Assembly: GCA_902542925.1 (NCBI GenBank)
Contig: CACBWF010000001.1
Coordinates: 41,569 to 105,568, forward strand
From: an uncultured Alphaproteobacteria bacterium
Lineage (GTDB): Bacteria; Pseudomonadota; Alphaproteobacteria; Methylaequorales; Methylaequoraceae
Direction: 5' to 3'
Length of the DNA: 64,000 nucleotides
Program-made: the position numbers and the translations under genes
The notes under the pieces: generated by a model
Database searches by the model: none
What the model was told of the DNA's origin: nothing
The model's input: only the letters and a program-made list of their open reading frames with translations
Shown here: positions 1 through 64,000 of the stretch, one piece after another
Layout: every line of letters begins with the position of its first letter
How positions within the stretch are numbered: the stretch's first letter is position 1

Positions 1-843
1 TGGTTTACAACCTCAGCTTCACTAAAAATGTCCTTTTATGGAAGTCAGTCAGTTAAAAATATTGAAAGTTTTAGTTTTACAAATAAAAAGATTCAAATAG
101 TTAAACCTACTAATGTTGATCAGTTACTTGAGGTTATTAAGATTTTGCAAAAAGCAAATCAAGAAAAAAGAGCTTATCCGTTTTTAAAAAAAGTTTTTGA
201 ATCATGTAATACAATTGAAGAAAAAAACTTCGTTATGGAATTTGCATCTAAATTTTCAGACAAAAATTTTGTTGTGAAATTGGCAAAATTAGAACCAAAA
301 ATATCAACATTTTTTTCGCATCCAACAATTATGGATTACATACCAGACAAATTTAGAAATAACAAAAAATATATTTCTTTGATTCATTCTATTATTTTGC
401 AAGAAAGTGCATTTAAAATTTCAGCTAGGAGTCATGCAGGAGCAAGAGGATTAATGCAACTTATGCCTTTTACTGCAAAAAGAGTTGCTAAATCTTTAAA
501 AATCAAATATTACAAAAAAGCATTAACGACAAATCCGCACTATAACATATTACTTGGAACAACTTATATCAGAAATTTACTTGAAAGATTTGACAATTCA
601 CTACCTCTGGCACTTGCAGGGTACAATGCTGGACCAGCAAGAGTAAAAATCTGGCTTAAAAGGTATGGTGATCCTAGAAAAGGAAAAATAAGTTATATAA
701 ATTGGATTGAATCTATACCAATTTATGAAACAAGAAATTATGTAAAAAGAGTAATTGGAAATTATAGTATATATTCAAGAAAATTTAATGCAGATAATTT
801 AACAGAAAATTTTAAATTGGCACAAATATTGAAGACATATTGA
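1..843 (+). CDS. Lytic murein transglycosylase, SLT catalytic domain; 5' partial (reading frame open to window edge)
   Basis: Frame 1 is open from nt 1. Contains the SLT signature ESAFKISARSHAGARGLMQLMP...AGYNAGPARV. Confidence 0.7.
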   Translation, partial: WFTTSASLKMSFYGSQSVKNIESFSFTNKKIQIVKPTNVDQLLEVIKILQKANQEKRAYPFLKKVFESCNTIEEKNFVMEFASKFSDKNFVVKLAKLEPKISTFFSHPTIMDYIPDKFRNNKKYISLIHSIILQESAFKISARSHAGARGLMQLMPFTAKRVAKSLKIKYYKKALTTNPHYNILLGTTYIRNLLERFDNSLPLALAGYNAGPARVKIWLKRYGDPRKGKISYINWIESIPIYETRNYVKRVIGNYSIYSRKFNADNLTENFKLAQILKTY

Positions 844-869
844 CATTATGACTTTATGTCACTATATTA
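840..869 (+). promoter_or_regulatory. Candidate promoter TTGACA-N16-CTATAT(T) upstream of the Hsp20 gene (sigma-70 or RpoH-like)
   Basis: ttgaca at 840-845 and ctatat at 862-867 (tatatt at 864-869). Spacing is compatible with -35/-10 elements. Confidence 0.3.
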
Positions 870-879
870 TAACTATCAG

Positions 880-935
880 TGCCTAATAGGGCTGATATTT
901 AATAACAATCTTGCTTAATAAAGGAGATAATAATT
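880..935 (+). promoter_or_regulatory. ROSE-like RNA thermometer candidate in the 5' UTR of the Hsp20 gene
   Basis: UUGCU (911-915) lies a short loop away from the AGGAG Shine-Dalgarno (922-926). It can pair with it leaving a bulged G, as in ROSE elements. Confidence 0.3.
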
Positions 936-1364
936 ATGCAAAATTCATTAATTAACTTTAACACCGATCAACTTGCTCCGTTCACTGTAGGTTTCGATTC
1001 TCTATTCGATAGACTATTCGACTTAGATACCTCATCTACAGGATACCCACCTTACGATATAATTAAGACTAAGGAACATTCTTATGTGATTGAAATGGCG
1101 CTAGCCGGTTTCAGTAAAAATGACATCAAAGTTGAAACATCTGATGGGGTATTAACGGTTAAATCAACTAAAAAAAATACTAATTCAGATGGAAAAAATG
1201 AAACTGTTCATAAAGGTATTTCTCAAAGAAACTTTATGAGAAAATTTACATTATCAGATGATATTACTGTGAAAAGTGCTGATATGGAAAATGGTATGCT
1301 TTCGATTAAATTAGAAAGAGTATTACCTGAACACAAAAAACCAAAACTAATACAAATAAAATAG
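936..1364 (+). CDS. Hsp20/alpha-crystallin family small heat shock protein
   Basis: PPYDIIKTKEHSYVIEMALAGFSKNDIKVETSDGVLTVK is the alpha-crystallin domain pattern. RBS AGGAG lies 9 nt upstream. Confidence 0.85.
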   Translation: MQNSLINFNTDQLAPFTVGFDSLFDRLFDLDTSSTGYPPYDIIKTKEHSYVIEMALAGFSKNDIKVETSDGVLTVKSTKKNTNSDGKNETVHKGISQRNFMRKFTLSDDITVKSADMENGMLSIKLERVLPEHKKPKLIQIK

Positions 1365-1370
1365 TTTAAA

Positions 1371-1395
1371 GGGGCTAAAATAGCCCCTTTTTTTT
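1371..1395 (+). terminator. Rho-independent terminator
   Basis: GGGGCTA-aaa-TAGCCCC hairpin followed by T8. Confidence 0.7.
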
Positions 1396-1404
1396 ACAAA
1401 TTTC

Positions 1405-1438
1405 TTGAAGTCGAATTGATAATGATTATTATCATCAT
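1405..1438 (+). promoter_or_regulatory. Promoter with overlapping Fur-box-like palindrome (GATAATGATTATTATC at 1418-1433); probable leaderless start
   Basis: TTGAAG (1405-1410), 16 nt, TATTAT (1427-1432). The hexamer-repeat palindrome overlaps the -10 and ends 5 nt before the ATG. Confidence 0.4.
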
Positions 1439-2461
1439 ATGATAATAAGAATCATTTACACTTTTTGTTTTCTAATTTTAAATGCTAACTTTCTTGTTTC
1501 TAAAGAAGTAAATGTGTTTAGTTCAAGGCACTACGAATCAGATTACAAACTGTATGATTTTTTTACAAAAAAAACTGGAATAAAAGTTAACGTTATAACT
1601 GGAAAATCAAAATTATTAGAGAAGAGAATCATAGAAGAAGGTAGTTCATGTAAGGGTGATTTACTCATTTTAGCTGATGCAGGAAGAATGGGTAGTGCTG
1701 AAAGTAAGGGGCTATTTCAAAAATTTAATTCTAGTGTATTAAAAAAAAAAATTCCAGAGAATTTGAGGACTGATTATTGGTATTCAATTGCTAAACGAGC
1801 AAGGATTTTCTTCTACAATAATGCAAATATTAACAATAAAGATCTTAAAAATATAGATTACTTAGATTTAGCCGATGAAAAATGGGATGGGGATATTCTT
1901 ATTAGGGCATCTAATAATATCTATAATCAATCACTGGTTGCTTACATGATAGAAGTTTACGGAGAAAAAAAAGCAACAGAGTGGGTAAGAGGTTTAGTTA
2001 AAAATATGGCTAGATCACCTCAAGGAAATGATAGGGCACAAATTTTGGGTGTTGCAGCTAAAGAGGGAAAGATTGCGGTTGCTAATACGTATTATCACTC
2101 ACTAATGATGTCAGGTAAAAAAGGGACAGAACAGAAAAAAGCAGCCAAAAAAGTAAGTCCAATTTTCCCAGGTCAAAATTCTAAAGGAACTCATATCAAC
2201 ATAAGTGGAGCTGGTTTGCTAAAACATTCGCCAAATAAAAAAAATGCTATAAAATTACTTGAATTTTTTTTATCAGATAAAGCTCAAAAACACATAGTAA
2301 ACAATACTTTCGAGTATCCTATTTCTAAGAATGTTAATCCACACCCACTAGTTAGTAGAATGGGAACAAATTTTAAAGAAAATAACTCAATAAGCATTAG
2401 TAGTTATTTTAAGTGGCAAAGTAAGGCATACAAAATAATGCTTGAAAATGGTTGGAAGTAA
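1439..2461 (+). CDS. Fe(3+) ABC transporter periplasmic substrate-binding protein (FbpA/AfuA family)
   Basis: N-terminal signal peptide. FbpA-like sequence VNVFSSRHYESDYKLYDFFTKKTGIKVNVITGKS. Operon with permease and ATPase. Confidence 0.7.
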   Translation: MIIRIIYTFCFLILNANFLVSKEVNVFSSRHYESDYKLYDFFTKKTGIKVNVITGKSKLLEKRIIEEGSSCKGDLLILADAGRMGSAESKGLFQKFNSSVLKKKIPENLRTDYWYSIAKRARIFFYNNANINNKDLKNIDYLDLADEKWDGDILIRASNNIYNQSLVAYMIEVYGEKKATEWVRGLVKNMARSPQGNDRAQILGVAAKEGKIAVANTYYHSLMMSGKKGTEQKKAAKKVSPIFPGQNSKGTHINISGAGLLKHSPNKKNAIKLLEFFLSDKAQKHIVNNTFEYPISKNVNPHPLVSRMGTNFKENNSISISSYFKWQSKAYKIMLENGWK

Positions 2462-2467
2462 GAAACA

Positions 2468-4087
2468 TTGTTAACACAATTTTATTTAAAAAAATTTAAT
2501 GCATTATACTTTTTGGTATTTGTTTTAAGTTTATTGATCCTATCTCCTTTTTTATCAATTTTCATTAGTTTATTTGGAGAAGTAACAGAATATTTTTTCA
2601 TAATTAAAGATAGATTATTTGAATTATATTTATTCAATACAATCATTCTTGTTGTAAGTGTTGTATCTATTACTTTTTTATTAGGAACCTTTTCAGCTTT
2701 CTTAGTAAGTTTTTATGAATTTCCTGGTTGTAGATTTTTTAAATGGGCCTTAATTTTGTCCTTTGCAGTTCCTTCTTATATTTATGGTTATGCATTTACT
2801 GCTTTTTTTGAAAACTACGGAACGGCATATTCAATTGTTTCTTTTTTCCACAACAGTGAATCAGTTAACACATACATTCCAAAATTTAATGGCATGGTTG
2901 GAGCAATAATTTCATTGTCCTTTTCTCTATATGTATATGTTTATATTTTTTCGAGATCAACTTTTACTAACCAATCATCTGAGATAATAGAAACAAGCAG
3001 AATATTTGGTTTATCAACAGGAAGTTTCTTTCTCAAAGTCTTAATTCCACTTTCAAGACCAGCTATCATAACGGGCTTGTCACTTGTTGCAATGGAAACT
3101 TTGTCGGATTTTGGTACAGTATATTTTTTTAACATACCAACGTTTACGACAGCTATCTATGACTCATGGATGGGATTTGATGATACAACTACAGCAAATT
3201 TATTATCAGCGTTCTTATTAATTATAATTTTAATTTTTTTTACCACTGAAAAGTTTTCAAGAAAAAAATCTTCTTATTATGATAGAAAGCTTAGCAATAA
3301 AAATTTAAAAAAGAATATTAATCTTCATGGGTGGGCATCTTTTTTTGCATTTAGTTTTTGTTTTTTATTATTTTTTTTAAGTTTCATTTTTCCATTTCTA
3401 CAGATGCTGTATTGGTCTTTTAAATTCCCTGAGTATTTTTTTATTTACAATTTTTTTGAGCTTAATTTAAATCTTCTAAAATTAATCTTTCTCTCATTAA
3501 CATTAATAATTTTAGTATCATTTTTTGTTAATTATGCATTAAGAATTCTGAACTCCAATTTTTTAAATTCAGTATCAAGCCTTTCTATAATTGGGTATGC
3601 AGTGCCAGGTTTAATAATTTCAATAGCACTAATGAGTTTTTTATCATTTACTAGTGATTATTTTAACGTAAACCTAAGAAATGCTTTTATAGGTTCTATT
3701 ACAGGATTAGTTTTAGGGTATTTTTTGAGATTTTATTCAGTTTCTTTTCTTGGAATTCAATCTAATTATTTAAAAATAGATAAGAAAGTTGACGAAAGTT
3801 CTTATTTGTTAGGTTTCTCAAAATTTAAAACTTTTCGACTTATTCATTTACCTTACTTTAAAAAACCCACACTTCTTATTTCAATATTACTTGTAATTGA
3901 AATTATTAAGGAACTTCCAATTACATTAGTAATGAGACCATTTAATTTTGAAACTTTTGCTACTAAAGCGTATTCTTTTGCATCACAAGATTTATTAGAA
4001 GCTACTGCGGTTCCTTCATTATCTATTATAGTTTGGGCTACAATTTTTATTATTTTTACTTTTAAATTTTCTGATTCAGATAAATAA
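2468..4087 (+). CDS. Iron(III) ABC transporter permease, duplicated transmembrane domain (FbpB/AfuB family)
   Basis: 539 aa, very hydrophobic, two permease-like halves. Adjacent to the binding protein and ATPase. Confidence 0.7.
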   Translation: MLTQFYLKKFNALYFLVFVLSLLILSPFLSIFISLFGEVTEYFFIIKDRLFELYLFNTIILVVSVVSITFLLGTFSAFLVSFYEFPGCRFFKWALILSFAVPSYIYGYAFTAFFENYGTAYSIVSFFHNSESVNTYIPKFNGMVGAIISLSFSLYVYVYIFSRSTFTNQSSEIIETSRIFGLSTGSFFLKVLIPLSRPAIITGLSLVAMETLSDFGTVYFFNIPTFTTAIYDSWMGFDDTTTANLLSAFLLIIILIFFTTEKFSRKKSSYYDRKLSNKNLKKNINLHGWASFFAFSFCFLLFFLSFIFPFLQMLYWSFKFPEYFFIYNFFELNLNLLKLIFLSLTLIILVSFFVNYALRILNSNFLNSVSSLSIIGYAVPGLIISIALMSFLSFTSDYFNVNLRNAFIGSITGLVLGYFLRFYSVSFLGIQSNYLKIDKKVDESSYLLGFSKFKTFRLIHLPYFKKPTLLISILLVIEIIKELPITLVMRPFNFETFATKAYSFASQDLLEATAVPSLSIIVWATIFIIFTFKFSDSDK

Positions 4088-4109
4088 ATTTTTTTAGTAC
4101 AATCATAGC

Positions 4110-5162
4110 ATGAATGATTTTTTAATTGTTAAAGATTTATCATGTGAAATTAACAGCTCAGTGATACTTGATAAATTATCTTTTTCTATAAGAAATAAAG
4201 GAGAAATTATTTCTTTTTTAGGTCCTTCGGGTGTCGGAAAAACAACTTTAATTAGGTGTATTGCAGGTCTTGAAAAAATTAGTAGTGGTGAAATAGTTAT
4301 GAATGGAAGTTTATATTCAACAAAAATAAACAGTATTGAACCAGAAAAAAGAAATATGGCTCTTTCATTCCAAGAAAATTGTTTATTTCCAAATAAAACT
4401 GTACTAGAAAATATTGATATTGGTTTTTCAAGAAAAAAAAAACCTCTTAAATTAACTAAAAATAACTTGATCAATCTTTTTAATCTTTCTGAAATAGTTT
4501 CAAAATATCCTCATGAAATTAGCTCAGGAGAAATACAACGAGCACAAATTTTGAGGGCATTAATTTCTAATCCTGATCTACTTTTACTGGATGAACCTTT
4601 TTCAAATATTGATCAAGATCAGAGAGAGGAACTTCAAACAAACTTAAAAAGGGTGCTTAAAGATAACAATATACCAACTATAATTGTCACTCATGATATA
4701 AATGAAGCTTTTTACATGAGTGACAAATGCGGTGTTTTAATTAAAAACTCAATAGTTCAATTTGACACACCATATAACATTCACCATTACCCCAATTCAA
4801 AAGAAGTAATGCAATTTATTAGTAGAGGTTCTCTCATCAAAGTTAAAGTATTAGATAAGGAAACTGTCTTTCATGAAAAACTTGGTAAAATCAAGGGAAA
4901 TTTTATAACCGCTCCTAAAATAAATTCAACAGTAAAACTTCTCATTCAACCTGAAGATATAACTCATGATAACACAAGTAAGCTCAAGCTTAAAATTTGT
5001 GACAGAAAATTTAGAGGAACAAACTTTATTTATTATCTTAAATTAAATGCTAATGAAGCCATTCCAGTTTCAGTACAATCTCATAATTGTGAACCATGTA
5101 ATATAAATGACGAACTTGGTATTAAATTACCCATATTTATAAACCATTTAGTTTTTTTTTAA
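4110..5162 (+). CDS. ABC transporter ATP-binding protein (FbpC-like) with C-terminal TOBE-like extension
   Basis: Walker A GPSGVGKTT, signature SSGEIQRAQI, Walker B LLLLDEPFSNID. Confidence 0.8.
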   Translation: MNDFLIVKDLSCEINSSVILDKLSFSIRNKGEIISFLGPSGVGKTTLIRCIAGLEKISSGEIVMNGSLYSTKINSIEPEKRNMALSFQENCLFPNKTVLENIDIGFSRKKKPLKLTKNNLINLFNLSEIVSKYPHEISSGEIQRAQILRALISNPDLLLLDEPFSNIDQDQREELQTNLKRVLKDNNIPTIIVTHDINEAFYMSDKCGVLIKNSIVQFDTPYNIHHYPNSKEVMQFISRGSLIKVKVLDKETVFHEKLGKIKGNFITAPKINSTVKLLIQPEDITHDNTSKLKLKICDRKFRGTNFIYYLKLNANEAIPVSVQSHNCEPCNINDELGIKLPIFINHLVFF

Positions 5163-5186
5163 AGAATAGTATGGTATTAATATTTT

Positions 5187-5390
5187 ATGGATGAAGAAAA
5201 GTTAAATCTTTCTTTAAGAAAATTTCTTAAACAAGTTGGAATAAACTCTCAAAGAATTGTTGAAACAGAAATAAGAAAGCAATTTGCAGAAAAAAAGTTT
5301 AGTTCACCAAAGTCATTTGAAATTTCTGTAGAATTAAATAGTAGTGAACTTGGTGTTAAAGAAAAGATTCATGGAAAGATTGAAGTATAA
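5187..5390 (+). CDS. Hypothetical small protein
   Basis: ORF only; no recognisable motif. Confidence 0.2.
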   Translation: MDEEKLNLSLRKFLKQVGINSQRIVETEIRKQFAEKKFSSPKSFEISVELNSSELGVKEKIHGKIEV

Positions 5391-5664
5391 AATTCCTTTT
5401 TTTTTGACTTTTCTTTTTTTTACTTATGTAAAAAATATAAAAGCTCAAGATCAAGCTGAAAACAAATCTTCAATTTCTAAATATTGTGACGAATCTAATG
5501 AAAAAACATTTAGCGAGTTTATGTGTGCTGAACAACAGATACATGAGTCTATGTTAAATAATCCACTTGGATTCATAATTTTTTATGTAGTAAGTATTTT
5601 ATTCCTTGCTTTCCTATATAGAATGTCAACTAGAAATATGAGAAATAAAAAAAATAAAAATTAA
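5344..5664 (+). CDS. Hypothetical small secreted or membrane-anchored protein (start uncertain)
   Basis: Signal-like segment KIPFFLTFLFFTYVKNIKAQ and a C-terminal transmembrane segment. Confidence 0.3.
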   Translation: MNLVLKKRFMERLKYKIPFFLTFLFFTYVKNIKAQDQAENKSSISKYCDESNEKTFSEFMCAEQQIHESMLNNPLGFIIFYVVSILFLAFLYRMSTRNMRNKKNKN

Positions 5665-5691
5665 TAAATTTGATTACAAATTACCGGTTAT

Positions 5692-6519
5692 TTAGTTTAC
5701 ATCCTGAGAAGAAAAAAATACCTGTTGGCCGTTTACTCTAAAATTATTAATTAAACTTTTACCTTCTTTAGACTTTAACCAATATATAAATTTTTCCGCC
5801 TCTAAAGATTTTGTTGTTGGACAATTTTTTGGATTGATTGGGATAATTCCATAATTATTTACTAGCAAGGGCTCATTCTCTACAATTATCGTATGGTTCT
5901 TTTTATTACCAAATGAAATCCAAGTTGATCTATCTGAAAGTATATATGCCCCTATATTCACTGCTAAATTTAAGGAAGACCCCATTCCAGAACCTGACTC
6001 AAAATACCAATCAGATTTTTTTCTTTCGATTTTTATTCCAACTAATGCCCAAAGTTCTTGTTCTTTCAAATGTGTTCCGCTTTTATCTCCTCTTGATACA
6101 AATGAATGTTTTGAATTATAAATAATTTTTAAAGCTTCTTTGATATTTTTTTTTATTTTTATTCCAGCCGGATCATTTTTAGGCCCCACAAGAATGAAAT
6201 CATTATGCATTATAACATTTCTATAAAGTCCATAACCATTTTTAACAAATTTTATTTCAGATGGTTCATGATGAACAAACAATAAATCTGCATCACATTT
6301 TTTTGCGTTTTCAATTGCTTGACCAGTACCTACTGCAACAACCTTCAATTTTGTAGAGCTTTCTTCTTGATATTTATCCTGAATATAATTATAAAAGCCT
6401 GAGTCTCTTATAGATGTAGTAGATTGAATCGTAATAAATTCCTGCGCAGTAAGAGAAAAGAAAAAGAAGCAGAATTTAAGAAAAATAATTTTTTTCATAA
6501 TGCAGATATATTTAGTCAT
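5692..6519 (-). CDS. tupA: Tungstate/molybdate ABC transporter substrate-binding protein, TupA family
   Basis: Signal peptide. Contains a SRGDKSGTH motif. Confidence 0.6.
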   Translation of the reverse strand: MTKYICIMKKIIFLKFCFFFFSLTAQEFITIQSTTSIRDSGFYNYIQDKYQEESSTKLKVVAVGTGQAIENAKKCDADLLFVHHEPSEIKFVKNGYGLYRNVIMHNDFILVGPKNDPAGIKIKKNIKEALKIIYNSKHSFVSRGDKSGTHLKEQELWALVGIKIERKKSDWYFESGSGMGSSLNLAVNIGAYILSDRSTWISFGNKKNHTIIVENEPLLVNNYGIIPINPKNCPTTKSLEAEKFIYWLKSKEGKSLINNFRVNGQQVFFSSQDVN

Positions 6520-7253
6520 TACTTAAGTAACTTTCCACTTATATAGTTTCTCACAGATTTAGACTTTGGGTTCTTAAAAAAAATCCCTTTTTCTGAATGA
6601 TCGGCTACCCTCCCTTTGTTTAAGAAAATAATTTCATCGGCAAGTCGCTTTGTTTGAAGTAAATCATGGGTAACAAATAATACCTTAACTCCTTGTCTAC
6701 TTGCTTTTTTTATTATTGCCTCAATTATAGAGGTATAATGGGGATCTAAATTACTGCATGGTTCATCTAGAAGAAGTAGATTTGGTTTTATTACCAAAGA
6801 TCGTATTATTGCTAAAAGCTGTTGTTTCCCGATGGATAGTTTTCTTGCTGACATACTCAACTTATTTTCAAAGTCAGTTAATTTGATAATGTTTGAAATT
6901 CTTTTTTTTATTTCATTTTTCTGAAATTTAAATACTTTCATTGTGAATGCCAAATTTTCATAAATACTTCTTCTTAAAAAAATAACTTTTTGTGGAACAT
7001 AACCAATTCTAACTCTTTTATTAAATATAACTTTTCCTTTATCTGGTTTTAGAATTCCAGATAAAATTTTAAGACATAAAGTTTTTCCAGCACCATTTGG
7101 ACCCATTAAAAAAGAAATTTTATTTTCTGTTGTCTTAAAGCTTAATCTGTCAATTATTACTTTTTTGCCATATCTAAATGAAATATTGTTCGCTGTAATT
7201 TCAACTGGATTACTATTTTGATTGTCAAAAGGCTTGTATAAGTCATCAATCAT
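6519..7253 (-). CDS. ABC transporter ATP-binding protein (TupC-like)
   Basis: Walker A GPNGAGKT, signature LSIGKQQ, Walker B LLLLDEP. Confidence 0.7.
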   Translation of the reverse strand: MIDDLYKPFDNQNSNPVEITANNISFRYGKKVIIDRLSFKTTENKISFLMGPNGAGKTLCLKILSGILKPDKGKVIFNKRVRIGYVPQKVIFLRRSIYENLAFTMKVFKFQKNEIKKRISNIIKLTDFENKLSMSARKLSIGKQQLLAIIRSLVIKPNLLLLDEPCSNLDPHYTSIIEAIIKKASRQGVKVLFVTHDLLQTKRLADEIIFLNKGRVADHSEKGIFFKNPKSKSVRNYISGKLLK

Positions 7254-7953
7254 ATGAAAGATTTTTTGTAAAATGTTTTACCATAAAAACAATAAAGTTA
7301 AGTGAAATTGAAATTAAAATTAATATGGTACCCAAAGCTAATGCTAGTTCAAGGTTGCCTTTTGAGGTTTCTAAGGCAATGGTAGTTGTCATTACTCGAG
7401 TATAATATGCTATATTACCCCCAACAATTATTATTGCACCAACTTCTGACATAGCTCTGCCCAAACCTGCTAAAACAGTTGTAAGTAAACAATATCTCGC
7501 ATCCCATAAGATTATTAAAATTGAGTCTCTAAAGTTAACTCTAAGTGATTTTAACATTTCTTCATATTCAAAATAAATTGACTCAAGAGTTTCAAAACTT
7601 ATGGAAATTATGATCGGGAGAATTAAAATTATTTGAGCTAAAACCATAACAGTTGGCGTGTACAATATTTCAAAAAAACCAAGCGGTCCTGATTTTGAGA
7701 AAACAATGTAAAGAACCAGCCCAACAAAGACTGGTGGCAATCCCATTAAAGAATTTACTAATAAGATAAAAAATTTTTTCCCGAAAAAAGCCTTTACACT
7801 AGAATATGCTGCTATTGGTAATCCAATCAAACATGAAATTAGTAATGCTGATAATGAAACCTTAAGGGAAAGAAATACTATATCAGATAGTTCAGTATTA
7901 AAACTAAAAATAAGCCTTATGGAATTTGTTAATATTTCACTAAAGTCTGACAA
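7246..7953 (-). CDS. ABC transporter permease (TupB-like)
   Basis: Hydrophobic 235-aa permease. Overlapping start and stop with the ATPase gene. Confidence 0.65.
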   Translation of the reverse strand: MSDFSEILTNSIRLIFSFNTELSDIVFLSLKVSLSALLISCLIGLPIAAYSSVKAFFGKKFFILLVNSLMGLPPVFVGLVLYIVFSKSGPLGFFEILYTPTVMVLAQIILILPIIISISFETLESIYFEYEEMLKSLRVNFRDSILIILWDARYCLLTTVLAGLGRAMSEVGAIIIVGGNIAYYTRVMTTTIALETSKGNLELALALGTILILISISLNFIVFMVKHFTKNLSYD

Positions 7954-7994
7954 AAAAACGAACTATCAATTTTTTAAATAAAATTAATTATATT

Positions 7995-8231
7995 TTAATT
8001 TTCTTTTGCAATAATAACAGTTGCGGCAGGAAAAATTGCTATAACTTTAGTGTTATTTTCTAATTTCATTTTTTTTGCAATATCAACGGGAATAGCAGCA
8101 TGAATAAAACTTCCAGTCTCCATACCGTCAGCATCCGTTTGCTCGATAGCAATTTGTGAATAGCTTTGTCCATGAATAACAGTTTTTACTTTACCTTTAA
8201 TTTGATTTTTTGCACTTATTTCCATTTTCAC
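7995..8231 (-). CDS. TOBE/Mop domain molybdate- or tungstate-binding protein
   Basis: 78 aa. N-terminus ISAKNQIKGKV matches the Mop-domain start pattern (ISARNxLxGxV). Confidence 0.55.
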   Translation of the reverse strand: MKMEISAKNQIKGKVKTVIHGQSYSQIAIEQTDADGMETGSFIHAAIPVDIAKKMKLENNTKVIAIFPAATVIIAKEN

Positions 8232-8258
8232 TCCTTTAAAATTTTAGATTACCCTAAA

Positions 8259-9155
8259 TTACTTTTTTTTGTCACCCCAAAAATTAATTAAAATTATTGC
8301 TGAAATATTATGCCACAGACTAAATATAGCAGAGGGTAAAGCTACTAATTTATTAAAATGTAACATTGATAATGTAACACCTAAACCTGAATTTTGCATA
8401 GCAACTTCAATTGCAACAGTTTTTTGTTGTTTTAAGTTTAAAGAAATTTTCCTAGCAATTAAAAAAGCAACAATAAACCCAATTAAATTGTGAAGTATAA
8501 TTACTAATAAGAAATTAAAATCTACTAGGTTTAAATTTTCAATGTTTAAAGAAACAATAATTCCGATAATTGTTGCTACTATTAATTCAGCAATACGAGG
8601 TAAGATTTTTAATATTTTATTAATTTTTTTCTTTAAAATTTTTCTTAAAATTATTCCATCAATGATTGGAAAAATAACTATCCAAAATGTACTTTTGATG
8701 AGACCTTGTACGTCAACATCAACGTAAGTTTTGCCATAAAAATAAATCATTAATGGAGTTAGCACACATGCAAGAATTGTAGATAATATTGTCAAAGATA
8801 CAGATAAAGCTACATCAGCATCCATTAAATAAGCAATAATATTTGAAGCTGTACCACCAGGACAACTACCTAAAATAATAAATCCTAAAATAAATTGCTC
8901 TTGTAAATTAAACAAACCTGCAAGAATAAATGCTAATAACGGCATTATAGAAAATTGCAAAAAGACCCCTAAAATTATTGCTTTGGGACGAAATATAATT
9001 CTTTTTAAATCTGAAAAATCTATTGTCATACCCATGCCTAACATTACAAGTCCTAACAAAAAAGGGATAGAATTCTTTAAGGACAAAAAAACTGAAGGAA
9101 AATTTAAACTTATTATTAAACTAAAGAAAATAAAGAAAATGAATGAGAGTTTCAC
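8259..9155 (-). CDS. Bile acid:sodium symporter (BASS/SBF) family transporter
   Basis: SCPGGTASN motif. Multi-pass membrane protein. Confidence 0.6.
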   Translation of the reverse strand: MKLSFIFFIFFSLIISLNFPSVFLSLKNSIPFLLGLVMLGMGMTIDFSDLKRIIFRPKAIILGVFLQFSIMPLLAFILAGLFNLQEQFILGFIILGSCPGGTASNIIAYLMDADVALSVSLTILSTILACVLTPLMIYFYGKTYVDVDVQGLIKSTFWIVIFPIIDGIILRKILKKKINKILKILPRIAELIVATIIGIIVSLNIENLNLVDFNFLLVIILHNLIGFIVAFLIARKISLNLKQQKTVAIEVAMQNSGLGVTLSMLHFNKLVALPSAIFSLWHNISAIILINFWGDKKK

Positions 9156-9235
9156 TTTAACAGTCTAGTCTTTGATTAATAACAATACAAGTTATGGATT
9201 TTATACGTTGATTTTTAATAAATATAAAGAAATGG

Positions 9236-9251
9236 TGGCACAATGTTTGCA
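9236..9251 (+). promoter_or_regulatory. Sigma-54 promoter (TGGCAC-N5-TTGCA) upstream of flgG
   Basis: Exact tggcacaatgtttgca, about 40 nt upstream of the flgG ATG. Confidence 0.55.
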
Positions 9252-9290
9252 CTGATTGACTGTAAAAACAATTAAAAAAAAGGTCTATAA

Positions 9291-10079
9291 ATGAGTACAA
9301 ACGCAATGCACGTAGCAAAAACTGGGTTAAATGCACAACAAGTCAGGATGCAAATTATTTCCAATAACTTAGCCAATGTAAATACTAATGGCTTCAAAAG
9401 AGATAGAGCAAATTTTGAATCACTTCTTTATCAGGTTATCCGAAGCAGTGGTGCCCAAACATCCGTTGACACTGAACTTACATCTGGTTTTTCTGTTGGC
9501 ACTGGCGTAAATATTGTGAACTCAAACAAGTTGCATTCACAGGGTAGCATCGTCTCAACAGATAATGCTTTAGATCTTGCAATAGATGGAGGTGGTTTTT
9601 TTCAAGTGCTTTTACCTGACGGACAAATTGTTTATACTCGAAATGGAGCATTCGCAAGAAATAATGAAGGTACATTGACTACAAATAGTGGATTTATACT
9701 CCAGCCAGAGATAGTGATTCCAGCTGAAGCAACAAAAATAAATGTTTCATCCGATGGAATTGTATCCGTTCAAATTCCTGAACAGGTTGATGCACAGGAA
9801 GTCGGACAGCTCCAACTAGCTGATTTTCAGAATAGAACTGGTCTTCAACCTATTGGTGAAAATTTTTATATTGAAACTACAGCAAGCGGTCCACCAGTAT
9901 TAGAAAATCCATTCAATGCTGGATTTGGAAAACTTATTCAGGGCTCACTTGAGAGTTCAAATGTAAATGTTATTCAAGAACTTGTAGATATGATTGAAAC
10001 ACAAAGAGCGTATGAAGTAAATTCGAAAGCAATTACATCAGTAGATGAAATGCTTAGATTTGTAAGTAATAATCTTTAG
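9291..10079 (+). CDS. flgG: Flagellar basal-body rod protein FlgG
   Basis: N-terminus HVAKTGLNAQQVRMQIISNNLANVNTNGFKR. C-terminal METQRAYEVNSKAITS motif. Confidence 0.9.
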   Translation: MSTNAMHVAKTGLNAQQVRMQIISNNLANVNTNGFKRDRANFESLLYQVIRSSGAQTSVDTELTSGFSVGTGVNIVNSNKLHSQGSIVSTDNALDLAIDGGGFFQVLLPDGQIVYTRNGAFARNNEGTLTTNSGFILQPEIVIPAEATKINVSSDGIVSVQIPEQVDAQEVGQLQLADFQNRTGLQPIGENFYIETTASGPPVLENPFNAGFGKLIQGSLESSNVNVIQELVDMIETQRAYEVNSKAITSVDEMLRFVSNNL

Positions 10080-10090
10080 GAGTTAGGTAA

Positions 10091-10780
10091 ATGAAATATA
10101 TATTTTCTTTATCATTATTCTTTTTGTTCAGTTGTTCAACATATATGGAACATAAAATAGGTGAAGACTTCAAAAGTATTCAGCCTGAATATACTAATAT
10201 TGAAAGAAAGGAATCGAAAGATGGGACTGTATATGACGGCGGCGGCGGCTTGTTTGCTTCAGACAGAAGAGCTAATAATGTTGGCGACATAATTACTATA
10301 ACATTAGAAGAATCTATGTCAGCTGCAAATTCAGGATCTGAAACACTTTCTAAGAGCGACTCTTATGTTTTTGATCTTCCTGAAGCTCTTTTTGGCCCAA
10401 GTTCACTAATTGGTAAATTTTTATTTCCTGGAGGTGTCAAAGAAGATAGACTACAGGCAGGAACAACGCAAAGTTTTACTGGAAGTGGTACAGCTGCACA
10501 AGCGAATACTTTAACTGGAACAATATCAGTAACTGTGGTGAGAGTGTTTCCTAATGGTAATTTAGAAGTTAAAGGTGAAAGAAAACTATCTTATAACAGT
10601 GGTACAGAGTTTATTAGAGTTGCTGGAGTTATTAGACCTGAAGACATTTCATCGTCAAACACTGTATCTTCAACAAAAGTTGCAGATGCACAAATATCCT
10701 ATACAGGAACTGGAGATATGAATGATAGTGTAACCAGGGGTTGGTTGGGAAGATATTTTGCTTATATTTCGCCATTTTAA
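10091..10780 (+). CDS. flgH: Flagellar L-ring lipoprotein FlgH
   Basis: Lipobox LFSC; FlgH core [18 protein letters not shown]...RPEDIS. Confidence 0.85.
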
Positions 10781-11909
10781 AATGAAAAATAAACTTAAAA
10801 TTTTTATATACCTTGTATTACTAATTTTTTCAGCTAAAGAGTTGTCTGCTGACAGAATTAAGGATTTAGTCACAATAGCTGGAATAAGAACAAATCAACT
10901 TGTAGGTTATGGATTGGTAATAGGACTCGCTAAAACAGGTGATGGAAGTGTCAACTTAACAAAACAAAGTATCGCAGCAATGATTTCTCAGTTTGGTGTA
11001 ATTGCAAATACTGCTGATATAGACGGCAGTAATTCGGCGACAGTTATGGTAACAGCTACTCTACCCCCATTTTCAAAACCTGGGCAAACAATAGATGTCA
11101 CAGTTTCAACTATAGGAAAGGCAAAATCGTTAAAGGGTGGAACCTTATTGATGACAGCTTTAAAAGGTGCTGATGGAGATGTTTATGCAATTGCTCAAGG
11201 AAATTTGGTAGTGGGCGGATTAGGAGTTGAAGGAGCAGACGGTTCAAGTACAATTCAAGGTACACCAACAGTAGGAAGAATTCCTGGAGGAGCAACGGTT
11301 GAAAAATTGGTTGAATCAAATTTTCTTGAAAAGGGTAATGTTGTTCTTAATCTTCATCAATCCGATTTTTCACAAGCAAATAAAGTTGCTGAAACAATTA
11401 ATGAAACGTTTGGACCAGAAGTTGCTACACCCTTAGATTCAACTTCAATTAAAGTAAGAACACCATCTGATCCATCACAAAAAGTTTCTTTTATTGGTTT
11501 GTTAGAAAATATTGCTTTTGAACCAGTTCGTCCTAAAGCAAAAGTTGTTGTAAATTCTAGAACAGGCACAGTGGTAATCGGTGGAGATGTAAGAATTTCT
11601 CCAGCAGCAGTTGCTCATGGTTCTCTTTCAGTAAAAATAAAGGAAGATACAAAACTGCTTTCAGAAGGAACTGGAACAGTTGTAGGTACATCAGCTACAG
11701 TAGCTGGTACTGCTGCAGCTACTGCAGCAGATACAGAAATAGAAGTTGATCAACAACCTGCAAGAGCGTTTGTCTTTGATCCAGGTATTGAATTACAAAC
11801 ACTTGTGGATGCATTAAATGAAACTGGAACTACAGCAACGGATATGGTTGCTATACTGGAAGCACTTAGAGAGGCAGGTTCGTTAAGGGCTGAATTAATT
11901 ATTATTTAA
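10758..11909 (+). CDS. flgI: Flagellar P-ring protein FlgI
   Basis: [25 protein letters not shown]...[10 protein letters not shown] is the FlgI pattern. Signal peptide present. Confidence 0.9.
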
Positions 11910-11919
11910 GGTAACCAAA

Positions 11920-12231
11920 ATGGACAATGTAAATCATCTTGAAAAATTTAAATTACAGATAGAACTTGGTGATAATAACAAGAAATTAGCGGGAATACAG
12001 AATCTTGAGCAAGTTGCTCAAGAGTTTGAATCTTTGTTTGTCCATCAAATGTTAAAAAGTGCTAGGAATGCAAAACTTGCTGAATCAATATTCCACAATG
12101 ATGCTCAGGATACTTATCAAACTCTTTTAGATCAGGAGTATTCAAAATCACTTGCTAAAAATCATAATTTTGGAATTGCTGAATCACTTGTTAGACAGTT
12201 TGGCAATTATGTAAAAGGAACGGAAGATTAA
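11920..12231 (+). CDS. flgJ: Flagellar rod-binding protein (FlgJ N-terminal domain only, no muramidase domain)
   Basis: 103 aa. FESLFVHQMLKSARNAKLAESIF rod-binding motif. Sits between flgI and flgK. Confidence 0.65.
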   Translation: MDNVNHLEKFKLQIELGDNNKKLAGIQNLEQVAQEFESLFVHQMLKSARNAKLAESIFHNDAQDTYQTLLDQEYSKSLAKNHNFGIAESLVRQFGNYVKGTED

Positions 12232-15200
12232 TGCCAAGTTTATTTGACATCGGAAAAAGTGGATTACAAGCTTACAGGCAGTCACTTGCTGTTACTGGAC
12301 AAAATATAGCAAATGTAAACACCAAAGGGTATAAAAAAAGAGATGCCTCATTAGCAGAAGTTTCTGGTGCTGGTGGTGGCGTAACTGAAATATCTGATCA
12401 AACAGGTTTAGGTGTAAGAGTTGAACAAATCAGACGTTCGTTTGACGAATTTTTACTAGATAAATCAAGACAAGCAAGCGCATTATTTCAAAAGTCTGAT
12501 ACTTTTTTACAGGAAGTAAGAGATCTGGAAAATCTTTTGTTACCAGGCGATTCAAATTTAAGTTCTTCAATATCAAATTTTTTTAATGCTTTACAGGAAG
12601 TAGCTGCTGCGCCAGATGATCAGGCTCCAAGGATAGTTGCAAATGAACAAGGTAAAGATATGGCTGGTCAATTCAATCTTTATTCTGATAGAATAGATAA
12701 CTTGAAAGGTAGACTGAAAAGCCAAGCAAATAATGCAGTAACTTCAGTAAATTTATTGTTAACACAACTTTCAAGTATAAATGAAGATTTATTAACTTCT
12801 GGATTAACCTCTCAAACTTCAAATGCAAAACTTGATCAGAGAGACCTGTTAATTGATCAATTATCTGAAATATCTCAAATAACTGTAAATTACGGATCAA
12901 GAGGTGATGCTCTAATAAGATTGGGTAATACAGGATCTGGACCAATAATTCTCGAAAAAGATAAGATTAGTAAAATTGATGTTTTAGAACAGGGTGAAAG
13001 ATTACAACCCGTTGTTGGTCTAGGAAAAGTTGCAACAAATCAAATACAAGGTGGAATAATAAGTGGTTTAGCAGATGCTTATGCGCTTGTCGGCGATACT
13101 CAAAATGAAATTGATAACTTAGCAATAATTGTTGCTAAGAATTTTAATCAAATTAATAAAAATGGGCTTAATCTTGAAGGTAATATTGGCAAAAAAATGT
13201 TTTCGGTAACAAGTCTTGAAGCCATTGCAAACCCTACAAATAGAACAACAGTTGGAGCTGAAATAATTGTTGATGATCCAGAAATACTTAAAAGAGATAA
13301 TTATAGTCTGCAATATAGTAGTTCAAATAATTCATGGACATTAAATTCTTCATCATTAGATTCACCAATTGTTTCTAACACTTCTCAAATTGAAGGTCCT
13401 GGATTTAAAGTTTCAATATTTGGCTCTGCTATGGATGGAGACGAATTCAATTTAAAACCAGTAAATGAATCAAAAGGAATTCAATATCTTTTTACTAGAC
13501 CTCAAGATATTGCTGCTGCTGCCAAAATACTAATTAGCTCTGATACACAAAATTTGGGCAGTGCACAACTTCAAGAAATACCTTTAATAGCTTCAGTAGA
13601 TGATACAACTTTAGAAAATATTGAAAGTGTCTTTTCTAACAGTCTTCACCCAGTTACTTCAACTCAATTTTCTTCTGATGGAGGCGTTGCAATCATTCAG
13701 GAAGGAACGAGTAGTGTAAATTTAAGTTCGTACAAAGCCCAACCAACTGCAAAATTTGGTTTGTCTTCTTCAGATATAAGTAGTTTGACAAATATGACAT
13801 TGACCCTATCTGATTCAAGTACGGTTTCAGTTGATCTAACTGGACTATCCTCAATTCAAGAAGTAGCCCAGACTCTTAATAATGGTTTGGATGTAAATGG
13901 AAGCTCACACAATTTTAGAACGAAAGGATTATTCGCATCTGGCGGTGATTCATCTTTAACAATTGCAAGTAATAATCTAACTTTCAATTCAGCAACACTA
14001 TCTACAGGAACTACTCTTAATGGAGTAATTAATAATCCTACAGTTACTGCTGCAAGTGATATTCAAATTTTTACAAGAGAGGGAAGACATTTATCTGGAA
14101 CAACTCTTTCTACATCAGAAATTGCTAAATACCTTACAAAAGAAAATGGTTTTAATATTTCAGCTGAGTATAGAGCAGACTATCTAAATGGTACAGGTTC
14201 AGAACAATATAGAGGAATTGAAATAGAACGCTCAACAACAGCAGGTAATCATACAGTTAGTTTGATGGCAAATGGTAGTAATAGTTTTAGTGCTCAACAG
14301 CATGCCAGCACATTGCCAGCTAGCAACGTAACATCAGCTTATACATTAAAAGTTACATCTGGAAGTAGTTCAAGTTCGGTTAATATAAGTGTGCCAGTTG
14401 AATCATCAGCGGGATATGTAGCAGGACTTATTAATACTCAAGCAAATAATTTAGGTGTTGAAGCTACTGCACTGACGAGAGTAAAAATTCCTGCACCAAG
14501 TTCAAATGGTACAATTTCTTTTTCTTTAAAAAGTAAAGCTGGAACAAATAGTACTGTATCAATAAGCGCTTCAGTGCTTTCAGATGATTTAACTAACTTA
14601 GCAACCGCTATAAATAACTTTTCTGGCAGGACTGGAGTAACAGCATATCTTTCTAATGATAAAAATCATGTAATTATGGAAAATACAGAGGGTGATGATA
14701 TAGAATTGACTTCATTTACGGCACCGGCTAATTTGACATTATCGCTCTTAAAATCAGACTTTTCATCAGCAGCAACATTAACAAATATGGGATCAACAAA
14801 TAAAGCTGCTCGATTTGGTGGAGAATTACAAATTGAATCATCTGGAACAATTACAACATCAAACGATGGTGGCTCAACAAATATCTCAAGTTCAGCAAAT
14901 GCTTTTAAAGATGGTTTTTTTAAAATTAGTTCTTCAACAACTGGTGAAACAAAAACTATAAAACCTGTCACTCTAGAAGGTGATATATCCGGTTCTCATC
15001 CAAGTGGAATTGATGCATCAAGTTCAGTTTTATCTTATGGGTTAACACTTCCTCAAACTGGAACAGGAACACAATTTACAACTTCATTTGATGCATCTAA
15101 ACTTGAAAGTGTCTCTGCTAACTCGGTAGCTAAATCACTCGCTGATGGGTTAAGATCTTCAAGCCCTTCAGTAGAAATTAGAGGGAATTCTATTAGTAGT

Positions 15201-17300
15201 TTACCAGCTGACGATTCGAGTTTTCAAATTAATCATGACGGTTTAACATATACTATAACTATGAAAAATGGCGAGGCAAGAATATCTGGGGGAGAAACAG
15301 ATATGGTTGATGCATATTTTGAAGATCCAAATGAAATAACAATAAATACTACTGGGTTTAATAGTACCTCAACAATAACTAGTACTGAACACGGATTAGA
15401 AACTGGTGATGCAATTATCTATAATGCTGCTGAAAAAGTCAAAGTGGATACAACAAATTTTACTTCAACTGTAAGTATTACAGCTGAAAGTCATGGGTTT
15501 ACAACTGGAGATCCTATTGTCTATAAAGCTGGTGGTAATCTTCCTATAAATGGCCTAACAGATGGAACTACTTACTTTGCAATTAGAGTCGACGCAGATA
15601 CATTTAAATTAGCTACCACGAGCTCAAATGCGTCAGGAGGAACAGCTATAACAATTACAGGGGGTTCTGGAGGAAGTGTTGAAGATACGTTTGCAAGTCC
15701 AATTACTGGTCTTACGGATGGAGAGACATATTTTGTAGTTAAAACTGATGATCACAACTTTAAATTAGCGCAAACATTAGCATTAGCAACAAATGCTTCT
15801 CCTTCTACTATTACTATTGCTGGGCAGACAGGAGGTAACGCATTGGACACTTTTGACCCAGGAAAAAGACTTTATCTTTCAGCAGGTAAAACAATTTCAG
15901 CATCACAATTTTCATTTGCAACTGATAGTGTAAATGATACTAATGCTACAGCTTTTGGAATGCTTGATTCCAACATTGAAACAACAATAACTGGTTCTTC
16001 AATCACAACTCCTGCAGCTAGTGATTCCACCCATTTTCATCTTCAACTTAATGAGTATGCAAATCCAATTGGAGTATTTGTTAGAGCTAATTCTAAAACG
16101 ATAAATACATCAACAGTCGGTGGTTCTTCAACTACACTTACATCAGCAGGTCATGGATTTAAAACTGGAGATAAAATTCTTTATACAGCAGCTGGAACTG
16201 CGATGTCCGGTCTATCAGGTGGAACTTCTTATTTTGCAAAAGTTGTAGATGCTAATACATTTAGCCTAGCATCAACTTTTGAAAATGCAACAGCTGATAC
16301 CCCTACCCTATTAAGTTTTGGAGGTGGTAATGGACATGCATCTGATACATTCGCTACCGTTTATGCTCAGGCTTACATTAGTGACAATTTATCAGCACCT
16401 GCAACAACTATTGGTATATCCGCAGAAATAAATCAAGTCAGTGATACAAATGCTCAAATTTCCATTATAAAAGAGGCAGATAAAAATAGTCTAATTGTTG
16501 ATACAATCACTGCAAGTGATGGAACAGCTGCAGAAAATTTTGGTTTTAAAACAAACCTAACCAGAGTCAATGTTTTAAATGATGAGATAAAAATTACATC
16601 AATTTCTACCGATCAAACTAATAGTAAGGCAATAAGTGTATCAGCTAATAATATGAGTTCGTTGGTAGGTAATAATTTGACAATAAATAATTTACCTCCT
16701 GAAGATCTAATTATTTTATCAACTGGTTCAGGTGCTAACAAAATAGCTGCGAGTTATGGTGAGAAAATACCTGTCATTGATAACTCTGAATTCAGATTTG
16801 TAATAGACTCAACCAATTCGAGTCAGGTTGAAATATTTGAAGCAGATACCTTACATTCAATTGCAACACGCCTTATTCCTACTGATGGGAAATTTAGTGC
16901 AATCGATAGATCCTTTGAAATTACAGGAGAAACAAAGGTCAAAGATATCTTTCATATTCAGAATAACAATGAAGGTGTTGGTGATAATAGGAATATTTTA
17001 CAGATGATAGCTCTTCAAGAATCAGATGTAAATGGACTTAATTCAGGAAGTTTTCAAGATATTTTTAATACCACCTTAACAGAAATTGGATCAACAGTAA
17101 GGTCTGCTGAAATGAATGCCAGTAATAATGAAGCTAGTAGAGATGAGGCAAAAGCTCTTGAAGATGAAAGATCTGGAGTTGAAATGGATGAAGAAGCAGC
17201 AGCTCTAATTCAATTTCAACAATCTTACTCAGCAAATGCGAGAATCATTCAAACAGCAAGAGAATTATTTGATTCTCTAATTCAAGTCATAAGATCATGA
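12231..17300 (+). CDS. flgK: Flagellar hook-associated protein 1 FlgK, giant variant with a ~1200-aa central insertion
   Basis: Canonical FlgK N-terminus MPSLFDIGKSGLQAYRQSLAVTGQNIANVNTKGYKKR. Canonical C-terminus EEAAALIQFQQSYSANARIIQTARELFDSLI. Single uninterrupted 1689-codon frame. Confidence 0.8.
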   Translation: MPSLFDIGKSGLQAYRQSLAVTGQNIANVNTKGYKKRDASLAEVSGAGGGVTEISDQTGLGVRVEQIRRSFDEFLLDKSRQASALFQKSDTFLQEVRDLENLLLPGDSNLSSSISNFFNALQEVAAAPDDQAPRIVANEQGKDMAGQFNLYSDRIDNLKGRLKSQANNAVTSVNLLLTQLSSINEDLLTSGLTSQTSNAKLDQRDLLIDQLSEISQITVNYGSRGDALIRLGNTGSGPIILEKDKISKIDVLEQGERLQPVVGLGKVATNQIQGGIISGLADAYALVGDTQNEIDNLAIIVAKNFNQINKNGLNLEGNIGKKMFSVTSLEAIANPTNRTTVGAEIIVDDPEILKRDNYSLQYSSSNNSWTLNSSSLDSPIVSNTSQIEGPGFKVSIFGSAMDGDEFNLKPVNESKGIQYLFTRPQDIAAAAKILISSDTQNLGSAQLQEIPLIASVDDTTLENIESVFSNSLHPVTSTQFSSDGGVAIIQEGTSSVNLSSYKAQPTAKFGLSSSDISSLTNMTLTLSDSSTVSVDLTGLSSIQEVAQTLNNGLDVNGSSHNFRTKGLFASGGDSSLTIASNNLTFNSATLSTGTTLNGVINNPTVTAASDIQIFTREGRHLSGTTLSTSEIAKYLTKENGFNISAEYRADYLNGTGSEQYRGIEIERSTTAGNHTVSLMANGSNSFSAQQHASTLPASNVTSAYTLKVTSGSSSSSVNISVPVESSAGYVAGLINTQANNLGVEATALTRVKIPAPSSNGTISFSLKSKAGTNSTVSISASVLSDDLTNLATAINNFSGRTGVTAYLSNDKNHVIMENTEGDDIELTSFTAPANLTLSLLKSDFSSAATLTNMGSTNKAARFGGELQIESSGTITTSNDGGSTNISSSANAFKDGFFKISSSTTGETKTIKPVTLEGDISGSHPSGIDASSSVLSYGLTLPQTGTGTQFTTSFDASKLESVSANSVAKSLADGLRSSSPSVEIRGNSISSLPADDSSFQINHDGLTYTITMKNGEARISGGETDMVDAYFEDPNEITINTTGFNSTSTITSTEHGLETGDAIIYNAAEKVKVDTTNFTSTVSITAESHGFTTGDPIVYKAGGNLPINGLTDGTTYFAIRVDADTFKLATTSSNASGGTAITITGGSGGSVEDTFASPITGLTDGETYFVVKTDDHNFKLAQTLALATNASPSTITIAGQTGGNALDTFDPGKRLYLSAGKTISASQFSFATDSVNDTNATAFGMLDSNIETTITGSSITTPAASDSTHFHLQLNEYANPIGVFVRANSKTINTSTVGGSSTTLTSAGHGFKTGDKILYTAAGTAMSGLSGGTSYFAKVVDANTFSLASTFENATADTPTLLSFGGGNGHASDTFATVYAQAYISDNLSAPATTIGISAEINQVSDTNAQISIIKEADKNSLIVDTITASDGTAAENFGFKTNLTRVNVLNDEIKITSISTDQTNSKAISVSANNMSSLVGNNLTINNLPPEDLIILSTGSGANKIAASYGEKIPVIDNSEFRFVIDSTNSSQVEIFEADTLHSIATRLIPTDGKFSAIDRSFEITGETKVKDIFHIQNNNEGVGDNRNILQMIALQESDVNGLNSGSFQDIFNTTLTEIGSTVRSAEMNASNNEASRDEAKALEDERSGVEMDEEAAALIQFQQSYSANARIIQTARELFDSLIQVIRS

Positions 17301-17312
17301 AAAAATGCATTA

Positions 17313-17328
17313 CGGCATAATCTTTGCA
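17313..17328 (+). promoter_or_regulatory. Sigma-54-like promoter candidate (CGGCAT-N5-TTGCA) upstream of flgL
   Basis: GG-N10-GC spacing intact. Only ~20 nt from the flgL ATG, so the leader is very short. Confidence 0.3.
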
Positions 17329-17348
17329 GTTGAGATTTAGTTAATGTT

Positions 17349-18629
17349 ATGAAAATAAGTAGCAAATTATTTAATGAACAGCAATTGAATCTTCTCTCAA
17401 AACAAATGGAGAATATTCAATCTGTTCAATCTAAAATTGCATCTGGAAAAAATATAGTTTTTGCATCAGATGACCCCGTTGGTGCTGTTGAATTATCTGG
17501 GTTAAAAGATATAAACAGTAAGGTAGGGCAATATATTAATAATGCAGAACTTTCTTTGAGTAGACTTCAGATGATGGATGATACTCTGGAAGCAGCAAAA
17601 AATGTTTTTATTAGGTGTAACGAATTAGCTATTCAGGCAGCAAATGATGTTCTTGCACCTAGTGATAGAGAGTCTATTGCATTAGAGTTTGATGAATTAA
17701 AAAAGGAATTACTTTCTCTTGCAAATACGACAGATAGTACTGGAGCACATTTATTTTCTGGATTTAAAACTAAAACAACACCATTTGTAATGGATTCTAC
17801 AGGCACTGTAACCTATGAAGGAGATAGAGGTGTAATTAGTTTAGCAGTTTCAGAAAGTAGAATGTTAGAATCAACTATTGATGGTGGTACTGTTTTTAGA
17901 GATATTGTTACAAGTGACGGTGTTTCAACAGATTTATTTGAAGCAGTTGATAACATAAGTAGATCTATTCGAACGGCCTCCTCTGGAGTTGAAGCAGCAA
18001 AAGCGCCAGGTATAGCAAAAATAAATCTTACAAATGAAGATCCTGGAACATATAGTTTCACAATTACTTCTGGAAGCAAATCTGCAGACTTCTCAATTGA
18101 TATAACTGGTGCCGATTTATCGGATTTACGTACAGCAATTAACGCTGCTGATCTAGATATTACAGCAACACTTGAGGATTCAAATACAACTCTCAAACTT
18201 ACTAATACATTTAGTCAAGACATAACAATGAGTAATGTTAAAATTCCTGGTATTACAAAAGCACAAGAACAACCAACGTCTTTTTTTACTTTTCAACCAG
18301 TAGATGCATCTGGTAACAGTCTTGGAAACTCTCAAACCCTTTATGACTTTGATCAAACAATTGCAAGTCGACTAGACGAAATGGTTACTATTCAAAATCA
18401 TTTAGCTAATCAAAGAGCAAAAGTAGGAGCTAGATTAAATTCAGCACAAAGACAAACTGATATTATGAGGGAACGTCAACAGTTAATTAACAAAGATATA
18501 AGTGAATTAGCAGATGCAGATTTAGCTGAACTCGTTACACAACTACAATCACAATTAACAAGTCAAGAAGCAACCCAAAAAGCATTTGTAAGAATTTCTC
18601 AGTTAAATCTTTTTGACCATATTGGTTAA
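17349..18629 (+). CDS. flgL: Flagellar hook-associated protein 3 FlgL
   Basis: Flagellin-like N-terminus SKIASGKNIVFASDDPVGA. Position directly after flgK. Confidence 0.8.
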   Translation: MKISSKLFNEQQLNLLSKQMENIQSVQSKIASGKNIVFASDDPVGAVELSGLKDINSKVGQYINNAELSLSRLQMMDDTLEAAKNVFIRCNELAIQAANDVLAPSDRESIALEFDELKKELLSLANTTDSTGAHLFSGFKTKTTPFVMDSTGTVTYEGDRGVISLAVSESRMLESTIDGGTVFRDIVTSDGVSTDLFEAVDNISRSIRTASSGVEAAKAPGIAKINLTNEDPGTYSFTITSGSKSADFSIDITGADLSDLRTAINAADLDITATLEDSNTTLKLTNTFSQDITMSNVKIPGITKAQEQPTSFFTFQPVDASGNSLGNSQTLYDFDQTIASRLDEMVTIQNHLANQRAKVGARLNSAQRQTDIMRERQQLINKDISELADADLAELVTQLQSQLTSQEATQKAFVRISQLNLFDHIG

Positions 18630-19126
18630 AGAAGATCCTCAATTCCAAAATCTTTTTTTATGAGAGGTTCAAAAAATTCAAGACCTTTTTCATTTTTTAA
18701 GCTCCATCCAGAGGGTGCTTTTGGAATTGAACCTGCTCTTAGAGCAAAGCAATAAGCTTTAAATTCCTTAAAAAACTTATCTTCACTAAACTTTTTTTCT
18801 TTTGTACCGTCAAAAGCACTTCCAAACAGACCTTTAAGCTTTCTTGGTCCTTTTATACCATCATGTTTAAGAATGTAATATATAAAATGATTAACTCGTT
18901 CATGTGCTTCAAACTGAGCTCCTTTTAATTCCGCCATAAATCGAATAGATTCCTCAGCAGGCTTTGTTAACTCCTCAGTTGGTATTTCAATATATTCCTC
19001 TGAAAGACCCTCAGCATATTTCTTCCCAACCATTTCCAAGGAATATTGCTTGGTTAAAAAATCGTACATAACACATCCAACAGCTAAATCATACAAAAAG
19101 TGAGGACAATAAAGTTTTTCGCTCAT
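18626..19126 (-). CDS. Hypothetical protein encoded on the opposite strand between flgL and the flagellin genes
   Basis: 166 aa; no family recognised by eye. Confidence 0.4.
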   Translation of the reverse strand: MSEKLYCPHFLYDLAVGCVMYDFLTKQYSLEMVGKKYAEGLSEEYIEIPTEELTKPAEESIRFMAELKGAQFEAHERVNHFIYYILKHDGIKGPRKLKGLFGSAFDGTKEKKFSEDKFFKEFKAYCFALRAGSIPKAPSGWSLKNEKGLEFFEPLIKKDFGIEDLL

Positions 19127-19299
19127 TAAACTCTTGCTATTTTGTTAAAATAAAACATTGAATTCTCGTTATAGCACAAAAGTTTAAAAATCTTCAAGAT
19201 GTACTAAACAAATTTTTTGTTTGTCGTTTAACTTAACATGGTTTTTGGAAAAAACTGTAAATGGAAATAGTTAATGATAACTTTTAAGGAGAAACTAAT

Positions 19300-20088
19300 A
19301 TGCCTTCAGTCTCGAATTTAGCCGTTGGTGCTGCAATGGCTGGTGCCGCTGCCTCTAAGGCTCGTCATCAAATGAACGAATCAATTGCAAGATTGTCAAC
19401 TGGTATTAGATCCATGTATGGTGGTGATGCTGCTGGTCAATCAATTGCAAACATGATTGGTGCCAAGGGTAAAAGTTTTGCTGTTGCTTCAAGAAATCTT
19501 GAAGACGGTATTTCTTACCTTCAAGCTGCTGAAAGTGTCCTCTTGGAAATGGCTGCACTAGCAACTAGATTGAGAGAACTTGGAACGCAGTACAATAATG
19601 TCGCTCTTATGACATCATTTGATCAAGTAGCTTTGAATAATGAAGCTGCAGCGATTGGTGATACAATGGATGCGATCCAAACAAATATGAAATTTAATGG
19701 AGTCTTCCTTGTTGGTGCGAGTCATAAATTTCAAATCGGTATTAATGATGCTAGTAGTACGTTAACCATAGGTGTAAACCAAACTATTGGTGTTCTAAAT
19801 ACTATAACTGGTGCTAACGGAGCTGATGCTTCTGCTGACACAGTTATTGGTCACATTGCGAAAGCACTTGGTAATGTTGCTGCCGGTATGGCTGGCTTAA
19901 AGGGTGCTCAAGCTGTTGCTGCTAACTCAGCTGCAAATTTAAATGCTGCTGCTGCAAGAATTCAGGATACTGATTACGCTCTTGAAACTGCTGCATTGAC
20001 AAAAGCTGCAATCTTAAACCAATCTGCGATGGCGATGGTAGCTCAAGCTAATGATGCGCAACAATCAATATTAACCGTTATACAATAA
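19300..20088 (+). CDS. Flagellin (short, divergent, 262 aa)
   Basis: N-terminus ESIARLSTGIRSMYGGDAAGQSIA. C-terminus ARIQDTDYALETAALTKAAILNQSAMAMVAQANDAQQSIL. RBS AGGAG. Confidence 0.8.
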   Translation: MPSVSNLAVGAAMAGAAASKARHQMNESIARLSTGIRSMYGGDAAGQSIANMIGAKGKSFAVASRNLEDGISYLQAAESVLLEMAALATRLRELGTQYNNVALMTSFDQVALNNEAAAIGDTMDAIQTNMKFNGVFLVGASHKFQIGINDASSTLTIGVNQTIGVLNTITGANGADASADTVIGHIAKALGNVAAGMAGLKGAQAVAANSAANLNAAAARIQDTDYALETAALTKAAILNQSAMAMVAQANDAQQSILTVIQ

Positions 20089-20108
20089 CATAATTTAGGA
20101 GAATAAAT

Positions 20109-20894
20109 ATGCCTTCTGTTTCAAATATAGCCGTTGGTGGAGCTCTAGCATCCGCTGCTGCTGACAAAGCCAGACACGGAATGAATGAGAGTATTGCTCG
20201 TTTATCAACCGGCGTAAGGGCAATGTATGGTGGTGATGCTGCTGGTCATTCCGTCGGAACGGTTCTTGTAGCTAAAAGTAAGAGTTTTTCGCAAGCTGTA
20301 AGAAATATCGAAGATGGTATTTCAATGCTACAGCAAAGTGAATCTTTACTACTTGAAGTTGCAAACTTACTAACCAGAGGAAGAGAACTTGGTATTCAAG
20401 ATGATGGATTAACAAGTGCTTTGGGTGATGCTAACCAGATTGCAGCAGCGAATGCTGAGATTATAGTGATCACAGACACAGTTGATACATTGTTAGCACA
20501 GACCAAATTTAATGGTAAACTTCTGGAAACAGGCAACTTTGCAATTGGTGTAAACGACGCAAGTACTACACATAGTGCTGGTCCCAACAAAGATATTACC
20601 GCCGTTGATGATGCTGACGCAACAGGCTTCGAATCTCAAGCTGATGTTGGTTTGCAAGAAGTTGCTGCGGCGTTAGGTAACGTAGCTGCGGATCTTGTTT
20701 CTTTGAAAGCATTCCAAGCGGTTGCTGCTAACACATCAGCTAACATGGCTGCTGCTGCTGCACGTGTTATGGATACTGATTTTGCCAAAGAGACTGCTGA
20801 TTTGACAAAAAATAGTATTTTAAATCAGGCAGCACTATCTATGGCAGCTCAGGCAAACGACGCTCAATCTGCTATATTGGCTGTACTACAATAA
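20109..20894 (+). CDS. Flagellin (short, divergent, 261 aa; paralog of the preceding gene)
   Basis: Same D0/D1 architecture; tandem with a 20-nt spacer. Confidence 0.8.
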   Translation: MPSVSNIAVGGALASAAADKARHGMNESIARLSTGVRAMYGGDAAGHSVGTVLVAKSKSFSQAVRNIEDGISMLQQSESLLLEVANLLTRGRELGIQDDGLTSALGDANQIAAANAEIIVITDTVDTLLAQTKFNGKLLETGNFAIGVNDASTTHSAGPNKDITAVDDADATGFESQADVGLQEVAAALGNVAADLVSLKAFQAVAANTSANMAAAAARVMDTDFAKETADLTKNSILNQAALSMAAQANDAQSAILAVLQ

Positions 20895-20921
20895 GGAAAC
20901 ACTACATATAGTATGTTTTAA

Positions 20922-20957
20922 GGGAAATGTGAGTAACTCACATTTCCCTTTTTTTTT
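20922..20957 (+). terminator. Rho-independent terminator after the second flagellin gene
   Basis: GGGAAATGTGAG-taac-CTCACATTTCCC hairpin followed by T9. Confidence 0.7.
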
Positions 20958-20972
20958 GGCATTGGATTTGCA
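20957..20972 (+). promoter_or_regulatory. Sigma-54 promoter (TGGCAT-N5-TTGCA) upstream of the 514-aa flagellin gene
   Basis: tggcattggatttgca lies ~40 nt upstream of the ATG at 21012. Confidence 0.55.
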
Positions 20973-21011
20973 GTTACTCTTTGTAAAAATTTATGTATAC
21001 AAAGAGAAATT

Positions 21012-22556
21012 ATGACAAAAATTAACACAACAATGGGGACAACAGGCGCGCTAAAAAGTCTCCTAAAAAATGAAAGAGAAATGCTTTCCGCAATGGAAAG
21101 AATTTCTTCAGGTAAAAGAATTAATCATGCAGGCGATGATGCTGCTGGTGCTGCTATTGCAGATAGAATGTCTGCTACTATTGGTGCATTAGATATGTCA
21201 ATTAGAAATGCATCTGATGTTTTATCAATGGCACAGGTTGCTGAAGGAGCGCTAGATGAAGCTTCTGCTGCATTACAAAGAATAAGAGAATTAGCAATTC
21301 AAGCTGCAACAGATATTATTAATGGTGAGCAAAAAGTTTATTTACAAACTGAAGTTGATCAATTACTTGATGAGATGGACCGTGTAACAAGAGATACAAC
21401 TTTTAATGAAATTGCTGTATTAGACGGAACTTTTGCAGACAGACGTTTTCAAATTGGTTCTCATGAAAGAGAAAAAGCAGTAATTTCTATTGCTAATATG
21501 AGAAATACTTCGATTGGTGCCTATCAAGCTACTACTGAAGGAACTAGTGGTCAAGCAAACCTAGCACAAAATGCTTTTCTTGCAGCGAGTAAATCAGCAG
21601 CAACTAGTAAAGTTACAACTTCCGATGCATTCACTATTACAGGTCTTTTAGGATCAAATGAATTAACACCAACGGCTGGTGAAACTGCAAAATCATTGAC
21701 TAACAGAATCAATGATTCTTTTGACAAAACAGGTGTTTCTGCAACGGCTTCTACTCAGGCTAGACTAAGAATGAAGACAAATTCAGCTGGTGATCACGTT
21801 GTTACCATGAAAGTTTATGGAAAAAACACAACAGCTCAGTCAATTTCTGCAACTGTAACTTTAACAACTGCATATACAGGAAATGATCTAACAGATCTTA
21901 GAGACCAGTTTAATTCTTTCAGTTCAGTAACAGGTATTACAGCGACTTTAAGTGCTGATAGTAACCAAATCGTTCTAGTACAAGATGAAGGTGAAGATAT
22001 TGTCATAGAAGATTTAGATTTTGCAAGTGTTACAGATGCAAATACATTAATGGAAGTAACAGGACTTAATTTTAAACAAGATACAACTGGAACATCAGTT
22101 GAAGTTCAGGATGCTAGCCAAACTAATGATAGTTTTAGATTAGGTGGAGAAATTACTTTCCATTCATCTCATACTTTTTCAATTGTTGGTAATGCAGATG
22201 GAGGATTATTTGAGTCGTCTGCAGCAACTTCAAGTTTAAATTCAGTTTCAACTATTGACATCAAAACAATGGCAGGTGCTGTTGATGCACTAAAGGTAGT
22301 TGACAGAGCATTAGATAGAGTTCACATGGAAAGAGCAAAATTTGGTGCCATTATGAGTAGAATGAATGTTGTTGTTGATAATTTAACTAATGTTTCTCAA
22401 AACCAAAGAGCTTCAAAAGCTAGAATTATGGATGCAAATTTCGCTTCAGAATCTTCAAGATTAGCGAAATCTCAAATTCTGCAGCAATCTGCATTAAATA
22501 TGATTGCCCAGGCTTCAAGAACAATGCAAAATGTATTAGTTTTATTCCAAGGATAA
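21012..22556 (+). CDS. Flagellin (canonical FliC/FlaA type, 514 aa)
   Basis: N-terminus ERISSGKRINHAGDDAAGAAIADRM. C-terminus KSQILQQSALNMIAQASRTMQNVLVLFQG. Confidence 0.9.
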   Translation: MTKINTTMGTTGALKSLLKNEREMLSAMERISSGKRINHAGDDAAGAAIADRMSATIGALDMSIRNASDVLSMAQVAEGALDEASAALQRIRELAIQAATDIINGEQKVYLQTEVDQLLDEMDRVTRDTTFNEIAVLDGTFADRRFQIGSHEREKAVISIANMRNTSIGAYQATTEGTSGQANLAQNAFLAASKSAATSKVTTSDAFTITGLLGSNELTPTAGETAKSLTNRINDSFDKTGVSATASTQARLRMKTNSAGDHVVTMKVYGKNTTAQSISATVTLTTAYTGNDLTDLRDQFNSFSSVTGITATLSADSNQIVLVQDEGEDIVIEDLDFASVTDANTLMEVTGLNFKQDTTGTSVEVQDASQTNDSFRLGGEITFHSSHTFSIVGNADGGLFESSAATSSLNSVSTIDIKTMAGAVDALKVVDRALDRVHMERAKFGAIMSRMNVVVDNLTNVSQNQRASKARIMDANFASESSRLAKSQILQQSALNMIAQASRTMQNVLVLFQG

Positions 22557-22597
22557 ATTTTATTAAAATAAGTCGTTTTTAATCAAAGGATAATTAT

Positions 22598-24277
22598 ATG
22601 GCCGAAACTGAAATTCTTTCCAAAATTGGCGTAGGTTCTGGTCTAGACACAACCGCATTGATTAAAGCACTCGTTGACGCAGATAGTGCAGCTGAAACCT
22701 CACAGTTAGAAAAAGATGAAGAAAAAACAAATGCTAAAATTTCAGCATTAGGAACTCTTAAATCTAATCTTAAACAATTTAATAATATCATTAAAAGTAT
22801 ACAAACCTCAGAATCATCTGGGTTTGTTGGAAACTCTTCAAATACCGCAACCGCAACTTTAACAGCTTCGGGTGACGCTGCTGGTGCAGACATAGATTCT
22901 TCATTGACAGTTACAACATTAGCATCCTCACATACATTGACCGGACCTGCATATAGTGCAACAACCTCAACAGTTGGTGCAGGAAGTATCTCAATAGCTT
23001 TTGGAACTTGGAGTGCAGACCCTACTTCCGGTGGGGGTCAGAGTCATACTGCTAATTCTCAATCAACGATTTCTGTGAATACTACTTCAAGTACAACTCT
23101 AAAGGATTTAAGAGATTTAATAAATAATGCTGCAACAGATTCAGATAGTGATGGAGAAAGAGATGTATTAGCATCAATAATTTATGACGGAACAAATTAC
23201 ATGCTTATGTTAAAAAGTGAGTCAGGAGCAAGTAATGAAATGAAGGTAACGGCTTCAAGTGATCTTGCTAATACTATCAGTGGTGTGTCGTATAATTACA
23301 ATGCAACAACTTCAAATATGACACAAAGAGTTTCAGGAATAAACTCTGCGTTCACAGTTGACGGGATTTCCATGACAAGATCTTCAAATGAGATTAAAGA
23401 TCTTTTTGATGGTTTTACTCTTGACTTATTAGCAACAAATTCTTCTGCAATCAGAGTTTCAAGCCAAGTTGATTTAACAAAGATAAAAGCATTAATGAAT
23501 GATTATGTTTTAACATATAACGAGGTTATGAGCTTGATTGATTCACTTACTACATCTGGAGATACAGCTCTTGGTGGAAGTAATGAGGCTGGCGCTTTGA
23601 ATGGCAACTCATTGTTGATGTCAATTAAATCTCAACTTCGAGGTTTATCAACGAAATCAATTGGCGGTTATGAAGGTGGTCCTTACTTTTTATCACAAAT
23701 GGGTATTAAAACCGAAAGAGATGGATCCTTGACTCTAAATCAATCAGATTTGGAAGAATCTTTCGATTTTAATCCGGAAATGGTACATGCTTTTTTTTCT
23801 GATCAATTGAAAACCGATACTAATGGAATTTCAGTAACTAGTTTTGAGCTTCTTAACACTAAACCAGGAACTTATGCTTTTGCAACTAATGGAAGCACTC
23901 ACACAATTGGTGGAGTAAACGCTACTAAAAATGGTACAAAATATAGTGTATCTTCAGGTGATCCAAATGGTTTAGTATTGAATGTAGCAAATGGAATAAC
24001 AAGTGGTAATGTGTATTATGGAAAAAGTTTTCTTTCACTTGCTCATGAAACAGTTGAAGTATTTACTAAATTCGATTCTGTGATTGATACCCAAGTTGAA
24101 AGCGGTAGATCTAGAATAAAGGATTTAGCAGAAAAAAGACTCAGATTAGAAGATAGAATTGAAAAGTTAACTCAAAGATATCAAAAACAGTATGCTAATA
24201 TGGAGTCAGCTGTTGCTGGTCTAAACGAAACTGGAAATATGCTCACAGCTCTTCTTGGTAATAATGATGATGATTAA
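22598..24277 (+). CDS. fliD: Flagellar filament cap protein FliD
   Basis: N-terminus IGVGSGLDTTALIKALVDADSAAETSQL...KISALGTLKSNL. 559 aa. Follows the flagellin gene. Confidence 0.85.
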   Translation: MAETEILSKIGVGSGLDTTALIKALVDADSAAETSQLEKDEEKTNAKISALGTLKSNLKQFNNIIKSIQTSESSGFVGNSSNTATATLTASGDAAGADIDSSLTVTTLASSHTLTGPAYSATTSTVGAGSISIAFGTWSADPTSGGGQSHTANSQSTISVNTTSSTTLKDLRDLINNAATDSDSDGERDVLASIIYDGTNYMLMLKSESGASNEMKVTASSDLANTISGVSYNYNATTSNMTQRVSGINSAFTVDGISMTRSSNEIKDLFDGFTLDLLATNSSAIRVSSQVDLTKIKALMNDYVLTYNEVMSLIDSLTTSGDTALGGSNEAGALNGNSLLMSIKSQLRGLSTKSIGGYEGGPYFLSQMGIKTERDGSLTLNQSDLEESFDFNPEMVHAFFSDQLKTDTNGISVTSFELLNTKPGTYAFATNGSTHTIGGVNATKNGTKYSVSSGDPNGLVLNVANGITSGNVYYGKSFLSLAHETVEVFTKFDSVIDTQVESGRSRIKDLAEKRLRLEDRIEKLTQRYQKQYANMESAVAGLNETGNMLTALLGNNDDD

Positions 24278-24284
24278 AAGAAAT

Positions 24285-25037
24285 CTACCATCCCATTATT
24301 AGATTAATAATTTTTTCTCTTTTTTCTTCTAAAAACTTTGTCGGATTAATTGCTCTATCTTTTGAAAAATCTTTCATGATATCATTCTTTGTTTTTGAAA
24401 ATCCGGAATGTATACCTGCCTCATTTCTATCTCGTGCAAAGTGTTCTAAGAAAGAAGTGTTAGATTGGATGAAGGGAACTTTTAATTGGGCTGGCCAATA
24501 ATAATCAAATCCGTATATAGTTTCAAAAAATGGATTATGATTTAAAAAATTTACCATTATTTCAACCATATTTCTATCATAACATTGGCTTACTCCAGGA
24601 CATGTTTTTCTCAAACTAAAATCTTTATTTTGTTCAATAATATTTTCTGATTTATTATGAAATACACTATTAAACAGCCCGATTGGAAATTTTTTTTTTT
24701 GTTTTTTAGAAATATTATAAAAATATCTAAGTTGATTAAGAAACTGTGGATCATGAATAACATCATTATCAGTAATATAAAGCAAATCAAAGTTCTTATA
24801 TATATAACAAAAATCTCTAAAGCATCTTGCTCTTGATCTTTCTATCCCTCCCCTAACTCTGAATCTCAAAATATTTTGAGAATATTTTTTGAGAAATTTT
24901 TCATTATATTCTGTTGATGCATCATCATAAATTAATAATTGAGAATTTTTATCCAATAATTGGGTTAAATTCTCTAGACAAAGCTTGGTAATATTTTTTC
25001 TATTATACGTTGATAAAGCAACAAGAATTTTTTCCAT
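24285..25037 (-). CDS. Glycosyltransferase family 2-like protein
   Basis: VALSTYNR...YDDAST pattern typical of GT-A/GT2 enzymes. Confidence 0.55.
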   Translation of the reverse strand: MEKILVALSTYNRKNITKLCLENLTQLLDKNSQLLIYDDASTEYNEKFLKKYSQNILRFRVRGGIERSRARCFRDFCYIYKNFDLLYITDNDVIHDPQFLNQLRYFYNISKKQKKKFPIGLFNSVFHNKSENIIEQNKDFSLRKTCPGVSQCYDRNMVEIMVNFLNHNPFFETIYGFDYYWPAQLKVPFIQSNTSFLEHFARDRNEAGIHSGFSKTKNDIMKDFSKDRAINPTKFLEEKREKIINLIMGW

Positions 25038-25091
25038 AAACTAAACATTTTTTTATATTAGACGTTTATAGATTTAGTATAATATTAATCT

Positions 25092-25451
25092 TTGAATAAA
25101 GGTATAGTTATGGAAATTTTTACTGAAAAAATGGTTAACCAGATTAAGATTATCGAAAAACTTCTTAATCAGCTTGAAAAAGATCTTAACCATTTAAATA
25201 AACCAAGTAAACTAGACAACGTCTCAGAACTAGTTGAAAGAGTTGGTAAAATTACAACTGTTTTAAAAACTACTCTTGATTTAGAAAAGGGTGGCGACAT
25301 TGCAAAAAATTTACTTCATCTTTATAATCACATTCAATATGCTGCTCAAAGAATCAAAGAACACGAAGATTATTCAGCAGTCAAGAGTGCTCATAAAGTA
25401 GTAAAAGAAATTAATGAAGGATGGTCTAAGCTTTCAACTGCTGCTGCTTAG
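25092..25451 (+). CDS. fliS: Flagellin-specific chaperone FliS
   Basis: LDLEKGGDIAKNLLHLYNHIQYAAQRIKEHEDYSAVKSAHKVVKEINEGW matches the FliS core. Confidence 0.8.
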   Translation: MNKGIVMEIFTEKMVNQIKIIEKLLNQLEKDLNHLNKPSKLDNVSELVERVGKITTVLKTTLDLEKGGDIAKNLLHLYNHIQYAAQRIKEHEDYSAVKSAHKVVKEINEGWSKLSTAAA

Positions 25452-27031
25452 CTTAAAAATTTTTTTACTTCATTATTTATATGTGACCAATCATTGAATT
25501 TTGATTGTCTAACCATTTTTACAGACTTATACCATGGGGTTTTGGAATCTTTCAAACCCCATCTCCAATCTGGTACTTTTGGAAGTAGTAATAATGTTTT
25601 CTGTCCAAGAGTGCCAGCTAAATGAACTAATGACGTATCTATTGTAATCACCTTATCCATTAAACTTAAAACCAAGGCTGTTTGCGAAAAGTCTTCAAGC
25701 TTATTATCAAGGACTTCTACATTTGAAAATTTTTTTAAAAATTTATGTTCCTCATTTGAAACACCTTTTTGTAATACAAAAAATTTACAATCATTATTTT
25801 TGAATATTTCTGAAAATTTTTCGATATGAATTGATCTATTTAGGTGCCTTTTATGTAGAGGGTTCCCAGACCATGAAACTCCAATATTCAATTTACTTTT
25901 ATCAATCCTTTTAGTTAAAAACTTATTAAAATTTACATTAAAACTCTTAAGCCTTTCGACATCAACAATAAGTGGATCAATAATTTTTTTGCTATTTTCC
26001 CAAAATAGATAGGGTAAGCTCATCATAAATATTCGATAGTCAAATGAAGTTTCATCAACATCATCAAATTTGTCTGAAATATTTACACTATCCAGTTCTG
26101 GACAAGATTTAAAAAAATTAATTGTCGATTTGTGTGCAGCAAAACTTACTTTATAATTTTTCTCAAGAAATGATTTTAAGAATCTTGATGCCATAAAATC
26201 GTCGCCATAGCCTTGTTCGCGATGTATTACAATTTTTAGATTTTTTTCTTTAAGATTCTTTTTAGTAAGTTCTGGATATCCATCTCCACCATATTTTACT
26301 AAAAATTTTTCTTTATCTCTATGTTTTTCGTATAATTCAAGGCCTTTATTATAATTACCTTGCAACAATTCAAGTAGAGATAAGTTGAAATTAGCAAAAA
26401 AATTATCTTCTTTTTCTAATGTTTTTTTATAAAATTCTTTTGCTTTTTTAAATTGAGATGTTTCAAAGAAATAAACACCTAAGCCTAAGTGAGCTAGAGC
26501 ATTTTCTTTATCTAAATGCATACAAGTAATAAAACATTCTTTAGCCATTTCAGGTTCTTGTGTTGCAATATAGGCTATACCTAATTGGGCCCAATTGTTT
26601 GGCATTTGTGGTAATTTATGTACACAGTCTGATAAAATATCTTTAGCTTTATACACATCTGCATAATCATGCATTAACATACATGCATAATCAAATGCAA
26701 TCATGTAGCATTCTGGACAATATTGATAACCTTTTTCTAAGATTAAAAATCGTTCTTCTTTCATTTTTTCATGTTCGTAAATCATAGAAAGTTGTAAATA
26801 AGCTTCTTCAAACGATTTGTCATTTTCTAATATTTTCTTAAGTTTTTCTATTGCATCATCATAATTACAAAATTCAATATCATCTAATGCTAAGACGTAA
26901 TTAGCATATGAACTATCCTTTTTTTTATTCAGAATTTCTTCAGCTAGATCTCTTGCTTTTGTAAGATGATTTGTGGAGTCCGGATTCGATATAAATTCTT
27001 TTAAGTTATTTTCTAAGGTTTCAAGATTCAT
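25448..27031 (-). CDS. TPR-repeat protein with C-terminal GT9-like (heptosyltransferase-fold) glycosyltransferase domain; FlmG-like flagellin glycosyltransferase candidate
   Basis: N-terminal TPR repeats. C-terminus NIGVSWSGNPLHKRHL...ITIDTSLVHLAGTLGQKTLLLLPKVPDWRWG resembles the GT9 DSGxxHLAxALG region. Confidence 0.55.
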   Translation of the reverse strand: MNLETLENNLKEFISNPDSTNHLTKARDLAEEILNKKKDSSYANYVLALDDIEFCNYDDAIEKLKKILENDKSFEEAYLQLSMIYEHEKMKEERFLILEKGYQYCPECYMIAFDYACMLMHDYADVYKAKDILSDCVHKLPQMPNNWAQLGIAYIATQEPEMAKECFITCMHLDKENALAHLGLGVYFFETSQFKKAKEFYKKTLEKEDNFFANFNLSLLELLQGNYNKGLELYEKHRDKEKFLVKYGGDGYPELTKKNLKEKNLKIVIHREQGYGDDFMASRFLKSFLEKNYKVSFAAHKSTINFFKSCPELDSVNISDKFDDVDETSFDYRIFMMSLPYLFWENSKKIIDPLIVDVERLKSFNVNFNKFLTKRIDKSKLNIGVSWSGNPLHKRHLNRSIHIEKFSEIFKNNDCKFFVLQKGVSNEEHKFLKKFSNVEVLDNKLEDFSQTALVLSLMDKVITIDTSLVHLAGTLGQKTLLLLPKVPDWRWGLKDSKTPWYKSVKMVRQSKFNDWSHINNEVKKFLS

Positions 27032-27139
27032 TTTTAAACTTTCTAAATTGGTTTACTAATCCCAAAATACTTCAATATTTATGCCAATTATTAGTTTTTT
27101 TTGGCATAAATATTGAAACAATACATTTAAGGTTTTTTA

Positions 27140-28042
27140 ATGATAAGTGTAATAATACCAACATATAATGGCATAGAAAAAGGGCTTGAAAGGTCGATAA
27201 GATCTGTATTAATGCTAAAAAACATAGATGAAGTTATTATAGGAATTGATGGTTCTGATGATACAAGTAATGAATTATGTAATGAACTACAAAAAAAAGA
27301 TAAAAGAATAAAGTACTTTGAAAATAAAAAAAATATTGGATGGGGAAAAACAGCTGCCATTTGTATATCAAAGGTAGGATGTAATCGAACTATAATTCAT
27401 AGTGATGATGATTGGATGCTTCCAGAAATGAATAATCTCATTGAATTTTCTTTAAAAAATAATTTAGATCTAGCATATAGTAAGTATGCTATTGGGAATG
27501 ATCAGACAAAAAAGATCAATATTTTTAGTAATCCTACATGGGAAAAAAAAAATTATATTGGTGAAAAAGATGAGTTTCATGAACTTTTATTACATGACTG
27601 TTATATCGGAAGATCTATAATAAAAACCGAAATTTACAAAAACACTTTTAATCTTAAAGCATTAGAAAACTTAAATAGAGAATTTGGAGAAGAATTTACA
27701 GCAATCGACTATAATTTATTTTTAGACTTATCTTCACAAGATTCTAAATTTGGGTATTTAAACCAAATTACAAATATATGGACCCAACGTGCAAACCAAG
27801 AAACTGGAATGTTTTATAATACCTCGGGAAAACATTTAGGCGAATCTTCTTATCTTTTTAATAAATATTACGATGAAAAAAAACACAGGAAAGATTGGGA
27901 TTTTTTAGGAAGTGTATTTAATCGAGTTAAATATTTATATACGTTTGCAAAAAAAAAAAATAAAAAAATTAATCCGATTTATGAAAATCATTTTAAAGTA
28001 TTTTCAAAAAAAATTAGTTCTTTAAGAGGTTCAAATGTTTAA
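27140..28042 (+). CDS. Glycosyltransferase family 2
   Basis: N-terminus MISVIIPTYNG...IIGIDGSDD. Confidence 0.6.
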   Translation: MISVIIPTYNGIEKGLERSIRSVLMLKNIDEVIIGIDGSDDTSNELCNELQKKDKRIKYFENKKNIGWGKTAAICISKVGCNRTIIHSDDDWMLPEMNNLIEFSLKNNLDLAYSKYAIGNDQTKKINIFSNPTWEKKNYIGEKDEFHELLLHDCYIGRSIIKTEIYKNTFNLKALENLNREFGEEFTAIDYNLFLDLSSQDSKFGYLNQITNIWTQRANQETGMFYNTSGKHLGESSYLFNKYYDEKKHRKDWDFLGSVFNRVKYLYTFAKKKNKKINPIYENHFKVFSKKISSLRGSNV

Positions 28043-29114
28043 AAAAAATTGTCATTTACTTATTACAGGTGGTACAGGGTCATTTGGAAAAGCAATGTTA
28101 GAAAAAATATTATTCAACAAAAATATTTCAAAAATTTCAATACTTAGTAGAGATGAAAAAAAACAAGATGATTTGAGAAAACAATTTAATAACAAAAAGT
28201 TAAATTTTATTTTATGTGACATAAGAGACAGAGAAAATGTTTTTTCTTCAATAAATGATGTTGATTATATTTTTCATGCGGCTGCTTTAAAGCAAGTACC
28301 AAGTTGTGAATTTAATCCAATGGAAGCAGTAAAAACAAACATTTTAGGTGCATTAAATGTAATAGACGCTTCAATAAGAAATAATGTAAAAAAAATTGTG
28401 CTATTAAGTACAGATAAAGCTGCCTATCCAATTAACACTCTAGGGTGTAGTAAAATGTTAATGGAAAAAATTATGTTTGCTAAAACCACAGAAAAGTCAA
28501 AAAACTCAAAAACAATCATTTGTGCAATTAGATATGGAAATGTGCTCTTTTCAAGAGGTTCTGTTGTTCCACTTTTTTTAAAACAACTTAGTGACAATAA
28601 ACCATTAACGATTACAAATCCAAGTATGACAAGATTTTTAATTTCACTATCAGAAGCAATAGATTTGGTTTTATATGCTCTATCACATGGTAAAAATGGT
28701 GATTTATTCATCAGAAAATCAAAAGCCGCTACAATTTTAAATATAGCTAAAGCATGTAGTTTAATGTTTAACAAAGAGTTGAATATAAATTACATAGGAA
28801 TAAGGGAAGGTGAAAAAATGGATGAAACACTTGCAACTAGAGAAGAAGTTGCTAAGTCAGAAGATAGAAATACTTATTTAAGAATACCTCATGAACAATC
28901 TAAAAATTTTAATAAATATTTTACGGAAGGAACTATAACTAAAGAAATTTTTCCATTCACATCTAAAAATACAAAACAACTTTCAATCGAAGAAATTATA
29001 GGTATATTTAAGGCAATTCCTGAAATACAACAAATTTTAAATGTAAATAAACATATGATAAATCTTCCAGTGAATGTAAGCGAAAGTTTTACTAATTCGC
29101 TCCTTATCAATTAG
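28035..29114 (+). CDS. UDP-GlcNAc 4,6-dehydratase of the PseB/LegB/CapD (FlaA1) family
   Basis: N-terminus LLITGGTGSFGK; polysaccharide-biosynthesis SDR family. Confidence 0.7.
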   Translation: MFKKNCHLLITGGTGSFGKAMLEKILFNKNISKISILSRDEKKQDDLRKQFNNKKLNFILCDIRDRENVFSSINDVDYIFHAAALKQVPSCEFNPMEAVKTNILGALNVIDASIRNNVKKIVLLSTDKAAYPINTLGCSKMLMEKIMFAKTTEKSKNSKTIICAIRYGNVLFSRGSVVPLFLKQLSDNKPLTITNPSMTRFLISLSEAIDLVLYALSHGKNGDLFIRKSKAATILNIAKACSLMFNKELNINYIGIREGEKMDETLATREEVAKSEDRNTYLRIPHEQSKNFNKYFTEGTITKEIFPFTSKNTKQLSIEEIIGIFKAIPEIQQILNVNKHMINLPVNVSESFTNSLLIN

Positions 29115-29874
29115 TATTTAATACATCTCCGGGAGATAGGTATTTTTTTTCTTTAGATTTTAAATAATAAGCTTGTTCATAAGGTGGAAAATAACATGCC
29201 CTTACAATTCTATCAATTTTCTTACAATTCCATTTTGGATCAATAATTCTAAGTTTTTCAATTGAATCTTTACTATAAAATTTACCCTGTTTTTTAATTT
29301 TCTTTTTCGGAATGTTATTTTTAATAATTGCTAAAAAAAGTTTTATCAAAATTTCTTCTGCGCATTTTAAAGATTTTTTGTATAAACTTTTAGCGGTTTC
29401 AGATTTACTAATTTTAGTTGAAGATTCAAAAGCTATATCTCCCTCATCAACTTGCTCTGAAACCCAATGAATTGTTGAAGTATACTTTTTATCATTATTT
29501 GCTATCGCAAAATTAATGGAATTATAGCCTTTATAATTTGGAAGTTTTGCATTGTGAAGATTTAGGCATTTATTACCAACTAGTTCTAATATTTTATTTG
29601 ATAAAATCCATTTATGCTGGATTGAAATTAAATAATCTGGAGATAAACTTTTAATTTTTAATGAGATGAGTTTTTCGTTACGTTTTTCATTAGATATAAA
29701 AAAAGTATTTTTAAGGGTATTATTTTTTAAAAATTTTTTTTTTACTTTTGAGTTATAGAAATTTTTATTAGATACAAATCCCAATATCTCTATTTCTTTT
29801 TTAAAATATTTTTTGATTATTCTTAGAGCTATCTCAGTTGTTTTTTTATCGCCAAGTAAGATTATTTTTTTCAT
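29107..29874 (-). CDS. Sugar N-formyltransferase (formyl_trans_N family)
   Basis: Motif NLHNAKLPNYKG corresponds to the HxSLLPxxxG formyltransferase signature. Confidence 0.6.
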   Translation of the reverse strand: MKKIILLGDKKTTEIALRIIKKYFKKEIEILGFVSNKNFYNSKVKKKFLKNNTLKNTFFISNEKRNEKLISLKIKSLSPDYLISIQHKWILSNKILELVGNKCLNLHNAKLPNYKGYNSINFAIANNDKKYTSTIHWVSEQVDEGDIAFESSTKISKSETAKSLYKKSLKCAEEILIKLFLAIIKNNIPKKKIKKQGKFYSKDSIEKLRIIDPKWNCKKIDRIVRACYFPPYEQAYYLKSKEKKYLSPGDVLNTN

Positions 29875-29880
29875 AGGAAA

Positions 29881-30294
29881 TTAATTAATTTCTTTAGAAA
29901 TAGTATCGGGATCATTTGGATCAAATTCTTTTGATGCATAAGCAACCATAATTGCCTCTTCTTTATTTTTATTAATTATTGTATGAGCTGTTCCTGGACC
30001 AACATAAACAAGTTGAGGGCGTTTTGATTTTAATATTTTTTTTATTTTTTTGCCGTTTGCTTTCATTAATAAAGTAACCGTACCTGCAACACAACAAAAC
30101 CATTCTCCTTTTCTTTCGTGATAATGATCCCCTCTCCTAAAGCCAGGCATAACGCTATAGACATATATCTGTCCACCATTAGGTATTTTTTCTGACTTAA
30201 ATCTTAGTGCTTCAAACAGAGCACCTCTACTATCTGAGTATAATTTTAAGTCTTTAATTTTATAATCTATATTTTCTGTAAAGTGCATATCCAT
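29881..30294 (-). CDS. Cupin-fold WxcM/FdtA/QdtA-like sugar 3,4-ketoisomerase
   Basis: 137 aa. GDHYHERKGEWFCCVAGT resembles FdtA-type ketoisomerases. Confidence 0.5.
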   Translation of the reverse strand: MDMHFTENIDYKIKDLKLYSDSRGALFEALRFKSEKIPNGGQIYVYSVMPGFRRGDHYHERKGEWFCCVAGTVTLLMKANGKKIKKILKSKRPQLVYVGPGTAHTIINKNKEEAIMVAYASKEFDPNDPDTISKEIN

Positions 30295-30299
30295 TTTTT

Positions 30300-31442
30300 T
30301 TACCCTACCAAATTCATGGAATTAGCACCCCAAACTTCTTTTTTAATGATTTTTGACATACCTAAAATAATTCTTACAATTTTTTTTGAAACTTCTTTTT
30401 GTATGTAGGCTTCGGGTGGTGAAGAGAAATTAAAATTTATTGGTTTTTTGCAAATTATTCCTAACATCCTTAAAACATCATCTTGGTCTAAACCTGTGAT
30501 TGGACAATATCCTGCTTCAATTGACTCTTGCTTTTCAGTAGACTTTCTAATTGCTATTGCAGGAAATTTTAGTACAGCTGAATCTTCATGAATGGTTCCA
30601 CTATCAGAAATTACACATTTCGACTCTTTTTGTAGTTTTATAAAATCAACTAAACCAAAAGGTTTGTGCCATATTATTTTTTGGTTTGATTTTTTAATTA
30701 GACCTGAATTAATTAATTTAGTTTTTGTTCTTGGATGAGTGCTCACTACAATTGGAATTTTATATTTTTTTATGATAGCATTAAAAGTTTCTACAAGTTT
30801 CTTCAAAGAGTCTACACTTTCAACATTTTCCTCTCTGTGGATACTTGCTGTAAAAAATTGATTGGTATTGAGACCAAGTTTATTTAAAATTTTACTTTTT
30901 TCAAACTTGAAACCTAAATCGTTATATACTTCAATAATTGGACTCCCAACCACATAAATATTTTTTGGGTGAATACCTTCTCTTAATAGATTTCTTCTGC
31001 TTTGTTCGCTATAAGCAATATTAACATCGCTAGTATGATCAATAATCCTTCTATTTAGTTCCTCAGGTACTTCGTTATCATAAGAGCGGTCTCCAGCTTC
31101 AATGTGAAAAATTGGAATTTTTTTTCTCTTTGCTGCAATTGCACTTAGACCTGAATTTGTGTCACCTAGAATCAAAACTGCATCAGGATTTTCAACGTCC
31201 ATTACTTCCCCAGTACTGCTTATAATTTTTGCTATTTGATCTTGAATGTTTTGAGATTTTGATTTTAAGTTATAATTTGGTAGTCTTAATCCTAAATCTT
31301 TAAAAAAGATACGGTTAAGATTATAGTCATAATTTTGTCCAGTATGTACCAATATATGATTACAATGTTCGTCTAATTCTTTTATTATTTTTGCTAAACG
31401 AATAATTTCTGGTCTTGTACCCAGTATTGTCATTATTTTCAT
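30300..31442 (-). CDS. UDP-N-acetylglucosamine 2-epimerase family protein (WecB/NeuC/LegG type)
   Basis: N-terminus MKIMTILGTRPEIIRLAKII is characteristic of the 2-epimerase family. Confidence 0.7.
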   Translation of the reverse strand: MKIMTILGTRPEIIRLAKIIKELDEHCNHILVHTGQNYDYNLNRIFFKDLGLRLPNYNLKSKSQNIQDQIAKIISSTGEVMDVENPDAVLILGDTNSGLSAIAAKRKKIPIFHIEAGDRSYDNEVPEELNRRIIDHTSDVNIAYSEQSRRNLLREGIHPKNIYVVGSPIIEVYNDLGFKFEKSKILNKLGLNTNQFFTASIHREENVESVDSLKKLVETFNAIIKKYKIPIVVSTHPRTKTKLINSGLIKKSNQKIIWHKPFGLVDFIKLQKESKCVISDSGTIHEDSAVLKFPAIAIRKSTEKQESIEAGYCPITGLDQDDVLRMLGIICKKPINFNFSSPPEAYIQKEVSKKIVRIILGMSKIIKKEVWGANSMNLVG

Positions 31443-32560
31443 GACACAGCCTCTTTTACTTTTTCAATTATAAAATTTTGGGTTTGTTTACTGACCCACC
31501 ATCCACAAGGAATTGCGATTTCTGACTTATCAAACCAGTCTGTATTTGGAAGCTGAAGTTTTTTATTAGACTTGAACATAGAATATTTATCATTTCTAGC
31601 ATGAATTTGTCCGCTTTCTATATTACACCTGTTGAGAGCTTTAATTAATTTATCTCTGTTTTTGACAAGTATTGTATAACCCCAATAAGTTTGAAAATCA
31701 TTTGGGTTTCTTTCAAGAATTTTAATTCCTTTGGTTTTTCTAAATGCTTCATCATATCTTCTTCCATTTTGATGAAATTTATCAAGAATCCAGTCAATAT
31801 ATTTCATTTGAGACAAACCAATTGATGCAGCAATATCATTCATATTTCCTTTAAATCCCCATTCTGGAATATCTTCTTTCCATACATTTCTCCCTTCTCT
31901 ATTATCCCTATCTATTCCAAACCATTTCAATTTTTTAGCTTTTATGTAATCTTTTTTGTTTCCGCATAAAAGAGCACCCCCGTCTCCTGTTGTAATGTGT
32001 TTTATTGCTTGGAAAGAAAAACAAATAAAATCTCCAAAAGATCCAATTTTTTTATTATTTTTTTTTGCTCCGAATGCATGAGCAGCATCTTCAACAATTC
32101 TTATTTTATTATTATATCTCTTTAGAGCATATATATCGTCTAAGTTGGCTGGTGATCCTTCTTTATGGAGTATATAAATGGCTCTTGTCTTTTTAGTTAT
32201 TAGTGGCCTAATATTTTCAGCTGTGACCATTCCTGTTTTTCTACAAATATCTGCCCAAATTGGTTTTGCTCCAAGTGATACTATAGGAATATTCCCAGCA
32301 ATACATGTCAGAGGCGTCGTAATTACTTCGGTATTTGGTCCAACACCGGCTATTTTATAAGCCATTGTAATTGCCATTGTACATGAGTTTGTCAATACTA
32401 CATGTGGATTTTTAAGATATTTAGATATTTTTCTACTAAAAGCATTTACTTTTTTACCTTCAGCTAGAAAACCGCTGTAAAGTGTATTTTTAACATTTTT
32501 TTCTGCTTCTTTTGGAACAAAAACTTTAAATAAAGGTATTCTTTTTTTTTGTTTAATCAT
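31439..32560 (-). CDS. DegT/DnrJ/EryC1/StrS family PLP-dependent sugar aminotransferase
   Basis: LTNSCTMAITMA...FSFQAIKHITTGDGGAL, with the Lys in the PLP-binding context. Confidence 0.75.
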   Translation of the reverse strand: MIKQKKRIPLFKVFVPKEAEKNVKNTLYSGFLAEGKKVNAFSRKISKYLKNPHVVLTNSCTMAITMAYKIAGVGPNTEVITTPLTCIAGNIPIVSLGAKPIWADICRKTGMVTAENIRPLITKKTRAIYILHKEGSPANLDDIYALKRYNNKIRIVEDAAHAFGAKKNNKKIGSFGDFICFSFQAIKHITTGDGGALLCGNKKDYIKAKKLKWFGIDRDNREGRNVWKEDIPEWGFKGNMNDIAASIGLSQMKYIDWILDKFHQNGRRYDEAFRKTKGIKILERNPNDFQTYWGYTILVKNRDKLIKALNRCNIESGQIHARNDKYSMFKSNKKLQLPNTDWFDKSEIAIPCGWWVSKQTQNFIIEKVKEAVS

Positions 32561-32671
32561 TGTATTAAAAATATTTTTAAAAATATAATCTAAAACTTCA
32601 ATTATTATGCCAAATCCTGCTAAAACTGTTAAAAAAAATCTATTTTAAGTCGTACTCAATTAGAGGTTAAT

Positions 32672-33448
32672 GTGAGTAATACGCTATCATCATTCCCAGT
32701 CCCAATTTTTTCTCTGAAAAAATCTGAGAGGAATATTAGAGAAGCAATCTCTAGGATCTCTACTGGTATAAATGTACTTGGTGGAAATGATGCAGCTAGA
32801 CATGCTTTGGGGACGACTTTGAAAGCAGATGGGAAGAGTTTTGAGGCAGCCTCTAGTAGCATTGAGAACTCATTAAGTTTATTAAGTCTAGTAGAAGAAG
32901 CTTTATTTGAACTTAACTCTCTTGCAACAAGACTCAAAGAAACCGGTAATCAAGCTTCACTTTCTACAAATACTTCAGAGGATACAGCGGCATTAAATGC
33001 TGAAGCAGTCAATATTAGTGATACAATTGATTCAATAGTTTCATCCCTTACCTTCAATAATATTAATGTCTTAGATACGTCTGCAAAAAGTTTTACTATA
33101 GGTATAAATGATGTGGGAACGACAGCTACAATGCAAACTACTACAGGTATCGCAGCAACAAGCATAACAGGTGCTACAAATGCGAATACTTCTGCTGCAA
33201 CTACAATCGGAGAAATAACACGTTCACTAGGCTCTGTAGCGGGAAGTATACAATCTTTTAATGGTTATCTTAATATTGCCGAATCTTCTTCAGCTGCTCT
33301 TATAGCTCAAGCTGCAAAATTACAAGATACAGATTTTGCCCAAGAGACTGCAAGATTAGCAAAAAATGCTATATTAAAAAATTACAGTTTAGCTATGGTT
33401 GCCCAGGTTCAAAATGCAGACGAAGATCAACTTAAATTATTAGCTTAG
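32672..33448 (+). CDS. Flagellin (short, divergent, 258 aa; GTG start)
   Basis: N-terminus EAISRISTGINVLGGNDAARHALG. C-terminus KLQDTDFAQETARLAKNAILKNYSLAMVAQVQNA. RBS AGAGG. Confidence 0.7.
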   Translation: MSNTLSSFPVPIFSLKKSERNIREAISRISTGINVLGGNDAARHALGTTLKADGKSFEAASSSIENSLSLLSLVEEALFELNSLATRLKETGNQASLSTNTSEDTAALNAEAVNISDTIDSIVSSLTFNNINVLDTSAKSFTIGINDVGTTATMQTTTGIAATSITGATNANTSAATTIGEITRSLGSVAGSIQSFNGYLNIAESSSAALIAQAAKLQDTDFAQETARLAKNAILKNYSLAMVAQVQNADEDQLKLLA

Positions 33449-33508
33449 ACTAAATATTTTTTTTTTACGTCGTTATTATTAGTAACTATTAAACGAAAGG
33501 TTGATGGA

Positions 33509-33940
33509 ATGAAAAAAAATGAATATAAAACACAAGTTGAGACAAGTAAAACTCTTCTAAAAAAAGAAACAAACTTAAATAACGTAGTTCGAAATGATAT
33601 ACCAAAATATGAAATTATAAAGCAGCTAATTGTAGGTCTGGAAAGTGAATTTGTAAATTTAAAAAAAATAGTTTCGGTTGACTTTGAAGTAAATGACGAA
33701 GCAGTAGAAAAAGCTGAAAAAATATCAAAAATTGCTTTTGCGTTGCAGAGTTGTCTTAATGTTGATAAGGGTGAGGAAATAGCTGTAAATTTAACGTGGT
33801 TATACAGATTTGTTAGATATAGTTGTAAACGAATTATTGATAATGAAGATTTAACATATGTTAAACCAGCACACCTAGTAGCAAGAAATCTTAAAGAGGG
33901 TTGGTTAAATATGCCCGAAGAATCAAGACAAATAAATTAA
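33509..33940 (+). CDS. fliS: Flagellin-specific chaperone FliS (second paralog)
   Basis: LNVDKGEEIAVNLTWLYRFVRYSCKRIIDNEDLTYVKPAHLVARNLKEGW. Confidence 0.7.
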   Translation: MKKNEYKTQVETSKTLLKKETNLNNVVRNDIPKYEIIKQLIVGLESEFVNLKKIVSVDFEVNDEAVEKAEKISKIAFALQSCLNVDKGEEIAVNLTWLYRFVRYSCKRIIDNEDLTYVKPAHLVARNLKEGWLNMPEESRQIN

Positions 33941-33955
33941 TTTTTTTATACCTTA

Positions 33956-33996
33956 TTCTCCCAAATTAAACTAAACTTAACTTTAATTTGGGAGAG
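33956..33996 (+). terminator. Inverted repeat / hairpin downstream of the second fliS (possible terminator)
   Basis: ttCTCCCAAATTAAA-ctaaacttaac-TTTAATTTGGGAGag, a perfect 13-bp stem. Only a weak T-run follows. Confidence 0.3.
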
Positions 33997-34177
33997 GCTC
34001 ATCTTAAAATCTATATTTTCTACACTTTTTTTTGGAAGTTTAATTGGCAGTGTAGTTTCTCTTGGTGTATTTTGTTTCATTGAATTAATAAATATTTTAA
34101 CATCTGTAATCAGAAGTAAAAATTTTACAATTGATAGTATTAACGATTTTTTTACCCTAGAAACGATACCCCTTTTT

Positions 34178-35692
34178 TTGCTTCCTATAATTGCGGGTTT
34201 AGTCGTTGGATTTCTTAGATCAATGGAGCTAGGTAATCGCTGGCATGGACCTCCAGATGTTATTCTTTCAGCTCATTCCAGCAAAGAAAAACTTAGTATA
34301 AAATCTGGTTTTGTGGCCTCTTTGTCAGCTGTGATATCAATTTCAGCTGGTGGTTCTGTTGGTCAGTATGGGCCATTAGTTCACTTCGGAGCAACATTAG
34401 GTGCAAATATAAAGGAGTTTTTTAAAACTTTTGGTGATTATCAAGTTTTTATTGGTGCAGGGGTGGCAGCGGCAATATCTTCTGGTTTTGGAGCTCCCAT
34501 TGCTGGTTTAATTTTTTCTAGGGAAGTAATTTTGAGACATCAATCTCTAGCATCTTTTGCTCCAATTTTAGTATCTTCAATGATTGCATATTTAATCTCA
34601 AAATTCTTGTTTGGGATAGATCCTATTCTTGAGACAAATTTTGGAGGTATTTCTGATATTAAAGAATTTCCAGCGTTGGTTGCCACAGGTGTAGTTGCTG
34701 GATTTGTCTCAGTTATTTATATGAATGGATTAACGCACCCAAAATTTTTTCCTAATACAAATTATATTAAACCTTATTTTCAACCCGCAATTGCAGCATT
34801 AATTTGTACTATTGTTGGAATTTTTATTCCTGAAGCTATAGGGTTGGGAACTGAAACAATAAAAGATCTTTTGGTAGCCAAAATTAGTTGGGAGAATGCG
34901 CTTATTTTTCTAATTGCTAAACTCTTTTTAACTATAATTTGTATTAGATTAGGTTTAATTGGAGGTGTTTTTGCTCCGGCTCTTTTCCTTGGAGCATGTA
35001 CTGGATTAGTTATAGGTGTATTTATAAAAGTAATATTACCAGATACGAATGTAGCATTATATGCAGTTTCTGCTATGGCAGCAATTGGGAGTTGTGTTAT
35101 AGGGGGCCCAGTTGCAAATATGATGATTGTCTTTGAGTTAACAACAGATTATCAGGCAACATTAGCTGCAGGAATAAGTATTGTATTTGCTTCTATTATT
35201 TCCTTCAAATTAATAGGCCAATCTGTATTTGATAGAGTTTTATTTAATAGAAATATTGACCTCAAAATTGGAAGAGACCATTTGCTTTTAAATGAAAAAA
35301 TTATTGACGAAATAAAACAAAATAAATTCTGTAAGATTACAAAAGATATTCCAATTAAAAAAGCAATAGATATTATGGCGAGTAAAAATTATAGTGAGGC
35401 CTATTTCATTGATGAACAAGGAAGACTGAGTAAAAAAATTGAAATAGCCAAACTAATCAAAATAGTTAATAAAAACTTACCTTTATCTAAATTGAAAAGG
35501 AATAAATTTTTAAAAATTTATAATTATGAAACTGTACTTAAAACAATTAATGTTTGTAAAGATTTTGTTGGGGAATCAATTCCAATAGTTGACAAAGATG
35601 AAAGAATTGTAGGAGTGATTTCAGAAAGCGATTTATTTAAAACATTTCTAGAAGCATCTGAAACTGTACATAAACTTGAAGCTAAAGATTAG
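34178..35692 (+). CDS. ClC family chloride channel with C-terminal CBS domain pair (annotated TTG start; true N-terminus probably upstream)
   Basis: GGSVGQYGP and GVFAPALFLG match ClC selectivity motifs. Frame is open upstream to 33941 and encodes a further transmembrane helix. Confidence 0.65.
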   Translation: MLPIIAGLVVGFLRSMELGNRWHGPPDVILSAHSSKEKLSIKSGFVASLSAVISISAGGSVGQYGPLVHFGATLGANIKEFFKTFGDYQVFIGAGVAAAISSGFGAPIAGLIFSREVILRHQSLASFAPILVSSMIAYLISKFLFGIDPILETNFGGISDIKEFPALVATGVVAGFVSVIYMNGLTHPKFFPNTNYIKPYFQPAIAALICTIVGIFIPEAIGLGTETIKDLLVAKISWENALIFLIAKLFLTIICIRLGLIGGVFAPALFLGACTGLVIGVFIKVILPDTNVALYAVSAMAAIGSCVIGGPVANMMIVFELTTDYQATLAAGISIVFASIISFKLIGQSVFDRVLFNRNIDLKIGRDHLLLNEKIIDEIKQNKFCKITKDIPIKKAIDIMASKNYSEAYFIDEQGRLSKKIEIAKLIKIVNKNLPLSKLKRNKFLKIYNYETVLKTINVCKDFVGESIPIVDKDERIVGVISESDLFKTFLEASETVHKLEAKD

Positions 35693-36030
35693 ACAAATCT
35701 CATAATTGAGTATTTAATTTCACTACTTTTATCAGGTATTGTTGAAATATGAGCATACTTTGTTGCCAATTCATTATGGTGATAAACTGGTGAAAATGAA
35801 ATTCTAGCTTTAAAAAAAGCATCCGCAGTAGAGCCATTAGAAGGAGCTAGAAAAGGATGATGACGTTGTGCAAAGTTTTTTTCGCTATATGGTTTTGTCT
35901 TATCAACAGAACCAAGATTAAAAATTCTTCTTTGTGGATTAACAAGTGGCATACCATTTGCAATTTCTTCATTAAATGAAAAAATTATTTGATTGGGAAT
36001 ATTGGTTAAACTGTTGAAGACTTGATCCAT
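35689..36030 (-). CDS. Hypothetical protein
   Basis: ORF only. Confidence 0.25.
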   Translation of the reverse strand: MDQVFNSLTNIPNQIIFSFNEEIANGMPLVNPQRRIFNLGSVDKTKPYSEKNFAQRHHPFLAPSNGSTADAFFKARISFSPVYHHNELATKYAHISTIPDKSSEIKYSIMRFV

Positions 36031-36462
36031 TTTAAGAATTTAACAAAAAAAATTAAAAAATTCAATAGAGTTATAAATATGCACTTTAATAAAGCAAAAA
36101 ATATCTATAAAAAAACAGATTTATCAGATGTTAAAAATCATGACAACGTTAAACTTGTTAAAAAAGTCGTTCAAGAGCTAATTAGATCAATGAATATAGT
36201 TTCAGAAAATATAAATACTAAAAATTACCAAATAAAAAATAAACATTTTAGTAAAAGTCTCGTTTTAATATATACACTGCAAACAAGTTTAGATTTTGAA
36301 AAAGCTGAAAAATTTTGTGCTCACTTATTCCAAATCTACGAATTTTGTAGAAAGAAGCTTATAGACGGTATGACAAAAAGAACAGCAGAAGAAATCAATA
36401 AAGCCATTTTTTGGCTAGAAGAAATATTTTTTGGTAATGTAAGGGCAGAAAATCGTGGTTAG
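36022..36462 (+). CDS. FliS-like flagellar chaperone (third, divergent paralog)
   Basis: LQTSLDFEKAEKFCAHLFQIYEFCRKKLIDG aligns with LQSCLNVDKGEEIAVNLTWLYRFVRYSCKRIID of the FliS at 33509. Confidence 0.45.
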   Translation: MIHFKNLTKKIKKFNRVINMHFNKAKNIYKKTDLSDVKNHDNVKLVKKVVQELIRSMNIVSENINTKNYQIKNKHFSKSLVLIYTLQTSLDFEKAEKFCAHLFQIYEFCRKKLIDGMTKRTAEEINKAIFWLEEIFFGNVRAENRG

Positions 36463-36757
36463 TAGTTCTTCATTAGATAATCAATTTCTAACATTGCAAA
36501 AAATTTCAGAAAATATCGCATCTTTAATTAAAAAAGAAGATTTTGTTAAAGTTTCTCATCTGGATAAGATAAGAAAAAAAATTCTCAGTGATATTAAAAA
36601 AAAAGATCTGATAATTAATAATAATAAAAACTCTTTATTAAAACTAATTTCGAAAAATGATGAACTGATTTATGAAATTGAAAACAAAAAGAAGGTACTT
36701 TCTAAAGAATTTAATCAGAATATGAGATGTCAAAAAGAATATGGCAGGCACTTATAA
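36455..36757 (+). CDS. Small helical protein, possible FliT/FlgN-type flagellar chaperone
   Basis: 100 aa, predicted coiled-coil. Overlaps the stop of the FliS-like gene, echoing the fliS-fliT arrangement. Confidence 0.2.
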   Translation: MVSSSSLDNQFLTLQKISENIASLIKKEDFVKVSHLDKIRKKILSDIKKKDLIINNNKNSLLKLISKNDELIYEIENKKKVLSKEFNQNMRCQKEYGRHL

Positions 36758-36769
36758 TAAAGTCCTAAC

Positions 36770-37615
36770 TTATTTAATTAGCCTTGAAAGAAGTTTTGGA
36801 TGAAGAAATGCTTTTTGTATATTTAGCATATTTTTTGATTGCTCATCTAGATCATTTTCTGGAAAATATTTATCCAATTGACTAAAATCATCTTCTTTTA
36901 ACAAATCATTTTCACAAAAAAATAACTTTCTAGACATATTTAATAAATATTGAATTGAAGAACAATGTGTTCCATCCTTGTCAGCAAAATCGTTCACACT
37001 AGTTAAAAAAGGCATAAAACAATATCCTTTAATGTGACCTTCTCTTATAAATCGAGCTATTATAATATCAAGATTTTCATCAATTTTATGCATTTTACTA
37101 TTAATCATTTCAATTATTTTTCTTTTAGATTTAGAGTTAATGATATAAGAATTCAGTGAAGAAAAAAAATAATTTTTAAGCGACAATATAGTTGTTTCAC
37201 TCTTTCTTTTTAAAAATCTATTTAAATTAAACAAGTTTAAAATTTGGGATGGATCTCCAAAACACACATCAGTGAAGATTATATCCCAGTCGGAAAAATT
37301 ATTAAGTTTTGAAATATTTTTATAACAAGATCTGCTAATAATCGAATCATCTTCGCAGATCCACGAATTTTTATCTTGTTTAACGTTGTTTATTGCTTCT
37401 AGGTGACTCAGAAAAATAGCTTTTCCTCTGTCATGAAGTTTTCCATTTAAATTTTCTTTTCTTACATCATCAACTGTTTTTGCAGAATCTCTATTAAACG
37501 TAAATGGTAAATGTCTAATTTGTTTTTCAAATCTCTTTTTTCTTTCTTTAGCACTATCTAGATTGATGTATGTACAATTTAAATTCATCACAAAAATTAG
37601 CAATTGGTATGCCAT
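36770..37615 (-). CDS. Glycosyltransferase family 25 (LPS/glycan beta-glycosyltransferase type)
   Basis: N-terminus YINLDSAKERKKRFEKQ matches the GT25 start pattern. Confidence 0.5.
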   Translation of the reverse strand: MAYQLLIFVMNLNCTYINLDSAKERKKRFEKQIRHLPFTFNRDSAKTVDDVRKENLNGKLHDRGKAIFLSHLEAINNVKQDKNSWICEDDSIISRSCYKNISKLNNFSDWDIIFTDVCFGDPSQILNLFNLNRFLKRKSETTILSLKNYFFSSLNSYIINSKSKRKIIEMINSKMHKIDENLDIIIARFIREGHIKGYCFMPFLTSVNDFADKDGTHCSSIQYLLNMSRKLFFCENDLLKEDDFSQLDKYFPENDLDEQSKNMLNIQKAFLHPKLLSRLIK

Positions 37616-37643
37616 GGCTTAAAATTTGCTAAATTAATAGTCT

Positions 37644-39344
37644 ATGCAAAATATAAATTCCAATCAAATTAGTTTTTTAAAGCAATTAATTGACAAAAAT
37701 CAATTTAGTGAAGCTCACCATCAGATAAATAAATTTATAGAATCTAAAAATATGAATCCAGATGTAATAAATTTGAAAGGTGTTTTATTTAAAAAACAAA
37801 AAAAATATAAAATAGCAAAAAAATATTTCATGCTTAATATTAAAAATTACCCTTTAGACCCTTCTTGTAATTTTAATTTAGCTAACCTTTTTGCAGAAAT
37901 GAATCAATTTGACAAAGCAATTTATTATTACAAAAGAACAGAAAAATATGGAACATCTAAACTTGTTTTTTCAGCATTAAATAACCTTGGTGTGATATTT
38001 AAAAAAAAAAAAGATTTTAATAAGGCTCTTCAATACTTCAACAAAGCAAGAAAAAACCAACCTAACGTTTGGTATACGTACAACAATATAGCTGATGTAT
38101 ATTTTGAAATAGAAAATTACAAAAAAGCACTTAATTTTTATGAAGAATCAGAAAAAAAAAATCCAAATTTATGCATGAATAAGGCAAATACTCTTAGATA
38201 TTTAGGAAAATATAATGAATCAAGAAAACTACTTGAAAAGATATTATCAACTAAAAAAAATGATTTTTTAGTAGCATACAATTTAGCAAATGTTTATTTG
38301 GAATTAGGTTTTTTTAAAAAATCTATTGAAATGTTAAAGAGATCTATCCTGTTAAAGCCAAACTTTTTTGATGCTTTATATTGTTTATCAAGGATAAATT
38401 TCTTGTTAAATAAACAAAATGAATTTGCAAAGTTTCATCATTACCGATGCTATTTAAGGGAACACTTTACAACAAAAATTCTTGAAGACAAAAAATCAAA
38501 ATATAAGTTTGAAGATGCAGTTCAATCTGCATCAAACAAAATAATTTTTTATGCTGAACAAGGTATTGGTGATGAAATATTTTTTGCTTCATTGATAAAC
38601 AGTTTTACAAAAGAATATGAAAATGAAGTTGCAATATGTTGTTCAAACAGGTTAAAAAATATTTTTAAACTTTCATTTCCAAATAATTTAATTATTGATG
38701 AAAATGATTTAAAAAATAAAAAAAACTTAAATAGTTTTGAAATTCAACTACCTATTGGATCCCTACTAGAGAATTTTAAACCAAAAAAAATGTCAAAGAA
38801 TTTTGGAAAACAATATTTGTTTTCAAATGCAGAACTAAATTTAAAATGGAAAAAACAACTAAGGTTTGATAATTCTTATAAAATTGGCATATCCTGGTCA
38901 GGAGGGGCAACAAAATTTCAACAAAGCAAAAGAACATTACCATTAAAAATGTTTTTAGATGTTTTTTCAACAAATGTTTGTTTAATAAATTTACAGTACG
39001 GGTCAGAAAGGTTTAAGTTAAAAAAATATCAACAAACCTTTAAAAGAAATATTATTGATTTTGTTGACATAGAATCTAGTGATAATTTTGATGATTATTT
39101 TTCACTCATAAGTCAGTTAGATTTAGTTATTACATGTGATAATACTGTTGCTCATATAGCAGGATCACTTGGCATTAAGACGTATCTTCTTTTGAATAAA
39201 ATACCCGACTTTAGGTGGGGTATAAAATCAAATAAAACACCCTTTTATCAAAGTATCGAAATAATAAGGCAAATAAAAAATAATTCGTGGAAAGAACCAT
39301 TAAAAATTCTCAAAGAAAAGATTAACACCTTGATTAAAAATTAG
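37644..39344 (+). CDS. TPR-repeat protein with C-terminal GT9-like glycosyltransferase domain; second FlmG-like paralog
   Basis: TPR repeats. C-terminus KIGISWSGGATKFQQSKRTLPL...VITCDNTVAHIAGSLGIKTYLLLNKIPDFRWG is homologous to the C-terminus of the 25448-27031 protein. Confidence 0.55.
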   Translation: MQNINSNQISFLKQLIDKNQFSEAHHQINKFIESKNMNPDVINLKGVLFKKQKKYKIAKKYFMLNIKNYPLDPSCNFNLANLFAEMNQFDKAIYYYKRTEKYGTSKLVFSALNNLGVIFKKKKDFNKALQYFNKARKNQPNVWYTYNNIADVYFEIENYKKALNFYEESEKKNPNLCMNKANTLRYLGKYNESRKLLEKILSTKKNDFLVAYNLANVYLELGFFKKSIEMLKRSILLKPNFFDALYCLSRINFLLNKQNEFAKFHHYRCYLREHFTTKILEDKKSKYKFEDAVQSASNKIIFYAEQGIGDEIFFASLINSFTKEYENEVAICCSNRLKNIFKLSFPNNLIIDENDLKNKKNLNSFEIQLPIGSLLENFKPKKMSKNFGKQYLFSNAELNLKWKKQLRFDNSYKIGISWSGGATKFQQSKRTLPLKMFLDVFSTNVCLINLQYGSERFKLKKYQQTFKRNIIDFVDIESSDNFDDYFSLISQLDLVITCDNTVAHIAGSLGIKTYLLLNKIPDFRWGIKSNKTPFYQSIEIIRQIKNNSWKEPLKILKEKINTLIKN

Positions 39345-39347
39345 GTC

Positions 39348-40031
39348 ATGCATTTTTTAAATAAAAAACTTTTTATTCATATTCCAAAAACTGGAGGTAG
39401 TTGGCTTGAACATAATCTTAATAAATATTCTGATGACAAAAAATATACCATAAAGGAATCAAGAAGAGATAATTTTGGAATTAGGGGAAAAATATCTACA
39501 CAAAAACACAATCTATTAGCTGAATACAAATATTTGTTGAAAAAAAAATACAATTCATATGATATTTTTACCATAATAAGAAATCCAGTTTCTAGACTCA
39601 TTTCTTACTACTTTTCCCCAGATATTTGGAAAGTGGAAACATCATCAGGAACGAAACACATAGACGAGGATCAAATAAAGTTTGATATTAATTTTTTTCA
39701 AAAAATTTGTAATGACGCTCTTACTTGTTGCGATTATATAAATGAAGACTTTAGTCCCAACGTATTAAGATTTAACTTAAGATCTTATATTCAATATTAC
39801 AGAAATAAAATATTAACAAATATTGATATATATAGATTTGAGAACTTTGAGTGTGAAATTAGCAAATTATTAAAAAATCATTCATTTAAAATTAATTTAG
39901 AAAATATTAAGAAAAAAGTTTACGCCTCTAAAAATTCTGAAAAAAAAAAATCTCTTGAAAAAAGTCTTGAAGTTAAACAAGTGGTTGAAAGATCAAAACA
40001 CATAGTAGATCTCGAATTATTTTACAACTAA
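39348..40031 (+). CDS. Putative sulfotransferase
   Basis: N-terminus FIHIPKTGGSW resembles the PAPS-binding 5'PSB loop of sulfotransferases. Confidence 0.4.
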   Translation: MHFLNKKLFIHIPKTGGSWLEHNLNKYSDDKKYTIKESRRDNFGIRGKISTQKHNLLAEYKYLLKKKYNSYDIFTIIRNPVSRLISYYFSPDIWKVETSSGTKHIDEDQIKFDINFFQKICNDALTCCDYINEDFSPNVLRFNLRSYIQYYRNKILTNIDIYRFENFECEISKLLKNHSFKINLENIKKKVYASKNSEKKKSLEKSLEVKQVVERSKHIVDLELFYN

Positions 40032-40087
40032 GAAAATATAAAATCTAATACTTTGAGTGAATAGAAAAATAAAGACTTTTATACATA

Positions 40088-40876
40088 ATGGCATGTTCTT
40101 TGCTGAGATATTTTATGTATGAACAATCTCAAATTTTAACACCCAGTATCAAAACCTCATTAAATGATTTAATGACTGTAGAAGAGTTAGTTACTTTTGC
40201 TAAAAACCACAGAGCATCAAATCATCCTATCTACAAAAAATTTATTAACTTGAACAATAAAGATAATTTAGAACTTCTTAGATATTATTCTATACAATAC
40301 AAAAAATTTTCATCAGACTTTTGTAATTATATTACAAATGTTTTGTCATTAGCACCATATGGCTTAAATATTGATTGTATTATAGAGAATTTGAATGAAG
40401 AGAATGGAGATTTATCTCAAAAGGGCTTCAAATCTTATCCTCACAAAAAATTATATAATCTTTTCTTAGAAGAACTTACAGATCACACTAAAAACTCAAT
40501 AAAAACCACTTACATTAGCGAAGTACATGATTGGCATAAAGAAATTTTAGAAATTTCTAAGACATCTTTTGCATCTGGAGTTGGAGCACTTGGAATAGGA
40601 AATGAACTCGTGGTTCCTCAAATATATCAAAATATTTTAAAAGGGCTCAATACATCAAAAAAATTTTCAAAACGTGCAATTTTCTTTTTTGAATTACATT
40701 CTGAATGTGATGTTAAACATAGTGAAGATTTTATTAACATATCAATTAAGATTTCAAACAAATATGAGAATTTAAGAGACCTAAATAATGGAGTCAAAAA
40801 AATGCTTTTCTTAAGAGAAAGGTTTTGTGACAAAATTCTGATGAACTTTAATGAAAAAAACAGAAACTATATATAA
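40088..40876 (+). CDS. Hypothetical protein, possibly heme-oxygenase-like or iron-containing redox enzyme fold
   Basis: Weak resemblance only. Confidence 0.25.
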   Translation: MACSLLRYFMYEQSQILTPSIKTSLNDLMTVEELVTFAKNHRASNHPIYKKFINLNNKDNLELLRYYSIQYKKFSSDFCNYITNVLSLAPYGLNIDCIIENLNEENGDLSQKGFKSYPHKKLYNLFLEELTDHTKNSIKTTYISEVHDWHKEILEISKTSFASGVGALGIGNELVVPQIYQNILKGLNTSKKFSKRAIFFFELHSECDVKHSEDFINISIKISNKYENLRDLNNGVKKMLFLRERFCDKILMNFNEKNRNYI

Positions 40877-41594
40877 TAAAAATGCAGATTTTTGGTCTAG
40901 AAATAAACCTTTAAGTCTTTCTGACTTTACTGCTAGAGATTATCTATTTAAATATCTTGGGAAACTAAATAATTTAAAAATAGCGGATATTGGATGCGGT
41001 GAAGGATATTGTTCAAGAGAGTTTATAAAATTTGGTGCAAAGCATATTATTGGAGTTGATTCATCTAAATCTATGATTCAAAATGCCAACAAAAACGTTT
41101 TTAAAAGTCAAAATGAAACATTCATTCATGCGGATCTAAAAAGAAATATCCCTAAGGAAATATTTAAATGCGATATAATTTGTGCAATTTTTCTATTTAA
41201 TTACATAGATAATAATAATATGCAAAAAATATTTAATCAGATTGCATTAAAAAAAAAAAAAAAAACCAGGTTTATTTTTACTCTACCACACCCAATATTT
41301 CCTTTTATTTATAAAAAAAAATTCCCTTTTTCATTTACAAATAACTCAAAAGATTATTTTGATAGTTCCAACAAATGTTTTGATGGAAAAATTTATAGAA
41401 TTGATGATGTTATTTTACCAATTAAAATGTACCATAGAACATTTGAAAAAATTTTCGAAATTATTAGAAGTGCTGGATTTAATAGAATAATTCATTTTAA
41501 GGAGTTAGGGGTAAATAAATCATTAATTAATAAAAATAAAAAATTTTTTGGTCCTCTGCAAGGGATTCCACTTCATATATTAATTGAGGTTTAA
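40851..41594 (+). CDS. Class I SAM-dependent methyltransferase (contains an A17 homopolymer)
   Basis: Motif I KIADIGCGEGY. Lys-run KKKKK is encoded by 17 consecutive A residues at 41249-41265. Confidence 0.65.
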   Translation: MKKTETIYNKNADFWSRNKPLSLSDFTARDYLFKYLGKLNNLKIADIGCGEGYCSREFIKFGAKHIIGVDSSKSMIQNANKNVFKSQNETFIHADLKRNIPKEIFKCDIICAIFLFNYIDNNNMQKIFNQIALKKKKKTRFIFTLPHPIFPFIYKKKFPFSFTNNSKDYFDSSNKCFDGKIYRIDDVILPIKMYHRTFEKIFEIIRSAGFNRIIHFKELGVNKSLINKNKKFFGPLQGIPLHILIEV

Positions 41595-42833
41595 TTGATG
41601 GATTCCTTTCTTCCAAGAGCTAACGATATTTGTTTTTGCGGTTGTTTAAGATCTTTAGCAGAAACTACAACAAATATTTATCCACTTTTATATAACTGGG
41701 AAAATTCTAACCCATGGTTTTCTGATCATTCAAAAGAATTAAAAGAAAAATTTAATGTTCCAAATCCTTTTGATGATTTACTCGGTTTTACATCAAGTAT
41801 TAAGTATATTAGCAAAGAAAAAAACCTTAAAACACCTCTTTATATTCCGACGAGTGATACTAATTTAATGGCGGCAAAACAAGATAATAGTCTAAGTAAA
41901 TTTTTAAAGTTTTTTGGGAATAAAAAAAATAACAAACTCATAAATGAGGTTATAAGTAAATTTTCAATGTATAGATTTTTAAAAAAAAATGATATTTTTA
42001 CTCCAAAAACTGTTTTATTAAAAAAAACAAGTCTGTTTAATGAAAACAAGGTAAAGGGTTTAAATTTTCCAATTGTGTTTAAACCAAATGAAAAAGATTA
42101 TAATCAATCATTTTATTTACTAGCAAATGGTTTAAAGGCCGTAAAGTGTTCTAATCTTGAAGAATTGAAGAAAAAAATAAAAAGCTTTTCAAATTATATT
42201 GGAGAACTTGTTATACAGGAATATATTCCTTTTAATACTAAAAGTGATGAACTTCCTTTTTATGCTTCAACTGACAATTATGGAAATATACGAGCTCAAA
42301 CTTGTGCAATAAAACACTTAGTTACTCCAAAATCATTTGGTACAGCTTATATACTTGGTATTAAAAAAGCACCAAATGAAATAAAAAAAATAGCTCATAA
42401 AATAATCAAACTTCTAAATTGGTCTGGTCCAATAATGATAGAATTCATAAAACATGAAAAGTCTGGAAAATGGTATGTAATAGAAATTAATGGGAGACCT
42501 TGGTTAATGATTGATTTTTTTAGAAGAGTTGGTTTTAATTTTTTGAAATCGTTTTTTGAAAGAACATCTAATGACGATGTTTGGGAACCACAAAAAAAAG
42601 ACGAATTAAAGCTTCATATTGATTACTCTAAAGTTTTTTTTAACCATTTGAAGAATTCAAACCTTAAGGCAATTGAAAAGGAAATGGATAATTTAAATAG
42701 TACAATATCTTTCACCTTTTTTGATCCAAATGATCCAAATCCTGGGTATGCTGAAATAAATTACAATTCCAAAAAATATAATCTTAATGAAAAACAACTG
42801 TTACAATTAATTGAAAAGTTTGCTTCCTTTTAA
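41595..42833 (+). CDS. ATP-grasp domain protein
   Basis: GELVIQEYIP...KWYVIEINGRPW matches the ATP-grasp C-terminal motif. Confidence 0.5.
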   Translation: MMDSFLPRANDICFCGCLRSLAETTTNIYPLLYNWENSNPWFSDHSKELKEKFNVPNPFDDLLGFTSSIKYISKEKNLKTPLYIPTSDTNLMAAKQDNSLSKFLKFFGNKKNNKLINEVISKFSMYRFLKKNDIFTPKTVLLKKTSLFNENKVKGLNFPIVFKPNEKDYNQSFYLLANGLKAVKCSNLEELKKKIKSFSNYIGELVIQEYIPFNTKSDELPFYASTDNYGNIRAQTCAIKHLVTPKSFGTAYILGIKKAPNEIKKIAHKIIKLLNWSGPIMIEFIKHEKSGKWYVIEINGRPWLMIDFFRRVGFNFLKSFFERTSNDDVWEPQKKDELKLHIDYSKVFFNHLKNSNLKAIEKEMDNLNSTISFTFFDPNDPNPGYAEINYNSKKYNLNEKQLLQLIEKFASF

Positions 42834-42881
42834 AATTGTTATCTTTTTGGTGGCATATATATTGCTCAATTACTTAAAAGT

Positions 42882-44342
42882 GTGGTGAAAGTGCTTCAAA
42901 GTCAGAATTTAATAAAAATAAATACTAAAATTAAACAGAAACCTCTTTATACAAAACTAAATAATTTCTTAGATGAATCAATAACATTTGATCAAGAAAA
43001 AATTAGTAAAATTGTTAATATTTCATGTAAATTGGCAAGTGAATTAGATAATTGGTTTTTTTATTTTATTAAAGAGTTCATTAGTAAATATACATCAACA
43101 AACAATATAGACTATGCAATACATATTGAAACCCTATTTGCGTCACAATTTTTAAAAAAAAATGAATCTGAAAATAGCTACGAAAAATTTTATAGCGCAC
43201 TTAACTCTGCTTACAAGAATGTTCCAATACATAAATTAGAAACTAATAATAAACTTTCTAAAGGTGTTTTATTTGTAGTCCATACTCCATATTTCCTTGC
43301 TCATATTGAGCCTTTAAAATTATTATTATCTTCAAATACCAAAAAATATAACGAAAAAAATAATATTTCAATAATTACTCTTAGTGGATTTAATAAATTA
43401 TTTATAAAAACTTTTAAGGATTTAGGTGTAAATACATTTTCCCTTGATAAAATATTTTCTATAAGTGAAAAAATTAAAACAATTGGTTTATTAAAACAAA
43501 GACTTAAGTCAAAGCATATTGTGTGGCAATGTTGTCCTGTAGGACTAACTTATGCAACCAAAATTCTTCCTAATATTAATTGGTGGTCTCTTAAATTTCA
43601 CCCTAACATTCATGGTATTAAACACTACATAGGTGATATATCTTCAGGAAAAGACTTCATAATTAATAAGAGAAAATGGAAAAAATTTAAAGCTTCTGTT
43701 CATTTCAAAAATTTAAATTCAAAACCTAATAATTTTTTTTCAAGAAAAAAACTATTCGGCTGTTTTTGTAGAGAAGAATTAATTGATAATGAATACTTTT
43801 GGTTAAATATCAAATTAATCCTTAGTAATAATTTAAAAACAATGTTTTGTTATACTGGAAGAACATCCGTGCATTTACATTGGATAAAAAAACTTGGTAT
43901 AAATTCATCACAAATCCTTTTTTTAGGGTGGCTAGACGAGCCGCATGAATACATAAAAAAATGCGCATTTCTAATTGACCCTTTTCCATGGGGTCATGGA
44001 TTAATGGCAAGAGAAGCTATACTTGCTAGTATTCCAATCTTATATAAAGAACATTCAAAGTTGGAAGAGTTTTCACCCATTCAAAAAATTTTAGCAAGTA
44101 ATAAAAGGGATTATACAAAAATAAAAAAAACAAAAAAAAAAATTTCAAATACTTTGTTAACACAATCTACAAATTATAATTCGAAAAAAGATCTTATACA
44201 TAAAGCTAACCTTTTATTTAATAATGAGACATATAATGTCTGGGTTGGAAAAGCTTATAAAAGACTTCTACTAAATACAAAGGATTTTTCTGGTGAAAGT
44301 TGGAATGCTTTTCAAAAAATCTTAGATAGTAGTAATTTTTAA
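42882..44342 (+). CDS. Putative GT-B fold glycosyltransferase (SPINDLY/GT41-like C-terminal lobe)
   Basis: LIDPFPWGHGLMAREAILASIPIL resembles the DTFPYNGHTTxxDALWMGVPV region of GT41 enzymes. Confidence 0.35.
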   Translation: MVKVLQSQNLIKINTKIKQKPLYTKLNNFLDESITFDQEKISKIVNISCKLASELDNWFFYFIKEFISKYTSTNNIDYAIHIETLFASQFLKKNESENSYEKFYSALNSAYKNVPIHKLETNNKLSKGVLFVVHTPYFLAHIEPLKLLLSSNTKKYNEKNNISIITLSGFNKLFIKTFKDLGVNTFSLDKIFSISEKIKTIGLLKQRLKSKHIVWQCCPVGLTYATKILPNINWWSLKFHPNIHGIKHYIGDISSGKDFIINKRKWKKFKASVHFKNLNSKPNNFFSRKKLFGCFCREELIDNEYFWLNIKLILSNNLKTMFCYTGRTSVHLHWIKKLGINSSQILFLGWLDEPHEYIKKCAFLIDPFPWGHGLMAREAILASIPILYKEHSKLEEFSPIQKILASNKRDYTKIKKTKKKISNTLLTQSTNYNSKKDLIHKANLLFNNETYNVWVGKAYKRLLLNTKDFSGESWNAFQKILDSSNF

Positions 44343-44383
44343 AATTTAGGCACTGTAATTGCAATAATAAATAAAGGTTTTTT

Positions 44384-45277
44384 ATGATTGGTATTATTGC
44401 AGCTGGAGGATATGGTACAAGACTTTATCCATTTAATATTACAACAAATAAGCATTTGTTGCCTGTAAACGATAAACCACTAATCTATTACCCAATAACT
44501 AACCTAATAGCAGCAGGTATAAAAAAAATAATACTATGCTCTGACTTTAATCATCTGAAGAGCTTTAAACAATTACTAGGTAATGGAAAAAAGTTAGGGT
44601 GTAAGTTTGAATATGTAGAACAAAAAAAACCTAATGGAATACCAGAGGTTTTGCTGTTATGTAAAAGATTCGTTAAAAAAAATCAAAGTGTGACATTACT
44701 TCTTGGGGATAATATTTTTGTAGCAGGAGGAGATTTTTCAAAAAATCTTTCAAAAAAAACAACTAAAGGTGCCTCAATTTTTGCGGTAAAAGTTTCTAAC
44801 CCATCTAGATTTGGTGTTATAGAATTAAAGGGTAAAAAAATTCTATCAATTCAGGAAAAACCTAGACATCCAAAAAGTAACTATATAATCCCAGGTGCTT
44901 ATAAGTTTAATTACTCATGTTTTGATTTAATTAAACAACTCAAACCTTCTGTAAGAAACGAATTAGAAATAATTGAATTAATAAATCAGTATTTATTTAA
45001 GGATCAGTTAGAAGTAAATATTTTGCGAAGAGGATGTGCATGGTTTGATGCTGGCACACCAAATTCAATTCAGCAAGCATCAAACTATATTTATCAAATT
45101 GAAAAAAATATGGGGTTTAAAATTGGTTGTCCAGAAGAGGCAGCATTTTACAAGGGCTTTATAACTAGGTTCCAATTACAAAAAAATATAAATCAAATGC
45201 CAGAATGCGAATACAGAGACTATTTACAAAAGGTAATGGATGATAGAAACGAAAATAATCTTAATTTGGTAGCATAA
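44384..45277 (+). CDS. Sugar-1-phosphate nucleotidyltransferase (RmlA-like glucose-1-phosphate thymidylyltransferase)
   Basis: N-terminus MIGIIAAGGYGTRLYPFNITTNKHLLPV. Confidence 0.7.
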   Translation: MIGIIAAGGYGTRLYPFNITTNKHLLPVNDKPLIYYPITNLIAAGIKKIILCSDFNHLKSFKQLLGNGKKLGCKFEYVEQKKPNGIPEVLLLCKRFVKKNQSVTLLLGDNIFVAGGDFSKNLSKKTTKGASIFAVKVSNPSRFGVIELKGKKILSIQEKPRHPKSNYIIPGAYKFNYSCFDLIKQLKPSVRNELEIIELINQYLFKDQLEVNILRRGCAWFDAGTPNSIQQASNYIYQIEKNMGFKIGCPEEAAFYKGFITRFQLQKNINQMPECEYRDYLQKVMDDRNENNLNLVA

Positions 45278-46410
45278 TGCAAAAAATATCTTTCAATGAA
45301 TTCTCCTTAATTGGAAATGAAAAAAAATATCTCAATAATTTTATAAATTCAAAAAAAATTAGTGCTCCTAATATTTTTTCAAAAAAATGTGAAAAGCTTA
45401 TAAATAAAACTCTTAATATTAACTATAGTCTTTTGACCAATTCTTGCACATCTGCGCTAGAGGTTGCTTCGATATTATCAAAAATTAAAGCAGGTGATGA
45501 GGTAATAATGCCTTCTTTTACATTTTCTTCAACCGCAAACTCCATAGTATTATTAGGTGGAAAACCTGTTTTTGTTGATATTAATGAAACAACCTTAAAT
45601 ATCGATGCAAATGAAATTGAAAAGGCTATAACAAGAAAAACAAAAGCAATTATAGTTGTTCATTATGCAGGTATTGCAGCAGATATGCACAAAATTTTAA
45701 AAATTTGTAAAAAATATAAACTTTTATTAATAGAAGATGCTGCACAAGCATATGGATCTTTTTATAGAGATTTACCTTTAGGAAGCATAGGAGATTACGG
45801 TGCAATAAGTTTCCATCATACAAAAAACATTTCTTCAATTGAAGGTGGTTGTCTCATTATGAAAAAAAAAAATGATTTTATATTATCTCAATATATTTGT
45901 GATAAAGGAAATAATAGATATGATTTTGTAAATGGTAAAACTAATAAATATAATTGGGTTAATCTAGGGTCATCTTATAGAGCAAGCGAAGTGTCATCCT
46001 CAATTTTGCTTGCACAGTTAGAAAAACACGAAAATATCAAGAAAAATAGAATTAATCTTTGGGATAACTACCATGAAAACCTTAATGATTTAGAAAAATT
46101 AGGAAAAATTCAAAGACCCACCCTCCCAGATTATTGTCAACATAATGGCCATATGTACTACATTGTGCTCGATAAAATATTTGATAGAGCAAGAATTATT
46201 AAGAAACTTAGTAGATCTGGTATTGAGTCAACCTTCCACTACATACCACTACATAATTCTCCAGCTGGACTAAAATATGGAAAATTTGTTTCTGAAATGA
46301 AAGTAACCAATAATGTGTCAAAAAGAATTTTGAGATTACCATTACATAACAATTTATCCAAAAAACACATTGAAATAATTTGTGAAAAACTTAAAAGCTA
46401 TTTGAAATAG
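45277..46410 (+). CDS. DegT/DnrJ/EryC1/StrS family sugar aminotransferase
   Basis: LTNSCTSALEVA...ISFHHTKNISSIEGG. Confidence 0.75.
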   Translation: MQKISFNEFSLIGNEKKYLNNFINSKKISAPNIFSKKCEKLINKTLNINYSLLTNSCTSALEVASILSKIKAGDEVIMPSFTFSSTANSIVLLGGKPVFVDINETTLNIDANEIEKAITRKTKAIIVVHYAGIAADMHKILKICKKYKLLLIEDAAQAYGSFYRDLPLGSIGDYGAISFHHTKNISSIEGGCLIMKKKNDFILSQYICDKGNNRYDFVNGKTNKYNWVNLGSSYRASEVSSSILLAQLEKHENIKKNRINLWDNYHENLNDLEKLGKIQRPTLPDYCQHNGHMYYIVLDKIFDRARIIKKLSRSGIESTFHYIPLHNSPAGLKYGKFVSEMKVTNNVSKRILRLPLHNNLSKKHIEIICEKLKSYLK

Positions 46411-46417
46411 ATATACT

Positions 46418-47509
46418 ATGAGTGAAAAATTTTTAATTACAGGGGGTGCTGGTTTTATAGGTTCTGCTTTTTGTAGATTTTTAATTAATAAAACGAACAA
46501 CAAGGCAGTAATAGTTGACAAATTTTCTTATGGTTCAAATAAAAACTCATTATCAACAATTAAGAATTCTAAGAGAGTAAAAATATATGCTGAAGATTTA
46601 TGTGAATATGAAGCTGTAAAGAAAATTTTAATAAAAGAAAAACCTGACAAAATTATACATTTTGCAGCAGAAACACATGTTGATCATTCAATTGAAAATC
46701 CAAAAAAGTTTTTTATGAATAATTTACTTGCTACTTTTAATTTACTAGAGATAACAAAACATTATTATACAACATATCATAAAAATAAAAAATTTCTTTT
46801 TCATCATGTGTCAACAGATGAAGTGTTTGGTGATTCATTCGATCAATCAGTAAAATCGACAGAAAGTTCTGCTTATCTACCAAATTCACCTTACTCTGCA
46901 ACAAAGGCTGGTTCAGATCATTTAGTTAGAGCATGGGGGAAAACTTTTTGCCTACCAGTTACAATTTCATACTCTTCAAATAATTTTGGATCTTTTCAAG
47001 CAAATGATAAATTAATTCCAAAAGTTATTAAAAATGCTATTGAAGAAAAAACAATTCCAATTTATGGTGATGGATTACAAAAAAGAAACTGGATATATGT
47101 CGATGATAATGTTTCTGCAATTTATAAAATAGCTACTAAGTCTTCAGCTGGAGAAAAATATAATATTGCTGGAATTAATGAAATTACAAACATCGACGTT
47201 GTTAAAATGATTTGTAAAAAAATAGATTATTATTTCCTTAAAAAATATAAAATTTTAAGACAATCACATAAATTAATCAGATTTGTTAATGATCGAGTCG
47301 CACATGATAAGGTTTATAGTATTGATTCAAGTAAAATTAGAAAAAAATTTAAATGGAATGAAGTTGAAAACTTTGAATCAAATCTAGAAAAAACAATAAA
47401 ATGGTATTTTGAAAATTCTGTTTTTGATTTACCAAAAACTCAAGAAATCAATTCAAATTATTTAAATATTTCTAAGACGAAAGAAAATGGAAATTTTTTA
47501 AATATATAG
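46418..47509 (+). CDS. rmlB: dTDP-glucose 4,6-dehydratase (RmlB family)
   Basis: FLITGGAGFIGS Rossmann motif. YSATK catalytic YxxxK. Confidence 0.75.
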   Translation: MSEKFLITGGAGFIGSAFCRFLINKTNNKAVIVDKFSYGSNKNSLSTIKNSKRVKIYAEDLCEYEAVKKILIKEKPDKIIHFAAETHVDHSIENPKKFFMNNLLATFNLLEITKHYYTTYHKNKKFLFHHVSTDEVFGDSFDQSVKSTESSAYLPNSPYSATKAGSDHLVRAWGKTFCLPVTISYSSNNFGSFQANDKLIPKVIKNAIEEKTIPIYGDGLQKRNWIYVDDNVSAIYKIATKSSAGEKYNIAGINEITNIDVVKMICKKIDYYFLKKYKILRQSHKLIRFVNDRVAHDKVYSIDSSKIRKKFKWNEVENFESNLEKTIKWYFENSVFDLPKTQEINSNYLNISKTKENGNFLNI

Positions 47510-47527
47510 GATTAAGAAAGGTTTAAC

Positions 47528-48313
47528 ATGACTAAAAATTTAATTGTAGAGATAAATCAAGATATTGGAGAAAAATCTGACAAAATTCAAAGTGTGCTTT
47601 CTGAAAAAAACTTTTGTATCATTAGAGGTGCGATAGATCCAAAGATAGTTAAGAATGGGATAAAAAAAGTTAAAAAATATATTGAAAAAAATGATGATAA
47701 TCCCGTTACTGGTGAATCACCTTCAGCGGTTAGAGATTATTTCATGAAACTTTCTTTGGGTGAGGCAAGACATAGTGGAAAGAAAATCGATAAAAAGTTT
47801 AATATAGTTAGACCGAGATTTAAAAGAGTAATCTATAGTCCATTATTTAAACAGGACATATTTAAACTAGATGAAGTTTTTATTCGATTTGCAAAAATTA
47901 GAAATTTTTTAATGGGAGTAGATCCTGAATATGCCTTAAGAGAAGATAAAACTAACAAAATGTGGACAGCATCAAGAATACATCAGTTTCCGAGTGGAGG
48001 AGGATTCATGAGTTCACATGTTGATACTGTGCTACCCTCTATAATTAAAAAGGATTCAATAGGAAAAGGTTTTTTTCAACCAATCTTAATAATGAGTCAA
48101 AAAGGGAAAGATTTTGAAAGCGGTGGTGGTTTTGCAAAAATAGATGGAAATAATGTTATTTATGAGGATTTCACAGAAATAGGAGATATTGCAATCTATA
48201 ACTCGTTTACTGAACACGGCTGCTTTGATATTGATACACATAAACCTTTCTTTCAAAGATCTGGAAATGGAAGATTTTCTGGGTTATGTACGCTATATAA
48301 AACTTTAAATTAG
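47528..48313 (+). CDS. Hypothetical protein, possible Fe(II)/2-oxoglutarate oxygenase (PhyH-like)
   Basis: HxD (SHVDT) followed by a distal His (TEHG) facial-triad-like spacing. Confidence 0.3.
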   Translation: MTKNLIVEINQDIGEKSDKIQSVLSEKNFCIIRGAIDPKIVKNGIKKVKKYIEKNDDNPVTGESPSAVRDYFMKLSLGEARHSGKKIDKKFNIVRPRFKRVIYSPLFKQDIFKLDEVFIRFAKIRNFLMGVDPEYALREDKTNKMWTASRIHQFPSGGGFMSSHVDTVLPSIIKKDSIGKGFFQPILIMSQKGKDFESGGGFAKIDGNNVIYEDFTEIGDIAIYNSFTEHGCFDIDTHKPFFQRSGNGRFSGLCTLYKTLN

Positions 48314-48352
48314 ATAGTCTAAAATAAAAATTGGAAATTTAATTTTTAGGAA

Positions 48353-49108
48353 TTACTCAACTTCAAAATAACTTTGCCACGTAGAATTGATGTGGGGAAT
48401 TCTTTTGAATCTCAACTTAATATCACTTAATTCTTCTATGATAGCTGACATTTCACCTGAAAATTCTGGATGACACGTTTCATCAACTATAACAATACTA
48501 CCTTTAAATAATCTGTTCTTTATTTTTTGTATAACAAATTTTGTTGAAGATGAAATATTTAAATCAAGATGTACCATTGCAAAATATTGATGTTTATTTT
48601 TTTCTAAAAAAGGTTCTAATGTATTTTCTACTGAGCCTTTAATAAGGTTAAATTTTTGAGTTTGAGGTAGAGGATTTAATTGTTCCCTCACCTTTAAAAG
48701 TTTATTCAGGTATTTCTCATAATTTTTTGAAACAGCTAAACCTCCAGTTTTAATTAATTTTGTTTGATCTTTTTTTTTAATTTTTGGATATCCAGTAAAG
48801 GTATCAAATCCATAAATTGATCTAGAATGATTAAATGGTTCAAAGATCGTTCTAAGCATCTCAAATAATGCTAATTCTCTTCCCCATCTAACACCAAATT
48901 GTATAATTGAACCAGGCATACCAATAATTTTTTTATATATTTCATAAAAAAAAATTTCTCTTTTTTTATGTTGTACTGTAGTAAAAAGATTTAGATTTTC
49001 TAGAATCTCGTTTTCATTAATTGCAGAAGATTTATACAAATTATATATCTCATCCTCAGCCTTTAGGTATTCTTTTGTACTTATTCCTCTTTTAGATGCT
49101 CTATCCAT
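48353..49108 (-). CDS. TylF/MycF family O-methyltransferase (macrocin-O-methyltransferase-like)
   Basis: GSIIQFGVRWGRELALFEML...YGFDTFTGYP matches the TylF signature. Confidence 0.6.
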   Translation of the reverse strand: MDRASKRGISTKEYLKAEDEIYNLYKSSAINENEILENLNLFTTVQHKKREIFFYEIYKKIIGMPGSIIQFGVRWGRELALFEMLRTIFEPFNHSRSIYGFDTFTGYPKIKKKDQTKLIKTGGLAVSKNYEKYLNKLLKVREQLNPLPQTQKFNLIKGSVENTLEPFLEKNKHQYFAMVHLDLNISSSTKFVIQKIKNRLFKGSIVIVDETCHPEFSGEMSAIIEELSDIKLRFKRIPHINSTWQSYFEVE

Positions 49109-49134
49109 TTTAAAAAATTAATTCTAAGTTATTC

Positions 49135-50064
49135 CTATAAGGTCATTTGAACGAAACTAGTATCTTTGTCACCAATCATTTTTGATTTTTCATTAAATAA
49201 AAAGAAATTCCCCCAGATATTAATATCTAATTCAACATCTCTAAGTTTGTAATTTCTAGGAAATTTAATTTTAAGTCCAATTATATTTCTTCCTTTTTTA
49301 TCCTTTTTAAGTTCCCCATTTTCTTGGTTTTGCGTAATAACTTCCCAAGCTTTACATCTATACATGTGGAGCCCTGTGTGATTGACGGTTGATCCGGCTA
49401 TTAATGGAACAGGCGAACGTTTTTGATGGCTCTTTAACCACTTGCATCCAGCATTTTTTCTCTCACTGAGGTTAAAGTTCTTGTCCTTTTTAACAATAAA
49501 AGAGTTTTCAATTCCTCCTATTTGCATCATTTTACCTTTTTTACAATCGAATCCTGCATAAATCAAACTTTGTAAAAATACGGGCAATATGCATGTATTT
49601 ATATGACCCTCAACAAAGCGCTCTACAGGGTGCTTAGGTCCAGAAATTATTAAAATAGAATGGTCATGCATTATATCAAAAATTTTATCTAGGAATTGAC
49701 CTATATTTCTCTGGTGTTCTATCACATGAGAACAATAAATAACATCGTACTTGGATTTAAAACTATATTCATTAAAATCCTCGTTAATTTCTGCATCTTT
49801 TTTATATTTATCTATTTGATCAACTTTAATTCCGAAAGATCTCATCAATTTTGTTTGATAACCTTCACCACTTCCAATATCAAGCGCAGTTGTATATTTT
49901 TTTGGATTTTTTGAGTATTCTGATAAAAGAAATTCTATTAAGGCAAAACCACCATAATTTAACCTAATATCACTTTTTTTTAAATTAGATTTAAATTGAC
50001 GTAAATAAATTGTCTTTAAGGCATCAATAGATCTCATAGTTAAAGTTCGCAATTTTTGTACCAA
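49135..50064 (-). CDS. Class I SAM-dependent methyltransferase with C-terminal extension
   Basis: Motif I LDIGSGEGYQT. Confidence 0.55.
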   Translation of the reverse strand: MVQKLRTLTMRSIDALKTIYLRQFKSNLKKSDIRLNYGGFALIEFLLSEYSKNPKKYTTALDIGSGEGYQTKLMRSFGIKVDQIDKYKKDAEINEDFNEYSFKSKYDVIYCSHVIEHQRNIGQFLDKIFDIMHDHSILIISGPKHPVERFVEGHINTCILPVFLQSLIYAGFDCKKGKMMQIGGIENSFIVKKDKNFNLSERKNAGCKWLKSHQKRSPVPLIAGSTVNHTGLHMYRCKAWEVITQNQENGELKKDKKGRNIIGLKIKFPRNYKLRDVELDINIWGNFFLFNEKSKMIGDKDTSFVQMTL

Positions 50065-50105
50065 AATTAGTTTTTTGTATTTTTCAAATATGGTAAATTT
50101 TAGTA

Positions 50106-50801
50106 ATGCAAAAAATTAAACTTATCATTTTTGATGTTAATCAAACCATGTTTAGTTTAAACAAAATTGAAAATGAATTTAATAACCTCGGAATCAGTCC
50201 ACTCTATTGTGATATCTGGTTTAATTCAGTTCTAAAAGAAGGATTTGCATTAAATAATATTAACAAATTTATTACCTTTAAAGACATTGGCATTTCAATT
50301 TTAACGAATATCTTAAATATTAATCAGATTAGAAACTCTGAAGAAATATCAAAAAAAATTATCAAAAATTTTAATAAATTAGAACCAGTTAATGGTCTGG
50401 GTAAAAGTTTAAGGAATTTTAGTCTTTTAAATATAAAAATGGCAACATTAACAAACGGTAATAAAGATACAACATATGAATTGTTGGTGAAAAATAATTT
50501 AGATAAATTTATAACAAAAACATTCTCTATAGACGATGTAGAATGCTGGAAGCCTTCTCCGAAGCCTTACCTAATGGTAACAAAGTATTTTGGTATAAAA
50601 CCTGAAAATACTTTAATGGTTGCGTGTCATAGCTGGGATTTAGAAGGTGCAAAAAACGTTGGATTACAAATTGGTTATGTAAAGAAAACTCCTGAAGTAT
50701 TACCTGAATATATTCACTCACCTGATTATCAGGGTAAGAATATTCTTGAATTATCTAAAGATGTTTTAAGGAGCCAACAGAAATTAATTACTTCCATTTA
50801 A
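50106..50801 (+). CDS. HAD superfamily hydrolase (haloacid dehalogenase-like)
   Basis: Motif I IIFDVNQTMF at the N-terminus. Confidence 0.45.
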   Translation: MQKIKLIIFDVNQTMFSLNKIENEFNNLGISPLYCDIWFNSVLKEGFALNNINKFITFKDIGISILTNILNINQIRNSEEISKKIIKNFNKLEPVNGLGKSLRNFSLLNIKMATLTNGNKDTTYELLVKNNLDKFITKTFSIDDVECWKPSPKPYLMVTKYFGIKPENTLMVACHSWDLEGAKNVGLQIGYVKKTPEVLPEYIHSPDYQGKNILELSKDVLRSQQKLITSI

Positions 50802-51336
50802 TACTACAACCCATACTAGGGAATTGTTCTTTTGGACCAATTCCATTTTTACTGATTGCCAACATTGCATTAAATAATTCATTAATGCTATTAACTTTTT
50901 TTAAATTATTTAGTTTTGTTAATCTTCCTCTATATTGGAGTTCGTTTTCTGAATTATATCCAAAAAAATCTGGTGTACATACTGCTTCATAATTTTTAGC
51001 GACTTCTTGATTTTTATCAATCAAATAAGGAAAGTTAAAATTATATTTTTTAGAAAATTTGATCATATTTTCAGGATTATCTTCTGGATATTTTTCATAA
51101 TCGTTTGGCATAATAGCAATTGTATTAATTCCCAACTTTTTTATATCATTTGTTGTTTTTATAATATCTTCAATGATTGCTTTAACATATGGACAATGAT
51201 TGCACATAAATATTATTAAAGTGCCATTTTTACCTAAATTGTTGATCAGGGAAATCTTTTCATTATTTGCTGAAAATAATGAAAAAGGTATTATTTTTTT
51301 TCCAAAGTCACAAACAGGAGAATATTTCAAACTCAT
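50788..51336 (-). CDS. Thioredoxin-fold redoxin (AhpC/TSA family-like)
   Basis: CNHCPYV CxxC motif. Confidence 0.55.
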   Translation of the reverse strand: MSLKYSPVCDFGKKIIPFSLFSANNEKISLINNLGKNGTLIIFMCNHCPYVKAIIEDIIKTTNDIKKLGINTIAIMPNDYEKYPEDNPENMIKFSKKYNFNFPYLIDKNQEVAKNYEAVCTPDFFGYNSENELQYRGRLTKLNNLKKVNSINELFNAMLAISKNGIGPKEQFPSMGCSIKWK

Positions 51337-51755
51337 ATGCTATCTCCCAAAATATGAAGCTGTATATTTCTATTTTTCATACTTCTTCTATGTTCAAAAA
51401 AATAAATACCTTGCCATTGCCCTAAAACAATGCATTGATTGACTACAGAAAATGTGAGGTGGTTTTGTGTTAGTAGTGATCTTAAATGTGCAGGCATATC
51501 ATCTTTTCCTTCAGTATTATGTTTATAATTTATACTTTCTGGACATAATTGATCAAAAAATTCAAGCACATCTTGCCTTACCGAATAATCAGCATTTTCT
51601 TGTACGATTAATGATGCACTAGTGTGTAAAACTGTTATATTCAACAAACCATCTTTAATATGACTTTTTTTTACAAAATCATCAACTATAGCAGTAATAT
51701 CATACAAATCTTTACCATTGGTTGATATTGAAATTTGTTTTCTTTTTTGAAACAT
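51333..51755 (-). CDS. YjbQ/UPF0047 family protein
   Basis: HTSASLIVQENADYSVRQD...MPAHLRSLL...LGQWQGIYFFEHR matches the family pattern. Confidence 0.8.
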   Translation of the reverse strand: MFQKRKQISISTNGKDLYDITAIVDDFVKKSHIKDGLLNITVLHTSASLIVQENADYSVRQDVLEFFDQLCPESINYKHNTEGKDDMPAHLRSLLTQNHLTFSVVNQCIVLGQWQGIYFFEHRRSMKNRNIQLHILGDSI

Positions 51756-52006
51756 TAAGTAATTTCTACTCTAATTTTACACAATAAATTAACTTGACAT
51801 AGTAATCTATATGTTTTGTAATTACTAGGTAGTTTTTTGGTAACTAGATCAAATTACAACGAAAGGAAAAAAAATGGCTAAATCAGAAAAAAAAGATTCT
51901 GGAGCATCTAATATGAAGAAGGAAGATGTAAAAGAGGTCTTTTCAAGAGTACTCAAAAAATTAAAGAACAGATAAAGTTCTTTTTGGAGACAGTTGTTTT
52001 AAATAA

Positions 52007-52147
52007 ATGTCTAAACTATGGGTAGAATGCCAAAAATGCGGTAAAATCTTTTGGGTTTACGCTTCTGAGTTTCATATAATTTACCCAAAACGTAGTATTA
52101 ACTATCAGTTATGCGGGGCTTGTGAAAATGATTCAAAATCATCATGA
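52007..52147 (+). CDS. Small zinc-ribbon protein (46 aa; missing from the ORF track because it is short)
   Basis: MSKLWVECQKCGKIF...YQLCGACEN has two CxxC pairs. Stop overlaps the next gene's start (ATGA). Confidence 0.35.
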   Translation: MSKLWVECQKCGKIFWVYASEFHIIYPKRSINYQLCGACENDSKSS

Positions 52148-52884
52148 ATAACCATGAGTCAATTACATTTGTATTAACAAGTTGTGGTAGACCAGAGCTA
52201 TTAGATAGAACATTAAAGTCATTTTTTAAATTCAATAAATTTAAAATTAACAAGTACTATATTGTAGAAGATTCTTTAGATAAAACATTCCACAATAGTT
52301 TAAGAAAAAAATGGGGAAATAAAATTGATTTCATTTTTAATACTCAAAAAAAAGGACAAATAAAGTCTATAATAGATACATACAAATTAATTAAAACACC
52401 TTATGTTTTTCATTGCGAGGATGATTGGATTTATACCAGATCAGGTTTTATTGAAGAATCAATTCAAATTCTTAAAAAAGACAAAAACATCATTCAAGTC
52501 TGGTTGGAAAGTAAAAAAAGTGCTAGTAGGTTAGATATTTTTTCATACGGTAAAAAAATTAAGCATAAAAATACTGAATTTTCAGAAGTGACTTGTAAAA
52601 GTGGATGGGAATGGGGACATTTTTCTTTTAGGCCTGGAGTAAAAAGAATGTCTGATTATAATAAAATTGGAGGGTATGGTCGTTTTAAAAATGAATTAGA
52701 TATAAGCGTTGAATACAAAAAACTTGGTTATTATACAGTCATAATGCAAAAACCTGCAGTAATAGATATAGGAGACGATCATCATGTTTCTGATCCTACA
52801 AGAAAATGGCCAAAAAGAAGAAAGAAAAATGCTCCAACCGGTCTAAAAAGATTATGGGGACACATAAAAAAGATGAAGTTTTAA
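52144..52884 (+). CDS. Hypothetical protein (possibly a GT-A-like transferase)
   Basis: Acidic HCEDDW motif only; weak. Confidence 0.3.
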   Translation: MNNHESITFVLTSCGRPELLDRTLKSFFKFNKFKINKYYIVEDSLDKTFHNSLRKKWGNKIDFIFNTQKKGQIKSIIDTYKLIKTPYVFHCEDDWIYTRSGFIEESIQILKKDKNIIQVWLESKKSASRLDIFSYGKKIKHKNTEFSEVTCKSGWEWGHFSFRPGVKRMSDYNKIGGYGRFKNELDISVEYKKLGYYTVIMQKPAVIDIGDDHHVSDPTRKWPKRRKKNAPTGLKRLWGHIKKMKF

Positions 52885-53591
52885 TCTAAGTTATTTTCAC
52901 TTGGAATAAAAAAACAAGTAAGATGATAAAAAGAAACCAACTTATATTTTTTAGAAATTAAGAATTTATATACATCGCTTTTTTTTATTATCTCTATCTC
53001 ATTGCCATGAATCTCAACTGTTATTAATTTGGGCCTGAATTGTTTAAAGTCAAAGCCTTTCAAAACTTTAATTTCATGAGACTCAACATCAATATTTAAA
53101 TATTCAAAATTTTTGCTAGATGTATTGTCAGAAATAATTGATGTAAGTGTATCACTTCTAATTTTTACAGTCTTATATTTTTTATTAATTTTCTTTGACC
53201 AAATTTCAGCATATTTTTTTTCAAGAGTATTTAAGCCAGATCCAACATCAAAAATATAAGATTCTAGTATTTTTTTTTTATCTGAAACTGCAATTTGGAT
53301 TGAAATGTCTCTTTTTCTTGTAAGTTTAAAAAGTTTTATATTTTCTTCAGTCAAATCTATATTGATTCCACTCCAACCCTTTTTATATAGTTGGTATGTT
53401 AAAGATCCAACTCTTGGATTTAAAGCACCTACATCTACATAAAAACCTAGATCTATATTTTTAAAAATTCTATTAACAAGTATTTCCTCACCAAATGCAG
53501 AGTGTGAAACAAATGGCCTAAACTTGTACATTCTATATAAACTATAAAGAATTGTAGGTTTGATAAATTGTTCTTTAAAATATTTAAACAT
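52881..53591 (-). CDS. FkbM family methyltransferase
   Basis: FYVDVGALNPRVGSLT resembles the FkbM-domain SAM-binding segment. Confidence 0.5.
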   Translation of the reverse strand: MFKYFKEQFIKPTILYSLYRMYKFRPFVSHSAFGEEILVNRIFKNIDLGFYVDVGALNPRVGSLTYQLYKKGWSGINIDLTEENIKLFKLTRKRDISIQIAVSDKKKILESYIFDVGSGLNTLEKKYAEIWSKKINKKYKTVKIRSDTLTSIISDNTSSKNFEYLNIDVESHEIKVLKGFDFKQFRPKLITVEIHGNEIEIIKKSDVYKFLISKKYKLVSFYHLTCFFIPSENNLD

Positions 53592-53859
53592 TTTTAAAAA
53601 ATTTATTTTCTAAGCAAAATTTATTAGTATTCAAAAGTGTTCTTTCCTAAACTTTTCATTTTATTGTACATTTTAAGTGTATGATGTTGGTGTCAAGTTG
53701 ACTATAATATTTCTTTAAATCTCCCCTGCATGATTTTAAACAGTTCGAACGTTTAAATCATATTCTAATTTAACATCATTCCTTTATTTTTTGGATAAAT
53801 TAAAAGTTATATCTGTTAAAATTATATTAGAAAATTTAGCTTTAGTATATTATTAAAAT

Positions 53860-54222
53860 ATGCTACTAGCTGATTTAATTCTAATAATTCATGTTTTTAT
53901 TGTTATTTTTATAATTAGCCTTTTTGCTTTAGTTCCTTATGGATATTATAAAAAATGGGACTGGGTAAATAGAAAAAAAATAAGATACACACATATATTT
54001 CTAATGGCTTTTGTTACAGTTGAAAGTTTTGTAGGTATTCTTTGTCCCTTAACTATTTTGGAAAATGTATTAAGAGGTGATTTTTCTGATCAAACCTTCC
54101 TAAGTAAATATTTATCAAAAATAATTTATTATAATTTTCCAAGTTCTTTTTTTCTAGCTTTATATTTTACAGGATTTTTAGTAGCGATTTATTTAAGTTT
54201 TAAATACCCACCAAAAAAATAA
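53860..54222 (+). CDS. Small integral membrane protein
   Basis: Three hydrophobic helices. Confidence 0.35.
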   Translation: MLLADLILIIHVFIVIFIISLFALVPYGYYKKWDWVNRKKIRYTHIFLMAFVTVESFVGILCPLTILENVLRGDFSDQTFLSKYLSKIIYYNFPSSFFLALYFTGFLVAIYLSFKYPPKK

Positions 54223-54277
54223 TTTATTTAGGTATACCTCAACTTTGTGTTGGGATTTATATATTTTTTCTTAAGTA

Positions 54278-55828
54278 TTATTCATATTCAATAGTTCCTG
54301 GAGGTTTTGTAGTTAAATCAAAACAAACTCTATTTATACCATCAACATTATTAACTATTTTATTAGCGCATTTACTTAGAAAATCTTGATTAAATTTAAA
54401 GGTTTCTGCTGTCATACCATCGGTTGAGGTCACAGCTCTTAAAATGCAAATTTGTTCATATGTTCTACTATCTCCCATTACACCAACGGTTTTTATAGGC
54501 AGTAAAACACAAAATGCTTGCCATATCTTGTTGTAAAGATTATTTTTCTTCAATTCTTCAATAAAAATATAATCAGCATCTTGCAAAGTTTTTACTCGCG
54601 ATTTTGTTACTTCACCTAATACGCGGATAGCTAAACCTGGTCCAGGAAATGGGTGCCTGTTTATAATAGTATCTGGCAAACCTAATTCTTTGCCAAGTTT
54701 TCGAACTTCGTCTTTAAAAAGATTTCTAAGCGGTTCTATCAGCTTAAAATGCATTTTTTTAGGTAATCCACCAACATTATGATGAGATTTAATTGTTAAA
54801 GATTTTTCTCCCACAATTGCAACAGATTCTATTACATCAGGATATAAAGTACCTTGGGCTAAATATTTTATTTTTTTTTGATTTTGAGAATATTTTTCAA
54901 AAATTTTAATAAATGTTTTCCCAATTATTTTTCTTTTTTTTTCAGGATCAGTTATACCTTTTAAATTTTTAAAAAAAAAATTTGATGCATTTATTATCTT
55001 AAACTTAGAATCAAGGTATTGTTTAAATAATTCCTTGAGTTGCAAAGTTTCATTTTTTCTCATTAATCCGGTATCTACATAAAAACAGTTTAAATTCTTA
55101 CCGACTGCCTTACTTATAAGGCTCGCTACCACAGTAGAATCCACACCACCAGACAATGCGCAAATTACATTATTATTTTTTAATTTATGTTTTATATCTA
55201 AAATCAGATTATTTTTTAATGATTTTATATCCCAGTCTTTCATACAAGAACATATTTTGAATAAAAAATTTGATAATATTAATTTTCCTTTCTTTGTATG
55301 AGTAACTTCTGGATGAAATTGTATTCCATAAATGTTTGATTTTTTATTTTGTATTATAGCATTTGTAGAATTATCTGTGGATGCTACTGACTCGAAATCA
55401 CTGGGCAATTGCAATATTGAATCGCTATGACTCATCCAGACTTTACTATTAGATTTTTCAAAATTAATACTATCAATTAATTTTGAATTTTTTGTTTTTT
55501 TTAAATTTGCCAGTCCAAATTCTCTTTTTTTACAAGATTCTACTTTTCCACCAAGTATTTTTGTAATCAACTGCGCTCCATAACAAATACCTAAAATAGG
55601 AACTTTTTTTTCAAAGAATTTTCTTTTTAGCTTTGGATAATTACTGTCATCTACAGAACAAGGACTGCCTGATAAGATAAAGCCTTTAAAATTTCTACTT
55701 TTTAAAAAGTTTTCATTTATTTTCTGAAATGGCTCTATCTCACAGTAAACCCCATTTTCTCTTACCCTCCTAGCAATCAATTTTGTAACTTGAGAACCAA
55801 AATCTACAACTAATATCTGAGAATTCAT
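54278..55828 (-). CDS. guaA: GMP synthase (glutamine-hydrolysing)
   Basis: N-terminus ILVVDFGSQVT...GICYGAQL. ATP-PPase SGGVDS motif. C-terminus KPPGTIEYE. Confidence 0.9.
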   Translation of the reverse strand: MNSQILVVDFGSQVTKLIARRVRENGVYCEIEPFQKINENFLKSRNFKGFILSGSPCSVDDSNYPKLKRKFFEKKVPILGICYGAQLITKILGGKVESCKKREFGLANLKKTKNSKLIDSINFEKSNSKVWMSHSDSILQLPSDFESVASTDNSTNAIIQNKKSNIYGIQFHPEVTHTKKGKLILSNFLFKICSCMKDWDIKSLKNNLILDIKHKLKNNNVICALSGGVDSTVVASLISKAVGKNLNCFYVDTGLMRKNETLQLKELFKQYLDSKFKIINASNFFFKNLKGITDPEKKRKIIGKTFIKIFEKYSQNQKKIKYLAQGTLYPDVIESVAIVGEKSLTIKSHHNVGGLPKKMHFKLIEPLRNLFKDEVRKLGKELGLPDTIINRHPFPGPGLAIRVLGEVTKSRVKTLQDADYIFIEELKKNNLYNKIWQAFCVLLPIKTVGVMGDSRTYEQICILRAVTSTDGMTAETFKFNQDFLSKCANKIVNNVDGINRVCFDLTTKPPGTIEYE

Positions 55829-57291
55829 TTGTTCAGTTGATAATTAGGTGATTCTCTTGTAATAGAAATACTATGCACATGACCTTCATTGAAACCAGCA
55901 GAGGTGATTCTTATTAATTTAGTATTTTTTTTCATTTGAATAATATTTTTGTTACCTGTGTATCCCATTGCTGCTCTTAACCCTCCTGTTAATTGTTCTA
56001 TAACTATATTAACTGGTCCCTTATATGGGACTCTTCCTTCAACACCCTCAGGTACTAATTTTTTTATATCATTTTTATCCTGAAAATATCTATCGGCTGA
56101 ACCACTTCCCATAGCGCCAATTGATCCCATTCCTCTATATTGTTTATAACTTCGTCCCTCATACAAAAAAACTTCACCAGGTGATTCGTCTGTTCCAGCA
56201 AATAAGGACCCTATCATTACTGCATCAGCTCCAATAGCAATTGCTTTTGCAATGTCTCCTGAAAATCTAATTCCTCCGTCAGCTATCACTGGTATTTTAT
56301 ATTTTTTTGCTACTTCTGAAACATTATAAATAGCAGTTAGCTGAGGAACCCCGACCCCAGCTACTATTCTTGTTGTACAAATAGAGCCTGGGCCAATTCC
56401 AACTTTTATTGAATCTGCGCCAGCTTTTATTAAGTCTAAAGCTGCATCTGCCGTAGCAATATTACCTACAACTATAGGTAAATTTGGAATTTTTTTTTTA
56501 ATTAACTTTAAAGTTTCAATAACATTTTTTGAATGTCCATGTGCTGTATCAATAGTTAAAAAATCAACATCTGAATCCAATAAAGTAAGTGCTCTTTCTA
56601 TCCCCTCTTTTTCTCCTATCCCAACTGCTGCTCCAACAATTAGTCTGCCAAATTTATCTTTACTTGCGCTTGGGTATAATTCAGCTTTTTCAATATCCTT
56701 AACCGTAATCAAACCAACGCACTGATTTTCATTATTAACTACAAGTAATTTTTCAATTCTATGCTTATGCAATAACTTTTTTGCTTCTGTTTCACTTATA
56801 TTATTTTTTACAGTAATTAAGTTATCTTTAGTCATCAAGGAGCTAACTGCCTGTGACGGGTTTTTTGCAAATCTAATATCTCTATTTGTAAGAATACCTA
56901 AAAGTTTTTTTGATTTTTTATCAACGACTGGAAACCCAGATATATTAATTTTTTTTTTGTACTCTAGTGCATCTTTTATTGTACTATTTGGATTGATGGT
57001 TACTGGGTTAATAACCATGCCTGATTCAAACTTTTTTACTTTTTTAACTTCTTCGGCTTGTTCTATTTTTGTCAAGTTTTTATGAATAATTCCAACTCCA
57101 CCAAGTTGAGCAATTTTTATAGCAAGATCTGATTCAGTAACCGTATCCATGGCTGAAGATACTAATGGTATATTTAATTTTATTTTTTTTGTTAATAATG
57201 TTGATACATCTGTTTTGGAGGGATGAACATCTGATGATGAGGGAACAATTAATACATCATCGAATGTTAACGCTTCTTTCAATTTTTCCAT
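55825..57291 (-). CDS. guaB: Inosine-5'-monophosphate dehydrogenase
   Basis: N-terminus [16 protein letters not shown] pair. Catalytic [11 protein letters not shown] loop. Confidence 0.9.
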
Positions 57292-57340
57292 ATACTAAAC
57301 TAAATCAAAAAAACTTTTTTTTAAACAATTAATTACAAAT

Positions 57341-57970
57341 TTATATTTTTTTTGCAACTAGATAAGCTTCTGATGATTCAGGTCTAGAGGACTTTGGTTT
57401 AAAATATTTAAGATTATAAAAATTTTTTTTCATTTTTTTTTGGAGCTCACCCTGTGCTCCTCCCTGAAAAATTTTACAAATAAAAATACCTTCCTTTTTT
57501 AAAACTTTATCAGATATCTCTATAGCCACCTCTACTAAATTTATTATTCTTAAATGGTCTGCTTTTGCATGTCCAATTGTATTTGGAGCCATATCACTTA
57601 ATAAAACATCAACTTTACCTTGAAAGTAATCTTCTACACTTCTAATAGCATCATTCTTTTGAAGATCGCATTTAAGGAAATATACTCCCTCTAACTCTTT
57701 TATATTCAATAAATCTATTCCCATAATTTTACCTTCACTACATTTCTTTCTTGCTACTTGTGCCCACCCACCTGGTGCGGCTCCTAAATCTAAAACTTTA
57801 GTTTTTTTGAGTAAAAAGTTGAACCTATTATTTAATTCAATTAGTTTAAATGAAGATCTTGAACGAAAACCCTCTTTTTTCGATCTTATATAGTATATAT
57901 CTGTGATTTGTCTTCTTAACCACTTCTTACTCTTTTCTTTAAATTTTTTTTTTAAAATTAATTTTTTCAT
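57341..57970 (-). CDS. rlmE: 23S rRNA (uridine-2'-O)-methyltransferase RlmE (FtsJ)
   Basis: RSRSSFKLIELNNRF...VLDLGAAPGGWAQV. Confidence 0.85.
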   Translation of the reverse strand: MKKLILKKKFKEKSKKWLRRQITDIYYIRSKKEGFRSRSSFKLIELNNRFNFLLKKTKVLDLGAAPGGWAQVARKKCSEGKIMGIDLLNIKELEGVYFLKCDLQKNDAIRSVEDYFQGKVDVLLSDMAPNTIGHAKADHLRIINLVEVAIEISDKVLKKEGIFICKIFQGGAQGELQKKMKKNFYNLKYFKPKSSRPESSEAYLVAKKI

Positions 57971-58884
57971 GAAGTTAAAAATTGATTTAAAATACTTCTT
58001 CTTAATCCATTGTCAGAAAATGAAATATTTTTAAAAAAAAAGATATTATAAATTCTTCTTAAAATAAAATTTCCATTATCTAAAAGTTTAAATTTTTCAC
58101 CAATGTTTGGCATTTTCTTTTTTTCTTCAACTGACATATTAAAATATTTTTCACTTGTTCTTTTTAATGATTTGTAATCAATCTCAATTTCATTTACTAA
58201 TTTTTTTTCGTAGTAATCTTTTTTTTGGTGAATATTTGCTAGAGAGGTGGCTGTCACACAACATCCAATAGCATTAAATTCATTTACTCTTGAAAAATAT
58301 TTATAATGGAAGTATTTTAATTCTCTATCAATAGATTCAACAACTTTTTTTTTAGACAGCAAGGCAATATATTCTTCTAAGTTAAGGACTCCATAAGGTA
58401 AGGATATATATTTAAATTTATCAAGTGAATCCAATTTATTAAATAGAATTAACTCTGTACTCCCACCACCAATATCAAAAACTAATGAGTATTGATTTTT
58501 TCTTAAATATTTTTTAGAACAACTTTTTAAACATAATTTAGCTTCTTCTTCAGCGGATATTATCTCGACCTCTAAACCTGATTTAGATTTAATTTCTTTA
58601 ACTAACAAATCTGCATTTATTGATTTTCTACAAGCTTCAGTGGCTACACATCTATAAGTTTCTATATCATATTCTTTAATAATTTTTGCCATTTTTTGAA
58701 AAAAAATTACTGTTTTTGATATTACTGAACTATCAAACTCACCTCTGTAAACCAAATTCTTACCCAAAAAAAGTGGTTTTGATACTGTGTGGATGATATT
58801 TAAACTATTATTTTCAACCTCTGCAATCACAAGTCTGCAATTGTAAGTCCCTAAATCAATAGCTGCAACACGCTTTTTATTCAA
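57967..58884 (-). CDS. Ppx/GppA family phosphatase
   Basis: N-terminus RVAAIDLGTYNCRLVIAEV. Second motif DIGGGSTE. Confidence 0.65.
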   Translation of the reverse strand: MNKKRVAAIDLGTYNCRLVIAEVENNSLNIIHTVSKPLFLGKNLVYRGEFDSSVISKTVIFFQKMAKIIKEYDIETYRCVATEACRKSINADLLVKEIKSKSGLEVEIISAEEEAKLCLKSCSKKYLRKNQYSLVFDIGGGSTELILFNKLDSLDKFKYISLPYGVLNLEEYIALLSKKKVVESIDRELKYFHYKYFSRVNEFNAIGCCVTATSLANIHQKKDYYEKKLVNEIEIDYKSLKRTSEKYFNMSVEEKKKMPNIGEKFKLLDNGNFILRRIYNIFFFKNISFSDNGLRRSILNQFLTS

Positions 58885-58967
58885 AATGTTCTCTTTATAA
58901 ATATTTTATTTATTATAATATAAACTCAACTATCTTTTAAGAAATTAAGATACTAAATTTAAGATTT

Positions 58968-60041
58968 ATGAATTTTCCAAACAATAAAAAATTTATTAGT
59001 ACAAAAAGTATTTTGCTGGTATTTGGTTTAATATTTTTTATTTTTTCTTTTTTTAGAGAAAATGACTCAATTGAGAAAGAGCAAATTAAAGACAAAAAAC
59101 CATTATTCAAAGTAGAGGCTAAAGTATTTGAAACGAGTTTATTTTCAGAAAGTTTAGTTTTGAGGGGTTTTACTGAGGCCTCAAGAATGGTAACTATAAA
59201 ATCTCAAGTAGAAGGTAAAATAAGCAGTTTAAATTTCGTTAAGGGAATGCACGTAAAGGCAGGTAAACAAATTTTATTAATTGATCCAGAAGATAAGGTT
59301 GCAAAAGTAAAAGAAATGGAAGCGTTACTGGATCAAAGAAAAAAAGAGTACGAAGTTGCTGAAAAATTATTTAAAAAAGGTTTCAGATCAGAATTAAATT
59401 TAAGTAAAGCAAGAGTCAATTTTGAAAAGGCGCTCGCAACTTATGAAAAAAGTCAGGTTGAATTAAATAATACAAAAATTATTATTCCTTTTGATAGTTT
59501 TTTAGAGAGTAGTTTTGTAGAACTTGGTGATTATTTAAAAAAGGGAGATGAAATTGTCAAAATCGTAGATTTGGATCCTATTTTTTTAACAACTACTGTT
59601 TCTGAAAAATATATTAATCAACTTAAGTTTGGACAAAAAGGAGAAGTATTTCTAAAAAACGGTTATAAAGGTGTTGGTAAGATTAATTATATTTCAGCAA
59701 CAGCTGATCCTCAAACCAAAAAATTTGAAGTGCAAGTTGAATTAAAAAATAGCAATAAAAAAATTTTTTCCGGTGTCACAGGTGAAGTAACAATAAAGCT
59801 TGATCCAAAAAAATCTTTTTTTATACCCTCCTCAATTATTTCTTTAGATGAGAACGGAGATATTGGAATAAAGACAATAACTGACAATAATATTGTTAAA
59901 TTTTTAAATATATCAATAATAAGTGATACCGGAAGTGGTTACTGGATTAATAGCGAAGACCTGGAAAATATTACTGTTATAACAAGAGGTCAAGACTACG
60001 CATTAGAAGGTGATATTGTTGATATAGAGTTTGAAAAATAA
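58968..60041 (+). CDS. RND efflux periplasmic adaptor (membrane fusion protein)
   Basis: N-terminal transmembrane anchor. HlyD-like coiled-coil and beta-barrel segments. Immediately upstream of the RND pump gene. Confidence 0.7.
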   Translation: MNFPNNKKFISTKSILLVFGLIFFIFSFFRENDSIEKEQIKDKKPLFKVEAKVFETSLFSESLVLRGFTEASRMVTIKSQVEGKISSLNFVKGMHVKAGKQILLIDPEDKVAKVKEMEALLDQRKKEYEVAEKLFKKGFRSELNLSKARVNFEKALATYEKSQVELNNTKIIIPFDSFLESSFVELGDYLKKGDEIVKIVDLDPIFLTTTVSEKYINQLKFGQKGEVFLKNGYKGVGKINYISATADPQTKKFEVQVELKNSNKKIFSGVTGEVTIKLDPKKSFFIPSSIISLDENGDIGIKTITDNNIVKFLNISIISDTGSGYWINSEDLENITVITRGQDYALEGDIVDIEFEK

Positions 60042-63000
60042 TGCTCAAAAAACTTTTACTTTCATCTAAAACAATACTCACTCTGCTTTTTTTTATATTT
60101 GTTTATGGATTGTTTACATACTCTACTCTTCCTAGAGAGGCTGATCCAGATATTAGTTTGCCAGTTATATATGTATCTGTACATCACACAGGAATTTCTC
60201 CAGATGACTCTGAGAGATTACTCATAAAGCCATTAGAAAAAGAATTAAAAAAAATAGAGGGACTTAAAAAAATGTCGTCAACTTCATATTTAGGTGGTGG
60301 GAATGTTGTATTGGAATTCGACGCTGGATTCGAATCAAAAACTGCTCTAAACGATGTAAGAGTAAAGGTTGACCTAATGGAAAACAAACTTCCACAAGAT
60401 ACCGAAGAACCTAGAGTTACTGAAATAAATTTATCTAGGTTCCCAGTACTAGCTATTGCATTATCAGGAAATCTTGATGAAAGATTATTAATAAAGTTAT
60501 CAAAAAGATTGAAGGAAAGACTTGAGGGTTTATCAGAGGTTTTAGAAGTAAAAACTGTTGGAGCTAGAGTAAGACAAATAGAAATTTTGGTTGATCCTCT
60601 TACAGTAAAAAATTATGGGTTAACTGCTAATGAGGTTTTAGAATCAATAAAACAAGCTAATATTCTTATTCCAGCTGGAACATTAACAAATGAAACTGGA
60701 AGTTTTAATATACGTGTTCCTGGATTGTTTAAAGAAATAGATGATCTTTTAAAATTACCAATAAAATCAAATGAAAAGTCCTCAGTGAGACTTGGTGATT
60801 TGGCTAAAATAGTTGACTCATTCAAAATTAGACAAGGATTTGCAAGAAATAATGGACAGAGTGCAGTAATACTTGAAGTGTCAAAAAGGTCCGGAGAAAA
60901 CATTATCGACACAATAGAAAAATTGAAAAAAATAATTAATAAAGAAATGAAGAATATTAATAACAGCATAAAGGTCGACTATTTCCAAGATGAATCTAAT
61001 TCTATCAATTCTATGATAAGTGATTTAGAAAATAATATTATATTAGCAGTAATACTTGTTTTAATAATCATAATTTACTGGATGGGCTTAAAACCAGCTA
61101 TCCTGGTAAGTTTGTCAATACCAGGATCTTTTTTATTATCAATGATACTACTATCTACAATTGGAGTAACAATTAATGTTGTAGTCTTATTTTCATTAAT
61201 TTTATCAGTTGGCATTCTAATTGATGGAGCAATAATTGTTGTAGAATATGCAAATCGAAGAGCACTAGAAAATAATTTAGACAATAGATCAATATATATC
61301 TTAGCTGCTCAAAAAATGGCACGCCCTGTTGTGGCTTCTACTTTAACAACACTTGCAGCTTTTTTTCCTCTCATATTTTGGCCAGGTATTGCTGGAGAAT
61401 TTATGTATTATCTTCCTGTGACTTTACTTACAATTTTGAGTTCATCTCTTATCATGGCACTAGTTTTTATACCTACTTTAGGTATCAAATTAAATGCTAA
61501 TAATAGTAACACTTTATATCAAAGTGATAATAATATTAGTTTATTAGAATCCGGTAATTTAGATCAAGTCGATGGTATACAAGGAAAATATATTTCTTTT
61601 TTAAAGTTGGTTTTATTACATCCTGTTAAAATAGTTTTAGGAACTCTTTTTTTATTAATTTCAATTCAAATCATTTACTCAAAGCTAGGTAAAGGATTTG
61701 AGTTTTTTCCTCCTATTGAACCAGATTATGCAGAAATAGTAGTTCATGCGAGAGGTAATCTTTCAGTGTATGATAAAGACAAAATTATAAAAAATATTGA
61801 AGAAATTACATTAAAAAATAAGTATATATCAAACATGTATTCTACTAGTGGTACAGTTCCTGGAGCTAGAAGAGAAGGACCAGAAGATGCAATTGGAAGC
61901 ATAAAATTAGAGTTTGTTGATTGGAGAAAAAGACCGAAAGCAAAATATATTATTAATGACCTCTATGGTGAATTTAATGAAATAGCTGGTATTAAGGTAG
62001 AGATAATAGAAAAAAAAGATGGCCCACCAAAAGACAAAGATGTTGAGATTGAAATTTCAAATTCAAATCTTCAAAATCTTATGTTTGACACTAAAGAATT
62101 ATTAAAATTTCTTAATAAACAAAATTGGGTTTTAAATCTTGATGACGGATTAAATGTTCCTGGAATTGACTGGGAACTTATCGTTGATAGAGAACAAGCA
62201 GATAAATATGGAGTTGATATATCTAAAGTTGGAAATGCTGTACAAATGTTAACCCATGGACTTAAAATTTCAGAATTTATGCCAGAGGATAGCGATGAAG
62301 AAGTTGATATTGTAGTGAAATATAAAAAAAATTTTCAAACCCTTGATGAACTAGATCGTCTTGAAATAGAAAGTAAACAAGGACCTATTTCTTTGAGTTC
62401 TTTTGTCCAAAGAGTTCCTGTTGAAAAAGTAGGAAGAATTAACAGGGTGGATTCTAAAAGATCTGTGAATATAAAATTTGATGTACCAACAGGATACGTA
62501 GCAAATAATTTGGTTAAAGAAATTAAAAGTTGGCAAGAAACAACAAAAAATATGAAGAATTCTATCATTAAGTTTAGGGGCCAAGAAGAAGATCAAGAAG
62601 AAGCTAAAGAATTTCTTTTTAAGGCATTTTTTATTTCAATTTTTTTAATCACTATTATTCTAATAACAACTTTTGAGAAATTTTATTATTGTTTTATAAT
62701 TCTGACTTCAGTAATTATGTCAACTATTGGAGTCATGATAGGACTTTTACTAACTATGCAGCCATTTGGTGTTATTATGTCAGGTATAGGTGTTATTGCT
62801 TTAGCAGGAATTGTTGTAAATAATAATATTGTATTATTAGATACTTATAAAACTATCAGGTCACAAACTTCTGATATTAAAGAAGCAATCATTCGCACAG
62901 GTGCTCAGAGACTTCGGCCAGTTTTACTTACAACTTTAACAACATTTTTTGGTTTAATTCCTATGGCGATAGGATTAAACATAAACTTTATAAATCAAGA

Positions 63001-63157
63001 AATTAATTTTGGAAGTCCTAGTTCTCAATGGTGGTTACAACTGTCAAATGCAATTGTTTTCGGAATTATATTTTCATTTGTATTAACTCTTATTGTAACA
63101 CCGAGTTTAATTTATATTGGGGAACGATTTTTTAAAAGTGAGAATAAGTTTTTTTAA
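60041..63157 (+). CDS. RND family efflux transporter permease (AcrB/HAE1-like)
   Basis: 1038 aa, 12-TM plus two large periplasmic loops. Confidence 0.85.
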   Translation: MLKKLLLSSKTILTLLFFIFVYGLFTYSTLPREADPDISLPVIYVSVHHTGISPDDSERLLIKPLEKELKKIEGLKKMSSTSYLGGGNVVLEFDAGFESKTALNDVRVKVDLMENKLPQDTEEPRVTEINLSRFPVLAIALSGNLDERLLIKLSKRLKERLEGLSEVLEVKTVGARVRQIEILVDPLTVKNYGLTANEVLESIKQANILIPAGTLTNETGSFNIRVPGLFKEIDDLLKLPIKSNEKSSVRLGDLAKIVDSFKIRQGFARNNGQSAVILEVSKRSGENIIDTIEKLKKIINKEMKNINNSIKVDYFQDESNSINSMISDLENNIILAVILVLIIIIYWMGLKPAILVSLSIPGSFLLSMILLSTIGVTINVVVLFSLILSVGILIDGAIIVVEYANRRALENNLDNRSIYILAAQKMARPVVASTLTTLAAFFPLIFWPGIAGEFMYYLPVTLLTILSSSLIMALVFIPTLGIKLNANNSNTLYQSDNNISLLESGNLDQVDGIQGKYISFLKLVLLHPVKIVLGTLFLLISIQIIYSKLGKGFEFFPPIEPDYAEIVVHARGNLSVYDKDKIIKNIEEITLKNKYISNMYSTSGTVPGARREGPEDAIGSIKLEFVDWRKRPKAKYIINDLYGEFNEIAGIKVEIIEKKDGPPKDKDVEIEISNSNLQNLMFDTKELLKFLNKQNWVLNLDDGLNVPGIDWELIVDREQADKYGVDISKVGNAVQMLTHGLKISEFMPEDSDEEVDIVVKYKKNFQTLDELDRLEIESKQGPISLSSFVQRVPVEKVGRINRVDSKRSVNIKFDVPTGYVANNLVKEIKSWQETTKNMKNSIIKFRGQEEDQEEAKEFLFKAFFISIFLITIILITTFEKFYYCFIILTSVIMSTIGVMIGLLLTMQPFGVIMSGIGVIALAGIVVNNNIVLLDTYKTIRSQTSDIKEAIIRTGAQRLRPVLLTTLTTFFGLIPMAIGLNINFINQEINFGSPSSQWWLQLSNAIVFGIIFSFVLTLIVTPSLIYIGERFFKSENKFF

Positions 63158-63863
63158 AATTAATTATAGCAAATGGAAGTGATGCATAATAAAGAGTAAT
63201 TATCAAAATCATTGCTAGCCAAAAATCACTTATTAAGAGTGAAACAATTGAAGCAAAAATTACTAAAAAAAATGGAAGTTCTCTCTTTTTTAATTTCATC
63301 CCCTTAAGAGAATATGTAGGTATGTTCGTTATCATAAGTATTGCAGTTACAATTATTAAAATAGCAGAGAATATTGGTTCGAAATCAATAATATTTTCAA
63401 ATCTAAAACTAATCATCATTGGAAGTAGAACCAAACCTGCAGCAGCGGGCGTAGATACTCCTTTAAAAAATCTTAAATCCTTATCTTCATTCTCTAAAGA
63501 TGCTAGATTAAATTTTGCTAATCTAGAGGCTGAACAAATTGAATAGAAAATAACAAATGCCCAACTATTTTGAATATTTTCAGACAATGTCCATAAATAA
63601 ACAACAATTACAGGTGAAATACCAAAACTAACAAAGTCTGATAATGAATCTAATTCGACACCAAAATTTGAATTGCTTTTAAGTAACCTCGCAATTTTTC
63701 CATCTAGATTGTCTAAAAATGAAGCAAAAACTATACAAGCTACAGCATTCTCCCACTTAAACTCTATAGCAAATTTTATGGCAGTTATCCCTAGTGTTAA
63801 GGAAAAAAAAGTAAAAATATTTGGAATCAAACCTCTAAAGCTCAATTTTTTTTTCATTATCAA
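63132..63863 (-). CDS. pssA: CDP-alcohol phosphatidyltransferase, probably phosphatidylserine synthase (true start perhaps ATG at 63857)
   Basis: [11 protein letters not shown]...GVELDSLSD is the CDP-alcohol phosphatidyltransferase motif. Confidence 0.6.
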
Positions 63864-64000
63864 ATATTTTTAGGTGATTTTAATTTTTTTGTTGAAGCAA
63901 TTTTAGTTTCACCACCAATAACAGTTTGACCTTTTAAAACCTCAATTTCATAATCTGTAGGCAAGTACAAATCAACTCTACTTCCAAATCTAATTATACC
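63860..64000 (-). CDS. psd: Phosphatidylserine decarboxylase, C-terminal part (5' end beyond window)
   Basis: Reverse-strand translation ...[35 protein letters not shown] matches the Psd C-terminal MGSTV-type motif. Adjacent to pssA. Confidence 0.5.

Follow-up and report, generated by a model that had tools for sequence, protein, structure and literature searches.

A TPR-linked, GT9-like protein of a marine alphaproteobacterium is a candidate flagellin O-glycosyltransferase remotely related to FlmG

Does the glycosyltransferase gene beside fliS in an uncultured alphaproteobacterium act on flagellin, and if so, is it the counterpart of Caulobacter FlmG? FlmG (FlbA) is a cytoplasmic flagellin glycosyltransferase of Caulobacter crescentus/vibrioides and Brevundimonas subvibrioides, in which a TPR domain binds flagellin and a GT-B domain selects the donor (PMC7591256; bioRxiv 10.1101/2022.03.25.485807). 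It is 596 aa long, with the TPR part at residues 1-313 and the glycosyltransferase part at residues 309-596 (PMC7591256). Only two classes of dedicated cytoplasmic flagellin glycosyltransferases have been described, and FlmG, one of the two, has been described as confined to the Caulobacterales. The initial annotation of the stretch of DNA analyzed here (64,000 nucleotides, referred to as the window) called the gene, here termed TPR-GT, FlmG-like and took its donor to be a nonulosonic acid. The gene and the two halves of its product are located as follows.

25448..27031, minus strand: TPR-GT gene, encoding a candidate flagellin O-glycosyltransferase (ORF, Pfam matches, AlphaFold2 model, FlmG homology)
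26291..27031, minus strand: N-terminal TPR superhelix, aa 1-247 (TPR Pfam matches, AlphaFold2 helices, Foldseek)
25451..26290, minus strand: C-terminal GT9-like GT-B domain, aa 248-527 (GT9 folds, signature, invariant columns)

The reading frame was confirmed at exactly 25448..27031. It starts with ATG and encodes 527 aa, and alignments with its orthologues span 100% of its length. The three motifs that had been pointed out in it, KRHL (aa 394), IDTSLVHLAG (aa 464), and DWRW (aa 488), were all present. A signal peptide and a transmembrane segment were both absent, with a maximum KD19 value of 1.36; judged by its sequence, TPR-GT is a soluble, cytoplasmic protein.

The FlmG-type architecture attributed to this protein, a TPR array followed by a glycosyltransferase, was borne out by Pfam, by the AlphaFold2 model, and by the GT-B fold of the C-terminal domain. 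Four Pfam families (TPR_2, TPR_12, TPR_19, and TPR_1) matched the N-terminal half above their gathering scores, between approximately residues 28 and 236. In the model, whose mean pLDDT was 91.7, this half consists of 15 paired helices (aa 3-247), and Foldseek likened it to the TPR regions of OGT and SPINDLY and to consensus TPR proteins. By analogy with FlmG, for which BACTH data are available (PMC7591256), the TPR half would be the module that binds the acceptor, flagellin.

The C-terminal domain, modeled alone with a pLDDT of 90.4, formed a complete two-lobe GT-B fold. Its top eight Foldseek matches in the PDB were all GT9 proteins (3tov, 1psw, 2h1h, 2gt1, 2h1f, and 6dfe), and TibC structures came next. 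For 3tov, WaaF (1psw), WaaC (2h1h), and TibC (4rb4), the E values ranged from 6e-8 to 1e-5 and the TM scores from 0.55 to 0.62. The domain contains the motifs EQGYGD (aa 272-277), R399-S, IDTSLVHLAG (aa 464-473), and PDWRW (aa 487-491). The third of these aligned with V-D-T-G-L-S-H-L-T-A of WaaC and N-D-S-G-L-M-H-V-A-A of WaaF, within alignments that covered residues 245-279 and 250-295 of the two proteins, respectively. The GT9 donor-site signature, D-[TS]-[GS]-x-x-H-[LV]-[AT]-A, is therefore present in TPR-GT, and it is conserved across the family defined by the C-terminal domain.

Sequence scores gave a different picture. PF01075 matched TPR-GT with 18.2-18.9 bits (E value of about 1e-3), below its gathering score of 22, and the heptosyltransferase I model TIGR02193 reached 19.4 bits (E value of 5e-4) against a cutoff of 185. 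TPR proteins dominated the matches of a full-length profile to PDB sequences. The family profile of the C-terminal domain matched no PDB sequence at an E value of ≤10, so that GT9 membership is not demonstrable at the level of sequence. Thus, the resemblance to ADP-heptose-type GT9 transferases proposed initially held for the fold and the signature but not for the sequence scores, which stayed below the Pfam and NCBIfam thresholds.

Does such a domain still catalyze a reaction? Across 33 family members, E272, Q273, G274, G276, D277, D465, H470, D488, and W491 were invariant or nearly so, and these are candidate catalytic residues. An hhalign comparison of the N-lobe only with WaaC and WaaF, which was aimed at placing the catalytic Asp, placed D277 of EQGxGD opposite Asp13, the catalytic residue of WaaC, at a probability of 2.5%, which is not significant. 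The donor-site and N-lobe motifs remained invariant or nearly so in proteins down to 21-25% identity, a pattern of an active enzyme. This conservation and the complete two-lobe GT-B model of high confidence both argue against a non-catalytic factor that would bind flagellin or FliS through a degenerate GT-B fold and serve as a regulator or cochaperone. We give very little credence to such a factor, even though the PF01075 score lies under its threshold and some flagellin glycosyltransferases double as regulators, an example being GmaR, which moonlights in this way.

The best matches of the full-length model were OGT and SPINDLY, with E values of 1e-12 to 1e-8. Membership in GT41 was nevertheless rejected: Pfam found no match to the GT41 catalytic domain (PF13844, Glyco_transf_41) in TPR-GT, and the matches of the C-terminal domain alone were led by GT9, with no GT41 protein among the 50 listed. 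The full-length likeness to SPINDLY and OGT reflects the shared layout of TPR plus GT-B, that is, architecture rather than family.

To compare TPR-GT with FlmG, we retrieved flmG through a published primer; its identity was secured by primer NK-74, the length of 596 aa, and the "FlbA" names. The family profile of the C-terminal domain aligned with FlmG (L001:1354-3144) at an hhalign probability of 99.84% and an E value of 2.2e-30 over 274 columns (residues 299-594 of FlmG), which establishes homology over the full length of the glycosyltransferase domain. In BLASTP, the two domains were about 21% identical (E value of 2e-10). FlmG likewise has a marginal PF01075 match at the equivalent position.

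Homology did not extend to orthology. TPR-GT scored 43.5 bits on an HMM of the Caulobacter FlmG clade versus 239 bits on an HMM of the generic family, and generic family members scored 67-93 bits on the FlmG-clade HMM, above TPR-GT itself. A neighbor-joining tree placed the TPR-GT clade away from FlmG. The motifs of the FlmG clade were derived from the best 120 matches listed in a search with FlmG, which were only close Caulobacter orthologues; neither bridging sequences nor Brevundimonas FlmG were found among these 120. FlmG carries S-N-A-T-x-N-L-A-G and A-x-x-W-T at the signature sites, where TPR-GT has D-T-S-x-x-H-L-A-G (D465/T466/H470) and P-D-W-R-W, both of them invariant in its family. 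On the grounds of the low FlmG-clade score, the unshared clade motifs, and the separate position in the tree, we rejected TPR-GT as an FlmG orthologue. Of the FlmG-like identity given to it initially, the architecture, the homology of the glycosyltransferase domain, and the flagellar linkage stood, but orthology did not, as judged by HMM scores and motifs. By these comparisons, TPR-GT is only distantly related to Caulobacter FlmG and lies outside the FlmG clade.

The flagellar linkage comes from the following neighbors.

19300..22556, plus strand: three further flagellin genes, encoding 262, 261, and 514 aa (ORFs, composition, identities)
22598..24277, plus strand: fliD, filament cap (FliD_N, FliD_C)
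24285..25037, minus strand: small GT-A/GT2-like glycosyltransferase of 250 aa with DDAS and DND motifs (PF00535, E value of 3.7e-6)
25092..25451, plus strand: fliS, flagellin export chaperone (PF02561, E value of 1.2e-12)
32672..33448, plus strand: Ser/Thr-rich short flagellin of 258 aa (ORF, composition)

TPR-GT and fliS are convergent, as had been noted, and their stop codons overlap (TAG of fliS at 25449-25451 and TAA of TPR-GT, on the minus strand, at 25448-25450). The adjacency claimed for both flagellar genes applied to fliS; fliD is separated from TPR-GT by the small GT2-like gene and fliS. There are three FliS paralogues. In each of four orthologue loci (L002, L007, L008, and L009), TPR-GT is also convergent with fliS, the position of fliD is conserved, and orthologues of the small GT2-like gene, 61-65% identical, occupy the same place. 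The module fliD/GT2-like/fliS/TPR-GT was invariant in all five loci, counting the window, although the TPR-GT proteins of the four loci are only 42-44% identical to the one studied here. A relative with 37% identity adjoins a FliB-type flagellin methylase and flgGHI.

The Ser/Thr-rich flagellin is most likely the preferred acceptor. Serine and threonine make up 34.7% of its central third, and its orthologues in L002 and L009, which are 57-58% identical with a central Ser-plus-Thr content of 31-32%, lie about 100 nt from TPR-GT. The three flagellins upstream of fliD, which have an orthologous set in L007, are other possible acceptors. In L007 and L008, neither sugar genes nor a Ser/Thr-rich flagellin was found beside TPR-GT.

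The acceptor could also be something other than flagellin, either another protein bound through the TPR half (for example, the giant FlgK, FliD, or a hook-associated protein) or a molecule that is not a protein, with the small GT2 as the real flagellin transferase. The family of the C-terminal domain is huge, comprising 32,400 clusters at 50% identity, and most of its members are not flagellar. None of five sampled distant members (P0021, P0079, P0058, P0087, and P0036) was found in a flagellar locus; family membership alone is therefore no predictor of flagellin as the substrate, and a flagellar role for the family as a whole was rejected. The small GT2 is, moreover, more conserved than TPR-GT by the identities given above, and GT2-type flagellin transferases are found in Listeria (GmaR) and C. 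difficile. The conserved small GT2 could instead be the initiating flagellin transferase. We nonetheless regard a non-flagellin substrate as unlikely, given that TPR-GT lies between fliS and a Ser/Thr-rich flagellin in divergent loci (L002 and L009), that its only characterized relative, FlmG, glycosylates flagellin via a TPR domain, and that fusion to a TPR domain favors a protein over a lipid or glycan acceptor.

Two further features of the window are as follows.

27140..32560: six-gene sugar cluster between TPR-GT and the Ser/Thr-rich flagellin (Pfam, NCBIfam)
37644..39344, plus strand: paralogous TPR plus GT9-like protein, 566 aa long, from the same glycosylation island (BLASTP, TPR Pfam matches)

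The cluster encodes a GT2, an FnlA/PseB-like UDP-GlcNAc 4,6-dehydratase, a formyltransferase, a cupin, a WecB-type 2-epimerase, and a PseC/DegT aminotransferase. The cluster is inserted here: none of the loci L002, L007, L008, and L009 has it at this site. Sugar genes of the island represent two NDP-6-deoxy-aminohexose pathways, one UDP-HexNAc derived and the other for dTDP-4-amino-4,6-dideoxyhexose. The dehydratase scored 377 bits on FnlA versus 307 bits on PseB (NCBIfam cutoff of 407.75), and the aminotransferase scored 209 bits on the PseC model, against an NCBIfam cutoff of 423.5. The epimerase passed the cutoff of 210 for non-hydrolyzing WecB, with 246 bits, but did not pass that for NeuC (88 bits). 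No NeuB/PseI/LegI, CMP-transferase, or PseG was found in the 64-kb window, where the scan covered almost every ORF with 110 aa or more; NeuB-family synthase, CMP-transferase, and PseG were likewise absent from the four orthologue loci. In Caulobacter, the pse genes lie scattered at a distance from flmG (PMC7591256, locus tags), and the local absence of nonulosonate genes is therefore not proof.

A strict equivalent of FlmG would modify flagellin with CMP-pseudaminic or CMP-legionaminic acid as the donor, perhaps in an N-formylated version. Early pathway steps would then fall to the PseB-like, PseC-like, and formyltransferase neighbors, with PseG, PseI, and PseF encoded elsewhere in the genome, in line with the scattering of the pse genes in Caulobacter. 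The common architecture, the homologous glycosyltransferase domain, and the scores of two neighbors on PseB and PseC are compatible with this arrangement, but those scores are under the cutoffs, the dehydratase scores higher on FnlA, and the epimerase is of the WecB rather than the NeuC type. The absence of a synthase, a CMP-transferase, and PseG from the window and the four orthologue loci, the lack of the inserted cluster in the latter, the distance of TPR-GT from the FlmG clade, greater than that of generic members, and its different donor-site signature also weigh against it, and we consider a strict FlmG equivalent distinctly improbable. The nonulosonic acid donor of the initial annotation was thus not upheld: neither the window nor the four orthologue loci contain nonulosonate genes, and the local pathways are those of NDP-6-deoxy-aminohexoses. 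Judged solely by local gene content and motif retention, an NDP-sugar is more likely than a CMP-nonulosonate to be the donor of TPR-GT, and the sugar transferred is probably no nonulosonate.

The paralogue at 37644..39344 is 30% identical to TPR-GT over the whole C-terminal domain (BLASTP E value of 5e-29). It has TPR Pfam matches and scores 85.5 bits on the FlmG-clade HMM.

TPR-GT is probably a flagellin O-glycosyltransferase of FlmG-type architecture that belongs to a new lineage outside the Caulobacterales. Our preferred model, which we hold to be fairly likely, is a cytoplasmic enzyme built like FlmG, whose TPR domain captures flagellin and whose GT9-like domain glycosylates its Ser/Thr residues. 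The data show the domain layout, the fold, the kinship with FlmG and the separation from its clade, the conserved gene order, and the cytoplasmic character, whereas flagellin binding by the TPR half, glycosyl transfer, the modified residues, and the kind of donor are what we infer. The TPR superhelix would capture unfolded or chaperone-free flagellin ahead of export. With a nucleotide-activated sugar as donor, the GT9-like GT-B domain would then glycosylate Ser/Thr hydroxyls, presumably those in the central segment of flagellin that is exposed at the surface. Extension or diversification of the glycan would probably fall to the small GT2 and to the variable glycosyltransferases of the island. 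In this scheme, fliD, the small GT2, fliS, TPR-GT, and the Ser/Thr-rich flagellin would form the working unit.

With its donor and acceptor putative, TPR-GT would extend a known system in a plausible way and is no surprise in kind. Its interest lies in being an FlmG relative with flagellar linkage that stems from another branch of the family, in a marine alphaproteobacterium that is abundant and has a streamlined genome, and in having kept a heptosyltransferase-type donor site in surroundings of NDP-hexose rather than nonulosonate genes. If flagellin is indeed glycosylated by this protein, the TPR plus GT9-like design would be more general for flagellin than has been recognized. The pair of proteins would offer a comparison for residues of donor specificity (D-T-S-x-x-H versus S-N-A-T-x-N), and TPR-GT would provide a functional foothold in an uncharacterized bacterial TPR-glycosyltransferase family of ~32,000 clusters. 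A bolder proposal, which we put forward tentatively and with some doubt, is that TPR-GT and Caulobacterales FlmG go back to separate recruitments, with TPR-GT standing for a second lineage of cytoplasmic TPR-GT9-like flagellin O-glycosyltransferases that uses an NDP-6-deoxy-aminohexose or another non-nonulosonate donor. In concert with the in-island paralogue, the three FliS paralogues, and the distinct flagellin classes, it would set up glycosylation channels that run in parallel and are insulated from one another. Extended further, the proposal would make the ~30,000 clusters of the family largely cytoplasmic protein O-glycosyltransferases in which the TPR domain chooses the substrate.

Among known systems, the heptosyltransferases WaaC and WaaF (2h1h and 1psw) and the Veillonella GT9 protein (3tov) gave the best folds for the C-terminal domain (E values of 6e-8 to 4e-7, TM scores of 0.54-0.62) and have the donor-site signature in common with TPR-GT. 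Unlike GT9 heptosyltransferases, TPR-GT is fused to a TPR domain, resembles them in sequence below the Pfam and NCBIfam thresholds, and presumably acts on a protein rather than on Kdo2-lipid A. TibC/BAHT (PDB 4rap and 4rb4) has a GT9-like GT-B domain comparable to that of TPR-GT (Foldseek E value of 5e-6, TM scores of 0.56-0.60) and O-glycosylates a secreted or surface protein in the cytoplasm before export (PMC4358343). It lacks a TPR domain, however, recognizes its substrate in another mode as an iron-binding dodecamer (PMC4358343), and has as its acceptor an autotransporter passenger domain, not flagellin.

The GT41 enzymes OGT and SPINDLY follow the same design as TPR-GT, with a TPR superhelix that delivers the protein substrate and a GT-B domain for catalysis. 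Maf flagellin nonulosonate transferases match TPR-GT in presumed role and genomic neighborhood, and some Maf proteins also contain a TPR domain. Their catalytic domain, MAF_flag10, is GT-A-like, whereas that of TPR-GT is GT-B, and neither TPR-GT nor the other ORFs scanned in the window had a MAF_flag10 match. With FlmG, TPR-GT shares a TPR array joined to a C-terminal GT-B domain, solubility, a gene located among flagellar genes, and the motifs EQGxGD, LQxG, DLVI, xLAG, and PWYP. Unlike the hosts of FlmG, the host of TPR-GT is an uncultured, low-GC marine alphaproteobacterium outside the Caulobacterales.

TPR-GT, the 527-aa product of an ATG-started gene on the negative strand, is probably a cytoplasmic flagellin O-glycosyltransferase of the FlmG-type modular design, encoded within a conserved fliD/GT2/fliS/TPR-GT module. 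The open reading frame is present exactly where the initial annotation had put it, at 25448..27031, and since orthologue alignments match the protein end to end, the gene model is sound. The proposed N-terminal TPR array was recovered unambiguously, with Pfam TPR_2, TPR_12, TPR_19 and TPR_1 scoring above their gathering scores between approximately aa 28 and 236. The full-length AlphaFold2 model (33 homologues as input; mean pLDDT, 91.7; pTM, 0.85) has 15 paired helices between aa 3 and 247 and, after them, an alpha/beta domain. All three motifs read earlier from the sequence were found: KRHL at aa 394, IDTSLVHLAG at aa 464 and DWRW at aa 488. The N terminus is polar and a hydrophobic segment is absent (19-residue Kyte-Doolittle mean, maximum 1.36), features from which a cytoplasmic location would be expected.

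Genes around TPR-GT in the window
22598..24277, positive strand: fliD, two genes from TPR-GT
24285..25037, negative strand: GT2-like gene, 250 aa
25092..25451, positive strand: fliS (PF02561, E 1e-12), convergent with TPR-GT
25448..27031, negative strand: TPR-GT
27140..32560: six-gene sugar cluster between TPR-GT and the Ser/Thr-rich flagellin, an insertion relative to the orthologue loci
32672..33448, positive strand: Ser/Thr-rich short flagellin (34.7% Ser+Thr in the central third; GTG start in the ORF as listed)

The stop codons of fliS and TPR-GT overlap, in keeping with the convergence described before. The adjacency claimed for both fliS and fliD holds for fliS but not for fliD, from which TPR-GT is separated by the GT2-like gene and fliS. 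The unit of fliD, an approximately 250-aa GT2-like gene, fliS and TPR-GT recurs in all four orthologue loci (L002, L007, L008 and L009) with the orientations of the window, the fliS/TPR-GT convergence included. These loci are independent, and their TPR-GT is only 42-44% identical. In another locus (L004, 6691-7938, negative strand), a 37%-identical relative lies beside flgG-H-I and a FliB_C-type (flagellin lysine methyltransferase-like) gene, which is another flagellin-modification context. The small GT2-like partner is 61-65% conserved and carries DDAS and DND motifs; that it is the real flagellin enzyme, with TPR-GT serving a different acceptor, is a reading we consider unlikely. The assignment of TPR-GT to flagellin, which we prefer, draws on its neighbors as well. 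Immediately next to the TPR-GT start, approximately 100 nt away, both L002 and L009 have a gene for a flagellin of approximately 260 aa that is a 57-58% identical orthologue of 32672..33448. Ser+Thr make up 31-35% of the central third in these two and in 32672..33448 itself, versus approximately 15% in the tandem pair of flagellins that begins at 19300 and 20109.

The island holds four flagellin genes of three types beside three fliS paralogues (25092-25451, 33509-33940 and 36022-36462; products 22-34% identical to each other), an arrangement suggestive of chaperones dedicated to particular flagellins. L002 and L009 likewise have more than one fliS copy, and they share the placement of a CLC-type chloride channel gene with CBS domains (34178-35692, positive strand) between two fliS genes, an odd but constant passenger for a flagellar locus. 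Elsewhere in the window are a giant FlgK hook-associated protein of 1689 aa (12231-17300, positive strand; Flagellin_IN motif in its insert; 1789 aa in L007) and a 166-aa ORF between flgL and the flagellins (18626-19126, negative strand) that has no Pfam or NCBIfam match and a 167-aa counterpart at the matching position in L007. GC content ranges from 25 to 39% across the window; the flagellin and fliD genes (19000-24000) have 35-39% versus 24-28% in the glycosylation island (24000-30000 and 36000-54000). This difference probably stems from the Ala/Gly-rich composition of flagellins, although a variable island would fit it too. Nearly identical TPR-GT genes are found on marine (Tara) contigs as long as 1.55 Mb. 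For the IMPDH of the window, the closest named relatives belong to uncultured "Rickettsiales bacterium" and "Alphaproteobacteria bacterium" assemblies (71-75% identity), and the first from a cultured organism is that of Telmatospirillum (65%); Caulobacterales were absent from the hits.

The C-terminal domain (CTD) had been described as a GT-B domain resembling GT9 transferases, a resemblance that holds at the level of the fold and is only marginal at the level of sequence. Pfam Glyco_transf_9 scored 18.2-18.9 bits (gathering score, 22), the NCBIfam heptosyltransferase I model gave an E value of 5e-4, far under its cut-off, and a profile of 20 C-terminal domains found no match among PDB sequences even at E<=10. 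For a CTD-only model (pLDDT, 90.4), the best match listed first by Foldseek in the PDB was the Veillonella GT9 protein 3tov (E 5.7e-8; TM, 0.59), and other top matches were WaaF (1psw), WaaC (2h1h, 2gt1 and 6dfe) and the protein heptosyltransferase TibC (4rb4 and 4rap). The modeled fold is thus clearly GT9-like. In profile alignments, the family motif V-I-T-v-D-T-S-v-a-H-L-A-G aligns to V-V-S-V-D-T-G-L-S-H-L-T-A of WaaC and I-V-T-N-D-S-G-L-M-H-V-A-A of WaaF, and P-D-W aligns to P-D-F of WaaF. The aligned D-T-S-x-x-H stretch is the GT9 C-lobe donor-site signature (WaaC D261/T262/H266). D277, the nearly invariant Asp of E-Q-G-x-G-D, lines up with Asp13, the catalytic residue of WaaC, in an N-lobe alignment that is not significant. 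That TPR-GT is a non-catalytic binder seems very improbable. The best matches of the full-length model were SPINDLY and OGT, because the TPR plus GT-B layout is shared; membership in GT41 was rejected, as PF13844 gave no match, the CTD alone matches GT9 and none of the 50 listed matches was GT41.

Caulobacter FlmG (CCNA_01524) has 596 residues, with a TPR domain (1-313) that binds flagellins in two-hybrid assays (PMC7591256) and a GT-B domain (309-596) that selects Pse or Leg (PMC7591256; bioRxiv 10.1101/2022.03.25.485807). To locate flmG in the genome collection, we used the published cloning primer NK-74, whose match in Caulobacter vibrioides DSM 9893 begins a 596-aa ORF (L001:1354-3144); close Caulobacter relatives of this protein carry the names "flagellar protein FlbA" or "TPR protein." BLASTP aligned aa 208-526 of TPR-GT with 261-590 of FlmG (21% identity, E 2e-10), and hhalign aligned the CTD family profile with FlmG 299-594 over 274 columns (probability, 99.84%; E 2.2e-30). 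The Pfam GT9 match of FlmG itself is likewise subthreshold and lies at the equivalent position. Thus, the FlmG-type architecture proposed initially is borne out, and the two proteins share a homologous catalytic domain.

We aligned the orthologue group (P0001-P0014), 15 more distant relatives, a second TPR plus GT9-like protein of the window (the paralogue, 566 aa) and 11 Caulobacter FlmG sequences. Two distinct motif sets emerged.

Motifs of the TPR-GT side (TPR-GT, orthologues, paralogue and generic relatives) and of the Caulobacter FlmG clade
Donor-site signature: D-[TN]-[ST]-x-x-H-[LI]-A-G; in FlmG, S-N-A-T-x-N-L-A-G
Motif following it: P-D-[WFY]-R-W; in FlmG, A-x-x-W-[TP]-R-L-G
Arg-Ser pair after W-S-G: present; lacking in FlmG
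Arg-Gln pair near the C terminus: present; lacking in FlmG

A few generic relatives, e.g., P0019, depart from their set, and E-Q-G-x-G-D, L-Q-x-G, D-L-V-I and P-W-Y-P are common to both sides. The TPR-GT domain scored 239 bits on the generic-family HMM versus 43.5 bits on the FlmG-clade HMM, on which generic members reached 67-93 bits. In a neighbor-joining tree, the TPR-GT clade is nested among generic members, apart from FlmG. Judged by these comparisons, TPR-GT is not an orthologue of FlmG. The paralogue (37644-39344, positive strand), whose CTD is 30% identical to that of TPR-GT (E 5e-29), outscores it on the FlmG-clade HMM (85.5 bits) and has an LQYG motif in common with FlmG.

Transfer of nonulosonic acid, the activity named at first for FlmG, found no support in gene content. 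When almost every ORF of 110 aa or more in the 64-kb window was scanned with Pfam and NCBIfam models, no NeuB-family synthase, CMP-nonulosonate synthetase, PseG or Maf was detected, nor was any of these found in the four orthologue loci. Near TPR-GT, a dehydratase scores higher as FnlA (377 bits) than as PseB (307 bits), each under its cut-off; a DegT/PseC-like aminotransferase falls under the PseC cut-off; and an epimerase exceeds the cut-off of the non-hydrolysing WecB model (246 versus 210 bits), not that of NeuC. Together with GT2, formyltransferase and cupin genes, these constitute the 27140-32560 cluster, whose content suggests a product of the UDP-2-acetamido-4-formamido-2,4,6-trideoxyhexose type. 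Around the paralogue (36770-47509) are genes for a GT25, a sulfotransferase, an iron-redox enzyme, methyltransferases, an ATP-grasp ligase and an unknown 486-aa ORF, and a dTDP-4-amino-4,6-dideoxyhexose set of RmlA-like, WecE-type transaminase and RmlB proteins, the latter two above cut-off. Given these local pathways and the GT9-type donor-site signature kept by TPR-GT and lost by FlmG, we consider an NDP-sugar a more likely donor than a CMP-nonulosonate. The donor is inferred, since the sugar clusters differ from locus to locus, other island glycosyltransferases (GT2 and GT25) are possible users of the local sugars, and the Caulobacter pse genes are, by locus tags, unlinked to flmG (PMC7591256). 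Even with that last point in its favor, a true FlmG equivalent transferring nonulosonate is decidedly unlikely.

Searched exhaustively, the 283-aa domain matched 32,400 representative clusters (50% identity) with E<=1e-3, of which 23,894 were also within E<=1e-10. Proteins of 1,000-3,100 aa with 2-6 domain copies are numerous among them (P0275-P0423). The family is essentially uncharacterised, and its size and the HMM and tree separation place FlmG, by sequence, as one divergent, characterised twig and TPR-GT on another branch. None of five sampled distant members (P0021, P0079, P0058, P0087 and P0036) had a flagellar neighborhood; thus, family membership alone says little about a flagellar role.

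In the mechanism we propose, the TPR half would recruit flagellin, most plausibly the Ser/Thr-rich paralogue, and the GT9-like half would transfer a nucleotide-activated sugar. TPR-GT credibly extends the FlmG paradigm, although a protein of this kind is no surprise, and it gives a point of entry to a very large family that is otherwise little characterised. A 2023 preprint describes FlmG enzymes as "confined to the Caulobacterales," and our literature search found no paper on a TPR-GT9-type flagellin transferase other than FlmG. TPR-GT has the architecture of FlmG and belongs to its superfamily, but its clade, its donor-site motifs, its taxon and probably its donor differ.

Follow-up and report, generated by a model that had tools for sequence, protein, structure and literature searches.

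A predicted UDP-GlcNAc-derived gene module for a formamido L-sugar beside flagellin genes

Among the described systems it is above all the UDP-L-FucNAc pathway (CapE/F/G of S. aureus, WbjB/C/D of P. aeruginosa O11 and FnlA/B/C of E. coli) which resembles the locus analyzed here, and members of this pathway are the best solved matches of its dehydratase, its cupin and its 2-epimerase. The pathway starts from UDP-GlcNAc with a CapE-type dehydratase/5-epimerase in which the SDR tyrosine is replaced by Met or Leu; in CapE itself a Met is found at the catalytic Tyr position of FlaA1 (PMC3699295). CapF/WbjC then carries out a C3-epimerization followed by a C4-reduction, and CapG/WbjD epimerizes C2 (PMC3699295, PMC5774825). 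The C3-epimerase activity of CapF on UDP-L-4-hexulose is reported in that part of PMC3699295 which cites Miyafusa 2012. The cupin is the C-terminal domain of the SDR reductase in this pathway, whereas it is free-standing in our locus, where in addition a DegT aminotransferase and an N-formyltransferase are found instead of the C4 reduction.

In the pathways to dTDP-3-formamido-3,6-dideoxyhexoses a cupin (FdtA, QdtA, WlaRB or HCAN_0198) is combined with a C3 aminotransferase and a formyltransferase (WlaRD, QdtF or HCAN_0200). These pathways share with our locus the classes of enzymes, i.e., a cupin, a DegT aminotransferase and a folate-dependent N-formyltransferase, and also the cupin fold with its HxH motif. 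However, they use another nucleotide carrier and another starting sugar than those predicted here, in sequence our proteins match CapF, AtmS13 and WbkC better, and our module, which has no linkage to RmlA/RmlB, also comprises a dehydratase of the CapE type and a CapG-type epimerase.

A third system is the module for L-RhaNAc3NFo/L-RhaNAc3NAc of E. coli O119/O109 (WekD/E/F/G; WeiO/P/Q/S), a pathway which has been proposed but not demonstrated. Like our locus it contains an FnlA-like dehydratase (about 50% identity), a CalS13/AtmS13-like DegT protein (37% identity) and an N-formyltransferase, and its proposed product, too, is a diamino L-sugar which is N-formylated and comes from UDP-GlcNAc (PMC7685785). 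It differs in having a second DegT protein and neither a cupin nor a CapG-type epimerase, and its formyltransferase shares just 23% identity with ours.

Gene order and the UDP-GlcNAc enzymes

The whole stretch of DNA that was analyzed, in the following called the window, is 64 kb long. The features relevant here are:

25448-27031, minus strand: protein of 527 aa with TPR repeats and a GT-B (GT9-like) part, weak Glyco_transf_9 match
27140-28042, plus strand: family-2 glycosyltransferase (GT2), 300 aa, PF00535 with 68.7 bits, candidate transferase of the module's sugar
28035-29114, plus strand: CapE/FnlA-type UDP-GlcNAc 4,6-dehydratase/5-epimerase, 359 aa
29107-29874, minus strand: putative sugar N-formyltransferase, 255 aa, N-terminal formyltransferase domain and small WbkC-like C-terminal part
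29881-30294, minus strand: stand-alone CapF/FnlB-type cupin, 137 aa, proposed C3-epimerase, alternatively a 3,4-ketoisomerase
30300-31442, minus strand: CapG/FnlC-type non-hydrolysing UDP-2-acetamido-sugar 2-epimerase, 380 aa
31439-32560, minus strand: DegT-family sugar aminotransferase, 373 aa, proposed to aminate C4 of a UDP-4-keto sugar
32672-33448, plus strand: short flagellin, 258 aa, with Flagellin_N and Flagellin_C
44384-47509, plus strand: RmlA-like protein, WecE-type C4 aminotransferase and RmlB, a separate dTDP module

The initial annotation had placed the formyltransferase and the cupin next to each other, and both ORFs are indeed found there on the minus strand, 6 bp apart, just as the RmlA/aminotransferase/RmlB set is present at 44384-47509. 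They are no chance ORFs but give strong matches to profiles. On the minus strand the genes follow each other in the order DegT aminotransferase, 2-epimerase, cupin and formyltransferase with gaps of -4, 5 and 6 bp, the stop codon of the aminotransferase gene overlapping the start of the 2-epimerase gene by 4 bp. The dehydratase gene is convergent with the formyltransferase gene, their 3′ ends overlapping by 8 bp, and its start is overlapped, again by 8 bp, by the GT2 gene, whose position is kept in the relatives L005 and L052.

The dehydratase matches PF02719 with 322 bits in Pfam. Its best NCBIfam match is FnlA (TIGR04130, 377 bits, under the cut-off of 730), with PseB being second (307 against a cut-off of 407.75). 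Among solved structures FnlA (4j2o, 353 bits) and CapE (347) score higher than FlaA1/PseB (217), and a Leu is found at the position of the catalytic Tyr of FlaA1/PseB. The 2-epimerase (PF02350, 281.6 bits) passes the wecB model TIGR00236 with 246.2 against a cut-off of 210.15 and reaches only 88.5 with NeuC; its top match in the PDB is CapG (7ya2, 348.5 bits vs 94 for E. coli WecB). Judged from sequence, the nearest characterized relative of the dehydratase, the 2-epimerase, the cupin and the aminotransferase is in each case either a member of the L-FucNAc pathway or a C4 aminotransferase. Very probably we are therefore dealing with a UDP-GlcNAc/L-series module rather than with a dTDP module. 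The reading which we favor on balance, with modest confidence, is that of five enzymes which use a variant of the L-FucNAc route, with an aminotransferase replacing the reductase, to make a 4-formamido L-sugar from UDP-GlcNAc.

Amination at C4 or at C3

The cupin had been described as FdtA/WxcM-like. This holds in so far as it reaches 50.7 bits with PF05523, the FdtA/WxcM model, where the cut-off is 23, but Polysacc_synt_C (PF14667) scores higher with 75.6 bits, and both the PDB and the structural search put CapF first. With the WbcJ reductase model NF047837 (372 positions) the cupin aligns to positions 250-367 (score 55.7, cut-off 500). In the PDB, Cap5F comes out on top (42 bits when searched with the single sequence, 51 with the family profile); the FdtA-type proteins reach 26-37 bits and, with the family profile, 37 (FdtA) and 33 (QdtA). 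When an AF2 model of the cupin (pLDDT 87) was searched with Foldseek, CapF ranked first (E 1.1e-8), the E-values to CapF, ChmJ, FdtA, RmlC and QdtA spanning about one order of magnitude. By profile and by modelled structure the cupin thus appears consistently closer to the cupin domain of CapF/FnlB/WbjC than to FdtA/QdtA. The 137 aa ORF contains no SDR C4-reductase domain, and at least 120 cupin homologues have a length of 130-155 aa.

Among 28 cupin homologues the residues H57, H59, E64 and H104 do not vary, and in Cap5F they have their counterparts in H, H, E and H, a site which in CapF binds Zn. H57 and H59 also correspond to the HxH found in FdtA-type proteins (His49/His51 in FdtA). The catalytic histidines which the initial annotation had asked for are therefore present, but they do not discriminate, because the HxH...E...H motif is common to CapF and FdtA. 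Two further residues, Y44 and Y46, are invariant in the stand-alone cupin family and match Tyr in an FdtA-type protein but not in CapF.

The aminotransferase of the operon (PF01041, 269.8 bits) has PseC, LegC and ArnB as leading NCBIfam matches, all under their cut-offs, PseC being best with 209.5 against 423.5. In the PDB it scores higher with C4 enzymes (AtmS13 196, CalS13 165 and ArnB 152 bits) than with C3 enzymes (QdtB 85, WlaRG 76, DesV 76 and WbpE 70 bits).

We found the stand-alone cupin in about 20 independent genomes of Alpha- and Betaproteobacteria, Bacteroidota, Verrucomicrobiota, Planctomycetota and CPR. Wherever the contig permits this to be seen, they contain an orthologue of the aminotransferase (43-68% identity) together with a dehydratase of the CapE type, and most of them also have the CapG-type epimerase, which is absent from the Bacteroidales loci L029-L031. 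All dehydratases of the cassette carry the CapE-type Met or Leu replacing the Tyr of PseB. At seven loci (L032-L038) the cupin is instead fused to an SDR domain as in FnlB; there FnlA and the epimerase are present and such an aminotransferase is absent. Where one locus has the SDR domain another has the aminotransferase, and for this clean exchange C4 chemistry offers the simplest explanation. In the literature we found no published characterization of the dehydratase/cupin/aminotransferase/epimerase cassette.

C3 epimerization and 3,4-ketoisomerization both start with the deprotonation of C3 beside the 4-keto group. Within the same UDP-GlcNAc/L-series module the cupin could thus also be a 3,4-ketoisomerase acting on the UDP-L-4-hexulose made by the CapE-type enzyme. 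The DegT protein would then aminate C3, the CapG-like enzyme would again invert C2, and UDP-2-acetamido-3-formamido-2,3,6-trideoxy-L-hexose (L-RhaNAc3NFo or L-QuiNAc3NFo type) would result. For this speak the match to PF05523, the HxH and the Y44/Y46 in common with FdtA-type ketoisomerases and the almost equal structural matches of FdtA and QdtA. Moreover, L-RhaNAc3NFo is a real sugar of E. coli O119 (PMC7685785), and our aminotransferase is 37% identical to WekE from this gene cluster for a 3-amino L-sugar. However, both WekE and our aminotransferase are nearest to the C4 enzymes CalS13 and AtmS13, while it is WekF which ranks the C3 enzymes higher. The clusters of E. coli O119, O109 and O182 have two DegT proteins and neither a homologous cupin (none at the E. 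coli loci L046, L047 and L049) nor a CapG-type epimerase, as opposed to one DegT protein with cupin and CapG-like epimerase in the window, and WekD is just 23% identical to our formyltransferase. Considering also that Pfam, PDB and Foldseek comparisons all put the cupin nearer to CapF than to FdtA and that the SDR/aminotransferase exchange fits C4 chemistry most simply, we regard amination at C3 as a possible but doubtful outcome. As far as can be judged from these comparisons, the balance tips somewhat towards C3-epimerization with C4-amination and away from ketoisomerization with C3-amination.

The formyltransferase and the dTDP module

The formyltransferase matches Formyl_trans_N (PF00551) with 80.3 bits (E 1.9e-22), and the motif noticed in the initial annotation is present at residues 105-116 (NLHNAKLPNYKG). 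The Asn-His-Asp triad N105, H107 and D143 is kept in at least 95% of 40 homologues. None of the NCBIfam equivalog cut-offs is passed: ArnA scores 87.7 against 777 and PRK06988 85.3 against 316, and the fmt and PurN equivalogs are far under their cut-offs. The top solved homologue is WbkC (74.5 bits, over residues 57-248), followed by QdtF (52.5), Fmt (49), ArnA (48.5) and PurN (38); VioF and WbtJ reach about 40 bits and PseJ 33 bits. Since WbkC is closest, the Fmt C-terminal domain (PF02911) gave no match in the Pfam search and the triad is kept, the protein looks like a sugar N-formyltransferase and not like Fmt or PurN, in agreement with its first assignment. With WbkC, the GDP-perosamine N-formyltransferase of Brucella, it shares the triad and the small C-terminal subdomain, but the identity is low, and the predicted nucleotide is UDP instead of GDP. 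The cassette is flanked by homologues of the formyltransferase (38-52% identity) in no fewer than five separate lineages (L002/L015, L009, L010, L028 and L050/L051).

In the dTDP module RmlB passes TIGR01181 (372.8 against 365.1), and RmlA reaches 292.8 bits with TIGR01207, under the cut-off of 360.65. The aminotransferase at 45277-46410 passes the WecE models NF008687 (479.8, cut-off 375) and TIGR02379 (436.4, cut-off 434.85). As it reaches these curated cut-offs, it should aminate C4 of the RmlB product directly, and a 3,4-ketoisomerase is not needed. The predicted product of the module is a dTDP-4-amino-4,6-dideoxyhexose, and the module would not be a partner of the cupin, which lies 14 kb away from RmlA/RmlB. 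The dTDP module is flanked by an ATP-grasp ligase and unassigned ORFs which could acylate its amine. A dedicated N-acyltransferase for this amine was not identified within the window.

This raises the question whether the formyltransferase serves the dTDP module, converting dTDP-4-amino-4,6-dideoxyhexose (Fuc4N/Qui4N) to Qui4NFo or Fuc4NFo in the manner of VioF or WbtJ, with the amine of the cupin module being acylated otherwise or left free. The protein does match the dTDP-4-amino-4,6-dideoxyglucose formyltransferase model NF005755 (PRK07579) with 58.9 bits, and VioF and WbtJ are among its PDB matches. The former score is, however, far under the cut-off of 238, these scores are also below those of WbkC, ArnA and Fmt, and the dTDP amine could be acylated by the neighboring ligase or ORFs. 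Furthermore, the formyltransferase gene lies in one operon with the cupin gene, and its homologues accompany the cupin cassette in lineages without RmlA/RmlB nearby. We consider this assignment unlikely; probably the formyltransferase acts on the amine which its own UDP-GlcNAc module would provide.

The pathway originally suggested, in which the cupin is an FdtA/QdtA-like 3,4-ketoisomerase of dTDP-4-keto-6-deoxyglucose and yields dTDP-Qui3NFo or dTDP-Fuc3NFo together with RmlA, RmlB and an aminotransferase, is very improbable. It can point to the PF05523 score above the cut-off, to RmlA and RmlB in the window and to a characterized precedent, since the trio of H. canadensis is among the PDB matches (7n67, 7n63 and 7n7a). 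But these matches are weak (26, 98 and 33 bits vs 42 for CapF, 196 for AtmS13 and 74 for WbkC), the operon partners of the cupin are UDP-GlcNAc enzymes, the aminotransferase linked to the Rml proteins is a C4 enzyme of the WecE type, and RmlA/RmlB lie within 8 kb of the stand-alone cupin in only one of the about 20 genomes (L026).

A nonulosonic acid route, e.g., to a 7-N-formyl pseudaminic-acid-like sugar with the dehydratase as PseB, the aminotransferase as PseC and a PseJ-like formyltransferase, is suggested by the NCBIfam ranks of PseB and PseC, by the PseJ match and by the sugars which FlmG-like proteins are known to transfer (see below), but is equally improbable, as PseB and PseC stay under their equivalog cut-offs, the dehydratase has Leu instead of the PseB Tyr, the epimerase is of the non-hydrolysing CapG type, the cupin has no role in such a pathway and no match to a NeuB/PseI synthase, a CMP-transferase (CTP_transf_3) or PseG was found among those ORFs of the 64 kb window which have 110 aa or more.

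Predicted product and flagellin

All steps of the pathway, as well as the regiochemistry (C4 or C3) and the stereochemistry, we infer from homology and context. In the favored C4 route the CapE/FnlA-like enzyme would convert UDP-GlcNAc by C4/C6 dehydration and C5 inversion to UDP-2-acetamido-2,6-dideoxy-beta-L-arabino-hex-4-ulose. The stand-alone cupin, like the cupin domain of CapF, would then epimerize C3 beside the 4-keto group to give the L-lyxo 4-ulose, and the DegT aminotransferase would aminate C4, where the SDR domain of FnlB/CapF performs a reduction. The formyltransferase is expected to transfer the formyl group from N10-formyl-tetrahydrofolate to the new amine by means of Asn105, His107 and Asp143, and the CapG-like epimerase, before or after this step, to invert C2. 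With an aminotransferase and an N-formyltransferase instead of the C4 reduction, the predicted product is a 4-formamido (diamino) sugar and not L-FucNAc, namely UDP-2-acetamido-4-formamido-2,4,6-trideoxy-L-hexose of either C4 configuration with a residue mass of 214.10 Da. Our literature search turned up no glycan containing a 2,4-diamino-2,4,6-trideoxy-L-hexose, and therefore the predicted product would be without chemical precedent.

The gene of the short flagellin is divergent from the aminotransferase operon with a gap of 111 bp, and the relatives L005-L007 and L052 have this neighborhood, too. Around the module lie flagellins, FliS and FliD, in L052 as well as in the window. On the other side of the module lies the TPR-GT protein, the GT part of which is 30% identical to the protein at 37644-39344. 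The domain architecture of FlmG has been described, and proteins of FlmG-like layout transfer Pse or Leg to flagellin (PMC7591256). By analogy of its domain layout the protein at 25448-27031 is a candidate flagellin glycosyltransferase, and the short flagellin is a likely target of glycosylation. That flagellin is the acceptor of this particular sugar seems fairly probable, the transfer probably being carried out by the adjacent GT2 and/or TPR-GT proteins. A formylated amino-deoxyhexose beside flagellin genes is a reasonable prediction.

It is a tentative proposal, and one we would not yet bet on, that a widespread cassette, for which we found no characterization, makes UDP-2-acetamido-4-acylamino-2,4,6-trideoxy-L-hexoses from UDP-GlcNAc and that in our uncultured marine alphaproteobacterium the N-formyl form is put on flagellin by TPR-GT proteins of FlmG-like layout and/or a GT2 protein. 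If true, flagellin O-glycosylation by FlmG-type enzymes would reach beyond CMP-nonulosonic acid donors.

The formyltransferase–cupin pair and its neighbours

The initial annotation had placed a sugar N-formyltransferase next to a WxcM/FdtA-like cupin, and both reading frames are indeed present on the minus strand. They close a row of four packed genes (gaps of -4, 5 and 6 bp, the last lying between cupin and formyltransferase), on which a dehydratase gene converges from the other strand.

Genes of the cassette
31439-32560, minus strand: DegT aminotransferase, first of the four packed genes
30300-31442, minus strand: 2-epimerase, between aminotransferase and cupin
29881-30294, minus strand: cupin, 137 aa; FdtA/WxcM model 50.7 bits, Polysacc_synt_C 75.6 bits
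29107-29874, minus strand: formyltransferase, 255 aa; Pfam Formyl_trans_N 80.3 bits, E 1.9e-22
28035-29114, plus strand: dehydratase (Polysacc_synt_2), overlapping the 3' end of the formyltransferase gene by 8 bp
27140-28042, plus strand: GT2 glycosyltransferase, overlapping the dehydratase gene by 8 bp

Residues 105-116 of the formyltransferase read NLHNAKLPNYKG, and Asn105, His107 and Asp143 are each conserved to at least 95% among 40 homologues. The cupin passes the FdtA/WxcM model but scores higher with Polysacc_synt_C, which is the C-terminal domain of CapF/WbjC/FnlB. Its closest solved relative is the cupin domain of Cap5F, matched with 42 bits by the single sequence and with 51 bits by a profile of 28 family members, compared with 26-37 bits for FdtA-type proteins. 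An AlphaFold model (pLDDT 87) finds CapF as top match in Foldseek with ChmJ, FdtA, RmlC and QdtA close behind, a fold search that does not tell an epimerase from a ketoisomerase. The HxH/E/H set is common to the CapF and FdtA families and hence ambiguous between the two chemistries; on residue comparison Y44 and Y46 are FdtA-like and the FDPxxPDT tail is CapF-like. Automatic database names for the family are "RmlC-like", "WxcM-like" or "hexul-4-ose reductase".

Among solved proteins the dehydratase is closest to FnlA (4j2o, 353 bits) and CapE (347 bits), with PseB/FlaA1 at 217 bits, and the position of the catalytic Tyr of FlaA1 is occupied by Leu, as it is by Met in CapE (PMC3699295). The epimerase exceeds the cut-off of the non-hydrolysing wecB equivalog (246, cut-off 210), its best solved relative being CapG with 348 bits compared with 94 bits for E. 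coli WecB. For the aminotransferase the C4 enzymes AtmS13 (196), CalS13 (165) and ArnB (152) score higher than the C3 enzymes QdtB (85), WlaRG (76), DesV (76) and WbpE (70). Since the best relatives of dehydratase, cupin and epimerase are FnlA/CapE, CapF and CapG, these three have their counterparts in the UDP-L-FucNAc pathway, CapE/F/G, also known as WbjB/C/D or FnlA/B/C (PMC3699295, PMC5774825). In this pathway CapE carries out C4/C6 dehydration and C5 epimerisation, CapF epimerises at C3 and then reduces at C4, and CapG epimerises at C2 (PMC5774825; PMC3699295, which cites Miyafusa 2012 for the role of the CapF cupin).

Distribution of the cassette

Comparison loci from other genomes (L-numbers) came from exact protein look-ups and from scanning a single genome of each species, and all their reading frames were scored against the window proteins. 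A profile search found at least 181 protein clusters of the free-standing cupin of about 138 aa, with lengths of 130-155 aa among the 120 listed. The stand-alone cupin occurs in about 20 independent genomes from Alphaproteobacteria, Rhodocyclales, Sphingomonadales, Bacteroidota, Verrucomicrobiales, Phycisphaerae/Planctomycetota, Saccharibacteria and Yanofskybacteria. The window itself is identical to a contig (L013) of the single-cell genome AG-896-A16 from an uncultured marine alphaproteobacterium. Wherever the contig allowed it, the cupin genomes also encode a CapE-type dehydratase and an orthologue of the window aminotransferase with 43-68% identity, and all cupin loci except those of Bacteroidales carry a CapG-type epimerase as well. 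The PseB Tyr position is Met or Leu in all cassette dehydratases. RmlA/RmlB are found near the stand-alone cupin in a single locus (L026).

In seven further loci the cupin makes up the C-terminal portion of a longer protein (about 370-390 aa), a true FnlB, in the order FnlA-FnlB-epimerase, and an aminotransferase like that of the window is absent. This is most simply read as a replacement of the reductase domain by the aminotransferase.

The cassette is flanked by homologues of the formyltransferase with 38-52% identity in no fewer than five separate lineages (L002/L015, L009, L010, L028, L050/L051), and other polysaccharide clusters hold more distant ones (about 40% identity). Other cassette loci have acetyltransferase-like genes instead, which suggests that the N-acyl group differs between lineages. 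Between dehydratase and formyltransferase several cassette loci encode a conserved 302-aa protein without Pfam match (L010 2235-3143, L050 6093-7001, L051 2149-3057), and L002 has an unassigned 239-aa reading frame at the same position. The 302-aa protein could contribute to the pathway as an additional component or serve as a transferase.

Proposed product and alternatives

We lean, with modest confidence, towards a 4-amino product. As read from the sequence comparisons, the CapE-like enzyme would convert UDP-GlcNAc to UDP-2-acetamido-2,6-dideoxy-L-arabino-hex-4-ulose, the cupin would epimerise C3 to give the L-lyxo 4-ulose and the aminotransferase would place an amino group on C4. The formyltransferase would then transfer a formyl group from N10-formyl-THF onto the new amine, with C2 epimerisation by the CapG-like enzyme at a step whose order relative to formylation the scheme leaves free. 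The predicted product is a UDP-2-acetamido-4-formamido-2,4,6-trideoxy-L-hexose (residue mass 214.10 Da). Full-text literature searches returned no 2,4-diamino-2,4,6-trideoxy-L-hexose and no such cassette, and nothing relevant on 2-acetamido-4-formamido sugars, on FnlA with an aminotransferase and a cupin or on UDP-sugar ketoisomerases; the sole match of the L-series with a trideoxy sugar was 2,3-diacetamido-L-mannose.

C3 epimerisation and 3,4-ketoisomerisation both begin with deprotonation at C3. For this reason the cupin might instead work as a ketoisomerase on the UDP-L-sugar, which would lead to a 3-amino product, a possibility that we consider rather doubtful. A 3-formamido L-sugar, L-RhaNAc3NFo, is carried by E. 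coli O119, its pathway being proposed and not demonstrated (PMC7685785). We checked this alternative against the O119, O109 and O182 clusters, which were located with the dehydratase gene as DNA query and by inspection of six clusters. A DNA search of E. coli genomes with the formyltransferase-cupin-epimerase-aminotransferase stretch did not find the cassette, its matches being confined to the fnlC/qnlB-type epimerase genes of ordinary FnlABC and QnlAB clusters. The three clusters encode two DegT proteins, an FnlA-like dehydratase and either a formyl- or an acetyltransferase but, unlike the window, no homologue of its cupin and no CapG-type epimerase. The window aminotransferase and WekE share 37% identity and are both nearest to CalS13 and AtmS13, and for WekF the C3 enzymes rank higher than for WekE; the formyltransferases of window and O119 share only 23% identity. 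Without cupin or CapG-type epimerase and with a distant formyltransferase, the clusters credited with L-RhaNAc3NFo/NAc thus do not represent the module of the window.

The two DegT proteins lie beside the FnlA-like dehydratase at L046 4789-8903 (O119), L047 3326-8803 (O182) and L049 4204-8792 (O109), and no 3,4-ketoisomerase-type cupin was seen in these modules. A stand-alone cupin of the WbuC family ends each of the E. coli L-FucNAc, L-QuiNAc and L-RhaNAc clusters listed below, even where the reductase is without a cupin domain. The window cupin does not belong to this family (20.8 bits, cut-off 42).

WbuC-family cupins of E. coli clusters
L042: 11317-11721
L043: 11250-11654
L044: 10862-11329
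L045: 13238-13735
L048: 12147-12551

The RmlA-like, aminotransferase and RmlB genes that had been assigned to the same pathway are present at 44384-47509. Their aminotransferase (45277-46410) exceeds the curated WecE cut-offs (NF008687, 479.8 against 375; TIGR02379, 436.4 against 434.85) and the RmlB passes TIGR01181. WecE-type enzymes aminate the RmlB product directly at C4, so this set would yield a dTDP-4-amino-4,6-dideoxyhexose with no need for a 3,4-ketoisomerase; by these assignments it is a second, independent predicted sugar module of the island. That the formyltransferase acts on the amine of this module is unlikely, being contrary to the operon structure and to co-inheritance. The dTDP-Qui3NFo or dTDP-Fuc3NFo originally proposed is most improbable, as the characterised H. 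canadensis trio is matched weakly (26, 98 and 33 bits). A nonulosonic acid route, which the FlmG-like layout of two proteins described below might have led one to expect, can hardly apply because the reading frames of at least 110 aa in the 64-kb window include no nonulosonic acid genes, neither a NeuB-like synthase nor a CMP-transferase, and PseB and PseC scores are under their cut-offs.

Around the dTDP-4-amino-sugar module, a second glycan-tailoring block (39348-50064) encodes a sulfotransferase, a haem-oxygenase-like/CADD protein, several methyltransferases including a TylF-like one, an ATP-grasp ligase (41595-42833) and unassigned reading frames of 486 aa and 261 aa, which suggests that this second sugar is heavily modified.

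The flagellar island

The window is a flagellar island with FlgG/H/I, FlgK, FlgL, four flagellins, FliD and three FliS paralogues. A gap of 111 bp separates the cassette from a flagellin gene, in a layout shared with the marine relative L052, and the candidate transferases are the coupled GT2 and two paralogous TPR-GT proteins (30% identity over about 360 aa):

25448-27031, minus strand: TPR-GT protein, N-terminal TPR, GT-B/GT9-like C-terminal part
37644-39344, plus strand: TPR-GT protein of the same architecture

Their layout resembles that of the flagellin glycosyltransferase FlmG (PMC7591256). Flagellin proximity, the L052 layout and these transferases together make flagellin the likely acceptor.

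Three flagellin paralogues have about 260 aa and one has 514 aa (19300-22556 and 32672-33448). The FliS chaperones are encoded separately at 25092-25451, 33509-33940 and 36022-36462, and each may be dedicated to a different flagellin. FlgK (12231-17300, plus strand), at 1689 aa, seems very long for its family; FlgK_D1 lies close to its N-terminus and a Flagellin_IN motif in mid-protein, followed by a rod C-terminal domain. A CLC chloride channel with CBS domain lies between FliS genes (34178-35692, plus strand) and occupies the same position in the marine relative (L052 1184-2617). The G+C content is 34-39% over the flagellar structural genes (10001-24000) compared with 24-28% over the glycosylation genes (24001-30000, 36001-54000), a difference that may stem from distinct histories of selection or composition within the island.

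Reading the cassette as a whole corrects a plausible pathway call; "WxcM/FdtA-like" or "RmlC-like" labels on cupins of about 138 aa can mask a distinct UDP-GlcNAc-linked clade. Its loci extend across Proteobacteria, Bacteroidota, Planctomycetota, Verrucomicrobiota and CPR bacteria, the aminotransferase in place of the reductase domain would be a clean natural experiment, and the cassette predicts a sugar class for which we found no literature report. Our analysis points to a formylated diamino sugar on the flagellum of an abundant uncultured alphaproteobacterium, its chemistry being predicted at every step, with a specific flagellin modification of +214.10 Da; such a sugar would bear on recognition by phages and grazers.
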